Positions 1 through 19,870 of a DNA stretch of 19,870 nucleotides are shown piece after piece. The stretch is taken from the IMG/VR virus record IMGVR_UViG_2579778899_000005; one strand, 5' to 3'. This stretch comes from a virus. Lineage: Duplodnaviria; Heunggongvirae; Uroviricota; Caudoviricetes. The number at the start of each line of letters is the position of its first letter. Within the stretch, counting starts at the first letter, position 1. The notes beneath the pieces are model-generated. The model was given only the letters and a program-made list of their open reading frames with translations. It was not told the DNA's origin and did not search any database. The translations under genes were made by a program, and so were the position numbers.

Positions 1-355
1 AACACAAATGGCGATGGCGAGTATGGCGGTTCCCCTGCCATGCAGCCAGGCAGATGACGGAACGGCGACGATGTGGTTATCCGTCCTTGCGTTTGGCAGA
101 CAGGCCGACGCACTGGCAAAACACCGCAAAGGCGAACTGGTGAGCGTGGCGGGTAACATGCAGGTAAGCCAGTGGACAGGCCAGAACGGCGAAACGCGGC
201 AGGGCTGGCAGGTTATCGCAGACAGCGTAATCAGTGCGCGAACGGCGCGACCGGGCGGCAAAAAAGGCCAACAGGGGCAGGCCACTGATGCACTGAACAG
301 GGCAAAACAACAGGCAGGGAATGATGATCCGTACGGGGACGGGATACCGTTTTAA
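1..355 (+). CDS. ssb: Single-stranded DNA-binding protein, C-terminal part (5' end lies upstream of the window)
   Basis: Frame open from the window edge to TAA 353-355. Translation shows the C-terminal half of an OB fold, a Gly/Gln-rich linker and an acidic tail ending DDPYGDGIPF, matching the SSB C-terminal signature (E. coli SSB ends DDDIPF). Confidence 0.8.
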   Translation, partial: TQMAMASMAVPLPCSQADDGTATMWLSVLAFGRQADALAKHRKGELVSVAGNMQVSQWTGQNGETRQGWQVIADSVISARTARPGGKKGQQGQATDALNRAKQQAGNDDPYGDGIPF

Positions 356-370
356 GCAGTGAGGTACAGC

Positions 371-649
371 ATGATTAAAGACAGCAAAGCGGAAGAACTG
401 GAGGCTAAAGGGCTGTACCGGAGAGCGGCGGCACGTTGGGCTGATGTTATGTGGCTGGTGAGCACTGACAAGGAGCGCGAACAAGTGGCAAAGCGTCGCG
501 CGGAATGTATCCGTAAGGCAGCACGCCCACCAGTCATACCGGATAATTTCGGAATACTGAAAGAGGCCATAAACCGCACACATACCGGGATGGGCTTACA
601 GAAACCTGGCGGTGAGATGTTCAGGAACTACCCGAAAAAAAAGGGATAA
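371..649 (+). CDS. Small regulatory protein, tentatively PerC/ANR-like
   Basis: ATG 371 with GAGG 361-364 upstream, stop TAA 647-649. N-terminus MIKDSKAEELEAKGLYRRAAARWADV resembles, from memory, the PerC-family signature of small prophage-encoded activators. Family assignment is not verified. Confidence 0.45.
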   Translation: MIKDSKAEELEAKGLYRRAAARWADVMWLVSTDKEREQVAKRRAECIRKAARPPVIPDNFGILKEAINRTHTGMGLQKPGGEMFRNYPKKKG

Positions 650-698
650 TTGATAACGGTTGTTAACTGTTTCTGGTATCGTGGCAGCAGGAGGAAAC

Positions 699-947
699 AT
701 GCCAGTGACATTTGAAGAAGTCCAGCAACATAAAAAGCTTCATGATTTTGATGATCTGGAAACCACGACAGTAAAAAAATATCGCCGGCTGCTTTCTTCC
801 GATGCGTTATTTTTTGTGGATCATCATGATTTTCTGCGTAGCTCACTGACTGGGGAAATTTTCGCAACCAACCGTGAGCAGGTGGAAGCGATGATCGAAT
901 ATCTGTGGAAAATAAGGCGCAGAATGCGTGATCCCGTGAAACGGTAG
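699..947 (+). CDS. Hypothetical protein (82 aa)
   Basis: ATG 699 preceded by AGGAGG 689-694, stop TAG 945-947, immediately followed by a strong hairpin terminator. No recognisable family. Confidence 0.5.
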   Translation: MPVTFEEVQQHKKLHDFDDLETTTVKKYRRLLSSDALFFVDHHDFLRSSLTGEIFATNREQVEAMIEYLWKIRRRMRDPVKR

Positions 948-953
948 AATAAT

Positions 954-985
954 AATGGCCTGGTATTTTCCAGGCCATTATTTTT
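954..985. terminator. Bidirectional rho-independent terminator between convergent genes
   Basis: Perfect 10 bp inverted repeat AATGGCCTGG (954-963) / CCAGGCCATT (970-979) with a 6 nt loop, followed by TTTTT 981-985 and preceded by an A-rich run on the other strand. Lies between the stops of the + gene (947) and the - gene (984). Confidence 0.65.
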
Positions 986-1457
986 AGAAGTCGATCTCTG
1001 TATCGCGATTAAATTCATCGCTAAGGTAAAGTGCTTCGCTTGGGCATTTTCCGTTTTCCAGTAATGTTTCCCAGAAATCTTTATCGAAACATCCCTCAAG
1101 ATACAGATAGCGGCAGATGTGAAGTAAATCACTTCGTGTCCATCCGTGCATGCTGCTACTTGTTACACCATATTCACTTTCTAGTTTATAGAATGTGAGC
1201 GCCTCCCGGTCGTGCCAGGCTTTGCACAGACGATCGTATATCTTTTTAGCTTTGTTTTTAGATGTGCCGAAAAACTCTTCGTAAATTTCATGTGGGCGAG
1301 TAGGAATACTTCCGTCGCCATCCTGCAAGAAAGGATAAACATCTGCCTCCCAGGCATACACGTAAGAATCGCTGAACTCATCATAGTGTTTACCAAGGTG
1401 GAGAATCTGCAATCGTTGCTGAATGAACATTGCTTTTTTCAGTTCATTTTCTGACAT
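984..1457 (-). CDS. Hypothetical protein (157 aa), AT-rich cargo or moron-like gene
   Basis: Minus-strand ATG (complement of 1455-1457) preceded by GGAGG (complement of 1466-1470) at 8 nt spacing. Visibly more AT-rich than flanking phage genes, with its own upstream region and a terminator. No recognisable domain. Confidence 0.6.
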   Translation of the reverse strand: MSENELKKAMFIQQRLQILHLGKHYDEFSDSYVYAWEADVYPFLQDGDGSIPTRPHEIYEEFFGTSKNKAKKIYDRLCKAWHDREALTFYKLESEYGVTSSSMHGWTRSDLLHICRYLYLEGCFDKDFWETLLENGKCPSEALYLSDEFNRDTEIDF

Positions 1458-1574
1458 AGTTCGTTCCTCCTGATTGACGAGCAGAAAATGTACGGAACAG
1501 CTTATTTATTTTTTCAGGTTTTGTAAATTATTTGTTCGTGGTTGTTCCAGGTTGTTCGGTGATTCTGGCTGATG

Positions 1575-1633
1575 TTTACATACTGATTTTTATGTATATG
1601 TTGGCGTGTGGCACTCAGACGTGAGCCGCCACA
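1575..1633 (+). promoter_or_regulatory. Candidate sigma70 promoter plus inverted-repeat operator or 5' hairpin upstream of the capsid operon
   Basis: TTTACA 1575-1580, 16 bp spacer, TATGTT 1597-1602, then inverted repeat TGTGGC (1607-1612) - N15 - GCCACA (1628-1633). Pattern-based only. Confidence 0.3.
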
Positions 1634-1648
1634 ATGCCGCCTGACCCC

Positions 1649-1683
1649 CTGCGCGATGCCGGGTTGATCTGCGAGATGCCGGG
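1649..1683 (+). repeat. Two 15 bp direct repeats CTGCG(C/A)GATGCCGGG spaced 20 bp apart
   Basis: Copies at 1649-1663 and 1669-1683 differ at one position. They sit about 70-100 bp upstream of the capsid start codon, suggesting a phased protein-binding site. Confidence 0.5.
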
Positions 1684-1751
1684 AGTGTCGGGCGGCGCTC
1701 CCTCCGTGTTGGTTTCACGTCCTGAATCTTAACCAATACGAGAAAACCTTC

Positions 1752-2897
1752 ATGAAGAAATTAATCGAACTCCGCCAGCAAAAAACCGCCCTGAAAAACC
1801 AGATGCGATCCCTGCTGGAAAAAGCCGACAGTGAAAACCGCAGCCTGAACGATGACGAAGGCAAACAGTTTGATGAACTGCGTGCAAAAGCCGATTCCCT
1901 CGACACAGAAATCTCCCGTCTTGAAGCTGTTGCGGATGAAGAACGTAACCAGCCAGGTGTTTCCGTCGAAGAGAAAATTACCAAAGACGAACTGCGCTCT
2001 TACATTCTGACCGGGGAAACCCGCAACCTGTCCGGCAGTGTCCCGGCTGATGGTGGTTATACGGTTATCCCGGAACTGAACAGAGAAATTATGCGTCAGC
2101 TTTCTGATGAATCGGTGATGCGTAAAATCTGTACCGTTAAAACCATTCACAGCAATGAATTTAAGCAACTGGTTTCTGCCGGGGGCGCGGTCGTTGAACA
2201 CGGCGAAGAAGGTGCGGCACGTAACCAGACGGCAACACCAAAACTGAATGAAGTCAGTATCCGCCTGTATCCGATCTACGCTTACCCGAAAACCACTCAG
2301 GAAATTATCGATTTTTCCGAAGTCGATATTATGGGCTGGTTATCTTCTGAAATTGGCGACACTTTCGTTGATACCGAAGAAACGGATCTGGTTTCCGGTG
2401 ATGGCGAGAAAAAAGCTAAAGGTTTCCTGGCTTTTCCGCGCACTGCGGATAACGACAAAACCCGTCCTTTCGGTACGCTCCAGACGAAAAAAGTTACTGG
2501 CAGTCTCAGCGCCGACATGCTGATTGACCTGAAATTTACGCTGCGCAATAAGTACCGCAAAAAAGCTGTATGGGTGATGAACTCAAATACAGCCGCCTCC
2601 GCACAAAAACTGAAAAATGCCACTGGTGATTACATCTGGCGCGATCGTTTACAGGCTGGTGATCCTGATTCTCTGCTGGGGCTTCCGGTTGAATATCTGG
2701 AATTTATGCCGGACGGTGTGATTGCAGTAGGTGACTTTAAGCGCGGTTATTTCATCGTTGACCATGAAACCGGTACGCGTACCCGTCCGGATTTCAGCGA
2801 ACCTGGATTCATTAACATCTATACCCAGAAATATCTGGGCGGTGGTGTGGTGGATTCGAACGCCATCAAGATTCTGGAAATTCAGGCTGGCAAGTAA
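1752..2897 (+). CDS. Major capsid protein, HK97 family, with N-terminal coiled-coil delta (scaffold) domain
   Basis: 381 aa. N-terminal ~100 aa is a charged coiled coil. C-terminal part carries HK97-fold motifs (KGFLAFP, GDFKRGYFIVD, GGGVVDSNAIKILEI). No separate scaffold gene. Confidence 0.9.
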   Translation: MKKLIELRQQKTALKNQMRSLLEKADSENRSLNDDEGKQFDELRAKADSLDTEISRLEAVADEERNQPGVSVEEKITKDELRSYILTGETRNLSGSVPADGGYTVIPELNREIMRQLSDESVMRKICTVKTIHSNEFKQLVSAGGAVVEHGEEGAARNQTATPKLNEVSIRLYPIYAYPKTTQEIIDFSEVDIMGWLSSEIGDTFVDTEETDLVSGDGEKKAKGFLAFPRTADNDKTRPFGTLQTKKVTGSLSADMLIDLKFTLRNKYRKKAVWVMNSNTAASAQKLKNATGDYIWRDRLQAGDPDSLLGLPVEYLEFMPDGVIAVGDFKRGYFIVDHETGTRTRPDFSEPGFINIYTQKYLGGGVVDSNAIKILEIQAGK

Positions 2898-2902
2898 TGA
2901 GC

Positions 2903-2927
2903 AAAGGGGGCTTCGGCCTCCTTTTTC
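2903..2927 (+). terminator. Rho-independent terminator or attenuator directly after the capsid gene
   Basis: GGGGGC (2906-2911), TTCG tetraloop, GCCTCC (2916-2921; one G-U pair), then TTTTT 2922-2926. Begins 6 nt after the capsid stop. Confidence 0.55.
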
Positions 2928-2946
2928 AGCTTTATGGAGTACACCG

Positions 2947-3507
2947 ATGAAAAATACCGATTTTGAAATCCGTACATCTGAACTGACCGCCTGCGATAAA
3001 AAACTGGTGGGTTATGCCGTTCGCTGGAACAGCCTTTCAGAAATTATCTGGGACGAATTCCGCGAACAGTTCACGCCGGGGGCTTTTGCTGACTATCTGG
3101 CGGCGGGTAATGATGTGCGCTGCCTGTATGAGCATGACTATACCCGACTGCTGGGGCGCACCAAATCCGGAACACTGGTACTGACTGAGGACAACACCGG
3201 GCTACGTTTTGAACTGACACCGCCTGATACCCAGCTTGGAAAAGATGTGCTTACGCTGGTGGAGCGTGGCGACATTACAGGAATGAGCTTTGGCTTTCGC
3301 GCATTATGCGAAGAGTGGAATATCGCGCAAAAACCGTATCTGCGCACTGTTACCGCCGCAGAACTTCGTGAAATCACGATAACGTCAATGCCTGCTTATC
3401 CCGAATCTGGCGTGGAGATTGCCCATCGTTCGTTGTTTGCACAGCACCCTGAATTACGCCCGGCAGGAAATAATCGTCATCGCTGGGCTGAACTGGCGGG
3501 GTTGTGA
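2947..3507 (+). CDS. Prohead maturation protease, HK97 (S78) family
   Basis: ATG 2947 with GGAG 2936-2939 at 7 nt spacing. Motifs GYAVRWN and GMSFGF are typical of HK97-family prohead proteases. Stop TGA 3505-3507. Confidence 0.85.
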   Translation: MKNTDFEIRTSELTACDKKLVGYAVRWNSLSEIIWDEFREQFTPGAFADYLAAGNDVRCLYEHDYTRLLGRTKSGTLVLTEDNTGLRFELTPPDTQLGKDVLTLVERGDITGMSFGFRALCEEWNIAQKPYLRTVTAAELREITITSMPAYPESGVEIAHRSLFAQHPELRPAGNNRHRWAELAGL

Positions 3508-3508
3508 T

Positions 3509-4723
3509 ATGTGGTGGCCTTTTAGTCGTAAAAAAAGCGATCTGCGTAACCTGTCCATTGATGATTTTCTGGCGCTGTCCGGCGTACCGAATACCGGATC
3601 CGGAGAATATGTTTCTGCCGGGACGGCTGAATCATTGCCTGCTGTGATGAACGCGGTTTCTGTCATCGCTGAGGCGGTGGCCACGATGCCGTGTTATCTG
3701 TATCTGGTACGCAATGACAAGGGCAGGGAGGCGCGGGAATGGCTGGACAGTCACCCGGTCGATATTCTGCTGAATGAGCAGCCTAATTCGTGCCAGACAC
3801 CTTACCAGTTTAAACGCACAATGATGCGTCACTGCCTGCTGAACGGTAACGCCTATGCGGTTATTGAGTGGGGGCGGGACGGTCAGCCAAAATCACTTCA
3901 TCCTTATGCGCCGGGGTGTGTTGTACCGGAACGCACTGGCGCACACAAATACCGCTATACCATCACCGAACCCTATACAGGAACGGTGCGCACGTATTTA
4001 CAGGAAGAAGTTCTGCATCTCCGCTATGCCTCGGATGATGGCTTTCTGGGGCGCTCCCCCGTCACGATTTGCCGTGAGGCGCTGGGGCTTGGCCTTGCTC
4101 AACAGCGTCACGGAGCCAGCATTATGAAAGATGGCATGATGGCGGCAGGGATTATCACGTCAGGCGAATGGCTGGACGGCGTAAAAGGTAAACAGGCATT
4201 AGACGCCCTGGAACGCTACAAGGGGGCGAAAAATGCCGGAAAAACGCCAATCCTTGAAGGGGGCATGGATTACAAGCAACTGGGGATGAGTAACCAGGAT
4301 GCGGAATGGCTGGCCTCCCGTCGCTTCTCCATTGAAGACATCGCCCGGATGTTCAACGTGTCGCCTATTTTTCTGCAGGAATACAGCAACAGCACCTACA
4401 GCAATTTCAGTGAGGCAAGCCGCGCGTTTCTGACCATGACAATGCGTCCGTGGCTGGCGAACTTCGAACAGCAAATCAAGGCCGCTTTGCTGGTGGCTTC
4501 TCCCGTACCTGGTACCCGTTATCTGGTTGAGTTTGATTCAGCCGATTTATTACGCGCCACCCCTACCGAACGTTACGCCACGTATGAGAAAGGGATTAAG
4601 AACGGGATCATGAATCCGAACGAAGCCCGCGAACGTGAGGGGATGCCGCCGCGTGAAGGTGGCGACGAATTCAGCCAGGCATGGAAGCAGACGGTGGAAA
4701 TTAAAGGTGAAAAAGATGAGTGA
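3509..4723 (+). CDS. Portal protein, HK97 family
   Basis: ATG 3509 lies 1 nt after the protease stop. 404 aa protein with the same overall pattern as the second portal in this window (NGNAYAV..., MDYKQLGMSNQDAEWLASRRFSIEDIARMFNVSP). Stop TGA 4721-4723. Confidence 0.9.
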   Translation: MWWPFSRKKSDLRNLSIDDFLALSGVPNTGSGEYVSAGTAESLPAVMNAVSVIAEAVATMPCYLYLVRNDKGREAREWLDSHPVDILLNEQPNSCQTPYQFKRTMMRHCLLNGNAYAVIEWGRDGQPKSLHPYAPGCVVPERTGAHKYRYTITEPYTGTVRTYLQEEVLHLRYASDDGFLGRSPVTICREALGLGLAQQRHGASIMKDGMMAAGIITSGEWLDGVKGKQALDALERYKGAKNAGKTPILEGGMDYKQLGMSNQDAEWLASRRFSIEDIARMFNVSPIFLQEYSNSTYSNFSEASRAFLTMTMRPWLANFEQQIKAALLVASPVPGTRYLVEFDSADLLRATPTERYATYEKGIKNGIMNPNEAREREGMPPREGGDEFSQAWKQTVEIKGEKDE

Positions 4724-5015
4724 AGAAAAAATTACACCTGATGAAGTCAGGGCACATCTTCGCCTTGATGACTTTTCCGGAGAAGGCGAACTTCTGAAAA
4801 TGTATACCGATGCGGCGCTGGAAGCCTGCCAGAAGCACATCGGGAAACGTTTTGAAGACGGTCTGGAATTTACCCCGGCAATGCGTGTTGGTTGCCTGAT
4901 GTACATCGCTTTTCTGTATGAGAACAGGGAAGCGGTTTCACCTGTGGAGCAGTCGGAACTGCCTATGGCTATTTCTGCGCTCTGGTCAGTTTATCGTGAT
5001 GTGGGGGTGTATTGA
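4716..5015 (+). CDS. Head-tail connector, gp6-like
   Basis: ATG 4716 overlaps the portal stop (ATGAGTGA) with AGGTG upstream. 99 aa, similar in size and pattern to the gp6-like protein at 12997-13302. Confidence 0.7.
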   Translation: MSEEKITPDEVRAHLRLDDFSGEGELLKMYTDAALEACQKHIGKRFEDGLEFTPAMRVGCLMYIAFLYENREAVSPVEQSELPMAISALWSVYRDVGVY

Positions 5016-5455
5016 TGCCGTGGCAACCATTAAGGCGTTGTACTGAACCGGGCTGTAATAAGCGTGTGAAGTCAGGCAAGTGTGAAGAGCACAGGCGGGC
5101 TGCATGGCGTGCAGAGGATGCCAGACGGGGACACCGCCGCGCGCGTGGGTATTCCCGACAGTGGGACAAATACCGCGCCCTGTATCTGAGCAAAAACCCG
5201 TTATGCGTGCGTTGTCTGGCTAAAGGTATTTATACGCCAGCTCTTGTGGTGGATCACATCATTCCCATCAATGGCGGCGGTGATGTTCTCTTCTGGCCTG
5301 AGTGGAATCACCAGGCATTGTGCCAGACGTGCCACAACCGTAAGACGACACGGGAAGATCCAGCCACGAAAGCGAACCGTAAGGCGGGCATGTATCGCGA
5401 GCAGGAAGAACGGGCGGCACATCGTAACGACTGGATGTATGGCGATGATGACTGA
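5015..5455 (+). CDS. HNH endonuclease (terminase-associated)
   Basis: ATG 5015 overlaps the upstream stop (TGATG). Cys-rich N-terminus and HNH core (VDHIIPINGGGD...WNHQALCQTCHNRKT). HNH genes adjacent to terS/terL are typical of cos-type HK97-like packaging modules. Confidence 0.85.
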   Translation: MPWQPLRRCTEPGCNKRVKSGKCEEHRRAAWRAEDARRGHRRARGYSRQWDKYRALYLSKNPLCVRCLAKGIYTPALVVDHIIPINGGGDVLFWPEWNHQALCQTCHNRKTTREDPATKANRKAGMYREQEERAAHRNDWMYGDDD

Positions 5456-5624
5456 ACAGGAGCAAAACAGGCTGATACGTGGACTGATAAGGCAGCGTGA
5501 CACATGGAAGGCACAGGAGACAGGGCACAAAGCCAACAGGACAGGGCGCACAGAACGCACCACAGCGAAGCGATTAACCGACCGTGACCGCGAGGTCATG
5601 GAATGTTTTCGCAATCGCTGGTGA
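5439..5624 (+). CDS. Possible small basic protein (61 aa); coding status uncertain
   Basis: ATG 5439 overlaps the HNH 3' end in another frame, stop TGA 5622-5624. Arg/Lys-rich, no clear RBS. May be non-coding sequence within a packaging-site region. Confidence 0.25.
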   Translation: MAMMTEQEQNRLIRGLIRQRDTWKAQETGHKANRTGRTERTTAKRLTDRDREVMECFRNRW

Positions 5625-5743
5625 GGCCGTCAGAGGGGGTGGGGGAGGTTTTCAGGACAAAACCGTCCCTGCCGGACACCGACCGCCTCCTCAAATTTTT
5701 GTGCACGGGAATTTTTTTGAAAATAATTGGGCGAAAAAAGAAC

Positions 5744-6100
5744 ATGGCAAGACCACCAAAAGCCCCCGCTTACCTGGATGAAATTGCGGTCAGGCAATGG
5801 AAGGAAAAATCGCGCCAGCTTTCCGTGCGGGAAGACCTTACCCCCGCCGACTGGAGCAATCTGGAGCTGTATTGCGTTAACTACTCCATATACCGCAAAG
5901 CCGTCGAAGACCTTGCGACGCGCGGGTTCAGCATTGTTAACAGTCAGGGCAGCGAGAGCAGAAACCCCGCCCTGAGCGCAAAGGCTGACGCAGAAAGAAT
6001 AATGATCAAAATGGCTTCTTTGCTGGGTTTTGACCCGGTAAGCCGCCGCAGAAATCCACCGGAAACAGAGGAAGAGGACGAGCTTGACCGCCTGGCATGA
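5744..6100 (+). CDS. Terminase small subunit, P27-family-like
   Basis: 118 aa beginning MARPPKAPAYLDEIAVRQWKE..., with the size and N-terminal pattern of P27-family TerS. Positioned between HNH and TerL. No strong SD before ATG 5744. Confidence 0.75.
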   Translation: MARPPKAPAYLDEIAVRQWKEKSRQLSVREDLTPADWSNLELYCVNYSIYRKAVEDLATRGFSIVNSQGSESRNPALSAKADAERIMIKMASLLGFDPVSRRRNPPETEEEDELDRLA

Positions 6101-7745
6101 GTACGCAGAAGGCGTAAAAAACGGCAAAATTACGGCCTGTAAACGACTGAAACAGGCCGTTAAACGGTATTTTTCTGACCTTGAAAACCCCCTTTACACG
6201 TTCGATCCGGAGGTCGTGGAGCGGTTTATTGCCTTTTCCAGGGTGTGTCCGCACGTAAAAGGCGCAATGCGCGGTAGCCCCATTGAGCTGGAGCCGTGGC
6301 AGCAGTTCGCCTTTGCCTGCATCCTGGGCTTTAAGGTTAAGGCCACCGGACGGCGCAAATACACCAGCGCATTCATTGAAGTACCGCGAAAAAATGCCAA
6401 ATCCACGGTCGCCGCTATCCTGGCTAACTGGTTTCTGGTTATGGAAAACGGGCAGCAGGATATTTACACCGCCGCCGTGAGTCGTGATCAGGCGCGGATC
6501 GTGTTTGATGATGCGCGTCAGATGTGCCTTTTATCCCGACCGTTACGAAAGCGGGTAAATATTCAGGCACACAAGGTGATACACCCGAAAACCAACAGCC
6601 TGTTAAAGCCACTGGCAGCAAAAGCGGCAACCATTGAGGGGACAAACCCGAGTCTCGCCATTGTGGATGAATATCACCTGCACCCTGACAACGGGGTTTA
6701 TTCCGCGCTTGAACTGGGAATGGGGGCGCGTCCGGAGGGGTTATTATTTGCCATCACCACATCGGGGAGCAACGTTGTTTCAGCCTGTAAACAACACTAC
6801 GACTATTGCTGCCAGATACTGGATGGTGAAGAGGTGAACGAATCCATGTTCGTGCTTATTTACGAGCTGGATGATGAAAGCGAGGTTGACGATCCGGCGA
6901 TGTGGATAAAGGCGAATCCCAATATCGATGTTTCCGTCGATCGTGAAAAACTGGCCTCAACCATCCAGAAAGCGCGGGGTATTCCGTCGCAGTGGGTGGA
7001 AATGCTCACCAAGCGATTCAATATCTGGTGTCAGGGGGCTACGCCGTGGATGGGTAACGGTGCATGGGCGGAGTGCGCCGGAACGTTCGCGGAGGCGGAT
7101 TTATACGGGCAGGAGTGCTACGCGGGGCTGGACTTATCATCAACTAGCGATATTTCCAGCGTGTGCTATGCCTTTCCGGTCGGTAAAAAGATTATGCTGG
7201 TTTCCCGTCACTATCTGCCGGAATTTCAGCTACAGAACCCCGCCAATAAAAACCGCGCCATCTATCGCCAGTGGGTAAAGGCGGGCTGGATACGCACAAC
7301 ACCGGGTGACTGCATTGATTATGACCGTATCCGTGATGACATCATGGCGGATGCAGAGAATTTCAATATCAGGCTGGTGGGCTTCGATACATGGAACGCC
7401 ACGCACCTGAGGACGCAGCTACAGGGGGCAGGATTTGAGGTGGAGCCGTTCCCGCAAACATACCTTCGTTTCAGTCCGGCGGCGAAATCGTTCGAAGTTT
7501 TTGTTAACCGGAAGGTGATTGTGCATCGTGGCGATCCGGTGCTGGCCTGGTCAATGAGTAATGTTGTGATGCAGAGTGACGCGAACGCCAATATCAAGCC
7601 GAACAAGAAAAAATCATCCAACAAGATAGACCCGAGCGTTGCGGCGCTGATGGCGTTTGGCACATTCCAGGCAGAGCATGAGGAATTTGCATTTGATATG
7701 AGCGACAGCCACAAAGAGCGGCTTGCGGCGTTTGATGGGGTATGA
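6084..7745 (+). CDS. Terminase large subunit (ATPase plus nuclease domains)
   Basis: 553 aa. Start taken as TTG 6084 (AGAGGA 6073-6078 upstream), overlapping the terS end; start codon choice is uncertain. The C-terminal half aligns by eye with the truncated terminase fragment at 8737-9462. Confidence 0.9.
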   Translation: MTAWHEYAEGVKNGKITACKRLKQAVKRYFSDLENPLYTFDPEVVERFIAFSRVCPHVKGAMRGSPIELEPWQQFAFACILGFKVKATGRRKYTSAFIEVPRKNAKSTVAAILANWFLVMENGQQDIYTAAVSRDQARIVFDDARQMCLLSRPLRKRVNIQAHKVIHPKTNSLLKPLAAKAATIEGTNPSLAIVDEYHLHPDNGVYSALELGMGARPEGLLFAITTSGSNVVSACKQHYDYCCQILDGEEVNESMFVLIYELDDESEVDDPAMWIKANPNIDVSVDREKLASTIQKARGIPSQWVEMLTKRFNIWCQGATPWMGNGAWAECAGTFAEADLYGQECYAGLDLSSTSDISSVCYAFPVGKKIMLVSRHYLPEFQLQNPANKNRAIYRQWVKAGWIRTTPGDCIDYDRIRDDIMADAENFNIRLVGFDTWNATHLRTQLQGAGFEVEPFPQTYLRFSPAAKSFEVFVNRKVIVHRGDPVLAWSMSNVVMQSDANANIKPNKKKSSNKIDPSVAALMAFGTFQAEHEEFAFDMSDSHKERLAAFDGV

Positions 7746-8035
7746 CGAGAATGAGCGAAACCGAACTACTAAAAATAATCCGCCGCGTTACCGGAATCAG
7801 CCAGGAAGCAGGCAAACAGGAGGCCACGCAGCCGGACAGCGTGATAGCCGAAAATTACGCGCGTGTGGTGGCTGAGGTGATGCGCCGTGACGGTATCGAG
7901 CTTAACGGCGTGGATATACGCAATATACGCACCAGAGTTCTGGAGTTGTTGTCATATCGTCGCCGCGTGGAGATGTACCAGGAGAAAGAAAAAATTACTT
8001 ACCACTGGAAGAAGCCGGAGCGGTTACGACGTTAA
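7742..8035 (+). CDS. Hypothetical protein (94-97 aa), translationally coupled to terL
   Basis: ATG 7742 overlaps the terL stop (ATGA); alternative ATG at 7751. Stop TAA 8033-8035. No recognisable family. Immediately followed by a phased repeat array. Confidence 0.5.
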   Translation: MTRMSETELLKIIRRVTGISQEAGKQEATQPDSVIAENYARVVAEVMRRDGIELNGVDIRNIRTRVLELLSYRRRVEMYQEKEKITYHWKKPERLRR

Positions 8036-8041
8036 CTTGTG

Positions 8042-8090
8042 GTGACATACCGTGACGGAGAGTGACAACCAGTGACACACAGTGACAAAA
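8042..8090 (+). repeat. Five tandem GTGAC(A) motifs at exact 10 bp periodicity
   Basis: GTGAC at 8042, 8052, 8062, 8072 and 8082 (GGTGACATAC CGTGACGGAG AGTGACAACC AGTGACACAC AGTGACAAAA). One copy per helical turn, starting 7 nt after the stop of ORF 7742-8035. Confidence 0.75.
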
Positions 8091-8108
8091 AGACGGTATT
8101 TAAATAGA

Positions 8109-8137
8109 GTGGGTGTTTAATACCCCCCGTTTTTTTT
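8109..8137 (+). terminator. Possible weak terminator (short imperfect stem plus T8 run)
   Basis: GGGT (8111-8114) can pair with ACCC (8122-8125), followed by C-rich bases and TTTTTTTT 8130-8137. The stem is weak, so this is tentative. Confidence 0.35.
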
Positions 8138-8289
8138 CGTGTGGTGCATGGTCAAAATGACCACGGAGAAGATACGCACCGAAGCAGAACAATTACCGTA
8201 GGTTAAAGCGACAGTATTCACACCAGCAACCTGATTATCAATTTTCAGCCGTTCGGTGGCATCACTGGCCCCATTTTCCTGATGGGGTT

Positions 8290-8442
8290 GCGGGTTATTT
8301 GGGGGGTATTTGCGGGTTATTTTGAATGTCTCGCGGGTTACGCTTTGGCTAATATTCAAACGCATCATTTTTTAACGCATTGATATTAAAGAATAAAAAA
8401 TACTTAGCAAGCGAAGATAACCCGCTAACCCGCATAACCCGC
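8290..8442. repeat. Iteron-like repeat clusters: 3x GCGGGTTA(T) at ~22 bp spacing, an AT-rich core, then 3x inverted TAACCCGC in tandem
   Basis: Direct copies start at 8290, 8312 and 8333, with a degenerate GGGGGTATTT copy at 8301-8311. Reverse-complement copies at 8418-8425, 8426-8433 and 8435-8442. They flank a ~75 bp AT-rich segment (8343-8417). A 12 bp GTATATATATAC palindrome follows at 8451-8462. Confidence 0.75.
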
Positions 8443-8629
8443 ACTGTTTTGTATATATATACGAAAAATTGCATTCAGGGGGGTGATCGAAATTTCTACT
8501 GCCTCTTATCTCTTTGAGTGCTCACCTCGTCAGATTGTTACACACAAGAAATAAAAAATGCTTCGCGATGGTAGGTCGAATCACTGTATCAAAAAACGGT
8601 GTGTATCAGCATTAAAACAATACAGATAC

Positions 8630-8650
8630 GTGTATTGCGCTGTGTATTGC
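8630..8650 (+). repeat. Tandem GTGTATTGC repeat (2 copies, 12 bp apart)
   Basis: Copies at 8630-8638 and 8642-8650, with a related GTGTATC at 8601-8607, in AT-rich non-coding DNA. Confidence 0.6.
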
Positions 8651-8736
8651 TTGATGATTTATAAAGACTGTTTTTTCATGTTAAACGATTGATATACAGG
8701 TGATTTTAAAAAACTTGAAATATTCTTACCAAACAC

Positions 8737-9462
8737 ATGAATGTGTGGGTAACAGCAGAGTCTGCCTGGATGGACATGATTAAGTGGGAGAAGTGCGAAT
8801 ACATTGCCCCACGACATGAGCTGAAAACGTATCCCATGTGGGTCGGCGTTGACCTTGCTCATAAGATTGATATCTGTGCGGCGGCAAAACTCTGGCGAAC
8901 GGATAACGGGCATGTTCATGCCGATTTTAAATTCTGGCTTCCGGAAGGACGGCTGGAACGATGCTCGCGGCAGCAGGCAGAACTTTACCGGAAGTGGGCG
9001 GAGATGGATAAGCTGATTCTGACGGATGGTGATGTTATCGATCATGCTCAGATAAAAAGTGACTTACTGGAATGGATTGGTGGTGAAAACCTCAGGGAAC
9101 TGGGATTTGACCCGTGGAGCGCGATGCAGTTCAGCCTGGCACTGGCTGAAGAAGGGATACCGCTGGTGGAGGTTCCGCAGACGGTTCGCAATCTGTCAGA
9201 GGCCATGAAGGAAACGGAATCACTGGTCTATGCCGGGCGTTTCCATCACAGCAATCATCCGGTCATGAACTGGATGATGTCTAACGTTACGGTAAAACCG
9301 GACAAAAACGACAATATCTTCCCGAATAAATCCACGCTGGAAGCCAAAATCGACGGCCCTGTTGCGATGTTTACAGCAATGAGCCGGATGCTGGTCAATG
9401 GTGGTGAACCGGAGCTGGATCTGTCTGAACATCTGGTCAGCGTGGGCATCCGCTCGCTTTAA
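8737..9462 (+). pseudogene. Terminase large subunit remnant: C-terminal nuclease half only, N-terminal ATPase domain absent
   Basis: The 241 aa ORF aligns by eye with the C-terminal ~240 aa of the intact TerL at 6084-7745 (NVWVTAESAWM vs NIWCQGATPWM; VGVDLAHKID vs AGLDLSSTSD). An in-frame stop at 8716-8718 and a lack of SD upstream indicate truncation near 8720-8740. Confidence 0.7.
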
Positions 9463-9473
9463 CCGAGGTCATT

Positions 9474-9656
9474 ATGTTTCTGATAATTCTCGCGCCACTG
9501 GTGGGCGTGCTGGGTGCGCTTTTGCTGGCGTATGGTGCCTGGCTGATTTATCCCCCGGCGGGTTTTGTTGTTGCCGGGGTGCTGTGCCTGTTCTGGTCGT
9601 GGCTGGTGGCGCGATATCTCGACCGTACACAGCCGTCTGTCGGCGGAGGTAAATAG
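9474..9656 (+). CDS. Small hydrophobic protein (60 aa, two predicted transmembrane helices)
   Basis: ATG 9474 with GAGGT 9465-9469. Sequence is dominated by two hydrophobic stretches ([25 protein letters not shown] and [20 protein letters not shown]). Stop TAG 9654-9656 overlaps the portal GTG start. Confidence 0.45.
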
Positions 9657-10897
9657 TGTTCTTTTCGGGATTATTTCAACGAAAAAGTGACGCGCCGGTG
9701 ACCACACCAGCAGAGCTGGCGGATGCCATCGGGTTGTCTTACGACACCTATACCGGAAAGCAGATCAGCAGTCAGCGGGCCATGCGACTGACGGCGGTTT
9801 TTTCCTGCGTCAGAGTGCTGGCAGAGTCGGTCGGGATGTTGCCCTGCAATCTGTATCACCTGAACGGCAGCCTGAAACAGAGGGCCACCGGCGAACGTCT
9901 GCATAAGCTGATCTCCACGCATCCCAATGGCTATATGACGCCGCAGGAGTTCTGGGAGCTGGTGGTCACCTGTCTGTGCCTGAGGGGAAACTTTTACGCC
10001 TACAAAGTGAAAGCATTTGGCGAAGTGGCTGAACTGCTGCCCGTCGATCCCGGTTGTGTGGTACCGAAGCTTAACAGTCGCTGGGAGCCGGTCTATCAGG
10101 TCACATTCCCGGACGGTTCCACGGATGTACTGAGCCAGGAAGATATCTGGCATGTGCGCACGTTGACGCTGGACGGTCTGGTGGGACTGAATCCCATCGC
10201 CTATGCCCGCGAGGCAATATCGCTGGCAGCAGCGACCGAAGAGCACGGGGCCAGACTGTTCAGCAATGGTGCGGTGACGTCCGGTGTGTTGCGTACAGAA
10301 CAGACGCTGTCGGATCAGGCTTATGAGCGCCTGAAGAAAGATTTTGAGGAGCGTCACACCGGGCTTGGCAATGCTCACCGCCCGATGATCCTTGAGATGG
10401 GGCTGGACTGGAAGTCGATGGCGCTGAACGCCGAGGACAGCCAGTTCCTGGAAACCCGCAAGTTTCAGCTTGAAGAAATCTGTCGTCTGTTCCGGGTGCC
10501 GTTGCACATGGTGCAGAACACCGATCGCGCCACCTTCAACAATATCGAAGAGCTGGGGCTGGGATTTATCAACTATTCACTGGTGCCGTATCTGACCCGC
10601 ATCGAACAGCGGATCAACACCGGACTGGTACGAAAAAGTAAGCAGGGCGTTTATTACGCCAAATTTAACGCCGGGGCGTTACTGCGCGGGGATATGAAGT
10701 CCCGTTTTGAAGCCTACGCCACCGGGATCAACTGGGGAATTTACTCTCCCAATGACTGCCGCGACCTGGAAGATATGAATCCGCGTCCCGGTGGGGATGT
10801 CTATCTCACACCGATGAACATGACCACGAAACCCTCCGATGGCAGTAAAGCCGGTAAGCAGAAGGATAACGCCAATGCAGACGAAACAACGTCTTGA
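9656..10897 (+). CDS. Portal protein, HK97 family (second copy)
   Basis: GTG 9656 with GGAGG 9645-9649 at 6 nt spacing. 413 aa with portal pattern (RGNFYAYKV, LDWKSMALNAEDSQFLETRKFQLEEICRLFRVP), paralogous to the portal at 3509-4723. Confidence 0.9.
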   Translation: MFFSGLFQRKSDAPVTTPAELADAIGLSYDTYTGKQISSQRAMRLTAVFSCVRVLAESVGMLPCNLYHLNGSLKQRATGERLHKLISTHPNGYMTPQEFWELVVTCLCLRGNFYAYKVKAFGEVAELLPVDPGCVVPKLNSRWEPVYQVTFPDGSTDVLSQEDIWHVRTLTLDGLVGLNPIAYAREAISLAAATEEHGARLFSNGAVTSGVLRTEQTLSDQAYERLKKDFEERHTGLGNAHRPMILEMGLDWKSMALNAEDSQFLETRKFQLEEICRLFRVPLHMVQNTDRATFNNIEELGLGFINYSLVPYLTRIEQRINTGLVRKSKQGVYYAKFNAGALLRGDMKSRFEAYATGINWGIYSPNDCRDLEDMNPRPGGDVYLTPMNMTTKPSDGSKAGKQKDNANADETTS

Positions 10898-11525
10898 TGT
10901 ACCGCTGAGTCTGAAATCTGTCAGTGACTCCGGTGAGTTTGAAGGGTATGGCTCCGTCTTTGGTGTAAAGGACAGCCACGATGATGTGGTGATGTCCGGG
11001 GCATTTGCTGCTTCCCTGCGGGCGTGGAGTGACAGAAAAGCGTTACCTGCGCTGCTCTGGCAGCACCGCATGGATGAACCCATCGGTGTTTACACCGAAA
11101 TGAAGGAAGACGATGTCGGGCTTTACGTCAGGGGACGGTTGCTTATTGATGATGATCCCCTTGCAAAACGCGCACATGCACACATGAAGGCCGGTTCGTT
11201 AACCGGCCTTTCTATTGGGTACGTCCTGAAAGACTGGGAATACGACCGGAGCAAAGAAGCCTTTCTGCTGAAAGAAATCGACCTCTGGGAAGTCAGCCTG
11301 GTGACGTTCCCGTCTAACGACGAGGCGCGGATCAGCGACGTCAAGAACGCACTGGCCCGCGGGGAAATCCCCGAACAGAAAAAAATCGAAAGAGTCCTGC
11401 GTGATGTCGGACTCTCCCGTACCCAGGCCAAAGCATTCATGGCCGGGGGCTATGGCGCACTGTCCCTGCGCGACGCTGAGGATGTGGGCTCTGCACTGAA
11501 TGCACTGAAAAATCTGAACTTCTAA
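10875..11525 (+). CDS. Prohead maturation protease, HK97 (S78) family (second copy)
   Basis: Preferred start ATG 10875 (GAAGGA 10861-10866 upstream); an alternative ATG at 10839 has no SD. Motifs GYGSVFGV and LSIGY. Overlaps the portal 3' end. Stop TAA 11523-11525. Confidence 0.8.
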   Translation: MQTKQRLDVPLSLKSVSDSGEFEGYGSVFGVKDSHDDVVMSGAFAASLRAWSDRKALPALLWQHRMDEPIGVYTEMKEDDVGLYVRGRLLIDDDPLAKRAHAHMKAGSLTGLSIGYVLKDWEYDRSKEAFLLKEIDLWEVSLVTFPSNDEARISDVKNALARGEIPEQKKIERVLRDVGLSRTQAKAFMAGGYGALSLRDAEDVGSALNALKNLNF

Positions 11526-11539
11526 TCAGGAGAAATACG

Positions 11540-12745
11540 ATGGCGGTTGATATTAAAGATGTCGAACAGGTCGCGCAGGAGCTGCAGCAGAAGTTTGACG
11601 ACTTCAAAGCAAAGAACGACAAGCGCGTGGATGCGATTGAGCAGGAAAAAGGCAAACTTGCCGGGCAGGTGGAAACCCTGAACGGGAAACTCAGCGAGCT
11701 GGAAAACCTCAAAAGCGATCTTGAAAAAGAGCTGCTTGAGCTGAAACGTCCGGCAGGTGGTGCGCAAAATAAACTGGCCACCGAGCATAAAGAAGCGTTT
11801 GTGGGCTTCCTGCGTAAAGGCCGTGAAGATGGTCTGCGCGATCTGGAGCGCAAGGCATTACAGGTGGGCACCGATGAAGACGGCGGCTATGCCGTGCCGG
11901 AAGCACTGGATCGCAACATTCTCACCCTGCTGAAAGATGAAGTGGTGATGCGCCAGGAAGCCACGGTGATCACCGTTGGTGGTTCCGACTACAAAAAACT
12001 GGTGAATCTGGGCGGCACGGCTTCCGGATGGGTTGGCGAGACTGACGCGCGCTCCCAGACTGCCACCTCCAGACTGGGCCTGATTGAACCTTTCATGGGG
12101 GAAATCTACGGTAACCCGCAGGCCACCCAGAAAATGCTGGATGATGCCTTTTTCAACGTGGAAGCATGGATCAACAGCGAGCTGGCAACCGAATTTGCCG
12201 AACAGGAAGAAATTGCCTTTACCACCGGCGATGGTACCAAGAAGCCGAAAGGGTTCCTGGCGTATGAGTCCACGGATGAAACCGACAAGGTCCGGGCGTT
12301 CGGCAAACTTCAGCATATTGTATCCGGCGAAGCGACGGCGGTGACCGCAGATGCCATTATCAAACTGATTTACACGCTGCGAAAGGCACACCGCACTGGC
12401 GCGAAGTTCATGATGAACAACAACAGCCTGTTTGCCATCCGTCTGCTGAAAGACACCGAGGGTAACTATCTGTGGCGTCCGGGGCTGGAACTGGGGCAGC
12501 CGTCCTCTCTGGCGGGTTACGGTATCGCTGAAAACGAACAGATGCCGGATATTGCCGCTGATGCGAAAGCCATTGCATTTGGTAACTTCAAACGGGGTTA
12601 CACCATCGTTGACCGTATCGGTACCCGCATTCTGCGTGACCCGTACACCAATAAACCGTTTGTCGGTTTTTATACCACCAAGCGCACCGGCGGCATGCTG
12701 GTCGATTCGCAGGCCATCAAACTGCTGAAGATTGCAGCGGCGTAA
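11540..12745 (+). CDS. Major capsid protein, HK97 family with delta domain (second copy)
   Basis: ATG 11540 with AGGAG 11528-11532. 401 aa with N-terminal coiled coil and HK97-fold motifs (KGFLAYE, GNFKRGYTIVD, GGMLVDSQAIKLLKI). Paralogous to, but diverged from, the capsid at 1752-2897. Confidence 0.9.
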   Translation: MAVDIKDVEQVAQELQQKFDDFKAKNDKRVDAIEQEKGKLAGQVETLNGKLSELENLKSDLEKELLELKRPAGGAQNKLATEHKEAFVGFLRKGREDGLRDLERKALQVGTDEDGGYAVPEALDRNILTLLKDEVVMRQEATVITVGGSDYKKLVNLGGTASGWVGETDARSQTATSRLGLIEPFMGEIYGNPQATQKMLDDAFFNVEAWINSELATEFAEQEEIAFTTGDGTKKPKGFLAYESTDETDKVRAFGKLQHIVSGEATAVTADAIIKLIYTLRKAHRTGAKFMMNNNSLFAIRLLKDTEGNYLWRPGLELGQPSSLAGYGIAENEQMPDIAADAKAIAFGNFKRGYTIVDRIGTRILRDPYTNKPFVGFYTTKRTGGMLVDSQAIKLLKIAAA

Positions 12746-12750
12746 TCATT

Positions 12751-12776
12751 CAGGGGGCGCAGAAGTGCGCCCCCTG
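12751..12776 (+). terminator. Strong stem-loop (terminator-like or attenuator) directly after the second capsid gene
   Basis: 11 bp stem CAGGGGGCGCA (12751-12761) / TGCGCCCCCTG (12766-12776) with loop GAAG, followed by a weak T-rich tract TTCT. Confidence 0.45.
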
Positions 12777-12796
12777 TTCTGACAGGTGAAAGAATC

Positions 12797-12985
12797 ATGA
12801 TCCTGAAACAAGATCTGAAATGGTCACCGGACGGTATGCGTGTTGAGATTATTCGGGCCGGTGAGTATGAAGATAAAGAATTACCCAAACGGGTACGCGA
12901 AATTGCCACTGCAGCTGGGATTGTCTCTGATAAGAGAACACCTGTTGCGCGGGGGGCTGATAAGTCTAAAAAACAGCATTCATAG
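12797..12985 (+). CDS. Hypothetical small protein (62 aa)
   Basis: ATG 12797 with AGGTGA 12784-12789, stop TAG 12983-12985. Sits between the capsid and connector genes. No recognisable family. Confidence 0.5.
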   Translation: MILKQDLKWSPDGMRVEIIRAGEYEDKELPKRVREIATAAGIVSDKRTPVARGADKSKKQHS

Positions 12986-12996
12986 AGGTTGCCCAA

Positions 12997-13302
12997 ATGA
13001 TGCCCACTCTGGAAGAGCTTCGTGTTCAGTGCCGGATTGATGATGACAATGAACAGGAGAATTCTCTTCTTATGATGTATCTGGCTGCTGCTAGGGAAGA
13101 GGCTGAAAAGTTTTTAAACCGGACGCTTTACGATGAAACTGTTTCTGAGCAGGATACGACCGGGATTGTAATAACACCTCTGATAAAACTGCGTCTTATG
13201 CAACTGGTTGGCTACTGGTACGAGAACAGGGAAATGCAGGATGCAGTGCCTGATTTTTTCTATACCGGACTGCGGATGTATCGATTTCATCCCGGAACAT
13301 AG
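12997..13302 (+). CDS. Head-tail connector, gp6-like
   Basis: ATG 12997 with AGAGG upstream. 101 aa with size, position and pattern of gp6-like connectors (compare 4716-5015). Confidence 0.7.
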   Translation: MMPTLEELRVQCRIDDDNEQENSLLMMYLAAAREEAEKFLNRTLYDETVSEQDTTGIVITPLIKLRLMQLVGYWYENREMQDAVPDFFYTGLRMYRFHPGT

Positions 13303-13310
13303 GAGGATTC

Positions 13311-13649
13311 ATGCAGGCAGGAAGATTACGTGATCGTGTGGTTATTCTGAATGCCACCACCGTTCGGTCTCCGTCAGGGCACCCTGTGGAAACAATGACG
13401 GAGGGGGCAACCATATGGGCAGAAGTTAAGGGGATCAGTGGCAGGGAGAGAATATCCGGAGGCGCAGAAACTGCTCAGGCTACAGTGAGGGTCTGGATGA
13501 GATTCCGGCGAGATGTAACTGCAACTTCATGTCTGAAAGTGCTGACTGGTGCATTCAAAGGCGCGATTCTGAGTATAGACGGTCCGCCGATACCGGATGC
13601 TCGTGCCACACGGCTTGAGATACTCTGTTCTCAGAAGGGGAATGTGTGA
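13311..13649 (+). CDS. Head closure / head-tail joining protein
   Basis: ATG 13311 with AGGAGG 13301-13306. N-terminus MQAGRLRDRVVILN is typical of phage head-tail joining proteins. 112 aa. Confidence 0.7.
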   Translation: MQAGRLRDRVVILNATTVRSPSGHPVETMTEGATIWAEVKGISGRERISGGAETAQATVRVWMRFRRDVTATSCLKVLTGAFKGAILSIDGPPIPDARATRLEILCSQKGNV

Positions 13650-14095
13650 TGGATTTCAGTCTTGATTTTTCAGGTCTGGCGGATATTGCACGGGATCTGG
13701 AGACGCTCAGCAGGGCAGAAAACAATAAGGTACTGCGCGATGCCACCCGTGCCGGTGCTGAAGTTATGCGGGATGCAGTTGTTGAACGTGCGCCGGAGCG
13801 AACCGGGAAACTGAAGAAAAATGTGGTTGTTCTCACTCAGCGTTCAAAGCGTCGGGGGGAAATTATCTCGGGTGTCCACATTCGTGGACGGAACCTGCGA
13901 ACCGGAAACAGTGATAACAGCATGAAAGCCAGTGATCCCCGAAATGCGTTTTACTGGCGCTTTGTGGAGCTGGGAACGATAAACATGCCCGCGCATCCGT
14001 TCATTCGCCCAGCTTTCGATACGACAGAGGAACTGGCAGCACAGATTGCCATACAGCGAATGAATCAGGCTATTGATGAGGTCTTAAGTAAATGA
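13649..14095 (+). CDS. HK97 gp10-family tail/neck component
   Basis: ATG 13649 overlaps the upstream stop (GTGATG). 148 aa with the pattern of HK97 gp10-family proteins (...RDATRAGAEVMRDAVVERAPERTGKL...). Confidence 0.65.
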   Translation: MDFSLDFSGLADIARDLETLSRAENNKVLRDATRAGAEVMRDAVVERAPERTGKLKKNVVVLTQRSKRRGEIISGVHIRGRNLRTGNSDNSMKASDPRNAFYWRFVELGTINMPAHPFIRPAFDTTEELAAQIAIQRMNQAIDEVLSK

Positions 14096-14436
14096 GAGAG
14101 ACCACACTGTATTCCCTGCTGTCTCAACTGGCCGGAGGACAGGTTTATCCTTATGTGGTCCCGCTGACGGAGGGAAAGCCTGCGGTATCTCCGCCATGGC
14201 TGGTATTTTCTGTGGTGTCTGACACTGCGTCTGATGTGCTTGATGGTCAGGCTGAATCCAGAATTACCGTGCAGATCGATGTCTGGGCAACAGTACCTGA
14301 TGACGCAGATGATATCCGTGAGCAGGCGCTTGATGCGGTAAGGCAACTTGCACCTTCCGTTATTTCTAAAACTCAGGGTTATGATCCTGATTCCCGTCTG
14401 AGCAGATCCACGCTTGAATTTCAGGTAATAGCCTGA
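14092..14436 (+). CDS. Tail completion/terminator-like protein (DUF3168-like)
   Basis: ATG 14092 overlaps the upstream stop (ATGA). 114 aa with motifs VYPYVVP and RITVQIDVWA. Occupies the usual tail-completion position before the major tail gene. Confidence 0.55.
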   Translation: MRETTLYSLLSQLAGGQVYPYVVPLTEGKPAVSPPWLVFSVVSDTASDVLDGQAESRITVQIDVWATVPDDADDIREQALDAVRQLAPSVISKTQGYDPDSRLSRSTLEFQVIA

Positions 14437-14456
14437 GGTCGTTAATGATTTTACCC

Positions 14457-14480
14457 ACCCGCCGCTGGCGGGTTTTTTAT
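14457..14480 (+). terminator. Rho-independent terminator between the neck genes and the major tail gene
   Basis: ACCCGCC (14457-14463), loop GCT, GGCGGGT (14467-14473), then TTTTTT 14473-14478. The major tail RBS (CAGGAGA 14484-14490) and ATG 14496 follow. Confidence 0.55.
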
Positions 14481-14495
14481 TTTCAGGAGACGAGT

Positions 14496-15200
14496 ATGTC
14501 CTCTAATTTTGAGCGTTCGCAACTGACGAAAATTATGATTTCGTCTGCACCGGTAACAGCAGAAACCCTGGATTCTGCCAGCTATCTTGGCCTGAGCTGT
14601 ACAATCAAAGAGGTGCAGTTTACCGCAGGACAAAAGCAGGATATTGATGTCACCACGCTGTGTTCTGTTGAGCAGGAAAATATTAACGGCCTTGGTGCCG
14701 CGTCAGAGATTTCCATGTCAGGCAACTTTTACCTCAATGCTGCCCAGAACGCGTTGCGCAGTGCCTATGACAATGACACCACGTATGGCTTTAAAGTTAT
14801 TTTTCCGTCAGGCAACGGATTTACCTTTATGGCAGAGGTGCGTCAGCATACCTGGTCTGCAGGAACTAATGGTGTTGTGGCTGCAACGTTTTCCCTGCGC
14901 CTGAAAGGTAAACCTGTGCTGACGACAGAGCCGCTGAAAGTGAAGGTCGATTTAAACAGCACGCTGCAGGTTTCTGCCGGAGCGAAACTCGAAATGGTGG
15001 TTGAGGCTGCCGGTGGTGTGCCGCCTTATTCTTATGTCTGGAAGAAAGGTAGTTCTCCTGTTTCCGGACAGACGGCGGCAACATTCAGTAAGGCATCAGC
15101 AGCATCAGGTGATGCCGGTGCGTATACCTGCGAGATTTCTGATTCAGCAAGCCCTGTTAACAAGGTGACCTCCACTTCCTGCACTGTTACCGTCAGTTAA
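14496..15200 (+). CDS. Major tail (tube) protein with C-terminal Ig-like domain
   Basis: ATG 14496 with GGAGA upstream. 234 aa. The C-terminal ~80 aa has Ig-like features (alternating beta pattern, GAYTCEISD motif), as in lambda gpV-type proteins. Stop TAA 15198-15200. Confidence 0.75.
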   Translation: MSSNFERSQLTKIMISSAPVTAETLDSASYLGLSCTIKEVQFTAGQKQDIDVTTLCSVEQENINGLGAASEISMSGNFYLNAAQNALRSAYDNDTTYGFKVIFPSGNGFTFMAEVRQHTWSAGTNGVVAATFSLRLKGKPVLTTEPLKVKVDLNSTLQVSAGAKLEMVVEAAGGVPPYSYVWKKGSSPVSGQTAATFSKASAASGDAGAYTCEISDSASPVNKVTSTSCTVTVS

Positions 15201-15586
15201 TGAGGATAGATGTGATGACTAAAAATATCCGCAATCTGGCACTGGCAACGATGTCGGGGTTTCGCCATAAAACTGTTGATGTGCCTGAATGGGAAGGGGC
15301 AACGGTTGTATTACGGGAACCTTCTGCAGAAGCCTGGTTGCGCTGGCAGGAGATCGTTAAAGCAAAAGATGATGAGACACCGTTATCCGTTGCGGAGCGC
15401 GCCCGCCGAAATCTGGAGGCAGATGTTGAACTGTTCATTGATGTTCTGTGTGATACCGGACTGCAACCTGTATTTTCAGAGGATGATCGTGAACAGGTGA
15501 TTGCCGTGTATGGCCCGGTGCATGCGCGGCTTCTTCGGCAGTCTCTGGAACTGATCAGTGATGCCGGCGAGGTTAAAAAAAAGTAG
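15200..15586 (+). CDS. Tail assembly chaperone, G-like (zero-frame product)
   Basis: ATG 15200 overlaps the major tail stop (TAATG). 128 aa ending EVKKK-stop. Lies immediately upstream of the tape measure gene and ends in a slippery A-run. Confidence 0.75.
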   Translation: MRIDVMTKNIRNLALATMSGFRHKTVDVPEWEGATVVLREPSAEAWLRWQEIVKAKDDETPLSVAERARRNLEADVELFIDVLCDTGLQPVFSEDDREQVIAVYGPVHARLLRQSLELISDAGEVKKK

Positions 15587-15888
15587 AGCTTCCGGGGATG
15601 CGTTTTCTGATGATGCTGGCGCTCAGGATGGGGCGCACATTGTCAGAGTTACGCCGGGAAATGTCCGCATCAGAAATCATGATGTGGGCAGAATTTGACA
15701 GGTTCAGCCCGCTGGGTGACGAGCGGGCTGATATCCGGGCTGCCCAGATAGTTTCTGCGGTTTACGGTGCGCAGGGTGTCAAAGTCCCACTGAATGATGC
15801 GCTTCTTCAGTGGGAACAAGAGCAGACAGAAGGCGTCTCAGATCCATTTGCCGGACTGGAAAACGCGCTTTTAATAGTGTCTCAGTGA
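15200..15888 (+). CDS. Tail assembly chaperone G-T fusion, predicted via -1 programmed frameshift
   Basis: The -1 frame is open from 15577 through the ATG at 15598 to TGA 15886-15888. A slip at A AAA AAG (15577-15583) would join G residues 1-127 to the T-frame ORF (...KK-VELPGMRFLMM...). Confidence 0.65.
15577..15583 (+). other. Slippery heptamer A AAA AAG for -1 ribosomal frameshifting
   Basis: Part of the A-run 15575-15582 plus G 15583. Zero-frame codons AAA AAG precede TAG 15584-15586. The -1 frame has a stop at 15574-15576 and is open immediately after it. Confidence 0.65.
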
Positions 15889-15896
15889 GTCAACAT

Positions 15897-15917
15897 AACC
15901 GCTTCGGCGGTTTTTTT
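15897..15917 (+). terminator. Rho-independent terminator or attenuator between the G/T chaperone and tape measure genes
   Basis: ACCGC (15898-15902), TTCG tetraloop, GCGGT (15907-15911), then TTTTTTT 15911-15917. The tape measure start follows 11 nt later. Confidence 0.5.
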
Positions 15918-15927
15918 CGTCCGGAGA

Positions 15928-18900
15928 ATGAGTGTGGCGACATTACGTGAACTGATTATTAAAATCTCGGCAAATTCCCGGTCATTCCAGTCAGAGATCT
16001 CCCGGGCTTCGCGTATGGGGCAGGATTACTACCGTACCATGCAGAACGGAGGCCGGCAGTCCGCTGCTGCATCCCGTGAAATGCGGCGTGCACTGGCAGA
16101 AGTGACGGATCAGATAAATACAGCTAAATCTTCGGCACTGAATATGGCGGGGGCATTTGCCGGAGCTTTTGCTACCGGTCATCTTATTTCTCTCGCCGAT
16201 GAGTGGAATTCAGTAAATGCCCGCCTGAAGCAGGCTTCACAGTCCAGTGATGATTTTCAGGTATCACAACGTGAATTAATGGCAATCAGCCAGAGAACGG
16301 GAACGGCGTTTTCTGATAACGCCAGCCTTTTTGCCCGCTCTGCAGCTTCCATGCGGGAGTATGGCTACAGTTCTGAGGAGGTACTGAAAGTCACCGAGGC
16401 GATCTCCACGGGCCTGAAATTATCCGGTGCCAGTACAGCAGAAGCCAGTTCGGTGATCACGCAGTTCAGTCAGGCACTGGCGCAGGGAGTGCTGCGCGGT
16501 GAAGAATTTAACTCTGTGAATGAGAACGGCGATCGTGTTATTCGTGCGCTGGCTGCGGGAATGGGTGTTGCCCGTAAGGATCTGAAAGCCATGGCGGATA
16601 ACGGAAAACTGACCGCCGATAAGGTTGTTCCTGCACTGATTAGTCAGCTTGGGGCGTTGCGTGATGAATATGCAGCAATGCCTGATACTGTTTCATCCTC
16701 TGCAACCAAAGTTGAAAACGCCTTTATGGCCTGGGTTGGTGGTGCGAACGAGGCAAGCGGAGTGACAAAGACACTCACCGGGGTGTTGAATGGTGTTGCA
16801 GACAATATTGATACCGTGGCTGCTGCAGCTGGCGCACTGGTTGCCGTCGGGGTAGCCCGATATTTTGGCAATATGGCGTCGTCTGCTGGATCTGCAACTG
16901 CCGGATTAATTACTGCAGCCAGAAACGAAGTGGCTCTTGCTGAAGCGCAACTTCGGGGGACACAGATAGCAACCGCCAGGGCGCGTGCGGCGGTTTATCG
17001 TGCGCAACAGGCGGTTGTTGCTGCTCGCGGTACCGAAAGGCAGGCCGCAGCAGAAGCGAAGCTGACAGCTGCCCAGGCGTCACTTACCCGTAATATTGCG
17101 GCCAGAACAGCGGCACAGACAACGCTGAATACTGTCACGTCAGTGGGGAGTCGTCTGTTAAGTGGTGCGCTGGGGTTGGTTGGTGGTGTGCCGGGACTCG
17201 TCATGCTGGGGGCGACGGCCTGGTACACGATGTATCAGAATCAGGAGCAGGCCAGAGAATCTGCACGCCAGTATGCCGCAACAATCGACGAAATTCGCCA
17301 GAAAACGTCGGCAATGTTGCTTCCTGAAGCGTCAGATAATGAGGAAAAGACGCGGCAGGCACTTGATGAGCAAAACAGGTTAATTGACGAGCAGAAAAGT
17401 AAGATTAAATCCTTACAGGAAAAAATTGCTGGCTATCAGTATGTGCTGGCAAACCCGGGCTGGACAACCGATAACGGTTTTATGATTAACCACATGACGT
17501 CGGTAAAAACTGTCACAGAAGGGCTTGCAGAAGCAACAAATCAACTGGCAGTTGAACAGTCCCGTCTCACACAAATGCAGGGCAAAGCGCAATCCATTCA
17601 GGATGTGCTTGCCGGGCTGGAGGAGCGACGGGTGGCGTTGATCCGTCAACAGGCCGCGGAACAAAACAAAGCGTATCAGTCCCTGTTGATCATGAATGGG
17701 CAGCATACCGAGTTTAATCGCCTTCTCGGGCTCGGTAATGAATTACTTCAGCAGCGACAGGGGCTGGTGAATGTACCGTTACGGCTACCACAGGCAACCT
17801 TGGATGATAAACAGCAGACCGCACTGAATAACAGCGAGCGCGAACTGGCTCTGTCCCGCCTGAAGGGAGAAGCCCGTGAGCGTGCCCGCCTGGGTTATGC
17901 TGCGGATGATCTCGGCTTTGTGGGGGAGGCGTATCAGACAGCCAGACAGAATTATATCAATAACTCACTGGATGCCTGGCGAAATAACCAGGCAAATAAA
18001 CCCAAAGCGCATAAAAAGACCGAAGCGGAAAAAACAGAAGATATTTATAAACGGCTGATTAAACAGCAAAAAGAACAGATAGCACTGGCAGGGCAGAATA
18101 CTGAACTGGCTAAGATGAAATATCAGGTCAGTCAGGGCGAATTATCAACCCTGTCAGAAGCGCAGAAAAAAACGCTTTTGCAGAATGCAGCACTCATCGA
18201 CCAGAAAAAGATTCGTGAGCAGCTTGCCGCGTATGAAAGCAGTTTGGCGGACAGTAATGCCAGTGCCCGGGCATCTGACGACGCGCAGTTGCTGGGATAT
18301 GGTGAAGGCTCACGGATGCGTGAACGACTCCAGGAAATGTGGAGTATCCGGCATGAGTTTGAGCAGAAAAATAACGAGCTGCTGAGACAGTATCAGGCCG
18401 GAGAAATTGAAGAAGCCCTGTGGAAACAGGAGAAAGAACTGAATAAAAAATATCTGGAAGAGCGTCTCAGCGATCAGCAGGATTATTATGCAAAGGCCGA
18501 TGCTTTACGTAATAACTGGAATGCCGGACTCCAGGAGGGACTGACCAACTGGGCAGACAGTGCCACCGATTATGCTTCACAGGCGGCAGATGCTGTCGTT
18601 TCCACGATGGACGGGCTGGTATCAAATATTTCCGATGCACTGGCCGGGAATGTTGTGGACTGGAGGAACTGGGGTAGCTCAGTTCTCCGGGAAGTTTCAA
18701 AAATTCTGATGAATGCGGCCATTGTTAATGGACTGAAATCACTCTCTGGTGCCGGAGGGTGGCTTGGTACGGTCGGCGGATGGATTTCGGGGGCGGTGGC
18801 AAACGCAAAAGGTGGTGTTTACACATCGGCAAATCTGAGTGCTTACAGTAACACTATTGTGGATACACCGACGTATTTTGCTTTTGCGAAAGGTGCCGGG

Positions 18901-19161
18901 CTGATGGGCGAGGCCGGGCCTGAAGCCATCATGCCACTGACACGGGCAGCGGACGGCTCTCTTGGGGTCAGAGCCATTGGCAATGTGAATGGTGGCGGTG
19001 GATTTGTTTATTCTCCCGTGTATCACATCAGCATTCAGAATCAAGGGAGCAATGGCGAGATAGATGCGCGCTCAGCCAGGGGACTGGTGGATCTGATCGA
19101 CAGCAGGGTTGTGTCAATTATGCAGTCATCGCGTCGGGATGGAGGATTGTACAGTGCCTGA
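15928..19161 (+). CDS. Tail tape measure protein
   Basis: 1077 aa, Ala/Gln-rich with long predicted helical/coiled-coil stretches, located between the G/T chaperone and the M/L genes. Start is ATG 15928 (GGAG only 1 nt upstream) or GTG 15934 (7 nt spacing). Confidence 0.85.
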   Translation: MSVATLRELIIKISANSRSFQSEISRASRMGQDYYRTMQNGGRQSAAASREMRRALAEVTDQINTAKSSALNMAGAFAGAFATGHLISLADEWNSVNARLKQASQSSDDFQVSQRELMAISQRTGTAFSDNASLFARSAASMREYGYSSEEVLKVTEAISTGLKLSGASTAEASSVITQFSQALAQGVLRGEEFNSVNENGDRVIRALAAGMGVARKDLKAMADNGKLTADKVVPALISQLGALRDEYAAMPDTVSSSATKVENAFMAWVGGANEASGVTKTLTGVLNGVADNIDTVAAAAGALVAVGVARYFGNMASSAGSATAGLITAARNEVALAEAQLRGTQIATARARAAVYRAQQAVVAARGTERQAAAEAKLTAAQASLTRNIAARTAAQTTLNTVTSVGSRLLSGALGLVGGVPGLVMLGATAWYTMYQNQEQARESARQYAATIDEIRQKTSAMLLPEASDNEEKTRQALDEQNRLIDEQKSKIKSLQEKIAGYQYVLANPGWTTDNGFMINHMTSVKTVTEGLAEATNQLAVEQSRLTQMQGKAQSIQDVLAGLEERRVALIRQQAAEQNKAYQSLLIMNGQHTEFNRLLGLGNELLQQRQGLVNVPLRLPQATLDDKQQTALNNSERELALSRLKGEARERARLGYAADDLGFVGEAYQTARQNYINNSLDAWRNNQANKPKAHKKTEAEKTEDIYKRLIKQQKEQIALAGQNTELAKMKYQVSQGELSTLSEAQKKTLLQNAALIDQKKIREQLAAYESSLADSNASARASDDAQLLGYGEGSRMRERLQEMWSIRHEFEQKNNELLRQYQAGEIEEALWKQEKELNKKYLEERLSDQQDYYAKADALRNNWNAGLQEGLTNWADSATDYASQAADAVVSTMDGLVSNISDALAGNVVDWRNWGSSVLREVSKILMNAAIVNGLKSLSGAGGWLGTVGGWISGAVANAKGGVYTSANLSAYSNTIVDTPTYFAFAKGAGLMGEAGPEAIMPLTRAADGSLGVRAIGNVNGGGGFVYSPVYHISIQNQGSNGEIDARSARGLVDLIDSRVVSIMQSSRRDGGLYSA

Positions 19162-19495
19162 GCCTGAAGTTTTTAACTGGATCCCCCGTGAGGGGATGGA
19201 GACGACACGAAAGCCATCAGTTATTACGGTAAAGTTTGGTGACGGATATGAACAGCGACGGGCTGGTGGTCTGAATGCGGATCTGAAAACGTTTAAACCG
19301 GTGTTTCGTGTCACAGATGAATATTCCCGCGCCGCGCTGGACAGTTTTTTATCCCGTCATGCCGGGATGCGTGCTTTTTTGTGGCGCCCGCCAAAACACA
19401 ACAGGACTGTCAGGGTTGTCTGCAGGGAGTGGAGTACTTCGGATAATGCCATGTATACCGATTTTAACTGTACCTTTGAAGAGGTCACTCACTGA
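19154..19495 (+). CDS. M: Minor tail protein, lambda M-like
   Basis: Preferred start GTG 19154 (GGAGGA 19141-19146 at 7 nt); alternative ATG 19139. The motif VKFGDGYEQRRAGGLNADLKT matches lambda gpM (VRFGDGYSQRAPAGLNANLKT), recalled from memory. Overlaps the tape measure 3' end. Confidence 0.75.
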   Translation: MPEPEVFNWIPREGMETTRKPSVITVKFGDGYEQRRAGGLNADLKTFKPVFRVTDEYSRAALDSFLSRHAGMRAFLWRPPKHNRTVRVVCREWSTSDNAMYTDFNCTFEEVTH

Positions 19496-19870
19496 TGCAG
19501 GATATACAACAGGAAACACTGAATGAGTGTACAAAAGCGGAGCAATCCGCACTGGTCGTGCTCTGGGAAGTCGATCTGACCGAAGTCGGTGGCGAGCGTT
19601 ATTTTTTCTGTAATGAGCAGAACGAAAAAGGTGAGTCAGTCACCTGGCAGGGGCGACAGTATCAGGCGTACCCTATTCAGGGAAGCGGCTTTGAGATGAA
19701 CGGCAAAGGAGCCAGTGCAAGACCAACGCTGAAAGTCTCTAACCTGCACGGCATGGTCACCGGGATGGCGGAAGACCTGCAAAGTCTGGTCGGCGGAACG
19801 GTGGTCAGGCGTAAGGTTTACGCCCGTTTTCTGGATGCGGTGAACTTCGTCAACGGAAACAGTGACGCCG
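19495..19870 (+). CDS. L: Minor tail protein, lambda L-like (N-terminal 125 aa; runs off the window)
   Basis: ATG 19495 overlaps the M stop (TGATG). Translation MQDIQQETLNECTKAEQSALVVLWEVDLTEVGGERYFFCNEQNEKGE... is near-identical to the lambda gpL N-terminus as recalled. Confidence 0.85.
   Translation, partial: MQDIQQETLNECTKAEQSALVVLWEVDLTEVGGERYFFCNEQNEKGESVTWQGRQYQAYPIQGSGFEMNGKGASARPTLKVSNLHGMVTGMAEDLQSLVGGTVVRRKVYARFLDAVNFVNGNSDA

Follow-up and report, generated by a model that had tools for sequence, protein, structure and literature searches.

The prototype of the capsid-forming PICIs (cf-PICIs) is EcCIEDL933 of E. coli O157:H7 EDL933 (EDL933 1,680,329-1,694,760), the only element for which own small capsids and a need for helper tails only have been shown experimentally (Alqurainy et al., 10.1101/2022.09.08.507074). 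Packaging modules of cf-PICIs are 50-90% similar to that of EcCIEDL933, with conserved organisation (10.1101/2022.09.08.507074). The element is chromosomal, between roxA and phoQ; the 1.71-1.755 Mb region of EDL933 holds an unrelated lambdoid prophage, and EDL933 is not mentioned in the ISME J 2018 PICI paper. A separate body of work describes helper-embedded PICIs (HE-PICIs), among them those of the site class A:Terminase_1:246, which lie co-oriented within terL of HK97-like prophages (Tommasini, Mageeney & Williams 2023, PMC10111431); the term cf-PICI is not used there, and late genes are treated as "captured". In the experimentally induced HE-PICI-helper composite 11capE/50icd of E. coli NRG857c, an 11-kb satellite lies co-oriented within a helper late gene, capsid gene E; it has no terS, and its packaging is presumed to rely on the machinery of the helper. 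Excision of a composite followed by excision of the satellite has been measured only for 11capE, in a capsid gene, and virions were not recoverable (PMC10111431). That cf-PICIs integrate into prophage late genes was already stated by a 2025 preprint.

The window analysed here is a stretch of 19,870 nucleotides from a tailed-phage record (IMGVR_UViG_2579778899_000005). With a probability of about 0.9, its positions 1-8732 are the right-hand 8.7 kb of a cf-PICI of approximately 15.9 kb, co-oriented inside terL of an HK97-like lambdoid prophage. In this portion lie the end of the replication zone, a complete module for head formation and packaging, and the right arm of attP. The element is already known: it is a clean case of published E. 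coli phage satellite biology and not a new element type. The features of the window are as follows.

1..355, plus strand, 5' end cut by the window edge: ssb, replication zone (Pfam SSB 5e-10; 69% identity to EcCIEDL933 SSB)
371..649, plus strand: PerC-family putative transcriptional activator (phrog_994 4.6e-42, transcriptional-activator PHROGs; 61% to the EcCIEDL933 PerC-family gene)
699..947, plus strand: small hypothetical, conserved in cf-PICIs (phrog_1957 8e-36; 40% to EcCIEDL933 hyp74)
984..1457, minus strand: 157-aa accessory ORF (annotated; identical protein WP_001293446.1 in KFu019 and TUM9757)
1752..2897, plus strand: HK97-type major capsid (Phage_capsid 1.5e-60; TIGR01554 1.2e-88; 75% to EcCIEDL933 capsid)
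2947..3507, plus strand: prohead serine protease, S78 (Peptidase_S78 8.9e-45; 62% to EcCIEDL933)
3509..4723, plus strand: portal (Phage_portal 6.5e-93; 81% to EcCIEDL933)
4716..5015, plus strand: gp6-like head-tail connector, adaptor Ad1 (TIGR01560 2.7e-19; phrog_40 2.1e-28; 57% to EcCIEDL933)
5015..5455, plus strand: HNH endonuclease (HNH 9e-10; phrog_144 9.9e-46; 84% to EcCIEDL933)
5439..5624, plus strand: 61-aa conserved hypothetical (phrog_3173 3.6e-28; 80% to EcCIEDL933 hyp60)
5625..5743, no strand: probable cos region of the satellite
5744..6100, plus strand: TerS, P27/Terminase_4 family (Terminase_4 5.2e-23; 88% to EcCIEDL933)
6084..7745, plus strand: satellite TerL, full length (TerL_ATPase and TerL_nuclease; 93% to EcCIEDL933)
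7751..8035, plus strand: 94-aa conserved hypothetical, last island gene (phrog_1561 8.7e-50; 77% to the last EcCIEDL933 gene)
8042..8086, plus strand: GTGAC repeated five times with a period of exactly 10 bp (0 expected by chance)
8290..8442, no strand: ori-like iteron cluster, three direct and three inverted GCGGGTTA flanking an AT-rich spacer (repeat counts)
8631..8650, plus strand: doubled TGTATTGC, the arm-type signature of HE-PICI attP sites (repeat scan and published consensus)
8726..8732, plus strand: TTACCAA, crossover core of attR, closing the satellite on the right (exact over 42 nt to the A_Terminase_1_246 attR as published)
8733..9462, plus strand: 3' fragment of the helper terL (TerL_nuclease 9.4e-37, profile positions 64-283 only)
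9656..19161, plus strand: helper structural genes in canonical order (Pfam; 98.6% to vB_EcoM-606R7)

Pfam, PHROG and NCBIfam scans recovered SSB, the PerC-like gene, capsid, protease, portal, connector, HNH, TerS and TerL in this order on the plus strand, bearing out an earlier sequence-only reading of the window, which had described a capsid-to-TerL set preceded by ssb and small genes. The same order runs in EcCIEDL933 from SSB/PerC through capsid, protease, portal, connector, HNH, a 60-aa ORF, TerS and TerL to an ORF of ~93 aa. Packaging proteins of the two islands are 57-93% identical, all eight in the module are within 4 residues of the length of their functional EcCIEDL933 counterparts, and the cf-PICI head and packaging set (capsid, protease, portal, connector, HNH, TerS and TerL) is complete and full length by this comparison. 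This one-for-one match to an experimentally characterised element supports the proposal that the left block is a capsid-forming PICI, and the gene order, which had been put forward as matching that of cf-PICIs, agrees with EcCIEDL933. What falls is the suggestion of a previously uncharacterised relative: the island is an EcCIEDL933 homolog in a helper-embedded configuration published in 2023. The gene order had also been called the reverse of the canonical one. This is apt for capsid-protease-portal, which has the modules for integration and replication between it and TerL (both the order and the separation are common to EcCIEDL933), but not for HNH-(cos)-TerS-TerL, the normal HK97 arrangement read across the integrated permutation.

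An HNH endonuclease is a packaging accessory of HK97-type cos systems, in which HNH-cos-TerS is the rule. The cos site of the island probably lies between HNH and TerS, as indicated by the termini of a single database record, that of Escherichia phage vB_KppS-Ant (LR881103), whose linear sequence begins 22 nt before TerS and whose right end aligns to window position 5658. This 16.5-kb genome, obtained from an induced lysate and deposited as a phage, has cf-PICI-like content, reading from its linear end TerS, TerL, ..., int, primase, capsid, protease, portal, closure, connector, HNH. Its packaging genes share ~77% DNA identity with those of the window; unlike the window island, it carries gp9, a closure gene, and a large post-TerL ORF annotated as tape measure.

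All island genes except one small ORF lie on the plus strand, as do terL and the helper late genes. The reverse-strand 157-aa ORF had no match in Pfam, PHROG, NCBIfam, PADLOC or PDB sequences and no homolog in EcCIEDL933, where no second iteron cluster and no doubled TGTATTGC are found either; the window island has all three. No tail or lysis genes were found by Pfam and PHROG from the window start to attR, nor across the whole island in KFu019 or 042. The observation that no tail gene follows TerL holds within the element and not in the window, where the tail genes at ~13.3-19.2 kb are those of the surrounding prophage, with its split terL continuing from 8733. An Rfam scan of the whole window at gathering thresholds returned nothing, including C4/isrK-type immunity RNAs (the PICI Bro zone lies outside the window), a tRNA scan was likewise empty, and promoter and terminator scans did no better than on shuffled sequences. 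A weak hairpin with a T-run is present at 8111-8125, 3' of the last island gene.

The left block had been drawn to end at 8035; the element in fact reaches the attR core at 8726-8732. Both attR and its TTACCAA core are identical to those published for site A:Terminase_1:246 (Tommasini et al. 2023, PMC10111431), and on this sequence evidence we assign the island to that HE-PICI class. The same heptamer is found in the intact terL of phage vB_EcoM-606R7, with which the terL 3' fragment is contiguous; in the window the frame of this fragment is closed by a TGA at 8716-8718. The 5' fragment of terL precedes the island in KFu019 and 042, and without the island the two fragments join to give the intact terL known from a sequenced phage. 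The site thus lies inside a prophage late gene. As in 11capE/50icd, attP carries no replacement sequence, so that the target gene would be restored only on excision, with GTGAATTTTTTTACCAAACACATG as the expected attP/restored-terL junction. The published arm signature of HE-PICIs is a doubled tgTGTATTGCantgTGTATTGCa consensus ~81 bp upstream and ~132 bp downstream of the attP centre (PMC10111431). In the window the upstream doubled motif (8631-8650) ends 75-82 bp before the core region, an offset that varies with the definition of the centre, and in KFu019 the downstream one (positions 12917-12936 of locus L001) lies ~132-136 bp after the core. Among the compared loci, doubled TGTATTGC was seen only in the embedded island of KFu019, at both arms. 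Of 5426 complete E. coli genomes, 34 carry this same junction.

The window opens inside ssb, without the left half or attL, and the evidence for integrase, AlpA and primase comes from relatives only. E. coli KFu019 shares 8.5 kb with the window at 99% identity and carries the full ssb (L001 19933-20355). A look upstream for integrase, AlpA and primase, as the earlier reader had advised, was positive in the closest complete genomes, KFu019 and 042: both have a DUF927 primase, DUF4222, an Icd-like gene, Bro-N, two AlpA-family genes (Phage_AlpA) and a tyrosine integrase (Phage_integrase with Arm-DNA-bind_3) upstream of ssb, and no tail genes there. A PICI-type left half is thus present in these relatives, outside the window, and the whole island measures 15.9 kb. 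The 042 island is Eco33.15.A_Terminase_1_246 of the integrase-based catalogue in the supplement of PMC10111431; its junction and gene content are the same as in the window, but its right arm is shorter, with TerL as the last annotated gene before attR, whereas the window island adds the 94-aa gene and the GTGAC array. Compared with the KFu019 relative, EcCIEDL933 has a DUF927 primase that is 83% identical and an integrase that is only 42% identical. The same packaging module also occurs in TUM9757, in a chromosomal cf-PICI that lies between cspD and clpS and has another integrase.

Beyond attR, portal, protease, capsid, connector, head closure (13311-13649), gp10, gp17, major tail, chaperones and tape measure follow one another in a segment that aligns to vB_EcoM-606R7 in a single piece at 98.6% identity with no indels; the major tail protein shares 72% identity with its HK97 counterpart. 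The embedding in a prophage terL, the attR right end and this canonical head and tail module had all been missed in the sequence-only reading. Head proteins of island and prophage are 29-37% identical (capsid 37%, portal 33%). We considered whether the island TerL might be a recent "backup copy" of the gene that was interrupted, and rejected this, because the island protein is only 31% identical to the intact helper-type TerL and because the packaging proteins of EcCIEDL933 play no part in helper packaging (10.1101/2022.09.08.507074).

Two HK97-type head modules on the same strand within 13 kb could be taken for one ordinary prophage whose head module was duplicated or rearranged, or whose left block had been read in the wrong orientation, a case that the sequence-only reading had itself raised against its proposal. 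This is refuted by the att-site evidence, and we give it practically no weight: the boundary is a precise integrase attR matching a published site, taking the island out heals the split terL, the two modules share as little as 29-37% identity, and the genes upstream of ssb in the relatives are a PICI-type integrase, AlpA and primase and not phage early or tail genes. Nearly as improbable is that off-target integration brought a chromosomal cf-PICI into the prophage by accident, which would make its location biologically meaningless. Such events are documented, and the module does occur at the cspD/clpS site with a different integrase; however, the identical junction recurs in the 34 complete genomes, from varied sources, dozens of published cases share the core (the site-class label occurs 68 times in each att supplement file), and the HE-PICI-specific doubled arm motif is present.

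Somewhat less remote, though still unlikely, is a decaying, immobile remnant, that is, a satellite trapped in a defective prophage with both partners inactive. In the chromosome many helpers of HE-PICIs appear truncated (Tommasini et al., PMC10111431), the island integrase and the helper early region lie beyond the window, and the island has no head-closure gene. Against decay stand the conserved lengths of all eight packaging proteins, the gap-free match of the helper segment to an isolated phage, and the intact attR, core and arm motif. We retain the reading of a helper-embedded cf-PICI.

The island differs from the prototype in one component of the neck. EcCIEDL933 has a head-closure gene between portal and connector; in the window island this second head-tail joining component of cf-PICIs is absent, and the portal and connector genes abut (4723/4716). 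When the EcCIEDL933 closure protein was used in a tblastn search, its sole match was the helper gene at 13311-13649, whose product is 50% identical to it, compared with 29-37% for other head proteins. SatelliteFinder counts head closure/adaptor among its 11 core components, and the "Type B" variant with 10 of the 11 is the commonest class (PMC10085698). The closure-less island corresponds to this variant and is still compatible with cf-PICI membership. Since the gene is missing, and in EcCIEDL933 it belongs to a module in which all genes but one are essential for transfer (10.1101/2022.09.08.507074), the island putatively depends on closure supplied by the helper. Dependence of this variant on its host prophage may be deeper than that of the prototype, extending to the closure protein as well as tails.

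Two repeat arrays lie near the right end. The GTGAC array was absent from the KFu019, EDL933 and TUM9757 loci by motif search, and its segment is variable in direct alignment with KFu019 and EcCIEDL933. Six of the eight copies of GCGGGTTA in the window fall inside 8290-8442 (0.49 expected in the whole window), and the same octamer makes up the iteron cluster adjoining the primase in both KFu019 and EcCIEDL933. A Rep-iteron cluster beside attR might act as a second origin, or might titrate Rep and in this way set the timing of excision relative to replication.

Cited work on relatives suggests how the composite would operate. Upon prophage induction it would excise and replicate, and late transcription would run on from the helper operon into the island. 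Island integrase and AlpA would then excise the island at TTACCAA and restore terL. Small heads would be built from the island's own capsid, protease, portal and connector, filled from the cos site by HNH, TerS and TerL, and joined to tails made by the surrounding prophage, which in this closure-less variant would probably supply the head-closure protein too. In this respect the island, with its own heads and terminase and its position in terL, differs from 11capE. The helper would be without a functional terminase until the island excises, so its packaging would be delayed, in the satellite's favour. A combined reading, in which the prophage provides closure as well, the terL block turns it into a tail-and-neck factory and the iterons near attR serve as origin or titration site, is a tentative one that we consider rather doubtful.

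The window reveals no new principle; it is a well-resolved case that joins the literatures on cf-PICI biology and on helper-embedded integration. For annotation, the lesson is that "partial terminase" pseudogenes on the flanks of a head module without tail genes indicate a nested satellite and not prophage decay. The island could be used as a test system, for instance to ask whether a prophage becomes terminase-null when its island is integrase-dead. Capsid-forming PICIs move genes between enterobacterial species, and embedding in the helper terL is an extreme form of satellite-helper coupling, in which the satellite decides whether the helper can package. If the deeper dependence is true, the terL site would keep the helper from packaging until the island leaves, and the prophage would until then be a tail-and-neck factory for its satellite.

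ORF listing and profile scans place two head modules in the window, both on the plus strand. The left one forms the right-hand part of a capsid-forming phage-inducible chromosomal island (cf-PICI), and the right one belongs to the surrounding HK97-like prophage, its helper.

Features of the two head modules
1-355, plus: island SSB, truncated at the window edge
371-649, plus: island PerC-like gene; two small ORFs lie between it and the capsid gene
1752-2897, plus: island HK97-type major capsid
2947-3507, plus: island S78 protease
3509-4723, plus: island portal
4716-5015, plus: island gp6-like connector
5015-5455, plus: island HNH, followed by a 61-aa ORF
5744-6100, plus: island P27-family TerS
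6084-7745, plus: island TerL
7751-8035, plus: island 94-aa ORF
8737-9462, plus: TerL fragment opening the right module (nuclease-domain profile positions 64-283 only)

After the TerL fragment, the right module continues in canonical order with portal, protease, capsid, connector, head closure, gp10, gp17, major tail, chaperones and tape measure. The left-module genes and their order, as listed earlier from the sequence alone, were borne out. A low-GC patch separating the replication from the head module holds a minus-strand ORF of 157 aa (984-1457), for which searches of Pfam, PHROGs, NCBIfam, PADLOC and PDB sequences gave no hit. An identical protein occurs in E. coli KFu019 and in strain TUM9757, whereas the prototype cf-PICI, EcCIEDL933, lacks it; the ORF may be an accessory or cargo gene.

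The sequence-only reading of the left module as a cf-PICI agrees with its synteny and protein identities with EcCIEDL933. That island, located in EDL933 between roxA and phoQ, has the order int, AlpA, ..., DUF4222, DUF927, SSB, PerC, hypothetical, capsid, protease, portal, head closure, connector, HNH, hypothetical, TerS, TerL, hypothetical. Its proteins match those of the window one for one (TerL 93%, TerS 88%, HNH 84%, portal 81%, capsid 75%, protease 62% and connector 57%), the small ORFs match too, and protein lengths are equal within 4 residues; the window falls inside the 50-90% range by which the authors of EcCIEDL933 defined the family (10.1101/2022.09.08.507074). Compared with their counterparts in the surrounding prophage, the island head proteins reach only 29-37% identity, in agreement with the “low protein identities” reported between cf-PICIs and helpers (10.1101/2022.09.08.507074). 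EcCIEDL933 also has a homolog of the 94-aa gene. Within its module, the mutant of “hypothetical gene 1792” was the only one to keep residual transfer (10.1101/2022.09.08.507074).

The left module recurs, several of its proteins identical, in TUM9757, where its island lies in the chromosome between cspD and clpS and carries a different integrase. Another relative, vB_KppS-Ant (LR881103, 16.5 kb), was sequenced out of an induced lysate and deposited as a phage; it encodes int, primase, capsid, protease, portal, closure, connector, HNH, TerS and TerL and, except for a single ORF annotated as tape measure, no tail module. It is probably a satellite listed as a phage.

From 8719 to 19870 the window matches Escherichia phage vB_EcoM-606R7 at 98.6% identity in a single gap-free piece that starts within the phage terL. 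The intact phage gene contains ...GTGAATTTTTTTACCAAACACATGAATGTGTGG..., and its sequence picks up again in the window at TTACCAA (8726-8732); upstream of this core lies unrelated AT-rich DNA, where a TGA at 8716 ends the frame. Tommasini, Mageeney & Williams described helper-embedded PICIs (HE-PICIs) at 14 sites within prophage late genes, including the site class A:Terminase_1:246 with the att identity “ttaccaa” (PMC10111431). The published attR of this class matches the window exactly (42-mer, 8691-8732, 0 mismatches; none expected by chance). A doubled TGTATTGC motif approximately 81 bp upstream of the attP centre is an HE-PICI signature (PMC10111431), and it is found at 8631-8650; of the loci compared, the embedded island alone carries it, in both arms, and the chromosomal cf-PICIs lack it. 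Because terL resumes at the core, attR matches the published class and the arm motif is present, the island ends at 8732 rather than at 8035, where the sequence-only reading had placed its right end. Both cf-PICI biology and helper-embedded integration have been published, and the two have been explicitly linked; the window is therefore a member of the catalogued HE-PICI site class A:Terminase_1:246 and does not represent the “previously uncharacterised relative” proposed as an alternative.

The left half of the island can be read from relatives. The KFu019 locus is 99.0% identical to window 1-8500. Upstream of the island, its annotation shows lysis genes of the prophage, then HNH, TerS and the 5' part of terL, which covers the ATPase domain and nuclease positions 2-53. 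The island follows with a tyrosine integrase that has an arm-binding domain, a pair of AlpA-family genes, Bro-N, Icd-like, DUF4222 and a DUF927 primase; next come SSB and all window content, and then the 3' part of terL with the head and tail genes of the prophage. Its attL and attR lie 15,943 bp apart and have a 7-bp core in common, and fusing the flanks restores an intact terL reading frame. The arrangement is the same in E. coli 042, whose island is catalogued as Eco33.15.A_Terminase_1_246 within helper Eco33.57.zinT|mtfA (supplement of PMC10111431). Thus, in these two relatives the integrase, AlpA and primase sought upstream by the sequence-only reading are present and tail genes are absent; neither tail genes upstream of ssb nor an ordinary canonical prophage was found. 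The attR junction is carried by 34 of 5426 complete E. coli genomes, and about a thousand further genomes match with the uninterrupted terL part only. The right arm in 042 (19921-20430 of its locus) is approximately 500 bp shorter than window 7745-8732, with no ORF annotated after TerL, where the window carries the 94-aa gene.

The core TTACCAA is found in the window, phage 606R7 and 042; KFu019 has TCACGAA instead, at its attL and attR alike (12779-12785 and 28722-28728 of its locus). Both encode the same terL residues, F-T-K, by synonymous codons, and therefore the attP core seems to follow synonymous variation in the target gene. The attL of the window island is expected to read …GTGAATTTTTTTACCAA|GAAAGTAACATCACGCC…, approximately 7.2 kb upstream of the window, with HNH and TerS of the helper and terL up to about codon 343 lying ahead of it.

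The gene order had been described as the reverse of the canonical one. The true departures are that the head genes run capsid, protease, portal and that this block is separated from TerL, both traits of the cf-PICI family seen directly in EcCIEDL933; “different genetic organisations” have been noted for cf-PICIs (10.1101/2022.09.08.507074). In part, the impression of reversal arises because the island is seen in its integrated permutation, with attP between TerL and int and cos most probably between HNH and TerS. The vB_KppS-Ant record begins 22 nt ahead of TerS, its right end aligns at window 5658, and the island cos is predicted within 5625-5743. Read from cos, the order is TerS-TerL-...-int-...-primase-...-capsid-protease-portal-connector-HNH, and HNH/cos/TerS/TerL is therefore the ordinary HK97 arrangement.

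The right arm carries two repeat arrays. Six GCGGGTTA octamers at 8290-8442 comprise three direct copies (22/21-bp spacing), an AT-rich spacer of approximately 75 bp and three inverted copies. The same octamer makes an ori-like cluster beside the DUF927 primase gene in KFu019 (19725-19870 of its locus) and EcCIEDL933 (36267-36405 of the EDL933 locus); a two-iteron pattern search of EcCIEDL933 found no site besides this cluster. Judged from sequence, the array at 8290-8442 looks like a second origin or Rep-binding site at the right end of the island. Directly after the last island gene, five GTGAC copies recur with an exact 10-bp period (8042-8086; none expected by chance). This array was not found in close relatives, and unrelated sequence replaces the segment of roughly 65 bp in KFu019 and EcCIEDL933, which marks the spot, on sequence comparison, as hypervariable.

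EcCIEDL933 and vB_KppS-Ant have a head-closure gene between portal and connector, whereas the island has none at this junction (4716-4723). The sole closure homolog within the window is a helper gene (13311-13649), whose product shares 50% identity with the closure protein of EcCIEDL933, above the level of the other island-versus-helper head proteins. Since the island lacks the gene present in EcCIEDL933, the helper gene probably supplies its closure function.

The sequences themselves show the anatomy of the element, its homologies, its att site and its recurrence across genomes; how it most likely works is drawn from experiments on relatives. EcCIEDL933 makes small capsids of its own, is packaged by the HNH, TerS and TerL that it encodes, and takes only tails from the helper (10.1101/2022.09.08.507074). 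In the HE-PICI 11capE, helper and satellite first excise and replicate together as a composite, and later excision of the satellite restores the late gene (PMC10111431). Here, helper late transcription would run through TerS and terL' into the island int and alpA, and helper packaging would be impossible until excision at TTACCAA restored terL with the sequence GTGAATTTTTTTACCAAACACATGAATGTG. HK97-type helper tails would then attach to the heads of the island; in its major tail protein the helper shares 72% identity with HK97, and the helpers that have been tested are HK97-like phages.

Follow-up and report, generated by a model that had tools for sequence, protein, structure and literature searches.

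Classical prophage morons are inserted between core genes and form transcription units of their own, each with a flanking promoter and terminator. Cargo at comparable positions is documented in phage satellites. Capsid-forming PICIs (cf-PICIs) were defined with EcCIEDL933 as the prototype that transfers (10.1101/2022.09.08.507074), and He et al. (bioRxiv 10.1101/2025.02.11.637232) call the variable region that precedes their packaging operon 'expected to encode immune systems'. The same group demonstrated immunity genes in PICI hotspots and described TaiEcA, the product of orf63 of phi80, a reverse-strand gene upstream of the phi80 packaging module that encodes immunity, is expressed in the lysogenic state and binds a phage structural protein (PMC11364771). 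Among single-gene abortive-infection systems, the lactococcal Kamadhenu has YfbU as its sole domain (PMC11381338), and the chromosomal yfbU gene of Escherichia coli has been implicated in cell death (PMC2646832, as cited in PMC11381338 and PMC13064643).

We analysed here a stretch of 19,870 nucleotides (hereafter the window) that matches E. coli chromosomes at 99.9% identity. In the best-matching RefSeq record, the island starts with an integrase, two HTH regulators, a Bro-N protein, an Icd-like protein and a DUF927 primase, continues with SSB, PerC, an 82-aa hypothetical protein and a 157-aa protein (hereafter ORF157), and ends with the major capsid protein, the protease, the portal, the connector, HNH, TerS and TerL. 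Pfam and PHROG searches confirmed the SSB (8-355), PerC (371-649) and capsid assignments, and no tail or lysis gene is annotated in the island at this 99.9%-identical locus. By its annotated gene content, the element that carries ORF157 is a cf-PICI, in agreement with the first-pass annotation, which had raised the idea of a satellite. The product of 371-649 belongs to the PerC family of transcriptional activators (Pfam E=9e-36), whose homologues on E. coli PICIs are linked to regulation of the LEE pathogenicity island.

The whole island sits inside terL of a P27/HK97-like prophage and splits it into an N- and a C-terminal pseudogene. The N-terminal half lies to the left of the integrase; the C-terminal fragment, which is limited to the nuclease half, is encoded by window 8737-9459, and 8036-9462 spans the right end of the island together with this fragment. 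The same insertion was observed in two genomes whose islands have differing replication modules, with terL halves at 2860-3888 and 19817-20560 in L001 and at 1849-2877 and 18272-19015 in L038, and terL looks like the regular attachment site of the integrase. Insertion at this site would block packaging by the resident prophage until the island is excised. The GC content falls to the minimum of the window (about 37%, 8036-8736) in the interval that separates the last island gene from the TerL fragment of the prophage. Two unannotated minus-strand ORFs in this part of the window (8117-8368, 83 aa; 8659-9045, 128 aa) have no Pfam or PHROG match. The AT-rich stretch 8036-8736 is either a second variable region of the cf-PICI or the attachment-site junction.

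Our comparison of sister islands firmly supports the view that ORF157 is an optional cargo gene (a moron) occupying a variable slot that immediately precedes the packaging operon of the cf-PICI (Table 1). In an island with an empty slot (L020), window 683-983 and 1509-1800 align contiguously by BLAST; relative to this island, 984-1508 is therefore a sharp-ended insertion, with breakpoints at 983/984 and 1508/1509 and both ends falling in a T-run. The slot is also empty in an EcCIEDL933-like island of serotype O157:H7 (L021). It is filled by an unrelated 168-aa protein with a hydrophobic Gly/Ala-rich C-terminal tail in L002 (3084-3590, minus strand) and by a 414-aa DUF3775 protein in L023 (1154-2398, minus strand). 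At least four allelic states of the slot could be shown, and every occupant seen lies on the minus strand. Collinear islands thus differ at a fixed site by presence, absence or replacement of the cargo.

Table 1. Coordinates of the cargo slot and of its neighbouring features in the window.
Feature	Position	Strand	Remarks
82-aa core gene	699-947	plus	PHROG 1957, function unknown; convergent with ORF157; outside the cassette
Hairpin, putative terminator	951-982	both	between 699-947 (plus) and ORF157 (minus); island-core element
Cargo cassette, 525 bp	984-1508	minus	ORF, RBS and 51 bp upstream; missing in empty-slot sister islands
ORF157 CDS	984-1457	minus	ATG start; TAA stop at 986-984; 157 aa
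Shine-Dalgarno AGGAGG	1466-1471	minus	8 nt 5′ of the ORF157 ATG; direct sequence reading
Candidate -10 TAAGCT	1499-1504	minus	within the cassette; predicted
Conserved 49-nt core element	1509-1557		borders the slot on the right; stands between the cargo and the promoter region of the capsid operon
Candidate -35 TTTACA	1522-1527	minus	from the island core; predicted
cf-PICI major capsid gene	1752-2897	plus	first gene of the packaging operon; divergent from ORF157; Pfam, PHROG, RefSeq

Of the 5,426 complete E. coli genomes, 132 have both flanks of the slot. Among 17 of these carriers, sampled at even spacing, nine slots were empty, seven held the 168-aa gene and a single one held ORF157, and the ORF157 cassette is present in nine of the 5,426 genomes overall. 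The 168-aa gene is far commoner in this slot than ORF157 in E. coli. Seven of the nine cassette carriers belong to the capsid lineage of the window, and the other two switch to an EDL933-type capsid module right after position 1557; a 98% identical copy of ORF157 resides in an island with such a capsid module. An identical protein (WP_001293446.1) is encoded by islands with either a DUF927 primase or a RepA helicase. The cassette is thus shuffled among island backbones via its conserved flanks, and the islands compared with the window for these copies (L001, L038 and L022) show a mosaic exchange of segments at the borders of the slot. Homologues in cf-PICIs of Edwardsiella and Serratia occupy the same slot in the same orientation. 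The first-pass annotation had taken the gene for a horizontally acquired moron, a view that is borne out by the 525-bp insertion relative to the empty-slot island, by the replacement of the slot content with unrelated genes and by the small number of genomes that carry the cassette.

This slot resembles the variable region of He et al. (10.1101/2025.02.11.637232) in the type of element, in its position directly before the capsid gene and in the presence/absence and replacement polymorphism between near-identical islands. That paper only expects immune systems in this region, and neither ORF157 nor its family is named or tested in it. The suggestion, made from the letters alone, that defence-type cargo is carried at such positions accords with this literature, in which the region is called variable and immune genes are anticipated. 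None of the three slot occupants seen here (ORF157, the 168-aa protein and the 414-aa DUF3775 protein) matches a PADLOC model; for ORF157, PADLOC-DB v2.0.0 (5,027 defence models) gave nothing at E up to 1. The kind of locus is known and expected, namely accessory cargo in a satellite hotspot, and the gene family itself is uncharacterised.

ORF157 has 19 homologues of 156-158 aa in other Enterobacterales, at 52-63% identity and with a mean column identity of 77%. Such same-length homologues at this level of divergence indicate a real coding gene. The possibility that ORF157 is a spurious or decaying ORF without function could be entertained from its rarity in E. coli (nine genomes) and the absence of a known domain. 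However, its constant length and 52-63% identity across genera, a family of 348 representatives, a confident AF2 model, a strong ribosome-binding site and intact copies in all nine genomes speak against this reading, which we consider effectively refuted by the conservation of the sequence.

In several respects ORF157 resembles a classical prophage moron: it is opposite to the surrounding operons, AT-rich, equipped with a strong RBS, bounded by a terminator and polymorphic in presence and absence. Its GC content is 42.2%, as compared with 51.7% for the window, and lies at the 3rd percentile among segments of the same length (474 nt). The first-pass annotation was right to describe the gene as more AT-rich, but the adjoining core gene 699-947 is nearly as low (43.8%), and low GC is not peculiar to the cassette. 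The strong GGAGG motif that it had noticed is part of the AGGAGG listed in Table 1 (1471-1466 on the reading strand). Its statement that ORF157 is the sole minus-strand gene of the left block needs a narrower scope: in the annotation of the matching RefSeq record this is true from ssb to the end of the island, but two further small minus-strand genes lie 5′ of the window, in the regulatory region of the island. ORF157 departs from the classical moron in that its terminator and putative -35 element are supplied by the host island and not by the cassette.

The left border of the slot is a hairpin that abuts the stop codon of ORF157. Its stem (951-963/970-982) is a perfect 13 bp closed by a 6-nt loop (dG ~-21 kcal/mol), and folding z-scores of -4.7 (plus strand) and -6.1 (minus strand), with none of 200 shuffles as stable, are consistent with a terminator, which a simple consensus terminator scan did not call. 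The U-tract that follows is clean on the plus strand (UUUUU) and interrupted on the minus strand (AUUCUACC). Hence, of the perfect bidirectional terminator announced earlier, the perfect stem and the stability on both strands hold, but the minus-strand U-tract is broken. The hairpin also occurs in islands with an empty slot, where it ends the upstream gene; it therefore belongs to the 82-aa core gene, as its terminator, and lies outside the cassette. The first-pass annotation had credited ORF157 with a terminator of its own, which is incorrect, the hairpin being a core element common to both convergent genes and retained in empty-slot islands. The 82-aa gene itself adjoins empty slots as well as slots with other cargo.

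The right border is a 49-nt element with three TTGTTC repeats at an exact 10-nt spacing (1532, 1542 and 1552). It has matches in 484 of the 5,426 E. coli genomes, whatever the slot content, and its invariant core (TTTTGTAAATTATTTGTTC; GAACAAATAATTTACAAAA on the minus strand) is common to islands of three genera (E. coli, Edwardsiella and Serratia). The element lies 20-50 nt upstream of a promoter-like site of the capsid operon (1575-1602), where it could serve as an activator site or exert control in both directions. The capsid leader (1603-1751) is GC-rich, contains GCGMGATGCCGGG twice and has a modest predicted fold stability (z -2.2) and no Rfam match; a search of 900-1800 against Rfam gave only a chance match.

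The sequence of this border also suggests how ORF157 could be expressed. In four of four cassettes of the ORF157 family (two from E. coli, one each from Edwardsiella and Serratia), a TAnnnT hexamer is found exactly 17 nt past the TTTACA of the island core; the hexamers read TAAGCT, TAAACT, TATGGT and TATTGT, and the sequence around them is otherwise unalignable. Empty slots have no TAnnnT hexamer at that spacing. We infer a composite sigma-70 promoter, with a -35 element contributed by the island core, a -10 element brought by the cassette and a leader of ~36 nt from a predicted start near 1493. The predicted -10 of the window matches the consensus at only three of six positions, and a consensus promoter scan did not call the site. 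As ORF157 is directed away from the late operon and stops at the hairpin, it is probably expressed independently, plausibly while the island is integrated. A 16-nt inverted repeat around the RBS and the ATG (1438-1453/1482-1497) was considered as a translational hairpin and rejected: its z-score (-0.43) is no better than that of shuffles, and the repeat is not conserved in Edwardsiella or Serratia.

The divergent arrangement invites the idea that ORF157 regulates the capsid and packaging operon of the cf-PICI by winged-helix DNA binding, for ORF157 and the capsid gene are arranged head-to-head on either side of 294 bp that hold the conserved repeat element and the promoter-like site, and the structural model of ORF157 has a weak winged-helix similarity. 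Nevertheless, about half of the sister islands have an empty slot, among them those of the type of EcCIEDL933, the prototype that transfers without ORF157 (10.1101/2022.09.08.507074), unrelated proteins replace ORF157 in the slot, members of its family occur outside satellites and the protein is acidic. We regard such a regulatory role as very unlikely.

ORF157 is predicted to be a soluble protein of 18.7 kDa with a pI of 4.9 and no hydrophobic segment. Its AF2 model is confident (pLDDT 90.1) and all-alpha, with nine helices. Searches for domains and families returned no Pfam or NCBIfam match and no significant PHROG match, sequence-profile searches of the PDB gave nothing below E=0.03, and Foldseek found no neighbour of the model at E ≤0.001 in the PDB or BFVD. 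The model has a possible winged-helix-like sub-domain, its structural similarity to winged helices being weak. By tblastn, ORF157 had a single match (E=3) among 50,697 phage records, and two further query proteins (P0176 and P0143) had no usable match in this phage collection. The absence of a recognisable domain, claimed in the first-pass annotation, therefore stands across Pfam, NCBIfam, PADLOC and PHROG, and the remote-homology and structure-prediction checks that it had proposed led to a confident all-alpha model without a significant profile match or a convincing structural neighbour.

HEPN-domain RNases are common small all-alpha effectors of abortive-infection and toxin-antitoxin systems. 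ORF157 does contain an R108-x4-H113 motif; however, position 113 is H, N, D, K or R in close homologues, and we rejected the HEPN assignment because H113 is not conserved. Nothing in the sequence points to catalysis, and our best guess is that the protein is non-catalytic. Its small size, acidic all-alpha nature, lack of a catalytic motif and winged-helix-like sub-domain lead us to propose that it most likely binds another protein rather than catalyses a reaction.

An exhaustive HMMER search gathered 348 representatives of the family, 234 of them below 1e-10. The typical member is a solitary, acidic protein of ~150 aa, encoded on satellites, phages or plasmids or in defence and toxin-antitoxin neighbourhoods; the family core has a median pI of 5.0 and a net charge of -8. 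The best-conserved positions are mostly aromatic or hydrophobic, together with R15, H56, E93, R108, R116, D125 and E141. ORF157 can thus be placed as the enterobacterial branch of a large unnamed family with a confident but unmatched fold.

The genomic contexts of the relatives are varied. A marine temperate phage carries one as a reverse-strand moron between the Nin/RusA and the lysis/terminase regions, another has an Abi protein and DISARM as neighbours in a defence island of a plasmid, and others are found beside RelE/HTH, RelB/YafQ or RelE/ParE pairs on chromosomes, conjugative elements and a plasmid. One relative is isolated after ruvB and several stand among housekeeping genes. The 35-kb Pleionea sp. 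plasmid NZ_CP133550 (L036) has two family matches in its maintenance region, one at 5001-5456, near RelE/ParE toxin and HTH genes. No conserved partner gene was found across the contexts examined, in which members are mostly solitary; the upstream neighbours of distant relatives were considered as partners and turned out to be unrelated genes, such as one for a lipoprotein.

The company kept by these relatives, together with the slot, makes a role in conflict between mobile elements the most likely function of ORF157. More specifically, the gene may protect the lysogen or the satellite against competing phages, by interference or by an abortive-infection type of response. This is the reading that we favour, at somewhat less than an even chance. 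Guilt by association is a weak argument when a gene stands alone, several relatives have housekeeping surroundings, and the lack of PADLOC matches for all slot occupants also speaks against it. Moreover, a neutralising role would explain the antitoxin-type fusions and the acidic charge of the family no less well than a role as defence effector.

Type II antitoxins bind DNA through RHH, Phd/YefM or MazE modules. In the alignment of the ORF157 family, about 25 of 123 members carry an N-terminal extension of 40-55 aa, which is mostly RHH, with Phd/YefM in four and MazE/AbrB in two. About one-fifth of the family thus shares the N-terminal domain repertoire of these antitoxins, and the shared domain is acidic. 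The likeness has its limits: ORF157 itself begins directly at the family core and has no DNA-binding domain, the family domain is a folded globular unit of ~150 aa instead of a short disordered tail, and no adjacent co-transcribed cognate toxin exists, ORF157 being the sole minus-strand gene in the slot.

A close second to the protective role is that ORF157 acts in counter-defence, as an antitoxin-like neutraliser that binds a toxin or abortive-infection effector of the host or of a rival element (for instance of the YfbU type) and would let the satellite or its helper complete the lytic cycle. Such a function is possible rather than probable. It would account for the three classic antitoxin modules of the relatives and for the acidic family core, as antitoxins are typically acidic; moreover, in one phage a member precedes a YfbU gene by 21 nt, the order typical of an antitoxin and its toxin, and E. 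coli has a chromosomal yfbU implicated in cell death. On the other hand, most members have no conserved partner toxin beside them, the YfbU adjacency is a single case, and the apparent expression from the integrated island, on the strand opposite to the late operon, looks like that of a lysogenic-state gene. In addition, YfbU too is fused to the same RHH, which argues that this RHH marks autoregulated solitary genes and not antitoxins specifically.

The same fusions raise a third option, namely a single-chain toxin-antitoxin-like module for addiction or stabilisation, whose loss would harm the cell and which would thereby retain the island. ORF157 is solitary, mobile and patchily distributed, its fused relatives combine an autoregulatory DNA-binding domain with a globular domain in the manner of RHH-YfbU, and classical toxin-antitoxin pairs adjoin family members on plasmids and conjugative elements. 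This option appears improbable for ORF157, which lacks a DNA-binding domain, a membrane segment and any nuclease or HEPN-type motif and which is acidic, whereas most toxins are basic.

The connection with YfbU emerged from a profile of the RHH-fused members, which retrieves ~45 proteins whose near-identical RHH is joined to YfbU (PF03887) in place of the ORF157-family domain. The two domains are not the same: the ORF157 family has no detectable homology to PF03887, and ORF157 matches neither the PF03887 profile nor the fold of PDB 1WPB. What they share is their format, as both are solitary all-helical proteins of ~150-180 aa, fused in some lineages to the same RHH and found as isolated insertions among housekeeping genes. 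To our knowledge, cell death and abortive infection are the only phenotypes known for YfbU. The RHH-YfbU proteins (P0253-P0298) are ~232 aa long; one of them (L032, 4001-4699) is inserted alone between trpS and murJ, with a Phd/ParE pair nearby. These fusions have the appearance of single-gene modules that regulate themselves, and they may be relevant to the mechanism of Kamadhenu and YfbU. In the tail-spike region of a metagenomic phage (L007, 5001-6028), a family member is followed 21 nt on by a YfbU gene, and the two may form a two-gene cassette.

The other close analogue of ORF157 is Tai. Both are single small genes without a known domain, located on the reverse strand upstream of a packaging module or in a mid-island hotspot of a PICI. 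They are nevertheless distinct: aligning the family profile with TaiEcA by hhalign gave a probability of 0.1, TaiEcA is 204 aa long as compared with 157 aa, and ORF157 is not adjoined by an overlapping counter-gene comparable to atiEcA. We considered whether the convergent 82-aa gene could play this part in a Tai/Ati-like pair and dismissed the idea, as the gene belongs to the island core.

Taken together, ORF157 is a reasonable but unproven candidate for a conflict gene. In the protective role that we favour, it would be transcribed alone from the composite promoter while the island is integrated and the late operon silent, and it would yield a small acidic all-alpha protein that acts by binding another protein. 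That this action would serve conflict between elements is suggested by the slot and by the neighbours of the relatives. A broader proposal, which we advance tentatively and expect is more probably wrong than right, is that the family represents a new single-protein conflict module, without structural precedent, whose function is linked to that of YfbU: the two would be exchangeable as effector or sensor on one autoregulatory RHH chassis, or the family would neutralise YfbU. The module would be plugged into an island socket made of half a promoter and a terminator. If so, the stand-alone form in the cf-PICIs of Enterobacterales would protect the lysogen against competing phages or disarm a YfbU-type death pathway of the host during satellite induction, and the island core would be a plug-in expression socket for cargo.

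Phage satellites are proving rich in immune genes, and the contents of the hotspot before the packaging operon are largely uncharacterised. The slot is now defined to the base pair, and one of its occupants can be placed in a large unnamed family that is linked to YfbU by domain architecture. Should ORF157 have no anti-phage or anti-defence activity, it would be one more hypothetical moron; should it have either, it would represent a new single-gene system and offer a handle on the biology of YfbU.

Follow-up and report, generated by a model that had tools for sequence, protein, structure and literature searches.

A probable promoter and leader RNA ahead of the capsid operon

Positions 1575-1751 of the window, which is the whole analyzed stretch of 19,870 nucleotides, probably comprise a sigma70-type promoter and a structured 5' leader RNA of about 145 nt heading the capsid-to-TerL operon of a capsid-forming PICI (cf-PICI). 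This assignment is based on comparison of related sequences. The leader would act in cis as RNA, with a suggested role in mRNA stability and/or translation control. A keyword search of two cf-PICI papers (10.1101/2022.09.08.507074; 10.1101/2025.02.11.637232) returned no mention of a promoter or leader, and to that extent control of the cf-PICI capsid and packaging operon appears not to have been described before. The present analysis adds the predicted location of the operon promoter, a conserved, modular 145-nt leader and a separate upstream DNA element at a fixed position.

According to Pfam calls on its genes, the window contains an E. coli cf-PICI, a phage satellite encoding capsid, protease, portal, connector, HNH, TerS and TerL. 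cf-PICIs are a recently recognized, widespread class of satellites which form capsids themselves and borrow nothing but tails. The element is an island of about 15 kb with int, a regulator pair, primase and the capsid-to-TerL set, and it is devoid of tail and lysis genes; these family criteria were taken from 10.1101/2022.09.08.507074. In TUM9757, the full cf-PICI is located between cspD and clpS. The operon has a length of about 6.3 kb and is preceded by a gap at 1458-1751. Its first gene behind the predicted promoter and leader (1752-2897, + strand) encodes the major capsid protein of the HK97 fold family (Pfam Phage_capsid, 1.5e-60; RefSeq annotation in relatives) and lacks a good Shine-Dalgarno sequence. 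The sequence-only reading had seen here a satellite and the regulatory region of its operon for head and packaging functions, and both parts of this view were confirmed.

Conservation of the promoter and of the predicted transcription start

A -35 hexamer TTTACA (1575-1580) and a -10 hexamer TATGTT (1597-1602) were located on the + strand; together they match the sigma70 hexamers at 9 of 12 positions and are separated by 16 bp, within the range of 16-18 bp. Such a match alone is at chance level (1 found as compared to 0.8 expected in shuffles). However, the sigma70 promoter proposed earlier is strongly supported by its conservation across 99 distinct relatives. TTT is found at -33 to -31 relative to the first hairpin of the leader, P1, in 96-98 of the 99 promoters; the -10 hexamers have the family consensus TAT.TT, with T1, A2 and T6 in 99/99, T3 in 93/99 and T5 in 95/99. 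Both hexamers are kept in register in every relative with this leader, and they form the only promoter-like site on the + strand ahead of the operon. In many relatives an intrinsic terminator abuts the promoter, hence the operon needs a promoter of its own. An inverted repeat in the promoter spacer (TACATA-N8-TATGTA, 1577-1596) was dropped as a candidate site because it is not conserved in other leader types.

The transcript probably starts at G1608 (+ strand), which lies 6 nt past the -10 hexamer and is the first base of P1; this predicted position is uncertain by a few nucleotides. A purine is found here in 99/99 promoters (G in 93, A in 6). The partner of G1608 in P1 is C1632, with covariation of the two to A-U. 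Packaged cf-PICI capsids are made without an inducing phage according to 10.1101/2025.02.11.637232, which fits a constitutively active promoter.

Predicted fold and distribution of the leader

The same three-hairpin fold (P1, P2, P3) was predicted independently for 23 and then for 85 distinct leaders, and all three hairpins were recovered by RNAalifold. Fold z-scores were -2.2 and -4.5. Among 100 distinct sequences, 97.0% of the cells pair as compared to 35-52% in slid controls, in an alignment that was fitted to the leader model. Double changes amounted to 237 cells vs 66 ± 8 in shuffles, of which 0/500 reached 237. Each element has a single copy of the leader, which invariably sits on the coding strand immediately before the capsid ATG; only the + strand allows its G.U pairs. 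No match was obtained with the Rfam 15 covariance models over the whole window at E ≤ 1.

Of 5,426 complete E. coli genomes, 153-166 (~3%) carry the leader, as do more than 120 viral contigs. In E. coli SMS-3-5, which has a type-A element, it is located at NC_010498 963583-963762. The leader was also seen in elements with a recorded source in Klebsiella or Salmonella and in Rosenbergiella, the one useful locus returned by a scan of genome contigs. An alignment-based scan for distant capsid relatives, which returned only relatives of ≥70% identity, exposed leader-less classes and an A-U variant of P1. The whole module is absent in 39 of 61 capsid relatives at ~72% identity; it is therefore dispensable for capsid expression as such.

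An ORF at 660-947 (phrog_1957) accompanies 135 of 201 P1-P2-P3 leaders and 0 of 25 short leaders. As a dedicated partner of the leader it was set aside and is kept as a lead only: the association is not universal and is confounded by phylogeny, and the Arg-rich tail of the protein is not conserved.

The inverted repeat and the predicted 5'-terminal hairpin P1

The inverted repeat TGTGGC (1607-1612) / GCCACA (1628-1633), with 15 nt between its arms, is present exactly as reported earlier. Perfect 6-nt inverted repeats with loops of 3-20 nt are not significantly overrepresented (3 observed, ~1 expected, p ~0.1); the repeat is nevertheless kept in register in every relative with this leader. It lies downstream of the predicted start and makes up the outer stem of P1 (1608-1632, + strand; GUGGC-A-CUCA-GACG-UGAG-CC-GCCAC), the predicted 5'-terminal hairpin, which folds in every sequence. 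P1 occurs once per element, and hardly any element departs from its inner 23 nt; the variants are a loop change from GACG to GGCG (L220) and a G.U at the second pair (L072). The closing pair is G-C in 93 sequences, A-U in 5 and G-U in 1. Because P1 is almost invariant, its pairing rests on one covarying pair.

An invariant sequence would fit a DNA operator as well. The sequence-only reading had interpreted the inverted repeat (1607-1633) together with two direct repeats (1649-1683) as double-stranded binding sites of an activator or repressor which might couple the head and packaging genes to helper induction. P1 has features that suit this idea: it is an imperfect palindrome, its invariance across elements would be expected of a conserved operator over +1, and the symmetric change of the outer pair from G..C to A..T fits a dimer site. 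Additionally, a gene for a PerC-family activator (359-649) is located 1 kb upstream. However, the halves of P1 are asymmetric, one having a 1-nt bulge and the other a 2-nt bulge, and PerC is found in only part of type A, the closely related lineage to which the repeats belong.

The direct repeats lie within the predicted hairpin P2

The two 15 bp direct repeats, CTGCGCGATGCCGGG (1649-1663) and CTGCGAGATGCCGGG (1669-1683), also exist as described: they are identical at 14 of 15 positions with a start-to-start spacing of 20, which is unusual vs chance (p ~0.001) and counts in favor of DNA sites. Only the type-A lineage and type E, a hybrid derived from it, carry them. Most type-A members have CCGAG instead of CCGGG in copy 2, and thus their repeat is only 13/15.

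Both copies lie within P2 (1636-1696, + strand), a long hairpin with a basal stem formed by GCCGCCUGAC (1636-1645) and GUCGGGCGGC (1687-1696). Eight of nine basal pairs show compensatory changes, and 96% of the helix is paired. In other elements P2 has at least 10 unrelated stem sequences, all of them self-complementary and with G.U wobbles. At least 38 cells of P2 are G.U or U.G, and type A and type E differ only in G.U-compatible ways; these observations indicate an RNA read from the + strand.

The apex of P2 explains the direct repeats. Copy 1 (1649-1663, + strand) is the predicted type-A counterpart of an apical hairpin P2a, CUGC-GCGAU-GCCG with one U.C mismatch, for which type B has GCUGC-GCGAA-GUAGC. 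Copy 2 (1669-1683, + strand) would correspond to a second apical hairpin P2b, CUGC-GAGAU-GCCG, which is one base off the type-B CUGC-GAGAU-GCAG. The window repeats match the type-B twin hairpins at 12/13 positions (copy 2) and adopt the same fold. In type B, 206/207 cells of the twin hairpins are paired and 43/44 loops are GNGAN. The twin hairpins of the window have one U.C mismatch each and are not part of the MFE structure; the twin-hairpin fold lies above the MFE by 1.7 kcal/mol in the majority type-A variant and by 8.6 kcal/mol in the window variant. Twin GNGAN hairpins are absent from types C and D. Judged from these comparisons, the direct repeats represent the form that twin apical GNGAN-loop hairpins take specifically in type A, and they are not conserved DNA sites.

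Two further candidates were discarded. A link of P2 type to a protein allele was uninformative, as type A is near-clonal with portal proteins 98-100% identical. A leader peptide could be read in type A from a 32-codon ORF beginning at ATG 1634; this ATG is absent in other types.

DNA sites versus RNA structure

The behavior of P2 bears directly on the binding platform. The conserved promoter precedes the repeats, which occur only in types A and E, and type-A polymorphisms fall within them. Other lineages have replaced the segment by unrelated sequence which keeps only self-complementarity, G.U pairs included. Retention of a hairpin by compensatory and G.U-compatible changes is a signature of RNA structure and not of protein-binding DNA. 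A motif search for Ogr/Delta, LexA, CRP, IHF and boxA-type motifs found none; neither TGT-N12-ACA nor the LexA box CTGT-N8-ACAG is present on either strand of 1458-1751. The P4 Psid promoter (P2 Ogr / P4 Delta) and SaPI operon I (LexA) likewise drive capsid or packaging functions of satellites; unlike there, these two motifs are missing here and the noted motifs are transcribed. Furthermore, in contrast to these late promoters, cf-PICIs produce capsids without induction, as stated in 10.1101/2025.02.11.637232; the proposed coupling to helper induction was not supported. With motifs that lie behind the predicted start, a repeat segment that is exchanged while its hairpin persists, and a module that is often absent, the activator or repressor platform was not supported, and we regard DNA operator sites at these repeats as quite unlikely. 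For a leader that acts as RNA, a DNA pull-down over 1570-1690 would probably miss.

The 3' arm of P2 holds GGGCGGCG, which resembles lambda cos. The segment GGGCGGCGCTCC (1690-1701) matches the lambda cohesive end GGGCGGCGACCT at 9/12 bases by eye, and repeats beside a G-rich motif recall a cosB/cosN arrangement. The region might thus be a cos packaging site, with the direct repeats as cosB-like TerS sites, or else a single-strand DNA replication signal, given that three-hairpin ssDNA initiation signals are known. We consider this extremely unlikely. Types B, C and D lack GGGCGGCG, and the module is always located between promoter and start codon. Moreover, the linear record of the related vB_KppS-Ant ends 4 kb away, at window ~5658 in the HNH-TerS gap; this end immediately follows a block (window 5635-5658) that all cf-PICIs share. 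A cos site at 1690-1701 was hence rejected, the motif being a lineage-specific P2 3' arm, and the HNH-TerS gap offers a far better candidate. A similar G-run is present close to the cos end of HK022.

The linker, hairpin P3 and the start region

P2 is followed by a C-rich, pyrimidine-rich linker GCUCCCUCCGUGU (1697-1709, + strand), the 3' end of which (1705-1709) begins the 5' arm of P3. A C-rich linker exists in all types (CUCCCCUCC, UACCCCUUCC, AUCCCUCC), and its 5' part is unpaired in all folds. The adjoining 5' strand of P3, UGGUUUCACGUC (1710-1721, + strand), is near-invariant and occupies invariant alignment columns. P3 itself (1705-1740, + strand) is formed in the window by CGUGUUGGUU and AACCAAUACG and in other types by UGGUUUC-CGU / ACG-GAAACCA; it is 95% paired, with an invariant core and two covarying pairs. 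P3 ends 5-11 nt ahead of the start codon. In type A, the AUG and some 10 nt before it remain unpaired next to P3, so that the ribosome-binding region is occluded in part only.

The UGGUUUCACGUC strand is complementary, through UCACGUC (1715-1721), to the loop and 3' side of P1 (GACGUGA). The predicted P1/UGGUUUCACGUC duplex has -13.2 to -14.4 kcal/mol as compared to -11.4 kcal/mol for P1 alone, and the complementarity exceeds that of shuffles (p 0.01-0.03). A literature search with the P1 and P3 sequences yielded no relevant paper.

Possible modes of action of the leader

The role proposed for P1 is that of a stabilizer. The 5' UTR of E. coli ompA (133 nt) has a hairpin at its extreme 5' end, a second hairpin and a single-stranded segment with the ribosome-binding site, and its 5'-terminal hairpin protects the mRNA from 5'-end-dependent decay. 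The cf-PICI leader is of similar length (~145 nt), carries a hairpin at or within a few nucleotides of the predicted +1 and more hairpins before the ribosome-binding site, and likewise stands at the front of an mRNA for a highly abundant structural protein. As no single-stranded tail precedes it at the very 5' end, P1 would shield the long operon mRNA from 5'-end-dependent decay. However, the two leaders have no sequence relationship, and P1 varies neither in sequence nor in its loop and bulges, a constancy that mere protection by a hairpin would not require; a pure stabilizer role leaves this invariance unexplained.

P3 would bring the near-invariant UGGUUUCACGU into pairing with the capsid gene's weak ribosome-binding region and may thereby set the translation rate. 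In phage Mu com/mom, a sequestered ribosome-binding site is opened by a factor on an upstream hairpin. The cf-PICI leader is similar in that the ribosome-binding region is paired within the hairpin closest to the AUG, with a conserved hairpin farther upstream, and in that P1 can potentially pair with the P3 5' strand. It differs in that no Com-like zinc-finger protein was found and the switch is hypothetical. The invariance of P1 and UGGUUUCACGUC and their mutual complementarity speculatively suggest either that a conserved factor recognizes them or that P1 and P3 form a conformational switch; as both partners are invariant, the switch is not amenable to a covariation test. It would alternate between a state with P1 and P3 closed and a state in which P1 is paired to the P3 5' strand and the start region is freed. 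A conserved host, helper or satellite factor would set the switch, and the lineage-variable apex of P2 (twin GNGAN loops in types A and B) would serve as a specificity module. We tentatively consider it possible, with the odds against it, that P1-P2-P3 constitutes an undescribed, cf-PICI-specific class of regulatory leaders of this kind. If so, the capsid output of the satellite would be gated after transcription start and independently of helper late activators.

A leader directly behind the promoter of a long operon might also be an RNA for processive antitermination or anti-attenuation that carries polymerase through the ~6.3 kb, either put-like, with P1 and P2 binding RNA polymerase, or nut/boxB-like, with an N-like protein on the GNGAN hairpins. 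The put RNAs of HK022 are polymerase-utilization antiterminators consisting of two stem-loops just after an operon promoter (PMC9378689). HK022-type phages are among those interacting with cf-PICIs, as stated in 10.1101/2025.02.11.637232. The layout of P1 and P2 directly after the predicted +1 of a long phage-type operon is like that of putL, and the invariant P1 suits recognition by a conserved host machine, e.g., RNA polymerase. However, sequence and structure show no similarity, P1 plus P2 span ~90 nt as compared to ~70 nt for put, and a third hairpin is present here at the ribosome-binding site. The leader model R1 searched against the whole HK022 genome with filters off gave at best 6.1 bits (E = 1.7), and the Rfam search mentioned above was negative. 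Downstream terminators are not evident: weak pattern matches in the operon numbered 17 vs 10 ± 3.7 expected, and no convincing intrinsic terminator was among them. A sister class of leaders does carry a terminator-like hairpin with a T7 run (L247, L267), which would fit anti-attenuation.

A lambda-type nut site consists of boxA and a boxB hairpin with a GNRA-like pentaloop that is bound by N. The short apical hairpins of P2 recall boxB by their covarying stems, their conserved purine-rich GNGAN pentaloops and their position in a promoter-proximal leader. In contrast to nut, no boxA (CGCUCUUA-like) was found within 2 mismatches in 1458-1751, GNGAN differs from the GAAAA, GAAGA and GACAA loops, and the hairpins, which types C and D lack, sit on top of a longer stem. 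An N-like protein was not found; outside type A, ORF 660-947 does not retain its Arg-rich tail. The P2 apex is wholly different between lineages. Antitermination in either form seems unlikely to us.

The stable, highly structured hairpins at the 5' end of a satellite transcript might be processed into a trans-acting small RNA, from the whole leader or from P1-P2, which targets the helper phage or the element itself. Satellite P4 provides a precedent, as it cuts CI RNA from its own leader, and the invariant P1 could be a seed or a processing signal. However, neither a terminator nor a recognizable processing site follows P2, and no Rfam match to the C4, IsrK or CI RNA families was obtained. The window contains no second copy and no complementary target of P1, even with 3 mismatches allowed; the sole sizeable complement lies in cis, 80 nt downstream. 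A trans-acting small RNA is thus very improbable, and the cis-acting leader remains the preferred explanation.

A separate candidate DNA element upstream of the promoter

Upstream of the promoter, a conserved box TTTTGTAAATTATTTGT was found at 1519-1533 (+ strand), centered near -83 and with TGTAAA at 1522-1527. It is present as a single copy in the window. TGTAAA precedes P1 by 86-87 nt in 116 of 125 distinct upstream regions and by 97-98 nt in 6 more, and this fixed distance holds across unrelated intervening sequence. The box is a candidate for a positioned upstream promoter element or an activator site. Between the box and the -35 hexamer, three TTGTTC repeats with 10-bp phasing begin at 1532, 1542 and 1552 (1532-1557, + strand), so that 3 of the 11 copies of TTGTTC on both strands of the 19.9-kb window fall within 26 bp. 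A (T/C)GTT(C/T) motif occurs at the same position in other promoters that have no terminator hairpin. The repeats are candidate activator-binding sites of type-A promoters. A protein-binding platform is more plausible at 1519-1557, upstream of the interval proposed earlier, and any control by DNA-binding proteins would more likely be exerted via the TGTAAA box and the TTGTTC repeats. The homology to further elements of E. coli starts near the upstream box, at about 1505-1509 of the window.

Capsid operon of the satellite and its promoter

The window harbors an E. coli capsid-forming PICI (cf-PICI), a phage satellite that builds its own capsid. Its + strand encodes an SSB fragment (8-355), a PerC-family protein (359-649), a small ORF of phrog_1957 (660-947), the major capsid protein (1752-2897), an HK97-type prohead protease ending at 3507, a portal protein ending at 4723, a head-tail connector, an HNH endonuclease (5012-5455), TerS of the P27 family (~5744-6100), and TerL (6084-7745); a divergent ORF of 157 aa without family match is located on the minus strand (984-1457). 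In TUM9757, an element 99.8% identical to that of the window is found as a ~15-kb island, flanked by cspD/yljB and clpS, that also carries an integrase, regulators, and a primase. Gene set and island fit the published definition of cf-PICIs (10.1101/2022.09.08.507074). The region of interest is the 294-nt gap 1458-1751 ahead of the first gene of the capsid-to-TerL operon; the earlier proposal of a satellite operon control region is borne out.

The sequence-only reading had described a sigma70 promoter, an inverted repeat, and two direct repeats at 1575-1683, with the repeats regarded as a regulator-binding platform. All three motifs are present there: TTTACA (1575-1580) and TATGTT (1597-1602) separated by 16 nt, TGTGGC (1607-1612) and GCCACA (1628-1633) separated by 15 nt, and two 15-mers (1649-1663 and 1669-1683) identical at 14 of 15 positions with starts 20 nt apart. 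Taken alone, the promoter match (1 found, 0.8 expected) and the 6-nt inverted repeat (3 found, ~1 expected, P ~0.1) are at chance level; the direct repeat is unusual as compared to chance (P ~0.001).

Capsid-upstream regions were collected from >250 loci. The sources were complete E. coli genomes, contigs of IMG/VR, a single Rosenbergiella genome from GTDB, and phage-labelled GenBank entries whose listed hosts are Klebsiella and Salmonella. Promoter-proximal sequences, 99 of them distinct, were compared in an alignment anchored at the 5' base of a near-invariant 25-nt block, GTGGCACTCAGACGTGAGCCGCCAC (1608-1632). Positions T1, A2, and T6 of the -10 hexamer TAT.TT are each retained in 99/99, the TTT of the -35 in 96-98, and the base 6 nt past the -10 is a purine throughout (G 93, A 6); the spacer is mostly variable. 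This in-register conservation supports the proposed promoter. The site (1575-1602) is the sole promoter-like one on the + strand ahead of the operon. In many relatives it is adjoined by the terminator that closes the upstream genes, a GC-rich hairpin with T-run, hence the operon requires its own start. The predicted transcription start is G1608, plus or minus a few nt; inverted and direct repeats would therefore be transcribed. A constitutively active sigma70 promoter would fit capsid production without an inducing phage, and cf-PICIs are described as making packaged capsids in this way (10.1101/2025.02.11.637232).

Further upstream lies a TGTAAA box (1522-1527). Among 125 distinct upstream regions, it precedes the block GTGGCACTCAGACGTGAGCCGCCAC by 86-87 nt in 116 and by 97-98 nt in six more. 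The spacing is kept despite unrelated intervening DNA, which holds a terminator hairpin in some relatives and TTGTTC repeats in the window (starts at 1532, 1542, and 1552, a 10-bp phasing; 11 copies on both strands of the 19.9 kb). If a DNA-binding regulator acts on the promoter, the segment 1519-1557, outside the interval originally proposed, is the better candidate site, possibly as an activator platform of the capsid operon. Its box and repeats matched no known motifs, and a scan of 1458-1751 for known operators found no Ogr/Delta, LexA, CRP, or IHF motifs.

A conserved structured leader

Leader-bearing elements share three near-invariant blocks, namely the promoter-proximal sequence, GTGGCACTCAGACGTGAGCCGCCAC, and TGGTTTCACGTC (1710-1721). 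The 60-80 nt between the latter two, which hold the direct repeats, occur as 72 distinct sequences with many unrelated versions. When 23 and then 85 distinct leaders were folded singly, every one gave the same arrangement: a hairpin P1 (1608-1632; GUGGC-A-CUCA-GACG-UGAG-CC-GCCAC), a long hairpin P2 (1636-1696), a C-rich single-stranded linker, and a hairpin P3 (1705-1740), in which UGGUUUC.CGU pairs with the sequence immediately preceding the start codon. RNAalifold recovered the three helices, and a covariance model from 14 sequences found a single full-length copy per source in all of 100 sources. In a 100-sequence alignment fitted to this model, standard pairs occupied 97.0% of cells as compared to 35-52% with partners slid by 1-3 columns, both sides had changed in 237 cells as compared to 66 ± 8 in shuffles (0/500 reached 237), and 8 of 9 basal pairs of P2 showed compensatory changes; the single-sequence folds, which are independent of the alignment, gave the same result.

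The basal stem of P2 exists in at least 10 unrelated versions, GCCGCCUGAC/GUCGGGCGGC in the window and, e.g., GGCCGUUAAGUC/GAUUUAACGGCC, GUCCACCUGG/CCAGGUGGAC, GAUCCCCCGG/CCGGGGGAUC, and GCCCGCCCC/GGGGCGGGC in others. Leaders were assigned to types A to E by their P2 sequence, the window being type A. Type E, a hybrid lineage derived from it, has the 3' arm of the window but the 5' arm GCCGUCCGAU; each of the three differences keeps pairing via G.U or C-G. Wobble pairs were found in at least 38 P2 cells. Since these are A.C mismatches on the other strand, meaningless to a duplex-DNA site, sequence comparison argues that P1-P2-P3 belongs to the + strand as RNA, or at least as a single strand.

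P1 is near-invariant; at its closing pair, G-C is replaced by A-U in five sequences, which were retrieved via the capsid protein and not via P1. A DNA operator at P1 would suit this invariance and the palindrome-like sequence and keeps a small residual probability, but the two halves are asymmetric and P1 begins at +1. As for known antiterminator leaders, the layout is similar to put of phage HK022 (PMC9378689), but the leader model found no match in HK022 (best 6.1 bits, E = 1.7), Rfam has no match to the leader, and the operon is without convincing terminators. A nut-like site is opposed by the lack of a boxA in 1458-1751, and no N-like protein was identified.

The sequence GGGCGGCGCTCC (1690-1701) is like a lambda cohesive end, but it constitutes the 3' arm of P2 and is absent in other types; it was rejected as a cos site. 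The linear GenBank record of the related vB_KppS-Ant (LR881103) ends exactly past GGGGTGGGGGAGGTTTTCAGGAC. This block, located in the gap between the HNH and TerS genes (5635-5658, GGGGGTGGGGGAGGTTTTCAGGAC; a small ORF is also found there), is conserved in all cf-PICI lineages examined and resembles a G-run near the right cos end of HK022; it is likely the cos site of the element.

Direct repeats as probable twin hairpins

In type B, the commonest version outside E. coli, P2 is topped by a three-way junction that bears two small hairpins, P2a and P2b. Among 22 distinct type-B apices, 206 of 207 stem cells are paired with clear covariation (P2a: GCUGUA/UACAGC, GCUGAA/UUCGGC, GCUAC/GUAGC; P2b: CUGC/GCAG, CUGA/UCAG, CGGA/UCCG), and 43 of 44 apical loops read G-N-G-A-N. 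The window repeats CUGC-GCGAU-GCCG and CUGC-GAGAU-GCCG align with the type-B hairpins GCUGC-GCGAA-GUAGC and CUGC-GAGAU-GCAG, and each copy is able to fold as the matching hairpin with one U.C mismatch. Judged by this alignment, the direct repeats appear to be a twin-hairpin RNA motif in a lineage-specific form that resembles a duplication. Thus, motifs, operon control, and promoter of the sequence-only reading stand; the repeats, taken there for a DNA-binding platform, would instead be RNA hairpins within the transcribed leader.

Only type A and its hybrid have the repeats, and the few positions that vary among type-A members are located inside them; copy 2 reads CCGAG in most members, which reduces the repeat to 13/15. 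The predicted twin-hairpin fold lies 1.7 kcal/mol above the minimum free energy for the majority variant and 8.6 kcal/mol above it for that of the window, in which formation of the twin hairpins is uncertain.

Possible function of the leader

The leader is most safely read as a cis-acting RNA. P1, at or next to +1 and without a 5' single-stranded tail, would shield the mRNA from 5'-end-dependent decay; in E. coli, a tail-less 5'-terminal hairpin protects mRNAs such as ompA in this manner. In P3, the near-invariant UGGUUUCACGU would be paired to the ribosome-binding region of the capsid gene, which is weak and without a good Shine-Dalgarno sequence; P3 should therefore set the translation rate. 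Furthermore, UCACGUC within the 5' arm of P3 is the complement of the loop and 3' side of P1 (GACGUGA). This duplex has -13 to -14 kcal/mol as compared to -11.4 for P1 alone, the complementarity is above shuffles (P 0.01-0.03), and the sole loop variant, A to G in locus L220, would retain pairing as G.U. Such complementarity may allow the leader to switch conformation or to be recognized by a conserved factor; P1 and the P3 strand are both invariant and thus show no covariation.

The structure is solid and new, an undescribed structured 5' leader of a phage-type operon, and such leaders are a familiar kind. The P1 sequence was absent from the literature searched, and the P3-strand sequence had no relevant mention there; keyword searches of the preprints 10.1101/2022.09.08.507074 and 10.1101/2025.02.11.637232 returned no mention of a promoter of the cf-PICI operon.

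Distribution and other leader classes

The P1-P2-P3 leader is carried by 153-166 of 5,426 complete E. coli genomes and by >120 viral contigs. It is missing in 39 of 61 further elements with capsids ~72% identical to that of the window; most of these have a short AT-rich leader, and a few have a long leader of another kind, which offers alternative pairings and includes a terminator-like hairpin. All leader classes have in common the upstream TGTAAA box and a block ATTTTTCATG. Across these elements, the leader is an exchangeable regulatory cassette and not needed to express the capsid as such.

Loci L247, L264, L265, and L267 (200 nt upstream of the capsid start) form a third class, in which an unrelated long leader can pair in mutually exclusive ways, CATGTAGGT/ACCTACATG versus CTGCATG/CATGCAG. 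This leader also has a GAGG Shine-Dalgarno of good quality and an ops-like hairpin containing GCGGTAG, which in two of the loci precedes a T7 run; it resembles an attenuator. In the short-leader class (L210-L262; ~60 nt upstream of the capsid start), CATGGTGTT, located at the promoter, is the reverse complement of AACACCATG, located at the start codon, with compensatory variants CATAGTGTT/AACACTATG in L212 and CATGGCGTT/AACGCCATG in L221. If this pairing is RNA, transcription must start further upstream than the homologous -10 suggests. The record PQ569648.1 ('Klebsiella phage P12620-1', 106.5 kb; locus L003) carries a cf-PICI-type capsid module with a type-C leader in its last ~5 kb; this 106-kb record is almost unannotated, and the arrangement may reflect either a join made in assembly or co-packaging of a satellite.

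Neighboring genes and adjoining prophage

The phrog_1957 ORF, of unknown function, is located directly upstream of the late promoter in 135 of 201 P1-P2-P3 loci as compared to 0 of 25 short-leader loci. It is strongly diverged across leader types (26-48% identity), and its Arg-rich C-terminal tail WKIRRRMRDPVKR is found in type A only. It could be a regulator; its association with the leader is confounded by phylogeny. The ORF 984-1457 is a divergent insertion between phrog_1957 and the capsid promoter in some type-A elements only; those without it have a terminator directly after phrog_1957. The PerC-family gene encodes a transcriptional activator (Pfam 1e-35) internal to the satellite, ~1 kb upstream of the capsid promoter, and is restricted to part of the type-A elements. 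Within the type-A lineage (window versus L037-L057), protease, portal, and HNH are 96-100% identical and the capsid gene alone 68-100%; the recombination breakpoint lies at the leader or just past it.

The cf-PICI is followed by a prophage remnant in the same orientation (7745-9700 and on to 19870), which begins inside terL; the ORF 8737-9462 comprises the C-terminal nuclease domain only. The remnant carries ymfR, a portal gene (9656-10897), a protease gene, a second HK97-type capsid gene (11540-12745), connectors, tail genes, and a tape-measure gene (15928-19161). Thus, a satellite head module is joined to a phage head-and-tail module without a working terminase. PEC240 and four further complete E. 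coli genomes have the same junction; in TUM9757, the PICI alone is located between cspD and clpS, without the remnant junction.

Follow-up and report, generated by a model that had tools for sequence, protein, structure and literature searches.

A short open reading frame follows directly on a gene for the terminase large subunit and stops just ahead of five evenly spaced copies of GTGAC. The question raised by this locus is whether gene and repeats form one functional unit, in which the encoded protein binds the adjacent DNA. A preliminary description of the window, by which we mean the whole stretch of 19,870 nucleotides analysed here, had proposed such a gene-plus-site arrangement and suggested a DNA-binding accessory protein for packaging, excision or partition.

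The satellite and its late operon

The following features of the region are discussed.

6084–7745, + strand: terL of the satellite, the upstream cistron, with PF03354 and PF20441 matches; "terminase large subunit" in near-identical islands
7751–8035, + strand: ORF94, a small conserved late gene of 94 aa; a non-conserved alternative start at 7742 gives 97 aa
8042–8086, + strand: five GTGAC pentamers with starts at 8042, 8052, 8062, 8072 and 8082, exact 10-bp period
8087–8137, + strand: conserved tail AAAAAGACGG, hairpin (8111–8125) and T8 run (8130–8137), from terminator scan and RNA fold
8288–8442, no strand assigned: iteron set with three copies of GCGGGTTA, an AT-rich stretch and three copies of TAACCCGC; second copy of an origin-type set
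8630–8650, + strand: doubled TGTATTGC attP arm motif, the published motif of helper-embedded PICIs (PMC10111431)
8719–8732, no strand assigned: attR junction with a core of about TTACCAA, where the satellite ends on its right side and the interrupted prophage terL starts; attL and attR were compared in L001
8737–9462, + strand: 3′ fragment of the prophage terL, nuclease domain only (PF20441 positions 64–283 only)

The window is E. coli chromosomal DNA. To the right of the array region, we find the terL fragment that retains only the nuclease domain and is named 'terminase TerL endonuclease subunit, missing N-terminus' by PGAP, followed by the portal, protease, capsid and tail genes of a lambdoid prophage. 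Homology to the intact terL of phage phi467/606R7 starts at 8719. A locus with 98% identity in strain rl0044 contains an island of ~15 kb inside a prophage terL. The genes of this island are, in order, those for integrase, HTH/AlpA-like, Bro-N, Icd, DUF927 primase, SSB and PerC proteins and then those for MCP, protease, portal, connector, HNH, P27-type TerS and TerL. Gene content, insertion into terL and the doubled TGTATTGC at the published distance are shared with helper-embedded and capsid-forming PICIs (cf-PICIs; PMC10111431; 10.1101/2022.09.08.507074). PMC10111431 gives the diagnostic attP arm motif of helper-embedded PICIs as tgTGTATTGCantgTGTATTGCa, located ~81 bp from the attP centre. 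At the present locus we find the gene zones of a helper-embedded cf-PICI, truncated halves of the prophage terL on both sides and the arm motif at 8630–8650. Judged from these sequence features, the element is a capsid-forming PICI in helper-embedded configuration, residing co-oriented inside the terL of a lambdoid prophage. The truncated prophage terL, the arm motif and the junction together place ORF94 and the array at the attR end of the satellite, and the terL that they follow is the satellite's own. The gene had been described as coupled to TerL. This terL is indeed complete, encoding 553 aa with ATPase and nuclease domains (PF03354, PF20441), but it belongs to the satellite and not to the surrounding prophage.

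Origin-type iterons occur twice in the element. Directly after the primase gene (L001, 11740–11870) there are two copies of GCGGGTTA, an AT-rich stretch and four copies of TAACCCGC, and the second set lies at 8288–8442. EcCIEDL933, the cf-PICI prototype, has the same iteron architecture. The region past the packaging operon, in which the second set is found, has been described as a variable region of cf-PICIs (10.1101/2025.02.11.637232).

The open reading frame present in the window spans 7742–8035 on the + strand, encodes 97 aa and ends with a TAA stop at 8033–8035. Its ATG (7742–7744) overlaps the TGA of terL (7743–7745) in an ATGA, as had been noted. Both the reading frame and the ATGA exist, but the overlap is not a feature of the conserved gene. 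The start that is conserved in 86 loci is a second in-frame ATG, at 7751, which opens a protein of 94 aa with M-[S/T]-E, and PGAP calls this ATG as well. The ATG at 7742 is confined to the present terL context and reads ATA in one variant. Since the ATG at 7751 is the conserved one, ORF94 begins 5 nt after the terL stop without overlap, and a gap of this size is close enough for translational coupling. The distance from the upstream stop to the start of the ORF94 homolog is 13 nt in EcCIEDL933, 2 nt after a DUF1441 gene and 73 nt elsewhere, in the last case with a GGGGG Shine-Dalgarno sequence of its own. Co-transcription with the terminase gene is conserved; the overlap of start and stop is not. 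The claim that the gene is co-expressed with the terminase stands, as ORF94 is a real gene and the last cistron of the terminase/packaging operon.

Conservation and position of ORF94

Homologs of ORF94 with 78–99% nucleotide identity are found in ~750 of 5,426 complete E. coli genomes (~14%). Within a large protein collection they form 944 clusters at 90% identity, every one of which is named "hypothetical". Among 1,542 sequence pairs, dN/dS has a median of 0.20, and third codon positions are about twice as variable as first or second positions. By this pattern of substitution, the gene is under strong purifying selection. Its sole family match is phrog_1561 (E = 7.9e-50), with residues 1–94 aligned to profile positions 1–93 of 93. 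This is a phage protein family of unknown function. The ORF94 family is narrow. An exhaustive profile search against 1.84 billion representatives returned 38 proteins, mostly fragments, and the GTDB species representatives contain only one related locus.

Without exception, the homolog ends the late genes of its PICI and is the last gene before the att site. Three types of gene are found directly upstream. One is terL, in cf-PICIs inserted at four att sites (yifB, clpS, phoQ and prophage terL); another is a DUF1441 TerS-like gene; the remaining type, found in classical PICIs, encodes a 180-aa "terminase small subunit". Identity of the DUF1441 or the 180-aa protein with the crystallised RppC was considered and rejected, as no PDB sequence matches either of them. 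Some PICIs, such as L092 and L116, carry a perfect lambda-type cosN in reverse orientation ~75 nt upstream of the ORF94 homolog. Its place in the gene order tells more about ORF94 than any other feature. ORF94 is a conserved, satellite-specific terminal gene of the late (capsid + packaging) operon in enterobacterial PICIs and cf-PICIs.

A short subfamily of 62–63 aa comprises only the C-terminal two-thirds of the protein (…ELNG.D…IRT…YQW[KR]KP…R) and is found in Klebsiella, Enterobacter, Citrobacter and Pluralibacter. It probably corresponds to phrog_7271, a profile of 63 positions that matches only the C-terminal residues 38–94 of ORF94 (E = 8.7e-08). At the one locus examined, a Klebsiella cf-PICI (L089), the short form lies directly behind terL and is followed by a terminator, arm-type repeats and the integrase gene. 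The island of rl0044, which occupies the same prophage-terL att site as the present one, contains neither ORF94 nor the GTGAC array. The module of ORF94 and array is therefore dispensable for the island as such.

The GTGAC array and its linkage to ORF94

The five-copy phased array starts 7 nt past the stop of the reading frame, as originally described, with copies from 8042 after a stop at 8035. Elsewhere in the window GTGAC occurs at background density (45 found, 37 expected), and the chance expectation of a five-copy phased array, calculated from base composition, is ~6e-11 for the window. We recovered eleven sequence variants of the array. In units 2–5, none of 20 pentamer columns is variable, compared with 5 of 15 spacer columns (Fisher p = 0.009). 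GTGAC is present in 3, 4 or 5 copies, which are gained or lost in exact 10-bp steps. Invariant in-phase pentamers together with copy steps of 10 bp point to selection and to a protein on one face of the duplex. The array is thus a real cis element under selection.

The tail AAAAAGACGG is kept in nearly all array variants; the L041 copy reads AAACAGACGG. In the window it belongs to a structure resembling an intrinsic terminator, with which the late operon ends; RNA folding gives −12.9 kcal/mol. L003/L005-type islands keep the array and lack the T-run after the hairpin. An Rfam scan of 7700–8760 gave no match at E up to 1. A promoter was also considered, since a consensus scan gave GTGACA-17-TAGAGT at 8082–8110. 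It was rejected because its transcript would begin within the hairpin of the terminator and because other variants of the array do not keep the −10 element.

How tightly is the array linked to ORF94? It is carried by 21 of the 57 ORF94 loci in which the sequence extends 450 nt or more downstream. L014 and L016 encode proteins that are 100% identical to the one in the window and have no array. The array lies 90–400 nt past the ORF94 stop in L004, L008, L043 and L085, is reduced to a decayed remnant in L058 and L063, and was not found in L089, the one short-subfamily locus examined. Where it is present, the adjacent ORF94 alleles are 78–100% identical. Arrays with a AAAAGACGG tail have an ORF94 homolog upstream in six of six cases among the IMG/VR matches listed. 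The same holds for all E. coli arrays with this tail that we opened, the homolog in L092 being recognised by size and position only. Shared ancestry of adjacent DNA may be all that lies behind this linkage. The array is facultative and its coupling to ORF94 is loose. As only 21 of 57 loci have the array and the same protein can occur either with it or without it, the proposed pairing of gene and site is not obligatory, and the core function of ORF94 cannot depend on the array.

Phased GTGAC is also found far from ORF94. When IMG/VR was scanned for exact matches to four in-phase copies, at least 120 contigs came up, and only 6 of those listed contain the present array. Another array family is located at the 5′ end of a DnaT-domain replication gene, beside YdaT- and lambda-P-like genes of lambdoid prophages, and a further setting is the interval between terL and portal in uncultured phages. 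On the unrelated phage contigs among the matches listed, no ORF94-type motif was found within 900 nt upstream of the array. As phased GTGAC is common in such contigs, the motif alone names no binder, and this includes ORF94.

Roles of the array in excision and packaging recognition, as implied by the preliminary description, or in replication are each contradicted, because the arm motif, the cos sites and the iterons are located elsewhere and have different sequences. An integrase arm site was rejected: the arm motif of this clade is TGTATTGC at 8630–8650, and the array is ~640 bp from the core. The same array is moreover found in islands at unrelated att sites. For a cos or cosB site, there is no cosN-like sequence near the array in the window. 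In classical PICIs, cosN precedes the terS-like gene or ORF94 and does not coincide with the array, and the same array is found in islands with unrelated terminase systems. Mimicry of the resident helper's origin is not supported, as the Rac-like helper prophage of rl0044, the one related genome checked, contains no phased GTGAC array. rl0044 is also the genome whose own island is without ORF94 and array.

Replication iterons deserve a separate comparison. Satellite P4 replicates from a two-site ori/crr arrangement, and the array resembles replication iterons, including those of P4 ori/crr, in its tandem same-strand repeats with a spacing of one turn. In contrast to such systems, the origin iteron of the present island is GCGGGTTA and not GTGAC. 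As the origin repeats are GCGGGTTA and TAACCCGC and GTGAC is absent there, we rejected the array as the island's own replication iteron. A likeness of another kind exists to matS, the binding site of MatP, a 13-bp palindrome with the sequence GTGACRNYGTCAC. The GTGAC half-site is common to matS and the array. The array was rejected as matS because its copies are direct repeats 10 bp apart, with no palindrome and no GTCAC partner.

Predicted fold and possible roles of ORF94

An AlphaFold2 model of ORF94 calculated from a 57-sequence alignment has a mean pLDDT of 80, with values >90 at residues 31–70. An earlier model based on 18 sequences had reached a pLDDT of 55; the increase to 80 came with the addition of the short subfamily. 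The model contains helices at residues 3–14, 29–46 and 53–81, which are followed by a disordered basic tail, and it contains no beta strand. ORF94 is rich in Arg and Lys and has the invariant C-terminal tail Y-x-W-K-K-P-E-R-L-R-R.

For a DNA-binding accessory protein, a ribbon-helix-helix or HTH fold had been anticipated, and neither is seen in the AlphaFold2 model (pLDDT 80). As the model has no beta strand, the predicted fold is not ribbon-helix-helix. A Foldseek search of the model against PDB and BFVD returned nothing below E = 0.3 and no ribbon-helix-helix match. Scans of Pfam, NCBIfam, PADLOC and PDB sequences at permissive thresholds gave no meaningful match to ORF94. The only output was an NCBIfam hit of the EDL933 homolog far below threshold (E = 0.042; 13.9 bits, with the cut-off at 99 bits) and three chance-level PDB-sequence matches (E 0.27–0.98), and the PADLOC defence models gave no match at E up to 10. 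We rejected a ribbon-helix-helix protein of the Arc/MetJ/CopG/ParG type on the basis of three helices, no strand and no profile or Foldseek match to this fold. An HTH or winged-helix excisionase (Xis, AlpA, MerR-like) was rejected because neither a profile match nor a structural neighbour with E below 0.3 was found, and because the array lies outside the attP arm. To the extent that prediction allows a judgement, ORF94 has no DNA-binding fold. The predicted basic helical hairpin with its Arg/Lys tail could still bind nucleic acid.

A parallel is given by recombination directionality factors that act on phased direct repeats, namely lambda Xis at X1/X1.5/X2, P2 Cox at its Cox boxes and 186 Apl. 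All three are winged-helix or HTH proteins. Like ORF94, they are small basic proteins encoded beside several same-orientation sites that are about one helical turn apart and near att. In contrast to them, ORF94 lacks such a fold, and the array, ~640 bp from the crossover, is outside any usual attP arm. The present island already has AlpA-type genes beside int.

A further comparison is with the prototype itself. EcCIEDL933 has an ORF94 homolog, WP_000133425.1, after terL, as is the case here. Unlike the window, it has a different repeat field after this homolog and no GTGAC array. In the accessible parts of PMC10111431 and 10.1101/2022.09.08.507074, ORF94 and the GTGAC array are neither named nor tested. 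The latter reports that mutating the EcCIEDL933 "hypothetical gene 1792" severely cut transfer. The operon of EcCIEDL933 contains two hypothetical genes, a 60-aa ORF flanked by HNH and terS and, behind terL, the ORF94 homolog. As the paper speaks of only a single hypothetical gene, and as it is the 60-aa ORF that is located within the module, gene 1792 is probably this 60-aa ORF.

For ORF94, we infer nucleic-acid binding, binding of the array and any downstream role. ORF94 is co-transcribed with the satellite terminase gene and, at the present locus, probably translationally re-initiated after it. The array, between the ORF94 stop and the operon terminator, is a separate facultative cis element, and its selected in-phase pentamers imply a protein on one face of the DNA. 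By coating the array, ORF94 could set up the border that separates the late operon from the ori-like/attP end of the satellite. As a single binder of the array ORF94 is the most likely candidate, and this is the best single mechanism we can offer; we put it forward tentatively, as a possibility that is rather doubtful when taken alone. A reading in which ORF94 is a packaging or late accessory protein, acting through protein–protein contacts or at the DNA end while another protein binds the array, is about equally likely and thus no firmer. The array would then be occupied by a host regulator of winged-helix type or by a helper or satellite protein for 10-bp direct repeats. The accessory role would fit the invariable position of ORF94 behind a terminase-type gene, whatever the terminase type, its presence in most islands without the array, the lambda-type cosN ~75 nt upstream of it in some classical PICIs and the lack of a recognised DNA-binding fold. 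The phased GTGAC in other phage contexts with other neighbours, a DnaT-domain gene or the terL–portal interval, points in the same direction. However, no candidate for an alternative binder of the array emerged, and three unrelated upstream terminase-type genes argue against one specific partner among them. If gene 1792 is the 60-aa ORF, the reported transfer defect of EcCIEDL933 belongs to that ORF and not to the ORF94 homolog.

Two further explanations leave ORF94 aside. That the array is a functionless remnant or by-product of repeat expansion in a recombination-prone zone, with ORF94 as an unrelated conserved gene beside it, we consider unlikely. The location past the packaging genes, in what has been described as a variable region of cf-PICIs (10.1101/2025.02.11.637232), would agree with it, and so would the array's frequent absence, displacement or decay (the last in L058 and L063). 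The pentamers, however, are invariant over seven or more variants while the spacers change, and the array persists beside ORF94 alleles with identities of only 78–100%. Still less probable is a function in RNA, where an unstructured run of GUGAC at the 3′ end of the late transcript would be a landing pad for an RNA-binding factor or an element of processing or stability. The array is indeed placed between the stop codon and a terminator-like hairpin with T8, the AAAAAGACGG tail is part of this terminator, and GUGAC copies cannot pair with each other, so that only a weak fold forms. Against this, the exact period of 10 bp and the unit-sized indels indicate helical phasing on duplex DNA, there is no Rfam match, and the T-run is lost in array-bearing L003/L005-type islands. 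It is similarly improbable that we see an undescribed satellite module, in one of two forms. Either ORF94 would be a sequence-specific DNA-coating protein of new fold, by which the satellite genome is marked for replication, packaging or segregation. Or the array would mimic the 10-bp GTGAC iterons at DnaT-domain replication genes of lambdoid prophages and thereby recruit or titrate the initiator of a helper.

PICIs and cf-PICIs are common agents of gene transfer in the Enterobacteriaceae, and gene-by-gene dissection of their late operons has been carried out. No role seems to have been given so far to ORF94, which is without known fold. If ORF94 or the array affects transfer, it would be one more required part of a well-studied system; if neither does, ORF94 is simply a conserved accessory gene. 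The surrounding element is already known; the ORF94 gene family and the array are undescribed, and the surprise they hold is modest. As a location for cis-acting functions, the zone that separates the late operon from attP is a candidate open to testing. This variable zone is dense in protein-binding DNA, with GTGAC arrays, IHF-consensus arrays and the second iteron set.

Phased arrays and IHF-consensus repeats

In many islands, tandem units of about 50 bp replace or precede the GTGAC array that lies 3' of ORF94, the last late gene of the satellite. They occur up to about 500 nt past the ORF94 stop in the following loci:

L091 6762-7170 (EcCIEDL933, the prototype cf-PICI): tandem units of ~50 bp
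Most of the compared loci L009-L088: tandem units of ~50 bp

In each unit, an IHF consensus WATCAANNNNTTR on the minus strand overlaps a TAACCCG-like core; a small palindrome comes next, with a sequence that varies from unit to unit. The IHF consensus is enriched about 90-fold in this region downstream of ORF94, with 49 sites in 44 unique segments compared to 0.012 per 510 nt in flanking coding DNA.

Phased (C/T)GTGAC arrays with a 10-bp period form at least four further families in unrelated viral contigs (IMG/VR, L093-L212). One of these lies at a DnaT-domain replication gene, at its 5' end, with YdaT- and lambda-P-like genes alongside, and another is located in the terL-portal interval.

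Doubled origin-type iteron set

The island carries two copies of an origin-type iteron set, which is composed of GCGGGTTA repeats, an AT-rich stretch and inverted TAACCCGC repeats. The sets and an ORF at the second copy are located as follows:

L001 11740-11870: one copy, immediately 3' of the DUF927 primase gene
Window 8288-8442: second copy, at the island right end beyond the late operon
L090 46190-46320 and 46350-46510: iteron sets
Window 8117-8368, minus strand: 83-aa ORF, carrying a hypothetical-protein annotation in one genome

In EcCIEDL933, both sets stand side by side. The doubled set is similar to the ori/crr pair of satellite P4. The minus-strand ORF overlaps the GCGGGTTA iterons, and its search for a family match gave none. 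It is probably not a real gene, because the homologous stretch of EDL933 contains no annotated gene.

cosN and Chi sites

Perfect lambda cosN GGGCGGCGACCT is present in the classical PICIs L116, L092 and L005.

L116 about 7470-7500, reverse orientation: cosN, ~75 nt 5' of the ORF94 homolog
L005 2741: cosN, upstream of a terS-like gene
L005 about 3425-3450: partial second cosN copy, in the position upstream of the ORF94 homolog
Window 3255, 4489, 7373, 9162, 9602, 9958 and 19262, all plus strand: Chi sites GCTGGTGG (n=7)

For EcCICFT073, a cos1/cos2 pair has reportedly been described, and cosN of L005 together with its partial second copy possibly represents such a pair. The minus strand of the window contains no Chi site, and the direction of Chi is that of the late genes in satellite and prophage alike.

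Klebsiella phage record and a multi-match protein

The 106.5-kb GenBank record PQ569648 ('Klebsiella phage P12620-1', L089) contains a cf-PICI-like stretch in which terL is accompanied by a short-form ORF94 homolog, a terminator, CTGTATAAACA motifs in doubled form and a 408-aa ORF that is a putative integrase judging by its position. A satellite may be part of this record, or the record may be a composite assembly. In P0143, a protein of 2,175 aa from the representative library, 11 separate stretches match residues 29-61 of the ORF94 profile, which may reflect a repeat artefact or misassembly.

Follow-up and report, generated by a model that had tools for sequence, protein, structure and literature searches.

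The stretch of viral DNA considered here (the window, 19,870 nt; IMG/VR record IMGVR_UViG_2579778899_000005) contains two blocks of phage-type genes separated by some 700 bp, positions 8036 to 8736, in which no gene is apparent. What this interval is, and to which of its neighbors it belongs, is the question that the locus raises. The initial annotation took it for an AT-rich, repeat-bearing junction between two phage-derived blocks, and listed as candidate roles a recombination or integration boundary, a replication or packaging site, and the seat of a small RNA. The descriptive part of that account stands. In the ORF list the stop of a 97-aa gene falls at 8035 and the first ATG of a terL 3′ fragment at 8737, and the ORFs of at least 40 aa between them are of 83 aa (minus strand, 8117-8368), 41 aa, 45 aa (with a TTG start) and 44 aa, so that both the absence of a credible gene and the limits of the gap were correctly given. 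The segment is indeed rich in A+T (59.9% vs. 48.3% in the whole window), with GC in a sliding profile going down to 0.38-0.45, and its distinct repeats are real. GCGGGTTA occurs eight times in the window, six of these at 8290-8442 (shuffle mean 0.49; eight or more copies in 0 of 200 shuffles), and a pattern of three phased GTGAC motifs gives three overlapping matches as compared with none in 200 shuffles.

A small RNA or a small protein encoded in the interval would be one explanation, with the 83-aa minus-strand ORF annotated by RefSeq as the example. PGAP calls a hypothetical protein here in some genomes (WP_028120178.1), and promoter-like hexamers are present. Yet the counts of promoters and terminators are near shuffle expectation, an Rfam scan of 7700-9000 returned no family even at E ≤ 1, and none of the three hairpin or array segments that were folded did better than its shuffles. 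The ORF itself spans iterons, found no match in either Pfam or PHROG, and is mostly deleted in tcmA_3, a relative that lacks 8117-8262; with both searches empty, it was rejected as a gene. We consider a product of either kind highly unlikely, and the small RNA that was suggested at first finds no counterpart in Rfam.

Very probably, the interval is the non-coding right end of a capsid-forming PICI (cf-PICI) of ~15 kb that sits, co-oriented, inside the terL gene of an HK97-like helper prophage, that is, a helper-embedded PICI (HE-PICI) at the site A:Terminase_1:246. Judged by its gene content, window 1-8725 is the right part of such a satellite inserted into the helper terL, and the left end (int, primase and attL), which lies outside the window, was taken from relatives 94-98% identical to it. 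In these relatives the satellite begins with a tyrosine integrase, an AlpA-like HTH protein, Bro-N, an Icd-like protein, DUF4222, a DUF927 primase and ssb, and continues with capsid, prohead protease, portal, connector, HNH, TerS (P27 family), TerL, the 97-aa gene and the gap. Pfam matches were obtained for HNH, TerS, TerL, AlpA, DUF927 and the integrase, the last of which combines Phage_integrase and Arm-DNA-bind_3 domains in the relatives. The helper contributes HNH, TerS and the 5′ part of terL to the left of the satellite, as seen in annotated relatives, and the 3′ part of terL, portal, protease, capsid and tail genes to its right. The gene set of a cf-PICI is found in full: the late module in the window, the int/alpA/primase backbone in the 94-98% relatives, and no satellite tail genes, those to the right of the junction being the helper prophage's. 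By this architecture the left block is a phage satellite and not a prophage. Homologues of the 97-aa gene are the last gene in many classical and capsid-forming PICIs; among close islands, it is present in the window, PEC240 and tcmA_3 and absent in rl0044. From left to right, the interval would then consist of a variable spacer with five GTGAC motifs and weak hairpins, an origin-type block, a P arm and the attR core (Table 1).

Table 1. Features of the satellite-helper junction, with positions in the window.
Feature	Position	Strand	Basis or remark
Last satellite gene, 97 aa	7742-8035	+	PHROG phrog_1561, E = 9e-50; no Pfam match
Five GTGAC motifs at exact 10-bp spacing (GTGACATACC GTGACGGAGA GTGACAACCA GTGACACACA GTGACAAAAA)	8042-8091	+	0/200 shuffles
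Variable spacer; weak terminator-like hairpin and T-run at 8111-8140	8111-8263		Terminator scan
Hairpin GGCCCCATTTTCCTGATGGGG, left edge of conserved block	8266-8287	+	-13.9 kcal/mol, z = -0.8, not significant
Left iteron set: GCGGGTTA at 8290, 8312 and 8333, degenerate copy at ~8301	8288-8340	+	Aligns with primase-adjacent iterons
A+T-rich spacer, putative DNA-unwinding element (76 bp, 69.7% A+T)	8341-8416		Composition
Right iteron set: three inverted GCGGGTTA (TAACCCGC at 8418, 8426 and 8435)	8417-8442	-	Repeat search
Conserved tail of origin-like block (ACTGTTTTGTATATATATACGAAAAATTG...)	8443-8500		Kept in distal and primase-proximal contexts to ~8470
P arm of satellite attachment site, specific to terL-targeting integrase	8501-8725	+	Common to other terL-integrated islands
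Doubled arm motif cgTGTATTGCgctgTGTATTGCt, presumed site of integrase arm domain	8629-8651	+	Matches published motif tgTGTATTGCantgTGTATTGCa
attR core TTACCAA, crossover/identity block, satellite-helper boundary	8726-8732	+	Only block common to attL, attR and attB
Helper terL 3′ part, nuclease domain	8733-9462	+	Frame continues from core

The point at which the satellite ends is given by its attachment site. The attL of the relatives and the attR of the window have TTACCAA in common and otherwise only imperfect flanks, and a three-way alignment of attB, attL and attR places the exchange at this core, which falls inside the terL codon run …NFFTK/HMNVW…. When the 5′ part of terL from rl0044 is joined across the core to the 3′ part in the window, the result is an in-frame TerL of 585 aa with both ATPase and nuclease domains. 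The insertion is precise, and terL becomes intact again when a crossover within the core is carried out in silico; the junction sequences expected are …GAAATATTCTTACCAAGAAAGTAAC… for attP and …GAATTTTTTTACCAAACACATG… for the restored gene. Of 5,426 complete E. coli genomes, 905 contain the reconstructed 507-bp terL junction without interruption (99.6% identity). Because the halves of terL rejoin at the core and the three att sites align there, the boundary is placed at 8726-8732. The integration boundary proposed in the initial annotation is therefore real, but it is a single 7-bp site rather than the whole 700 bp, and all of 8036-8725 belongs to the left-hand element, the satellite. What had been called a truncated terminase remnant is actually the intact 3′ portion of a helper gene that the insertion has cut in two.

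The two head-morphogenesis modules that lie side by side, one with a terminase that is incomplete within the window, could also be read as two decaying prophages, in which case the interval would be a scar of illegitimate recombination or deletion and the terminase fragment would be dead. This is extremely unlikely, given that the break is base-precise at the 7-bp core, that the missing 5′ part of terL lies exactly one satellite length upstream in the relatives, and that the parts rejoin in frame to a sequence that is intact in the 905 genomes. The left block, moreover, has the full PICI architecture without tail genes, and its arm motifs stand at published distances (PMC10111431).

The junction is, in fact, of a known kind, and its site has already been catalogued. 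Tommasini, Mageeney and Williams (2023; PMC10111431) described an HE-PICI integrase clade that targets 14 prophage late-gene sites, among them Terminase_1:245/246, and their supplement includes ~15 kb E. coli elements at A_Terminase_1_246 with the identity block ‘ttaccaa’. A further mark of HE-PICIs is an integrase of the 11capE clade. The attR published there for A_Terminase_1_246 is identical to window 8674-8750, bases 8674-8725 of which lie on the satellite side. In TerL, the junction residue is 342, which corresponds to approximately position 61 of TerL_nuclease and to ~245 of the old Terminase_1 model, a coordinate that is an estimate, Pfam having since split that model. The satellite of the window agrees with the published A:Terminase_1:246 elements in lying inside and co-oriented with a prophage late gene, with both terL halves and the satellite on one strand, in the ttaccaa core, in the attR sequence, in the doubled TGTATTGC motif at its published distances, in a size of ~15 kb, and in the zone order Integration-Bro-Replication-Late (PMC10111431). 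No difference appears at the junction; the available text of that paper makes no mention of the attR-side iteron block or of the GTGAC array.

The sequence between 8501 and the core completes the attachment site. The doubled TGTATTGC motif of the HE-PICIs is present at 8629-8651, and exact copies of GTGTATTGC occur at 8630 and 8642 only. In the published elements the doubled motif tgTGTATTGCantgTGTATTGCa lies 81 ± 2 bp upstream and 132 ± 2 bp downstream of the attP centre (PMC10111431). The motif in the window ends 79 bp before the core centre (8729), and in PEC240 a co-oriented second copy begins 133 bp past the centre of the attL core and 20 bp short of the start codon of int. This motif is presumed to be the binding site for the arm domain of the integrase. 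Since the doubled motif stands at the published distances and the integrase of the relatives carries an arm-DNA-binding domain, we infer that 8501-8725 is the P arm of attP.

The relationships of the interval to other islands can be seen from a megablast comparison with complete E. coli genomes, in which it appears as a mosaic. Islands integrated in yifB match 8036-8499 at 98% identity, while 8268-8736 is common to other terL-integrated islands, where it abuts a gene annotated as ‘terminase TerL endonuclease subunit, missing N-terminus’. Similarity to the yifB islands falls sharply from ~8497, past which they keep partial similarity for ~80 bp and then diverge. It follows from these two sets of matches that the last ~230 bp vary together with the site of integration, which is explained by the identity of 8501-8725 as P arm. 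The window's own combination of a GTGAC array with a terL-type arm is absent from the complete-genome set, in which only two records cover at least 80% of the interval, both of them without the array. A distant-mode search of a phage collection gave a sole match of 77 bp, to a 2.2-kb unannotated record, and the plasmid collection gave none for the interval. The far end of the element was searched for copies of this segment, as had been proposed from the outset; nothing recurs there apart from the att core, the doubled arm motif and iterons.

In its general plan the site resembles an attP of the lambda type, in which, too, the tyrosine integrase carries its arm-binding domain at the N terminus, the overlap core measures 7 bp, and arm-type sites are repeated ~80 and ~130 bp from the core on the two arms. 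It differs in the sequence of the arm motif and in its target, a phage gene and not a chromosomal site. The authors of the HE-PICI paper saw no IHF-like site (PMC10111431). By analogy with that work, the tyrosine integrase would bind the core and the arm motifs, and on induction the composite would excise and replicate, after which the satellite would excise in turn and terL would be rebuilt (PMC10111431). Excision of the satellite should restore the helper's terL; until the satellite leaves, the helper prophage would fail to package its DNA, which is the cis-regulatory coupling described for HE-PICIs. For annotation, this means that the interval is to be read as satellite attR and arm sites, and the adjoining ‘terminase remnant’ as a split, restorable helper gene rather than a pseudogene.

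As a cf-PICI, the satellite resembles the prototype EcCIEDL933 (Alqurainy et al., 2023; bioRxiv 10.1101/2022.09.08.507074) in its late module and gene order, the small last gene, a TerS of the P27 family, the lack of tail genes, and a DUF927 primase accompanied by GCGGGTTA iterons. EcCIEDL933 differs in being located between roxA and phoQ and not in a prophage gene, and the text of the cf-PICI paper gives six chromosomal attB sites (bioRxiv 10.1101/2022.09.08.507074). A further difference is that both of its iteron clusters are contiguous and directly follow the primase gene. The formation of small capsids of its own and the use of helper tails by the satellite of the window would be as in the cf-PICI class, a prediction made here from its genes.

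The iterons bear on the replication site, another of the roles first proposed. They belong to a conserved block (8264-8500) whose arrangement recalls the PICI origin, in which two iteron sets surround an A+T-rich region 3′ of the rep gene, a layout that is functional for EcCICFT073 (Fillol-Salom et al., 2018; PMC6092414). EcCICFT073 is the sole experimentally tested E. coli PICI origin, and the likeness drawn here is one of position and layout. At 8288-8470, two iteron sets likewise flank an A+T-rich region, which diverges among relatives while the iterons on either side are invariant. A distant search with the block matched 357 genomes, EDL933 included, and the block is 77-87% identical to the region directly 3′ of the DUF927 gene in EcCIEDL933 and in the classical PICI of AR_0011. 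In these two, a ~330-bp region holds 11-12 iterons and the homologue makes up its 3′ half; the left iteron set aligns with their primase-adjacent origin, and 18 bp of the right set match primase-proximal iterons of relatives exactly. The hairpin at the left edge is kept in distal-type islands. Among 11 distinct sequences, 38 of 40 iteron columns are invariant, as compared with 55 of the 118 other columns (Fisher p = 9e-9, with shared ancestry ignored). An island with a D5_N/DUF5906 primase has GTCTACC iterons instead and no distal block. A literature search for the iteron sequence returned unrelated primer matches only.

These comparisons suggest that 8288-8470 is part of the satellite's replication system and would be bound by the DUF927 primase-helicase, in which a weak C-terminal match to HTH_56 would fit iteron recognition. 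A replication site is thus probably present, on account of the homology to the primase-adjacent PICI origin and the constrained iterons, but it is not adjacent to the rep gene. Whereas its homologue in canonical Gram-negative islands lies 3′ of the primase gene (PMC6092414), the block of the window is found ~8 kb downstream of the DUF927 gene rather than immediately 3′ of it, past the packaging module and beside attR, and half of the iterons stay on the primase side. The primase-proximal region of this lineage retains the first cluster only, with six iterons (two direct and four inverted) and a 73% A+T spacer; the other six are found beyond TerL, adjoining attR. Distal placement is also seen in islands at yifB, thiM, yejO and dinD, and overall the split layout occurs in ~160 genomes vs. 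141 with the contiguous one. The split layout is therefore about as common in E. coli as the contiguous textbook layout, and we found no earlier description of it, or of an origin half beside attP in ~160 complete E. coli genomes, which makes it a modest lead.

A precedent for such a layout exists in the satellite P4, which is packaged with its helper's capsid proteins and whose primase-helicase initiator acts on iterons in two cis-acting regions, ori and crr, several kb apart. The need for both regions is established for P4 only, and the comparison with the satellite of the window is one of layout, two separated iteron regions. By the same scheme, the DUF927 primase-helicase would bind GCGGGTTA at both clusters and melt the A+T-rich spacer, and the clusters would act together from afar, much as ori and crr do in P4. 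It is thus a plausible if tentative reading, somewhat short of probable, that the origin is functionally split into a primase-side cluster and an attP-side cluster with the unwinding element, looped together by the initiator and bracketing the capsid and packaging module.

An alternative possibility is that initiation takes place at the proximal cluster, and that 8288-8470 is a relic or else a site at which the primase-initiator is regulated or titrated (copy control, handcuffing or incompatibility). The proximal cluster, with direct and inverted iterons around its 73% A+T spacer, may suffice by itself, and the published position of the origin is directly 3′ of the rep gene (PMC6092414). Against a relic, the distal block has been kept, with near-invariant iterons, in ~160 genomes and at no fewer than five sites (terL, yifB, thiM, yejO and dinD). 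Such persistence is unexpected of a dead relic, an objection that leaves a regulatory role standing. We regard this alternative as possible but doubtful. It concerns the origin alone and is compatible with the assignment of the interval to an integrated satellite. If the origin is split and both clusters are needed, the rule that ‘ori follows pri’, used for recognizing PICIs, would have to change. The separation of the clusters may also offer a clue to the route by which the capsid module came into these islands, either insertion into an iteron array or recombination at one.

The position of the interval directly downstream of the satellite's terS and terL, together with the packaging of cf-PICIs from cohesive-end (cos) sites, raises the further possibility that the satellite HNH-TerS-TerL recognizes its DNA here, with cos or another packaging signal located in the interval or in its iteron block. 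In HK97-like phages, cos lies upstream of terS, and in classical PICIs it lies upstream of rpp. The HNH-terS (cos) intergenic regions of helper and island were compared with the interval, and no similarity was found. Neither co-variation with the cognate terS nor adjacency to it, as expected of a cos or pac site, is seen for the block. In EcCIEDL933, as in a classical PICI without a terminase, it adjoins the primase gene instead, and the iteron sequence tracks the primase type. Islands with an identical TerS (WP_001353110.1) differ in whether the GTGAC array and the variable spacer are present or absent. A packaging site, the third of the proposed roles, is on these grounds very unlikely, since the interval has no likeness to HNH-terS regions and the block occurs in terminase-less PICIs as well.

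The remaining part of the interval, to the left of the conserved block, is variable. The variable spacer is present in the window, PEC240 and E700025 and absent in tcmA_3, and its sole notable feature, the hairpin, folds no better than shuffles (z = -1.1). In some classical and capsid-forming PICIs, though not in all, the phrog_1561 gene is followed by four to five GTGAC copies, with the GTGAC cores kept across islands and some of the spacers between them changed. PEC240, tcmA_3 and rl0044 lack the array and have hairpin cassettes or nothing in its place; as it is missing from islands with an identical TerS protein, it is dispensable for such islands. In the helper of PEC240, the phased GTGAC core occurs twice inside a ‘replisome organizer’ gene. 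This and the contig counts given below suggest, as a lead only, that phased GTGAC is the iteron type of the replisome-organizer initiator family, of which the PICI array may be a mimic. That the satellite uses such mimicry to sense, borrow or titrate the initiator of its helper is an unlikely proposition at present. The array, of which we found no description, nevertheless points, weakly, to a possible interaction of satellite and helper at the level of replication. Among the IMG/VR contigs with four GTGAC motifs at a 10-bp phase (n = 120), the array lies in or at the edge of replisome-organizer homologues in 52 and beside homologues of the 97-aa gene in six.

Arrays resembling the one that follows the last satellite gene are also found in replisome-organizer genes. 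The 'phage replisome organizer' gene of the helper prophage in PEC240 (L004:2386-3456) contains internal antisense arrays of four to five (C)GTGAC cores spaced by 10-11 bp. Among the 120 IMG/VR contigs selected for having GTGAC x4 at 10-bp phase (L017-L136), 52 carry the array in or beside a replisome-organizer homologue, with these homologues sharing 32-87% identity with the PEC240 gene. The arrays within these genes probably represent in-gene origin iterons for this family of initiators; the satellite array (window 8042-8091) shares their core and phase.

Features in the comparison loci and the window
Feature	Coordinates	Strand	Context
(C)GTGAC arrays	L004:2514-2538 and 2774-2798	minus	within replisome-organizer gene
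phrog_1561 3'-end/hairpin cassettes	L009:1548-1690, L010:1445-1590, L012:1731-1880, L001:9927-10030		
83-aa ORF (WP_028120178.1)	window 8117-8368; L002:10082-10333	minus (window)	RefSeq/PGAP annotation

Where an island has no GTGAC array, one to three cassette-like units repeat the phrog_1561 3' end together with a hairpin (GGTAAC..TTGAT.. followed by a stem-loop), and L010 additionally features a (GCTGGTA)n run. These repeats are a variable-number module. Strain rl0044 (L007:16746-17255), the closest relative across the whole window at 98.4% identity, has neither the 97-aa gene nor any of the variable spacer, leaving 82 bp between the TerL stop and the first iteron; thus, this gene, like the GTGAC array, is either dispensable or recently lost.

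The iterons themselves are crossed by a hypothetical protein of 83 aa, WP_028120178.1, which RefSeq/PGAP calls in some genomes and omits in others and which is probably an annotation artefact. A 2,183-bp entry deposited as 'Escherichia phage ECO95 1-6-1' (OR845527.1) matches window 8392-8468 at 88%, covering the right iterons and the A+T-rich region; the entry may represent a piece of a PICI origin that was picked up in a phage preparation. In the prototype cf-PICI EcCIEDL933, approximately 850 bp of non-coding DNA lie between the last gene and phoQ (L005:24387-25244). Only one exact iteron occurs there, at 24716, and this right end is therefore organised unlike that of the window.

The satellite TerL (window 6084-7745) shares only 31% identity with the reconstructed helper TerL that the satellite interrupts. 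Integration took place within a conserved TK..N.W motif, which reads NFFTKHMNVW in the helper and EMLTKRFNIW in the satellite, and the context of the TTACCAA core is absent from this region of the satellite terL. In PEC240, the doubled TGTATTGC motif has its P'-arm copy (L004:14760-14782) directly upstream of the integrase gene, 20 bp from the start codon at 14802, and integrase binding at this putative P'-arm site could autoregulate int expression.

Follow-up and report, generated by a model that had tools for sequence, protein, structure and literature searches.

The stretch of DNA analysed here, referred to as the window, is 19,870 bp long and consists of a satellite (1-8720) and the prophage around it (8720-19870). 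Judged by its sequence, the element is a capsid-forming, helper-embedded PICI inserted in terL of a lambdoid prophage. It encodes its own capsid (1752-2897), prohead protease (2731-3507), portal (3419-4723), HNH protein (5012-5455), P27-type TerS (5603-6100) and TerL (6084-7745), all recognised by Pfam, and carries a doubled attP motif. Full-length relatives (related loci are given as L numbers) add int, alpA and a primase-helicase to this PICI gene set, and in annotated relatives int, alpA, DUF927 primase-helicase and SSB come first, with the head and terminase genes behind them. The C-terminal (nuclease) half of the interrupted prophage terL is located at 8720-9462 on the plus strand (truncated TerL nuclease domain in Pfam at 8737-9462), while the N-terminal half is found left of the island integrase in L002. 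A second portal gene follows at 9656-10897 (Pfam), and the capsid, tail and tape-measure genes past it match annotated genes of L002. Helper-embedded PICIs at the site A:Terminase_1:245 were described by Tommasini et al.; the same configuration is seen in strain PEC240 and in the window. The window recombinant was not found as such among 5426 complete E. coli genomes: it matches yifB-type islands up to ~8493 and prophage-terL-type islands from ~8268.

The last late-zone gene of the satellite is a small ORF of 97 aa (7742-8035, plus strand; phrog_1561, function unknown). Its first ATG, at 7742, shares bases with the stop codon of terL (ATGA, 7742-7745); RefSeq relatives place the start at a later ATG, 7751. 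The ORF holds this terminal position in three different PICI architectures and is encoded at 80 viral-contig loci. It has no Pfam or NCBIfam match, is assigned to PHROG 1561 only, and has no sequence match in the PDB. The AlphaFold model is all-helical with three helices (pLDDT 66) and gave no Foldseek match at E ≤ 0.001. The small ORF as a recognisable DNA binder was set aside on this predicted structure, which has no match to a DNA-binding fold or family.

Five GTGAC pentamers follow on the plus strand (8042-8086). Further downstream a hairpin GGGTGTTTAATACCC with a subsequent T-run (8111-8137, plus strand, from a terminator scan; the hairpin itself 8111-8128) looks like an intrinsic terminator by its sequence. 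After it comes a palindrome-containing stretch (ATGGTCAAAATGACCACGG..., 8148-8201), which is kept across many satellites and could encode a peptide of 17 aa, or 45 aa in L005. A minus-strand ORF at 8117-8368 runs across both the terminator and the iterons described below. Some RefSeq relatives list it as hypothetical protein (L001 16333-16668); it has no family match and is probably not a gene. Among the relatives, the zone past the small ORF is a mosaic of short, freely shuffled modules. Each module consists of a perfect hairpin (e.g. CCTCAATTTGAGG or GCGCAAAATTGCGC) between recurring joints GGCGCGGTAACTnnnTGATATT and CTAACCCGTTGATTCTTCC, the first joint opening with the stop codon region of the small ORF itself. 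Such modules are located at 17387-17830 of L005 and also in L131, L146, L156, L181 and others.

The GTGAC array and its cassette

The pentamers start at 8042, 8052, 8062, 8072 and 8082 and are spaced by exactly 10 bp. The spacers read ATACC, GGAGA, AACCA and ACACA in 5' to 3' direction; cttgtg precedes the first pentamer and aaaaagacgg follows the last. An earlier note, made from the letters alone, had described five GTGAC motifs in exact 10-bp phasing beginning 7 nt past the small ORF. Both statements were confirmed: all five starts agree, as does a shuffle test, and with the TAA at 8033-8035 the array begins at the seventh base after the stop codon. A scan of the 19,870-bp window for GTGAC-N5-GTGAC-N5-GTGAC (≤ 1 mismatch) found the array only, and three phased copies were obtained in 0 of 200 dinucleotide-preserving shuffles. 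The word GTGAC as such is not enriched in the window (45 sites vs 37 ± 6 expected). The array is real and non-random.

Within the array the cores are identical at 25/25 positions, and 11/25 spacer positions depart from the spacer consensus. By hand calculation the chance of all 11 differences landing in spacers is ~1e-4. Moreover, 12 homologous array variants at other loci show 6 substitutions over 20 spacer positions vs 1 over 25 core positions, and the copy number varies by whole 10-bp units (5, 4 in two different forms, 3). On these sequence comparisons the array is constrained at the pentamer and satellite-specific. The GTGAC repeat is without mention in the satellite literature searched, in which the array is undescribed.

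Identical sites on one helical face, with a fixed core, free spacers and maintained phasing, suggest a platform for cooperative protein binding. This general idea had been put forward in the earlier note and is the most reasonable one, but the three analogues named there (tyrosine integrase arm sites, plasmid partition centromeres, terminase-binding sites) all fail, as detailed below. Intrinsic curvature across the array is average in a wedge model, a result of low weight. The MatP site matS is GTGACRNYGTCAC; a MatP/matS reading was set aside because the array has no inverted half-sites. A -35/-10-like match at 8082-8110 was rejected as a promoter, as the -10 element is TAGGGG or TCGGGT in relatives and hence not conserved.

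The array is part of a 73-bp cassette (8038-8110, plus strand) consisting of the array and AAAAAGACGGTATTTAAATAGAG. Alignment of the window to the PEC240 island and prophage gives 98.3% identity over 1519-8037 and 97.4% over 8111-19870. The sole stretch of 1519-19870 that does not align is 8038-8110. There PEC240 has unrelated DNA instead, a hairpin/Chi cassette of 71 bp. With island and prophage otherwise shared, this exchange indicates, at the level of sequence, that the cassette is dispensable in this island. It is present in 281 of 5426 complete E. coli genomes (~5%). The array part of the query had no match among 50,697 phage records.

The array is common to islands at yifB (L001), in prophage terL, beside clpS (L003) and beside yejO (L004), and the yifB, clpS-side and yejO-side islands each have a different integrase. 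It accompanies three types of replication genes (DUF927, primase, RepA helicase) and differing packaging genes, namely P27-type TerS with HNH and TerL, or Nu1-type TerS. Presence or absence was scored among those small-ORF loci with enough downstream DNA. Where present, the array has 5, 4 or 3 copies and starts at +9, +91, +258 or +404 from the match end. Many of the small-ORF loci have no array, including two with a 98-100% identical ORF, and islands with the array and islands lacking it can share an ORF of 100% identity (L131, L133).

Cos sites of the satellite and its relatives

The spacer between HNH and terS (5625-5743, plus strand) is the probable cos of the capsid-forming satellite, as its layout is that of the HK97 genome ends. 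These consist of a G-run, ~35 nt, GACCGCCGCCAAA, the cut and GTTTGAATTTAACGCTAACCCGATTTTTTT. The counterparts in the window are a G-run (5635-5648), CACCGACCGCCTCC as predicted cut region (5677-5691) and T-tracts (5696-5700 and 5712-5718). HK97 TerS binds one 15-bp A-tract site 15-29 bp past the cut (PMC11331095). No mapped cos site was found in the capsid-forming PICI literature searched.

The array was rejected as a TerS site of this own cos, which is 2.3 kb away. The same distance to an HK97-type cos upstream speaks against the terminase-binding site proposed in the earlier note; nor does the array track the TerS type. It occurs with both P27-type and Nu1-type TerS, and the DNA-binding N-termini of Nu1-like TerS are identical in array-positive and array-negative satellites. 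A cos motif was not found near 8042-8500 of the window. A satellite cosB of the Rpp/lambda type was likewise discarded: neither cos1, the published satellite cosB of EcCICFT073, nor cos2 (published supplement) has a GTGAC array. The AlpA-like and Nu1-like proteins of L004 had no match to Rpp or any terminase among PDB sequences.

A different picture emerges from relatives with a second, helper-type cos at the right end. In six satellites (L138, L141, L142, L147, L148, L155) the same cassette precedes, at a distance of 25 bp, the hairpin GGGGGGTGTTTAATACCCCC, after which comes GGGGGGATCGAAATCC...GGGACCGCCCGCCTACCCTTGTTCACATCGCCGCAGGTTCGAAAACTTTTTTT, an HK97-type cos (layout aligned by eye with L138, L141 and L147). 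This region has the layout of the HK97 genome ends and matches HK97-like phages; with the HNH-terS spacer in the host-type prophage it shares homology at 79% identity. The predicted cut motif in the right-end cos satellites is ACCGCCCGCC. The six satellites have no TerL of their own and presumably use the helper-type right-end cos. The window keeps the hairpin 8111-8128, but the T-run and unrelated DNA replace cos. These relatives make a link to packaging plausible, in another manner than the earlier note had suggested.

In L003 and L004 the array is located ~130 bp upstream of a helper-type cos. L173, L174, L177 and L180 have a second type of GTGAC array ~100 bp off the same cos side, in opposite orientation and with Chi in between. 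Altogether, of 14 loci with a right-end cos, 12 have an array 25-135 bp upstream of its G-run; of 38 loci without such a cos, 11 have an array. Fisher's test gives p = 0.003 (computed with 11/14, L180 being counted out), which is indicative only since the loci are related. An accessory of cos would be expected within ~200 bp of a helper-type cos in related elements, and this is where the array is found; the window itself is without this cos.

Some minimal satellites contain ~2.3 kb without sizeable ORFs (L173 3660-5970), which hold an inverted helper-type cos, Chi and a GTGAC array resembling the 5' part of the organizer gene introduced below. Satellites repeatedly have Chi sites (GCTGGTGG) a short way inside their predicted right DNA end (L002 18366-18373; L173 ~5008; L180 ~2636 and ~2755), in an orientation that would suit RecBCD entering at cos. 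The window has seven Chi sites on the plus strand (3255, 4489, 7373, 9162, 9602, 9958, 19262) and none on the minus strand.

Based on these comparisons, our leading explanation is that the array represents a phased protein-binding accessory of the right-end cos module of satellites, orphaned in the window. We put its probability at roughly one in three. Anatomy, conservation pattern, cassette swap and the association in position with cos are shown by the sequences; protein binding, the ligand and a part in packaging are inferred. The array would be a cis-acting phased element in the right-end cis zone of enterobacterial PICIs, the full module having the order small ORF (phrog_1561), GTGAC array, hairpin and helper-type HK97-like cos. 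Five pentamers one turn apart would align several copies of one DNA-binding protein on one face of the DNA. In the full module this would happen roughly 90-220 bp inside the DNA end generated at cos, on the last-packaged side. The resulting nucleoprotein structure would help the satellite cos to compete for, or be terminated by, the helper terminase, or it would protect the end. The satellite of the window, with its own capsid, terminase and cos between HNH and terS, would have lost the right-end cos. As an own cos is present and only array and hairpin remain of the right-end module, the array in the window is probably a dispensable orphan.

The arrangement has a parallel in lambda, where cosB (R1-R3 with the IHF site I1) and cosQ are likewise repeated short sites near the cos cleavage site. 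For both, assembly of a nucleoprotein complex that governs the specificity or the termination of packaging is assumed, and in relatives the array is located within ~90-220 bp of the predicted cut. In contrast to cosB, the array would occupy the side of cos that is packaged last, the place of cosQ in lambda. Three 16-bp R sites in cosB stand against five identical pentamers in strict 10-bp spacing in the array, which tracks no TerS type and has no adjacent cos in the window.

Several observations speak against a cos accessory. No island gene, the ProQ-like and AlpA ones included, tracks the array. GTGAC arrays upstream of cos are absent from phages with this cos type, and hence the helper terminase does not need one. 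The orientation of the array relative to cos is inconstant. Moreover, 11 loci including the window keep a perfect array without nearby cos, which is unexpected if its sole role were at cos.

Competing explanations

The main rivals of the cos accessory are a functionless, decaying relic and orphan iterons of the helper type. The former would be a leftover of a cos module or an organizer gene, captured along with its flanks, whose core was selected in that source and not in this island. We regard this as possible, albeit doubtful. It would fit the exchange of the cassette for unrelated sequence where island and prophage are otherwise 97-98% identical, the lack of an array in most relatives, even in some with an identical small ORF, and its position in a shuffled mosaic of short hairpin modules. 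The sign of ongoing selection is also weak, with 6 spacer vs 1 core substitution among the variants. Against it speak the five intact cores here and in many cassette-bearing genomes, the exact phasing in the copy-number variants and the two different array types sharing one place relative to cos.

Orphan iterons would connect the array to the replication of the helper. A widespread family of phage replisome organizers has YGTGAC repeats at 10-11 bp within its own gene, usually followed by GATAAA- or GAGAAG-type repeats, and the motif is kept down to 25% protein identity (L331 16386-17456; L206 5017-6057; L068, L080, L229, L239, L256, L263, L322 and others). A description of this motif was not found in the literature searched. 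In E. coli the genes are annotated as 'DnaT-like' or 'phage replisome organizer' and lie between cro/ydaT and a P-like gene. As the organizer arrays fall in all three reading frames, they represent DNA signals, presumably origin iterons. The array of the window could then consist of orphan origin iterons of the helper type, bound by the O-like organizer of the resident lambdoid prophage, and would recruit helper replication or titrate the organizer. We consider this rather unlikely. That such iterons serve as an organizer landing pad, by which the satellite taps or throttles helper replication, we likewise regard as improbable.

Pentamer, phasing and copy number (4-6) are shared with the organizer arrays, which are spaced by 10 bp in 106 cases and by 11 bp in 21. 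A gene with these arrays is present in 2186/5426 E. coli genomes (~40%). The prophage hosting the PEC240 satellite has such a gene, with arrays at 16514-16545 and 16774-16815 of L331 followed by a GATAAA-rich stretch. Pattern scans of the whole genome and viral collections were dominated, among the matches listed, by simple 10-bp minisatellites in unrelated bacteria; among the 113 non-simple GTGAC arrays listed, 55 are in or beside organizer homologs (25-91% identity), so that the motif and the organizer family go together. Furthermore, the satellite array of the L173 type matches an organizer array plus 11 nt of flank at 30/36 positions.

Known systems offer parallels. The lambda ori inside O, as an example of iterons within a lambdoid organizer gene, shares the GTGAC/GTCAC core, the 10-11 bp spacing, 4-6 copies and free spacers. 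Cloned lambda iterons together with oop block cognate phages (PMC3349717). This 'inhibition phenotype' and P1 incA are, as the array would be, cases of initiator-type sites away from the origin on a multicopy replicon. The array would differ from titration or handcuffing of the incA type in that its putative initiator would come from outside the satellite, being a product of the helper prophage.

The details of the sequence do not fit well, however. Organizer iterons have a pyrimidine right before the core in 96% of 104 units (C 76%, T 20%; A 3%, G 1%), whereas the units of the window are preceded by G, C, A, A and A, so that only one of five conforms to YGTGAC. The spacers are A-rich in the satellite array and A-poor in organizer arrays. 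An AT-rich flank is located on the opposite side relative to the motif orientation, and the long AT-rich unwinding stretch is absent from the matching side in the window. The cos-adjacent position is left unexplained by iterons. In addition, replication and packaging modules of lambdoid phages assort independently, HK97 and mEp235 having other O types. An organizer homolog was not found in the window or in the complete islands, and the array lies outside any organizer gene.

An element acting at the RNA level appears very improbable. GUGAC repeats at the untranslated 3' end of the late operon would bind or sequester either a complementary RNA or an RNA-binding protein. Consistent with this, the array is always situated between stop codon and terminator-like hairpin on the sense strand of the late operon in loci of the window and L003 types, the array stretch is predicted to be largely unstructured, and a ProQ/FinO-like protein is encoded in some satellites. 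The presence of its gene does not follow that of the array, though. Rfam gave no match, predicted folding does not exceed that of shuffles (z = -0.73), and the arrays of the L173 and L180 types lie outside a late-transcript context and in either orientation.

Arm-type sites bound by the island tyrosine integrase or the excisionase AlpA to build a recombination complex are hardly tenable. Arm sites are typically phased direct repeats, GTCAC is part of the lambda arm consensus, and phased repeats also occur near the ends of other satellites, e.g. three TTGTTCG at 10 bp in L003. Such sites are expected within roughly 50-250 bp of the crossover core, as a rule on both arms. From the end of the array at 8086 it is ~635 bp to the crossover. 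We place the latter near 8721, where the prophage terL frame resumes, based on the clade's own arm motif cgTGTATTGCgctgTGTATTGCt, doubled (TGTATTGC doubled) at 8629-8652 (plus strand). This is the published motif of the integrase clade at the published position: the attP arm motif of helper-embedded PICIs, tgTGTATTGCantgTGTATTGCa, is found 81 ± 2 bp upstream of the crossover (PMC10111431). Like the array, this attP arm motif (Tommasini et al. 2023) consists of short direct repeats in the non-coding right end, but it differs in motif, position and arrangement of copies. Complete islands (L001, L004) have no second GTGAC cluster. The same array occurs with yifB, prophage-terL, clpS-side and yejO-side integration, i.e. 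with at least four integrases or att sites, and PEC240 shares integration site and attP arm motif, yet has no array. The integrase arm sites suggested in the earlier note were therefore abandoned. At the ends of other satellites three TTGTTCG at 10 bp and a doubled GGTGTAGTTAAT were observed (L003 9585-9640, L005 18100-18153, L052 ~6060-6100), which are probably the arm sites of the respective integrases and give a picture of arm sites in this satellite group.

A partition centromere, the remaining analogue, can be dismissed since the complete relatives have no annotated partition genes (no ParA/ParB or ParM/ParR in the RefSeq annotation of L001, L002, L004 and L005, nor among the Pfam matches of the window ORFs).

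The array as the island's own origin was rejected as well: the island iterons are GCGGGTTA, and the array occurs with DUF927, primase and RepA-type genes. The GCGGGTTA octamers are located at 8290-8442, three direct (8290, 8312, 8333) and three inverted (8418-8442) around an AT-rich stretch; in L001, L002 and L005 they recur immediately past the 3' end of the gene for the DUF927 primase-helicase. By sequence the cluster at 8290-8442 is a second copy of the island's own origin-type iterons. Islands have two such clusters, one after the DUF927 gene and the other at the right end (L001 8358-8473 and 16590-16735; L002 10332-10447 and 18590-18735), reminiscent of ori plus crr in satellite P4.

Meaning for satellites and their helpers

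The results bear on the question of how HK97-type helpers (TerS, TerL, HNH) recognise the DNA of gram-negative satellites for packaging. Two candidate cos sites were located: that of the island itself, between HNH and terS, and the helper-type copy at the right end of relatives, beside which a satellite-specific repeat was identified. The natural cassette swap between the island of the window and that of PEC240 provides a ready-made isogenic test. A replication-level interface between satellite and helper via orphan iterons was not found described in the literature searched; if the array binds the helper organizer, it would constitute such an interface and thus a new kind of interaction. If the array instead modulates packaging or end protection, it would give a handle on the competition of satellite versus helper.

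Follow-up and report, generated by a model that had tools for sequence, protein, structure and literature searches.

In PICIs, the origin of replication consists of iteron sets placed around an A+T-rich centre immediately 3′ of rep, as demonstrated functionally for EcCICFT073 (PMC6092414). In the ori of SaPIs, opposed iterons (at least two per side) flank an AT-rich centre and are bound by the C-terminal winged helix of Rep, which loads itself as a helicase (PMC9371898). Among the capsid-forming PICIs (cf-PICIs; the definition of 10.1101/2022.09.08.507074 is used throughout), the element EcCIEDL933 of E. coli EDL933 (O157:H7) has been studied experimentally (10.1101/2022.09.08.507074). No description of the origin of EcCIEDL933, or of any other cf-PICI origin, was found in the papers searched.

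Two further systems are relevant for comparison. Satellite P4 requires both ori and crr for its replication, and in iteron plasmids (P1, F) auxiliary iteron clusters are established negative regulators; such clusters, e.g. P1 incA, are direct-repeat arrays without an A+T-rich core. The P4 record (NC_001609) offers a precedent for one iteron in two clusters several kb apart: crr, made up of two direct repeats of 120 bp, adjoins the alpha gene, and ori is found at a distance of 4.8 kb.

The unit described here, designated B, is located within the window, i.e. the whole 19,870-nt stretch of viral DNA that was analyzed. Like the origins of SaPIbov1, SaPI1 and EcCICFT073, it contains two opposed sets of short iterons around an A+T-rich centre, with three copies of GCGGGTTA on each side of the spacer. 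The six exact iterons, accompanied by one degenerate copy, fall within the published range of 6–12 with at least two opposed iterons per side. The element also encodes an initiator-helicase of the SaPI Rep/DUF927 type, and a second unit built from the same word (the A unit) is placed immediately 3′ of its rep gene. In its location, B departs from the PICI/SaPI origin: rep is about 8.5 kb away, and the unit follows terL, beside attR; in EcCIEDL933, both units are found 3′ of rep. Further differences are the presence of two units in inverted orientation and the length of the iterons (8 bp, compared to the 5–6 bp reported for SaPIs; PMC6092414, PMC9371898).

With P4 ori and crr, the locus shares a small satellite genome in which a single 8-bp iteron forms two clusters several kb apart, one directly after the replicase gene and the other near attP. 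P4 alpha homologues are moreover carried by cf-PICIs of Proteus with a split origin. However, the replicase of the element is of the DUF927 type and not an alpha-type protein with a 1KA8 domain, and its two clusters are inverted iteron/AT/iteron modules, with no 120-bp direct repeats of the crr type in either A or B. As in the case of P1 incA, additional origin iterons are present away from the initiation site of the same replicon, but B has a full two-sided origin layout. B therefore fits the architecture of PICI/SaPI origins but not their position, and the two-site layout of P4 but not its protein or repeat structure.

Anatomy of the B unit and its host element

The word GCGGGTTA was identified eight times on both strands of the 19.9-kb window, compared to an expected number of 0.49, and six of these copies are packed into 153 bp. 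Since none of 200 shuffles attained eight copies, clustering by chance is excluded. The initial annotation had described three direct repeats at 21–22-bp intervals, an AT-rich stretch of about 75 bp, three tandem copies of the reverse complement and, behind the repeats, a perfect palindrome. All four parts of this description were confirmed, and their coordinates are listed in Table 1.

Table 1. Features of the B unit and its surroundings (window coordinates unless a locus is named).
Feature	Position	Strand	Remarks
Whole B unit (iterons, AT spacer, iterons, TATATA motif)	8285..8472		Kept as a block in L001–L004 despite varying flanks
Three phased iterons GCGGGTTA and one degenerate copy	8290..8340	+	Exact copies at 8290-8297, 8312-8319 and 8333-8340; spacings 22 and 21 bp
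Degenerate iteron TTGGGGGGTATTT	8299-8311		In 11-bp register with the phased copies
A+T-rich spacer, presumed melting region	8341..8417		77 bp, 70% A+T
G+C minimum of the spacer	8350-8409		60 bp, 21.7% G+C; minimum of 7600-9200
IHF-consensus match inside the spacer	8373-8385	-	
Three tight tandem iterons, TAACCCGC on the + strand (inverted iteron)	8418..8442	-	Exact copies at 8418-8425, 8426-8433 and 8435-8442; spacings 8 and 9 bp
T-tract / palindrome GTATATATATAC / A-tract	8447..8468		Palindrome 8451-8462, about 10 bp past the last iteron
Tandem pair of GTGTATTGC, candidate arm-type sites for the integrase at attR	8630..8650	+	Same tandem pair beside int at attL
cf-PICI capsid gene	1752-2897		Pfam
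cf-PICI portal gene	3419-4723		Pfam
cf-PICI TerS gene	5603-6100		Pfam
cf-PICI large terminase gene (terL)	6084..7745	+	Pfam TerL_ATPase and TerL_nuclease; B lies 545 bp past the stop
Small conserved ORF (orf97) after terL	7742..8035	+	97 aa; outside the origin unit
3′ remnant of prophage TerL gene	8737..9462	+	Only positions 64-283 of Pfam TerL_nuclease; right boundary of the element
N-terminal part of the split prophage TerL	L003 758-1786		Strain KFu019; left of int
Tandem (C)TGTGTATTGC of the left att arm	L003 1915-1936		Next to int; its right-arm counterpart is window 8630-8650
A unit	L003 8726-8868		
B unit	L003 17286-17438		
DnaA box of the A unit	L003 8747-8755; L001 4078; L004 8765; L087 10841		Consensus TTATNCACA
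Contiguous A and B units of EcCIEDL933	L087 10821-11134		Directly after rep; about 310 bp, quasi-palindromic

The potential of the TA palindrome to form a hairpin or cruciform is weak (-3.9 kcal/mol, z = -1.7). A terminator scan gave terminator-like matches that overlap the iterons and are unconvincing, and an Rfam scan of positions 7600-8900 (E ≤ 1) detected no RNA family. Some RefSeq genomes annotate a “hypothetical” minus-strand ORF (8117-8368; 83 aa), whose overlap with the phased iterons is out of frame. It has no Pfam match and is not conserved, and L004 has lost this region but not B; the ORF is probably a spurious gene call.

Judged by gene content and order, positions 1 to ~8730 of the window are the right part of a cf-PICI of about 16 kb, belonging to the EcCIEDL933 family. 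Pfam analysis and four related E. coli loci (L001–L004) revealed an integrase, a replicase and the element's own capsid-to-TerL genes, without tail genes, between att sites. In the annotated E. coli relatives the genes are arranged in the order int, regulators, DUF4222, DUF927 replicase, ssb, perC, capsid, protease, portal, connector, HNH, terS, terL and a small ORF, and the gene order of the element is that of EcCIEDL933. B thus lies in the final non-coding segment of the satellite, with terL/orf97 on one side and attR on the other, and no coding sequence is present between B and attR in the window.

The DNA after position 8737 contains a second packaging module (Pfam), in which a TerL nuclease fragment is followed by portal, protease and capsid genes; in annotated relatives, tail and tape-measure genes come after this module. 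The cf-PICI splits the TerL gene of an HK97-like prophage in two. The right-hand remnant is labelled “terminase TerL endonuclease subunit, missing N-terminus” in RefSeq, and the N-terminal part is located left of int in strain KFu019 (Table 1). Sister elements with the same packaging genes are integrated in yifB (L001). Of the 25 complete E. coli genomes that matched best, at least 16 have the same insertion in the TerL gene. The integration of a tail-dependent satellite inside a packaging gene of a tail-encoding prophage is suggestive; satellites integrating inside prophages have been mentioned previously (PMC10085698).

The small ORF orf97 is 77% identical to the ORF found after terL in EcCIEDL933, where no B unit comes next, and it is deleted in L004, in which B is retained. 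It was rejected as a candidate iteron-binding protein on both grounds. Directly after the orf97 stop codon, five GTGAC(A) copies with a 10-bp phase were identified (8041-8087); L001 has this stretch unchanged, L002 and L003 have unrelated sequence in its place, and L004 lacks it. In a phage collection, no homologue of the region was found save a 2.2-kb fragment of a related element, with the iteron word GTGGGTTA.

The rep-adjacent unit and the covariation of iteron word and replicase

In L001–L004, the A unit lies directly behind the DUF927 replicase gene (spanning 23–165 bp past its stop codon) and before ssb. Two tight copies of GCGGGTTA are separated in it by A+T-rich DNA from four phased copies that point the opposite way. 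Its position corresponds to about 130–275 bp before the first base of the window, i.e. outside it and about 8.5 kb left of B. Exact copies of GCGGGTTA beyond A and B are essentially absent from these 24–27-kb loci. In opposite orientation, the tight pair GCGGGTTAtGCGGGTTA of B also opens the A unit. A match to the DnaA-box consensus is placed 3–4 bp from the tight pair of A in each of the four E. coli elements examined for it; B contains no such match and has the IHF-consensus match in its spacer instead. A and B are therefore not simple copies of each other.

The replicase encoded next to A (708 aa) contains a DUF927 domain (E = 1e-46). It matches the “pathogenicity island protein” of PDB entry 8tch (E = 4.6e-14), the “active helicase” of PDB entry 5dgk and, by tblastn, SaPIpT1028, and thus has the features of a SaPI-Rep-type initiator-helicase. 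The EcCIEDL933 replicase is 83% identical to it, and the iteron word of both elements is the same. In EcCIEDL933, A and B are contiguous directly after rep; next come TATATATA, a Shine-Dalgarno sequence and a small ORF, then ssb, and there is no iteron cluster after terL. The proximal half of this region matches the rep-adjacent unit of KFu019, and the distal half shares with B the three tight iterons and the TATATATA motif, the identity between them being 82% over 155 bp. This identity and the shared word indicate that B is orthologous to the distal half of the EcCIEDL933 origin region. By this comparison, the two halves that adjoin each other in EcCIEDL933 are split in the element analyzed here, and B now lies across ssb and the packaging module from its EcCIEDL933-type position. 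The right end of EcCIEDL933 past the orf97 homologue (L087 19380-19790) carries five repeats of about 24 bp (GGCGCGGTAACTnnnTGATATT), about 100 bp apart, which have no counterpart in the window.

For a broader comparison, 80 loci with a cf-PICI-type TerL from Enterobacterales, Pasteurellales, Orbales and Aeromonas were gathered using TerL as an anchor. Wherever repeats were detectable (most of 49 related cf-PICIs), an iteron cluster begins within tens of bp of the rep stop codon. The iteron words differ among elements, and at least 15 were distinguished, including GCGGGTTA, GTGGGTTA, GTCGGGTA, TTGGTTCA, GTTGTCTC, GGTGAACA, GGTGCACA, GGTAGACA and GTGCGGCA. One of them, GGTGAACA, is the type-1 iteron of the annotated P4 record (NC_001609). 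Many cf-PICI replicases are full-length homologues of P4 alpha, and the C-termini of these alpha-type proteins match the P4 origin-binding domain 1KA8 (profile comparison, 2e-41).

The relation between iteron word and replicase was examined in pairs of proteins whose helicase parts are at least 70% identical, by comparing the C-terminal 100–120 residues. In pairs using the same word, the helicase part and the C-terminus are about equally conserved (97/95, 76/75 and 88/85% identity, respectively), whereas in pairs using different words the identity of the C-terminus is 10–35 points lower (85/50, 96/65 and 98/80). This covariation holds in both replicase classes (DUF927-type and alpha-type) and suggests that the C-terminal ~120 residues of the replicase set the iteron specificity. 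For the C-terminal domain of the DUF927-type proteins, a DNA-binding role is proposed solely because of this covariation. Its sequence gave no PDB hit, and neither hhalign nor the PDB sequence search identified its fold. An hhalign comparison of the DUF927-type and alpha-type C-terminal profiles gave a probability of 2.7%, and a BLASTP search with P4 alpha against the E. coli DUF927 replicases yielded no hit. Several replicases of about 910 aa (L009, L044, L024, L041 and L007) combine an N-terminal primase of the P4 alpha type with a DUF927 helicase and a DUF927-type C-terminus; this predicted domain composition shows domain shuffling between two families of satellite replicases.

Despite differences in their words (seven were compared), the DUF927-type origins have one common layout, consisting of A followed by B: (i) a tight pair, an AT stretch and four to five phased copies, and (ii) two to three opposed phased copies, an AT stretch and a tight triplet followed by TATATATA(C), which holds the same position in origins with all seven words.

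Conservation and distribution of the distal unit

The conservation of B was analyzed with 21 distinct B sequences, in which five iterons were scored. Pairwise identity reaches 98% in the iteron columns, two of the five scored iterons (16 of 40 columns) being fixed by the search pattern, compared to 76% in the spacer and 73–76% across spacer and flanks. The TA palindrome is 95% identical, and the spacer has a length of 77 bp in all 21 units. The second and third phased iterons (8312-8319 and 8333-8340) are essentially invariant; the first one (8290-8297) lies outside the slice covered by the 21 sequences and is unchanged in L001–L004. Within this alignment, the iterons of B are selectively conserved.

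B also behaves as a module with respect to its flanks, as seen from the points at which related loci diverge. L004 lacks the region 7760-8270, yet retains B; the yifB-integrated L001 diverges to the right of 8498, and the similarity to elements with adjoining A and B units ends just past CGAAAAATTG, at about 8472.

An inverted cluster located after terL and built from the rep-adjacent word was found with three unrelated replicase classes: (i) in E. coli, with the word GCGGGTTA and a DUF927 replicase, (ii) in three species of Proteus, with the word GGTGCACA and a P4-alpha-like replicase, and (iii) in Rosenbergiella, with the word GTGCGGCA and a 467-aa replicase. In Rosenbergiella nectarea (L006; 3867-4100 and 11700-11900) the origin beside rep has been duplicated in inverted orientation after terL (96% identity over 142 bp), which places inverted copies of the origin on either side of ssb and the packaging module. 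The majority of the surveyed cf-PICIs have no cluster after terL. In several Pasteurellaceae loci (L071, L078, L080–L083), a second short repeat cluster was observed 13–16 kb from the rep-adjacent one; since the two have only 26–72 bp in common, these clusters may be att repeats rather than origin units.

Using a 17-mer common to the tight pairs of A and B, 71 loci were found in IMG/VR. The paired matches are always on opposite strands, either about 297 bp apart (contiguous type) or 7.8–10.7 kb apart (split type). A B unit follows terL in every IMG/VR locus that includes the 3′ end of a closely related terL (at least 97% identical). Among 5,426 complete E. coli genomes, full-length B is present in 161 and full-length A in 134. 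The occurrence of the split type at two att sites, together with its presence in 161 of these genomes, indicates that the arrangement belongs to a spreading lineage.

Three mosaic elements in IMG/VR carry a GCGGGTTA B unit after terL but encode a different replicase, of the P4-alpha-like or another type, with its own iterons next to rep. The orphan units are intact (3+3) in L130 (coordinates on the reverse complement: 2561-4606 and 12954-13107) and L135, and of the 2+3 type in L128; the rep-adjacent words are GGTGAACA in L130 and L135, and of the GGTAGA type in L128. A cognate Rep is therefore not always present. Since the orphan units are nearly identical to the B units of matched elements, these swaps of the rep module between cf-PICIs appear to be recent and have little bearing on long-term maintenance.

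Possible roles of the displaced unit

It is quite probable that B is a Rep–iteron unit of the origin type, one of two inverted units, which has been displaced to the far end of the cf-PICI. What is unusual in this second unit is its distance from rep. The origin-like function proposed in the initial annotation, which also named transfer origins and integrase substrates as alternatives, is supported by (i) the canonical origin that the same word forms 3′ of the replicase gene, (ii) the orthology with EcCIEDL933 and (iii) the covariation of iteron word and replicase C-terminus. According to this interpretation, the GCGGGTTA iterons would be the recognition sites of the DUF927/SaPI-Rep-like self-loading helicase of the element. 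On the model of SaPI Rep and P4 alpha, Rep molecules positioned on both sides would melt the A+T-rich spacer, and Rep would then load itself as the replicative helicase. B would provide a second site of initiation or else assist A in cis, in the way that crr serves P4 ori. The location of B between terL and attR follows from the placement of ssb and the capsid/packaging genes between the two units. Since A alone has the full iteron/AT/iteron arrangement together with a DnaA box, B may be dispensable. The absence of a distal unit from most cf-PICIs and the B units found beside non-cognate replicases also speak against an essential role. The chances that B is active in its displaced position, whether as an additional origin or in a crr-like role, seem roughly even.

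The main competing explanation, that B is a functionless leftover of a split ancestral A+B origin, with replication proceeding from A alone and B persisting only because the rearrangement or module insertion is recent, is fairly unlikely. It would agree with the complete PICI-type layout of A beside rep, with the lack of a distal cluster in most cf-PICIs, with the orphan B units beside non-cognate replicases and with the evidently recent origin of the inverted duplicate in Rosenbergiella (96% identity). A mere relic would, however, not be expected to keep its iterons (98%, against 76% in the spacer) and a constant spacer length among 21 sequences that have otherwise diverged to ~75%. Nor does it readily account for the recurrence of the arrangement with three unrelated classes of replicase and iteron, or for the fact that split-type elements are common and occur at different att sites. 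At the opposite extreme, this cf-PICI lineage may run on a split two-site origin in which both inverted units are needed in cis, as are P4 ori and crr, and in which Rep would bridge A and B into a loop around ssb and the capsid/packaging module; we regard this as possible, though doubtful. The same tentative standing applies to its corollary that the split layout arose, or was kept, on no fewer than three occasions, with replicases of the DUF927 type, of the P4 alpha type and of 467 aa. Such recurrence with unrelated replicases would point to a selective reason, which, if the two-site origin exists, could be the coupling of replication to packaging or to int expression across attP.

The remaining explanations assign to the repeats a role other than initiation. 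It is quite unlikely that B is a Rep-binding control site, acting by handcuffing or titration or as a Rep-regulated promoter, although auxiliary clusters with negative effects have precedents in P1 and F. In the promoter version, TATATA may be a -10 element reading across attP towards int in the excised circle, where int is the next gene in the same orientation. The conservation of TATATATA(C) about 10 bp past the tight iterons fits this proposal, and the motif may be a -10 element because in contiguous-type elements it is usually placed 20–25 bp before the ATG of the next gene, together with a Shine-Dalgarno sequence. A scan with the sigma-70 consensus, however, called no promoter at TATATA, for which there is no acceptable -35 sequence, and the full two-sided layout around an AT-rich core is that expected for melting rather than that of a simple iteron array. 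There is only a slight chance that the GCGGGTTA repeats are arm-type or accessory sites for an integrase or excisionase at attR, an alternative also raised in the initial annotation and compatible with the distance of B from the right junction of the element (about 270 bp) and with the opposed repeats known in recombinase substrates. Arm sites of attP would be found on both arms and vary with att specificity, but GCGGGTTA is absent from the attL arm, adjoins rep, and in EcCIEDL933 occurs only there, about 9 kb from attR. B is, moreover, shared by yifB-integrated elements and those residing in the prophage TerL gene, although the sequence to the right of 8498 differs. It is the other repeat, GTGTATTGC, that is present in tandem on both att arms, and the stretch containing it (8630-8650) diverges in the yifB-integrated L001; the att core itself was not definable from exact repeats alone. 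Equally improbable is a cos/pac recognition site for the satellite's own terminase, a proposal that fits the position of the repeats just downstream of terS-terL and the cos packaging of the element's own DNA (10.1101/2025.02.11.637232). HNH/P27-type systems, however, are expected to have their cos site between HNH and terS. Elements whose TerL is 77–83% identical to that of the window have wholly different words after terL, or none, and the iteron word follows the replicase, not TerL or TerS.

Phage satellites of the cf-PICI class, which was described only recently, are very widespread, and for the origin of the prototype family the iteron GCGGGTTA and an anatomy of two units are now given. 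From the covariation of iteron word and replicase C-terminus, origin/initiator pairs and incompatibility groups can be predicted by a simple rule. The origin units mark module boundaries, which can be split, duplicated in inverted orientation, or left as orphans by swaps of the rep module. Were B a relic, its displacement would be a matter of ordinary comparative anatomy; if the displaced unit is active, the element would possess a P4-like two-site origin, with a bearing on satellite engineering and replication control.

Follow-up and report, generated by a model that had tools for sequence, protein, structure and literature searches.

A split terL in an Escherichia coli prophage as the probable integration site of a capsid-forming satellite

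Satellites housed in prophage late genes

Helper-embedded PICIs (HE-PICIs) are satellites that lie inside the late genes of prophages and point in the same direction as these genes; 14 such sites have been described, terL cognates among them (Tommasini, Mageeney & Williams 2023, NAR Genom Bioinform, PMC10111431). HE-PICI integrases make up a single clade of relatives of the 11capE integrase (PMC10111431). Among the rows of the supplementary table available for comparison, the site group A:Terminase_1:246 holds many 14-16 kb elements of E. coli with the att identity 'ttaccaa' and a variant 'tcacgaa' (PMC10111431). A doubled motif, tgTGTATTGCantgTGTATTGCa, is unique to the HE-PICI attP, its co-oriented copies lying 81 ± 2 bp upstream and 132 ± 2 bp downstream of the attP centre, and the elements are organised in zones in the order Integration (Int, AlpA), Bro, Replication and Late (PMC10111431). 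One HE-PICI, 11capE, which occupies capsid gene E of prophage 50icd (the composite being 61icd), has been induced experimentally: the composite was excised and replicated, the satellite was excised about an hour later, and no virions were detectable; 11capE has no terS and is presumed to use the cos machinery of its helper (PMC10111431). The same study refers in general terms to regulated gene integrity, or 'active lysogeny', in which a host gene is split by an element and restored on its excision (PMC10111431). The prototype of a second kind of satellite, the capsid-forming PICIs (cf-PICIs), is EcCIEDL933, which builds small capsids of its own, fills them with no DNA but its own and relies on its helper for tails alone (Alqurainy et al., bioRxiv 10.1101/2022.09.08.507074).

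Our results support a model whereby the 19,870-nucleotide stretch of DNA analysed here (the window) very probably contains the right end of a 15.7-kb helper-embedded cf-PICI that entered the helper terL by recombination at a 7-bp core in codons 341-343. The short terminase ORF at 8737-9462 is, as read from its sequence, the 3' piece of an ordinary prophage terL that was cut by the site-specific insertion of this satellite.

The two parts of the prophage terL and their junctions

The ORF at 8737-9462 encodes, on the plus strand, 241 residues whose sole Pfam domain is PF20441 (TerL_nuclease; E 9.4e-37, profile positions 64-283 of 286), with no match to an ATPase domain; the same search finds both PF03354 and PF20441 in the 553-residue TerL encoded further left at 6084-7745. 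In BLASTP the ORF matches the left TerL over residues 312-541 of the latter (29% identity over 231 residues, E 2e-29), so the by-eye alignment with its C-terminal nuclease half in the original prediction was not spurious. A much nearer match came from phage genomes, where tblastn identified the 241 residues as the C-terminal part of a 585-residue TerL of phage vB_EcoM-606R7 (99.6% identity), and a phage genome search also returned near copies of this terL in phi467, Evi and others. The ATG of the ORF corresponds to Met345, and the ORF thus encodes residues 345-585 with the nuclease domain, while homology to terL begins at 8719, 18 nt 5' of the ATG. The in-frame stop that had been placed just upstream is the TGA at 8716-8718, six codons 5' of the ATG. 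The N-terminal residues are indeed missing from the ORF; their number, put originally at about 310, is 344 when the ORF is measured against its own 585-residue homologue.

The 5' half of the gene lies outside the window and is known from a contig that is identical to the window over the comparable 10.6 kb and from related genomes. This contig, JAFCYT010000014.1 (GCA_016858965.1), matches window positions 1-10649 at 100.000% identity without a mismatch, window position 1 being its position 9631, and it reads in order HNH, TerS, terL nt 1-1028, Int, two AlpA genes, Bro-N, DUF4222, DUF927 primase, SSB, PerC and then the genes from capsid to TerL that the window also holds. The terL 5' part, TerS and HNH of the prophage are accordingly found 7-9 kb left of window position 1, past the integrase end of the island; in window coordinates, terL would begin near -8013 and its left junction would fall near -6992. 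E. coli PEC240, which is 97.4% identical to the window, carries the first 1,028 nt of terL about 15 kb upstream as an annotated C-terminally truncated pseudogene, directly preceded by HNH and a P27-family TerS and followed by a tyrosine integrase, two AlpA-like genes, Bro-N, a DUF927 primase and SSB; strains rl0044 and O177:H21 have the same layout. Likewise, nine of ten contexts of the PerC-family protein (window 371-649) show the island-in-terL arrangement with identical breakpoints.

The ATPase half that the original prediction took to be absent is therefore encoded nearby, past the island, a case that the prediction itself had named as one that would refute it, and what was said about TerS and HNH holds inside the window only: the window shows no second TerS or HNH because its edge cuts off the left part of the prophage, where both are present in JAFCYT010000014.1. 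The ORF at 8737-9462 is not a TerL that joins ATPase and nuclease in a single polypeptide; its ATPase part is a separate fragment, 15.7 kb upstream in JAFCYT010000014.1. At attL this fragment continues into unrelated island sequence, reading 54 codons into the island to give a 397-residue, ATPase-only fusion ORF.

Both pieces leave open reading frames, the nuclease ORF being intact and starting with ATG (Met345), and PGAP gives such fragments the name 'terminase TerL endonuclease subunit'. That the nuclease-only ORF and/or the 397-residue fusion should be expressed with a role of their own, either as a two-piece terminase or as a dominant-negative inhibitor of packaging, is nevertheless extremely unlikely. 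No Shine-Dalgarno-like sequence stands before the ATG (the upstream sequence is AACTTGAAATATTCTTACCAAACAC), 240 of the 241 residues are the same as in the matching part of the intact TerL, which gives no sign of independent evolution, and the break falls inside the Pfam nuclease model PF20441, at position 64 of 286. PGAP also marks both terL pieces as pseudogenes in related loci, including PEC240, rl0044 and O177:H21.

The breakpoint in the prophage terL coincides with an attachment site. TTACCAA (8726-8732) is the only block common to attL, attR and the uninterrupted gene (Table 1), and the break lies at the same nucleotides in all 12 occupied loci examined, each of which has attL with terL nt 1-1028. 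Two of the 12 carry the variant core TCACGAA, at attL and attR alike, and cores that match at both ends are the product expected of a tyrosine recombinase that requires identity in the overlap region. When the island is taken out in silico, all 12 loci give a 585-residue ORF that shares 567-585 of its 585 residues with the phage TerL (584 in JAFCYT010000014.1), and both terL halves are free of frameshifts and premature stops. Positions 1-2644 of JAFCYT010000014.1 have a 100.0% match in E. coli G749 that stops precisely on the final base of the core, which indicates the same prophage with an empty site. The attP brings no replacement sequence for the gene: the TGA abuts the region of homology, and resemblance beyond it is limited to N-I-L-T-K versus N-F-F-T-K.

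The arms of the site carry the mark of HE-PICIs as well. In the window, copies of TGTATTGC at 8631 and 8643 form a doubled motif in the island-side arm of attR, and a second doubled copy, outside the window, is found in the attL arm of JAFCYT010000014.1 (2776/2788), PEC240 and rl0044. The distance from motif to core centre is 78-79 nt for the upstream copy, counted from its end, and 133-135 nt for the downstream copy; these values are close but not identical to the published 81 ± 2 and 132 ± 2, a difference that may lie in the choice of reference points. The doubled motif is absent from the two chromosomal cf-PICIs compared. Island and helper late genes are co-oriented, all on the plus strand in the window.

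These junctions make it very unlikely that the right-hand block is a dead remnant, that is, a prophage from which deletion or decay has removed terS, HNH and the 5' part of terL and which serves at most as a tail donor to the adjacent satellite. The break falls exactly at a 7-bp integrase core adjoining the HE-PICI arm motif, the parts supposedly lost are present past the island in the window-identical contig and in 11 other loci, and the two intact halves rejoin to a 585-residue ORF that is 97-100% identical to the phage TerL. Such a reading could draw on the lack of an ATPase domain, TerS and HNH in the right block inside the window and on the fact that some helpers are degraded, as seen in the frameshifted helper integrase of O177:H21 and in the published remark that many HE-PICI helpers look truncated (PMC10111431). 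Together, the frameshift and the published cases suggest that some composites may be immobile.

The intact version of the right-hand terminase is also found elsewhere in the species. A 181-nt probe across attR, at a coverage of at least 80%, and an equivalent probe across the uninterrupted site with the same cut-off were applied to 5,426 complete E. coli genomes; the occupied junction was present in 35 and the empty site in 901. The best match to the window itself in this set of genomes was 98.4% identical. Thus, besides the 585-residue TerL of vB_EcoM-606R7, 901 E. coli genomes have the gene with its site empty, and about 4% of this terL type is occupied.

The island and its helper

The attL and attR cores are 15,718 bp apart in JAFCYT010000014.1 and 15.1-16.1 kb apart across the occupied loci, which puts the island at or slightly over the stated cf-PICI range of about 10-15 kb. 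Its gene content makes the island a capsid-forming PICI: it has capsid, protease, portal, connector and hnh-terS-terL in the order stated for proteobacterial cf-PICIs, and the stretch between the att cores is free of tail and lysis genes in JAFCYT010000014.1, PEC240 and rl0044. All four HE-PICI zones are present in JAFCYT010000014.1, with the window covering the island from SSB onward.

Sp7 of O157:H7 Sakai, which we take to be the Sakai counterpart of EcCIEDL933, encodes relatives of the head and packaging proteins of the island (identity 93% for TerL, 88% for TerS, 84% for HNH, 82% for portal, 75% for capsid, 62% for protease and 57% for connector). By analogy, given this protein identity of 57-93%, the island would make small capsids of its own, package its own DNA and take tails from the helper. 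No head-completion homologue was found in the island by tblastn, and the gp6-like connector is its sole head-tail joining component; a head-completion gene is present in Sp7 and in the O177:H21 island. SatelliteFinder allows for one or two missing core components in a cf-PICI. The last ORF of the island (97 residues) is 77% identical to the ORF that follows TerL in Sp7 and is missing from the rl0044 and O177:H21 islands. Beyond it lies a non-coding tail with repeat arrays, of which the GCGGGTTA array is kept in cf-PICIs with other integrases. No Rfam family reached its gathering score in the window, and neither Pfam nor PHROG gave a function for the 83-residue ORF at 8117-8368 on the minus strand or the 157-residue ORF at 984-1457.

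A look-up with the island capsid led to islands near comM/ilvG, near azlC/proV and inside the capsid gene of another island. The module from capsid to TerL is thus paired with different integrases at several chromosomal sites, so the integration module is exchangeable. The integrase of the present island, outside the window and known from relatives, is 99% conserved among terL-embedded islands and 39-42% identical to chromosomal cf-PICI integrases.

The helper is a lambdoid prophage with an HK97-type head. As originally predicted, the right block has portal, protease, capsid, neck and tail genes, which were called from Pfam and PHROG matches and from the PGAP annotation of the 97-98% identical PEC240 and rl0044 loci. 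In vB_EcoM-606R7 the order is HNH, TerS, TerL, a 60-residue protein, portal, protease, capsid, connectors and tail, and the window follows the same order from 8719 on. Upstream of the island, the O177:H21 helper has a repressor region, replication genes, Q, tRNAs, lysis genes, HNH and TerS. Relatives of the helper measure 38-41 kb. Island and helper differ widely in their head and packaging proteins, which are 20-41% identical (capsid 37%, portal 33%, TerL 29%, HNH 41%, TerS 27%).

The divergence between the two sets bears on the idea, also raised in the original prediction, of a functional chimera in which a satellite-type HNH-TerS-TerL replaced the packaging genes of the prophage and now serves the right-hand heads. 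This idea takes its appeal from the order HNH, TerS, TerL, (fragment), portal, protease, capsid and tail across the junction, which looks canonical; we regard that order as a coincidence, as the left genes belong to the satellite, and give the chimera next to no probability. Identity between the left packaging genes and those of the prophage is 27-41%, and between the two portals 33%; the left genes travel with a capsid, protease and portal of their own at several unrelated chromosomal sites and in Sp7; HNH, TerS and both terL halves are all still present in the prophage; and the junction is an att site and not a recombination scar. Of the other reading proposed at the outset, a packaging-defective remnant acting as donor beside a satellite, the satellite beside a prophage head-tail module stands, and the remnant gives way to a helper whose terL halves are intact and meet the island at an att site.

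Table 1. Features of the satellite, its helper and their junctions; positions refer to the window unless the contig is named.
Feature	Position	Strand	Detail
Right-hand 8.7 kb of the 15.7-kb island	1-8725	+	left 7 kb (integrase, AlpA x2, Bro-N, DUF927 primase) outside the window
SSB, 3' part	8-355	+	PHROG phrog_44; Pfam SSB on the JAFCYT010000014.1 gene
PerC-family regulator	371-649	+	PHROG transcriptional-activator family; Pfam PerC on the JAFCYT010000014.1 gene
Island major capsid	1752-2897	+	Pfam PF05065
Island prohead protease (S78)	2947-3507	+	Pfam PF04586
Island portal	3509-4723	+	Pfam PF04860
Island gp6-like connector	4716-5015	+	Pfam PF05135; portal ORF overlaps
Island HNH	5015-5455	+	Pfam PF01844
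Island TerS	5744-6100 (or 5603-6100)	+	Pfam PF05119
Island TerL, full-length	6084-7745	+	Pfam PF03354+PF20441
Last island ORF, 97 aa	7742-8035	+	phrog_1561 (no function assigned)
Non-coding island tail with repeat arrays	8042-8442	+	
Five GTGAC	8042-8086		10-nt spacing
Terminator-like hairpin and T-run	8111-8135		
Second terminator-like site	8266-8299		
Three direct GCGGGTTA	8290-8340		facing three TAACCCGC at 8418-8442
Doubled arm motif cgTGTATTGCgctgTGTATTGCt	8629-8651	+	island-side arm of attR
3' part of helper terL	8719-9462	+	nt 1015-1758 of 1758, 99.06% to vB_EcoM-606R7 (blastn)
attR crossover core TTACCAA	8726-8732	+	terL codons 341-343
YmfR-like 60-aa membrane protein	9474-9656	+	
Helper portal	9656-10897	+	
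Helper protease	10875-11525	+	
Helper capsid	11540-12745	+	
Helper connector	12997-13302	+	
Helper head completion	13311-13649	+	
Helper gp10-like	13646-14095	+	
Helper gp17-like	14092-14436	+	
Helper tail tube	14445-15200	+	
Helper chaperones	15200-15888	+	
Helper tape measure	15928-19161	+	
Prophage HNH	JAFCYT010000014.1 637-987		
Prophage TerS	JAFCYT010000014.1 1135-1617		
terL nt 1-1028	JAFCYT010000014.1 1617-2644		includes ATPase domain
Island integrase	JAFCYT010000014.1 2816-4024		
attB (uninterrupted terL)			...GTGAATTTTTTTACCAAACACATG...
attL (left junction)			...GTGAATTTTTTTACCAAGAAAGTAAC...
attR (right junction)			...CTTGAAATATTCTTACCAAACACATG...
Predicted island attP junction after excision			...GAAATATTCTTACCAAGAAAGTAAC...
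Predicted restored terL junction after excision			...AATTTTTTTACCAAACACATG...

Proposed dynamics and comparison with described elements

Three features of the locus shape our model of how satellite and helper might behave together: the split of terL means that a full TerL cannot be encoded as long as the island stays integrated; the island, the helper HNH-terS-terL 5' fragment and the helper portal-to-tail genes are co-oriented; and the packaging set of the island is complete, with its own HNH-TerS-TerL. The dynamics themselves are modelled on HE-PICIs, on the induction of 11capE (PMC10111431) and on cf-PICI biology. A helper with the embedded island would be unable to make TerL. On SOS induction, the whole composite would excise and replicate, and late transcription, antiterminated by Q, would extend from the lysis genes across HNH, terS and the 5' fragment of terL, enter the island and go on to the helper portal-to-tail genes; the two terminator-like sites in the non-coding tail of the island could limit read-through unless the polymerase is Q-modified. 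Int and AlpA of the island would then excise it, restoring terL in those genome copies, and helper packaging would be delayed until this excision. Island DNA would be packaged by the island HNH-TerS-TerL into small island capsids that are completed with helper tails, the present variant of the island probably also needing the head-completion protein of the helper. A helper of 38-41 kb with a 15.7-kb island makes a composite of about 56 kb, which should not fit the helper head; Tommasini et al. also argue that a composite is too large for the head of its helper (PMC10111431).

A stronger version of this model holds that the insertion in terL is an active packaging lock, that the island, a cf-PICI variant without a head-completion gene, is more helper-dependent than the prototype, and that the 397- and 241-residue TerL fragments, expressed late, poison or titrate the helper terminase or portal. 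We consider this version very unlikely. If it were true, the composite would release mainly satellite particles with helper tails, and the supposedly commensal lifestyle of a cf-PICI would have turned into interference that acts in cis.

For the annotation of prophages, the locus shows that a truncated terminase beside a duplicated head module should be taken for a nested mobile element instead of a decayed prophage. Loci of this kind will be misjudged by satellite finders and in calls of prophage completeness, as de Sousa et al. say. As a discovery the locus adds little: its site group, core and arm motif have been in print since 2023, with dozens of examples from E. coli (PMC10111431). Its remaining value lies in the dynamics of terL-embedded cf-PICIs, and no excision, transcription or particle data for any terL-embedded island were found in the searchable literature. 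With about 4% occupancy, E. coli offers a natural system for asking how a satellite with its own capsid and terminase gains by disabling the terminase of its helper.

Sequence comparison places the insertion closest to the HE-PICI group A:Terminase_1:246, of which it is a further instance, here carried by a cf-PICI and of a kind already known since 2023. The published A_Terminase_1_246 attR alignment corresponds almost base for base to window positions 8676-8830, and the attL alignment to PEC240 and JAFCYT010000014.1. Shared are the target, the cognate of lambda A (terL), the core with its variant, the flanks and the doubled TGTATTGC motif, and also the size of 14-16 kb, the host species and the co-orientation with the late operon. 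We see no structural difference, apart from the absence from the present island of a head-completion gene that some sister islands carry. GCA_016858965.1 was not found among the rows of the PMC10111431 table that were available for comparison.

Resemblance to cf-PICIs extends over the capsid, protease, portal, connector and hnh-terS-terL genes after int/alpA/primase/SSB/PerC and over the lack of tail and lysis genes. The integrase of the island is only 42% identical to that of Sp7, whose site is chromosomal, between roxA and phoQ, whereas the present island sits inside a prophage late gene. We rejected a location of Sp7 inside prophage Sp6, from which it is separated by potAB, pepT and roxA, and Asadulghani et al. 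reported no terminase disruption by Sp7. EcCIEDL933 is reported to be harmless to its helper, whereas the present insertion necessarily inactivates the helper terL while integrated. As in 11capE, the insertion is integrase-mediated and co-oriented in a helper late gene, with no replacement sequence in attP, but the target is terL instead of capsid gene E, and the present island brings its own HNH-TerS-TerL. Finally, the locus can be set beside active-lysogeny elements, examples of which are the comK prophage of Listeria and skin of B. subtilis. It shares with them that a gene is reversibly interrupted through site-specific integration, with no replacement sequence, and differs from them in that the gene being split is part of a second mobile element, the helper phage, and in that the switch presumably serves the satellite and not the cell.

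Repeat arrays in the island tail

The 3+3 array of GCGGGTTA and TAACCCGC in the tail of the island is kept with unchanged spacing in L004 and L006, two related cf-PICIs at chromosomal sites with unrelated integrases, and is also kept in the terL-embedded islands of rl0044 (L009) and O177:H21 (L021), while it was not found in Sp7, the cf-PICI-like element of O157:H7 Sakai. Its retention in cf-PICIs with unrelated integrases and in other terL-embedded islands shows that the array is part of the island's packaging/late module and not of the att arm; we regard it as a candidate cos or origin-like element. The GTGAC(A) array co-occurs with the 97-aa ORF variant, being present in L006 and absent from L009 and L021, and could be a protein-binding array, e.g. 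a TerS/cos-related or regulatory site.

Repeat elements and small ORFs of the island and its helpers
Feature	Location	Strand	Remarks
157-aa ORF	window 984-1457	-	no Pfam/PHROG match
GTGAC(A) array	window 8042-8091		five units, exact 10-nt spacing; directly 3' of last island ORF (7742-8035)
Terminator-like hairpin and T-run	window 8111-8135		after GTGAC(A) array
83-aa ORF	window 8117-8368	-	no Pfam/PHROG match
Three direct GCGGGTTA	part of window 8290-8442		22- and 21-nt spacing
Three inverted TAACCCGC	part of window 8290-8442		8- and 9-nt spacing; opposite GCGGGTTA copies across AT-rich centre
60-aa ORF, YmfR-like small membrane protein	window 9474-9656		phrog_502; between terL and portal
GNAT acetyltransferase moron	L021 19699-20184; L014 1-184	-	between helper lysis genes and HNH

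Accessory and small ORFs

Apart from the 83-aa and 157-aa ORFs, the island is uniformly plus-strand. Gene calling picks up both of these minus-strand ORFs in several related contigs, and they could be accessory or defence cargo. On the helper side, the GNAT acetyltransferase moron occurs in the helper of the type found in O177:H21 and in L014 (contig JAFCYT010000014.1); the helpers of PEC240 and rl0044 lack it. In PEC240 the counterpart of the 60-aa ORF carries the annotation ymfR, a name taken from the e14 element of K-12, and in a phage record it is annotated as "head-tail joining protein W".

Related islands at other sites and gene calls across attL

The island integrase of L003 (GCA_047262065.1) is of the terL type and 99% identical to that of PEC240 (L001); its island sits not in terL but within the capsid gene of a comM-site cf-PICI (1262-1290), with the junction ...AATAAGTACCGCAAGAAAGTAAC..., a secondary site similar to TTACCAA. 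The outer island appears to lack its 3' remainder, and the arrangement in L003 is one satellite nested within another or a recombinant that arose from such nesting. In L011 (GCA_958331005.1, position 2683), an island of the same family, with TTACCAAGAAAGTAAC as its attL-type sequence, occupies a chromosomal site and splits an Asp-Al_Ex family transporter gene; this insertion is probably off-target, like those that Tommasini et al. (2023; PMC10111431) list for group A:Terminase_1:246.

Reading through attL gives an ORF of 397 aa in L001 and L014, and in L019 (1255-3678) gene calling joins the terL 5' fragment and the island integrase into a single 807-aa ORF; in L021 (22629-24041), the called integrase ORF is stretched upstream across the att site. 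The same "terminase/int fusion" annotation problem was flagged by Tommasini et al. (PMC10111431).

Head completion

Between the island portal and connector ORFs, which overlap at window 4716-4723, the head-completion (PF05521) gene is absent. The helper head-completion protein (gene 13311-13649) is 50-63% identical to the versions of Sp7 and the O177:H21 island, whereas other island-helper pairs of head proteins are far more distant (20-41% identity). The absence of an island gene together with this similarity suggests that the island variant borrows the helper head-completion protein in addition to tails. The Sakai Sp7 and O177:H21 islands have a head-completion gene of their own, whereas the island in the window represents a variant without it.
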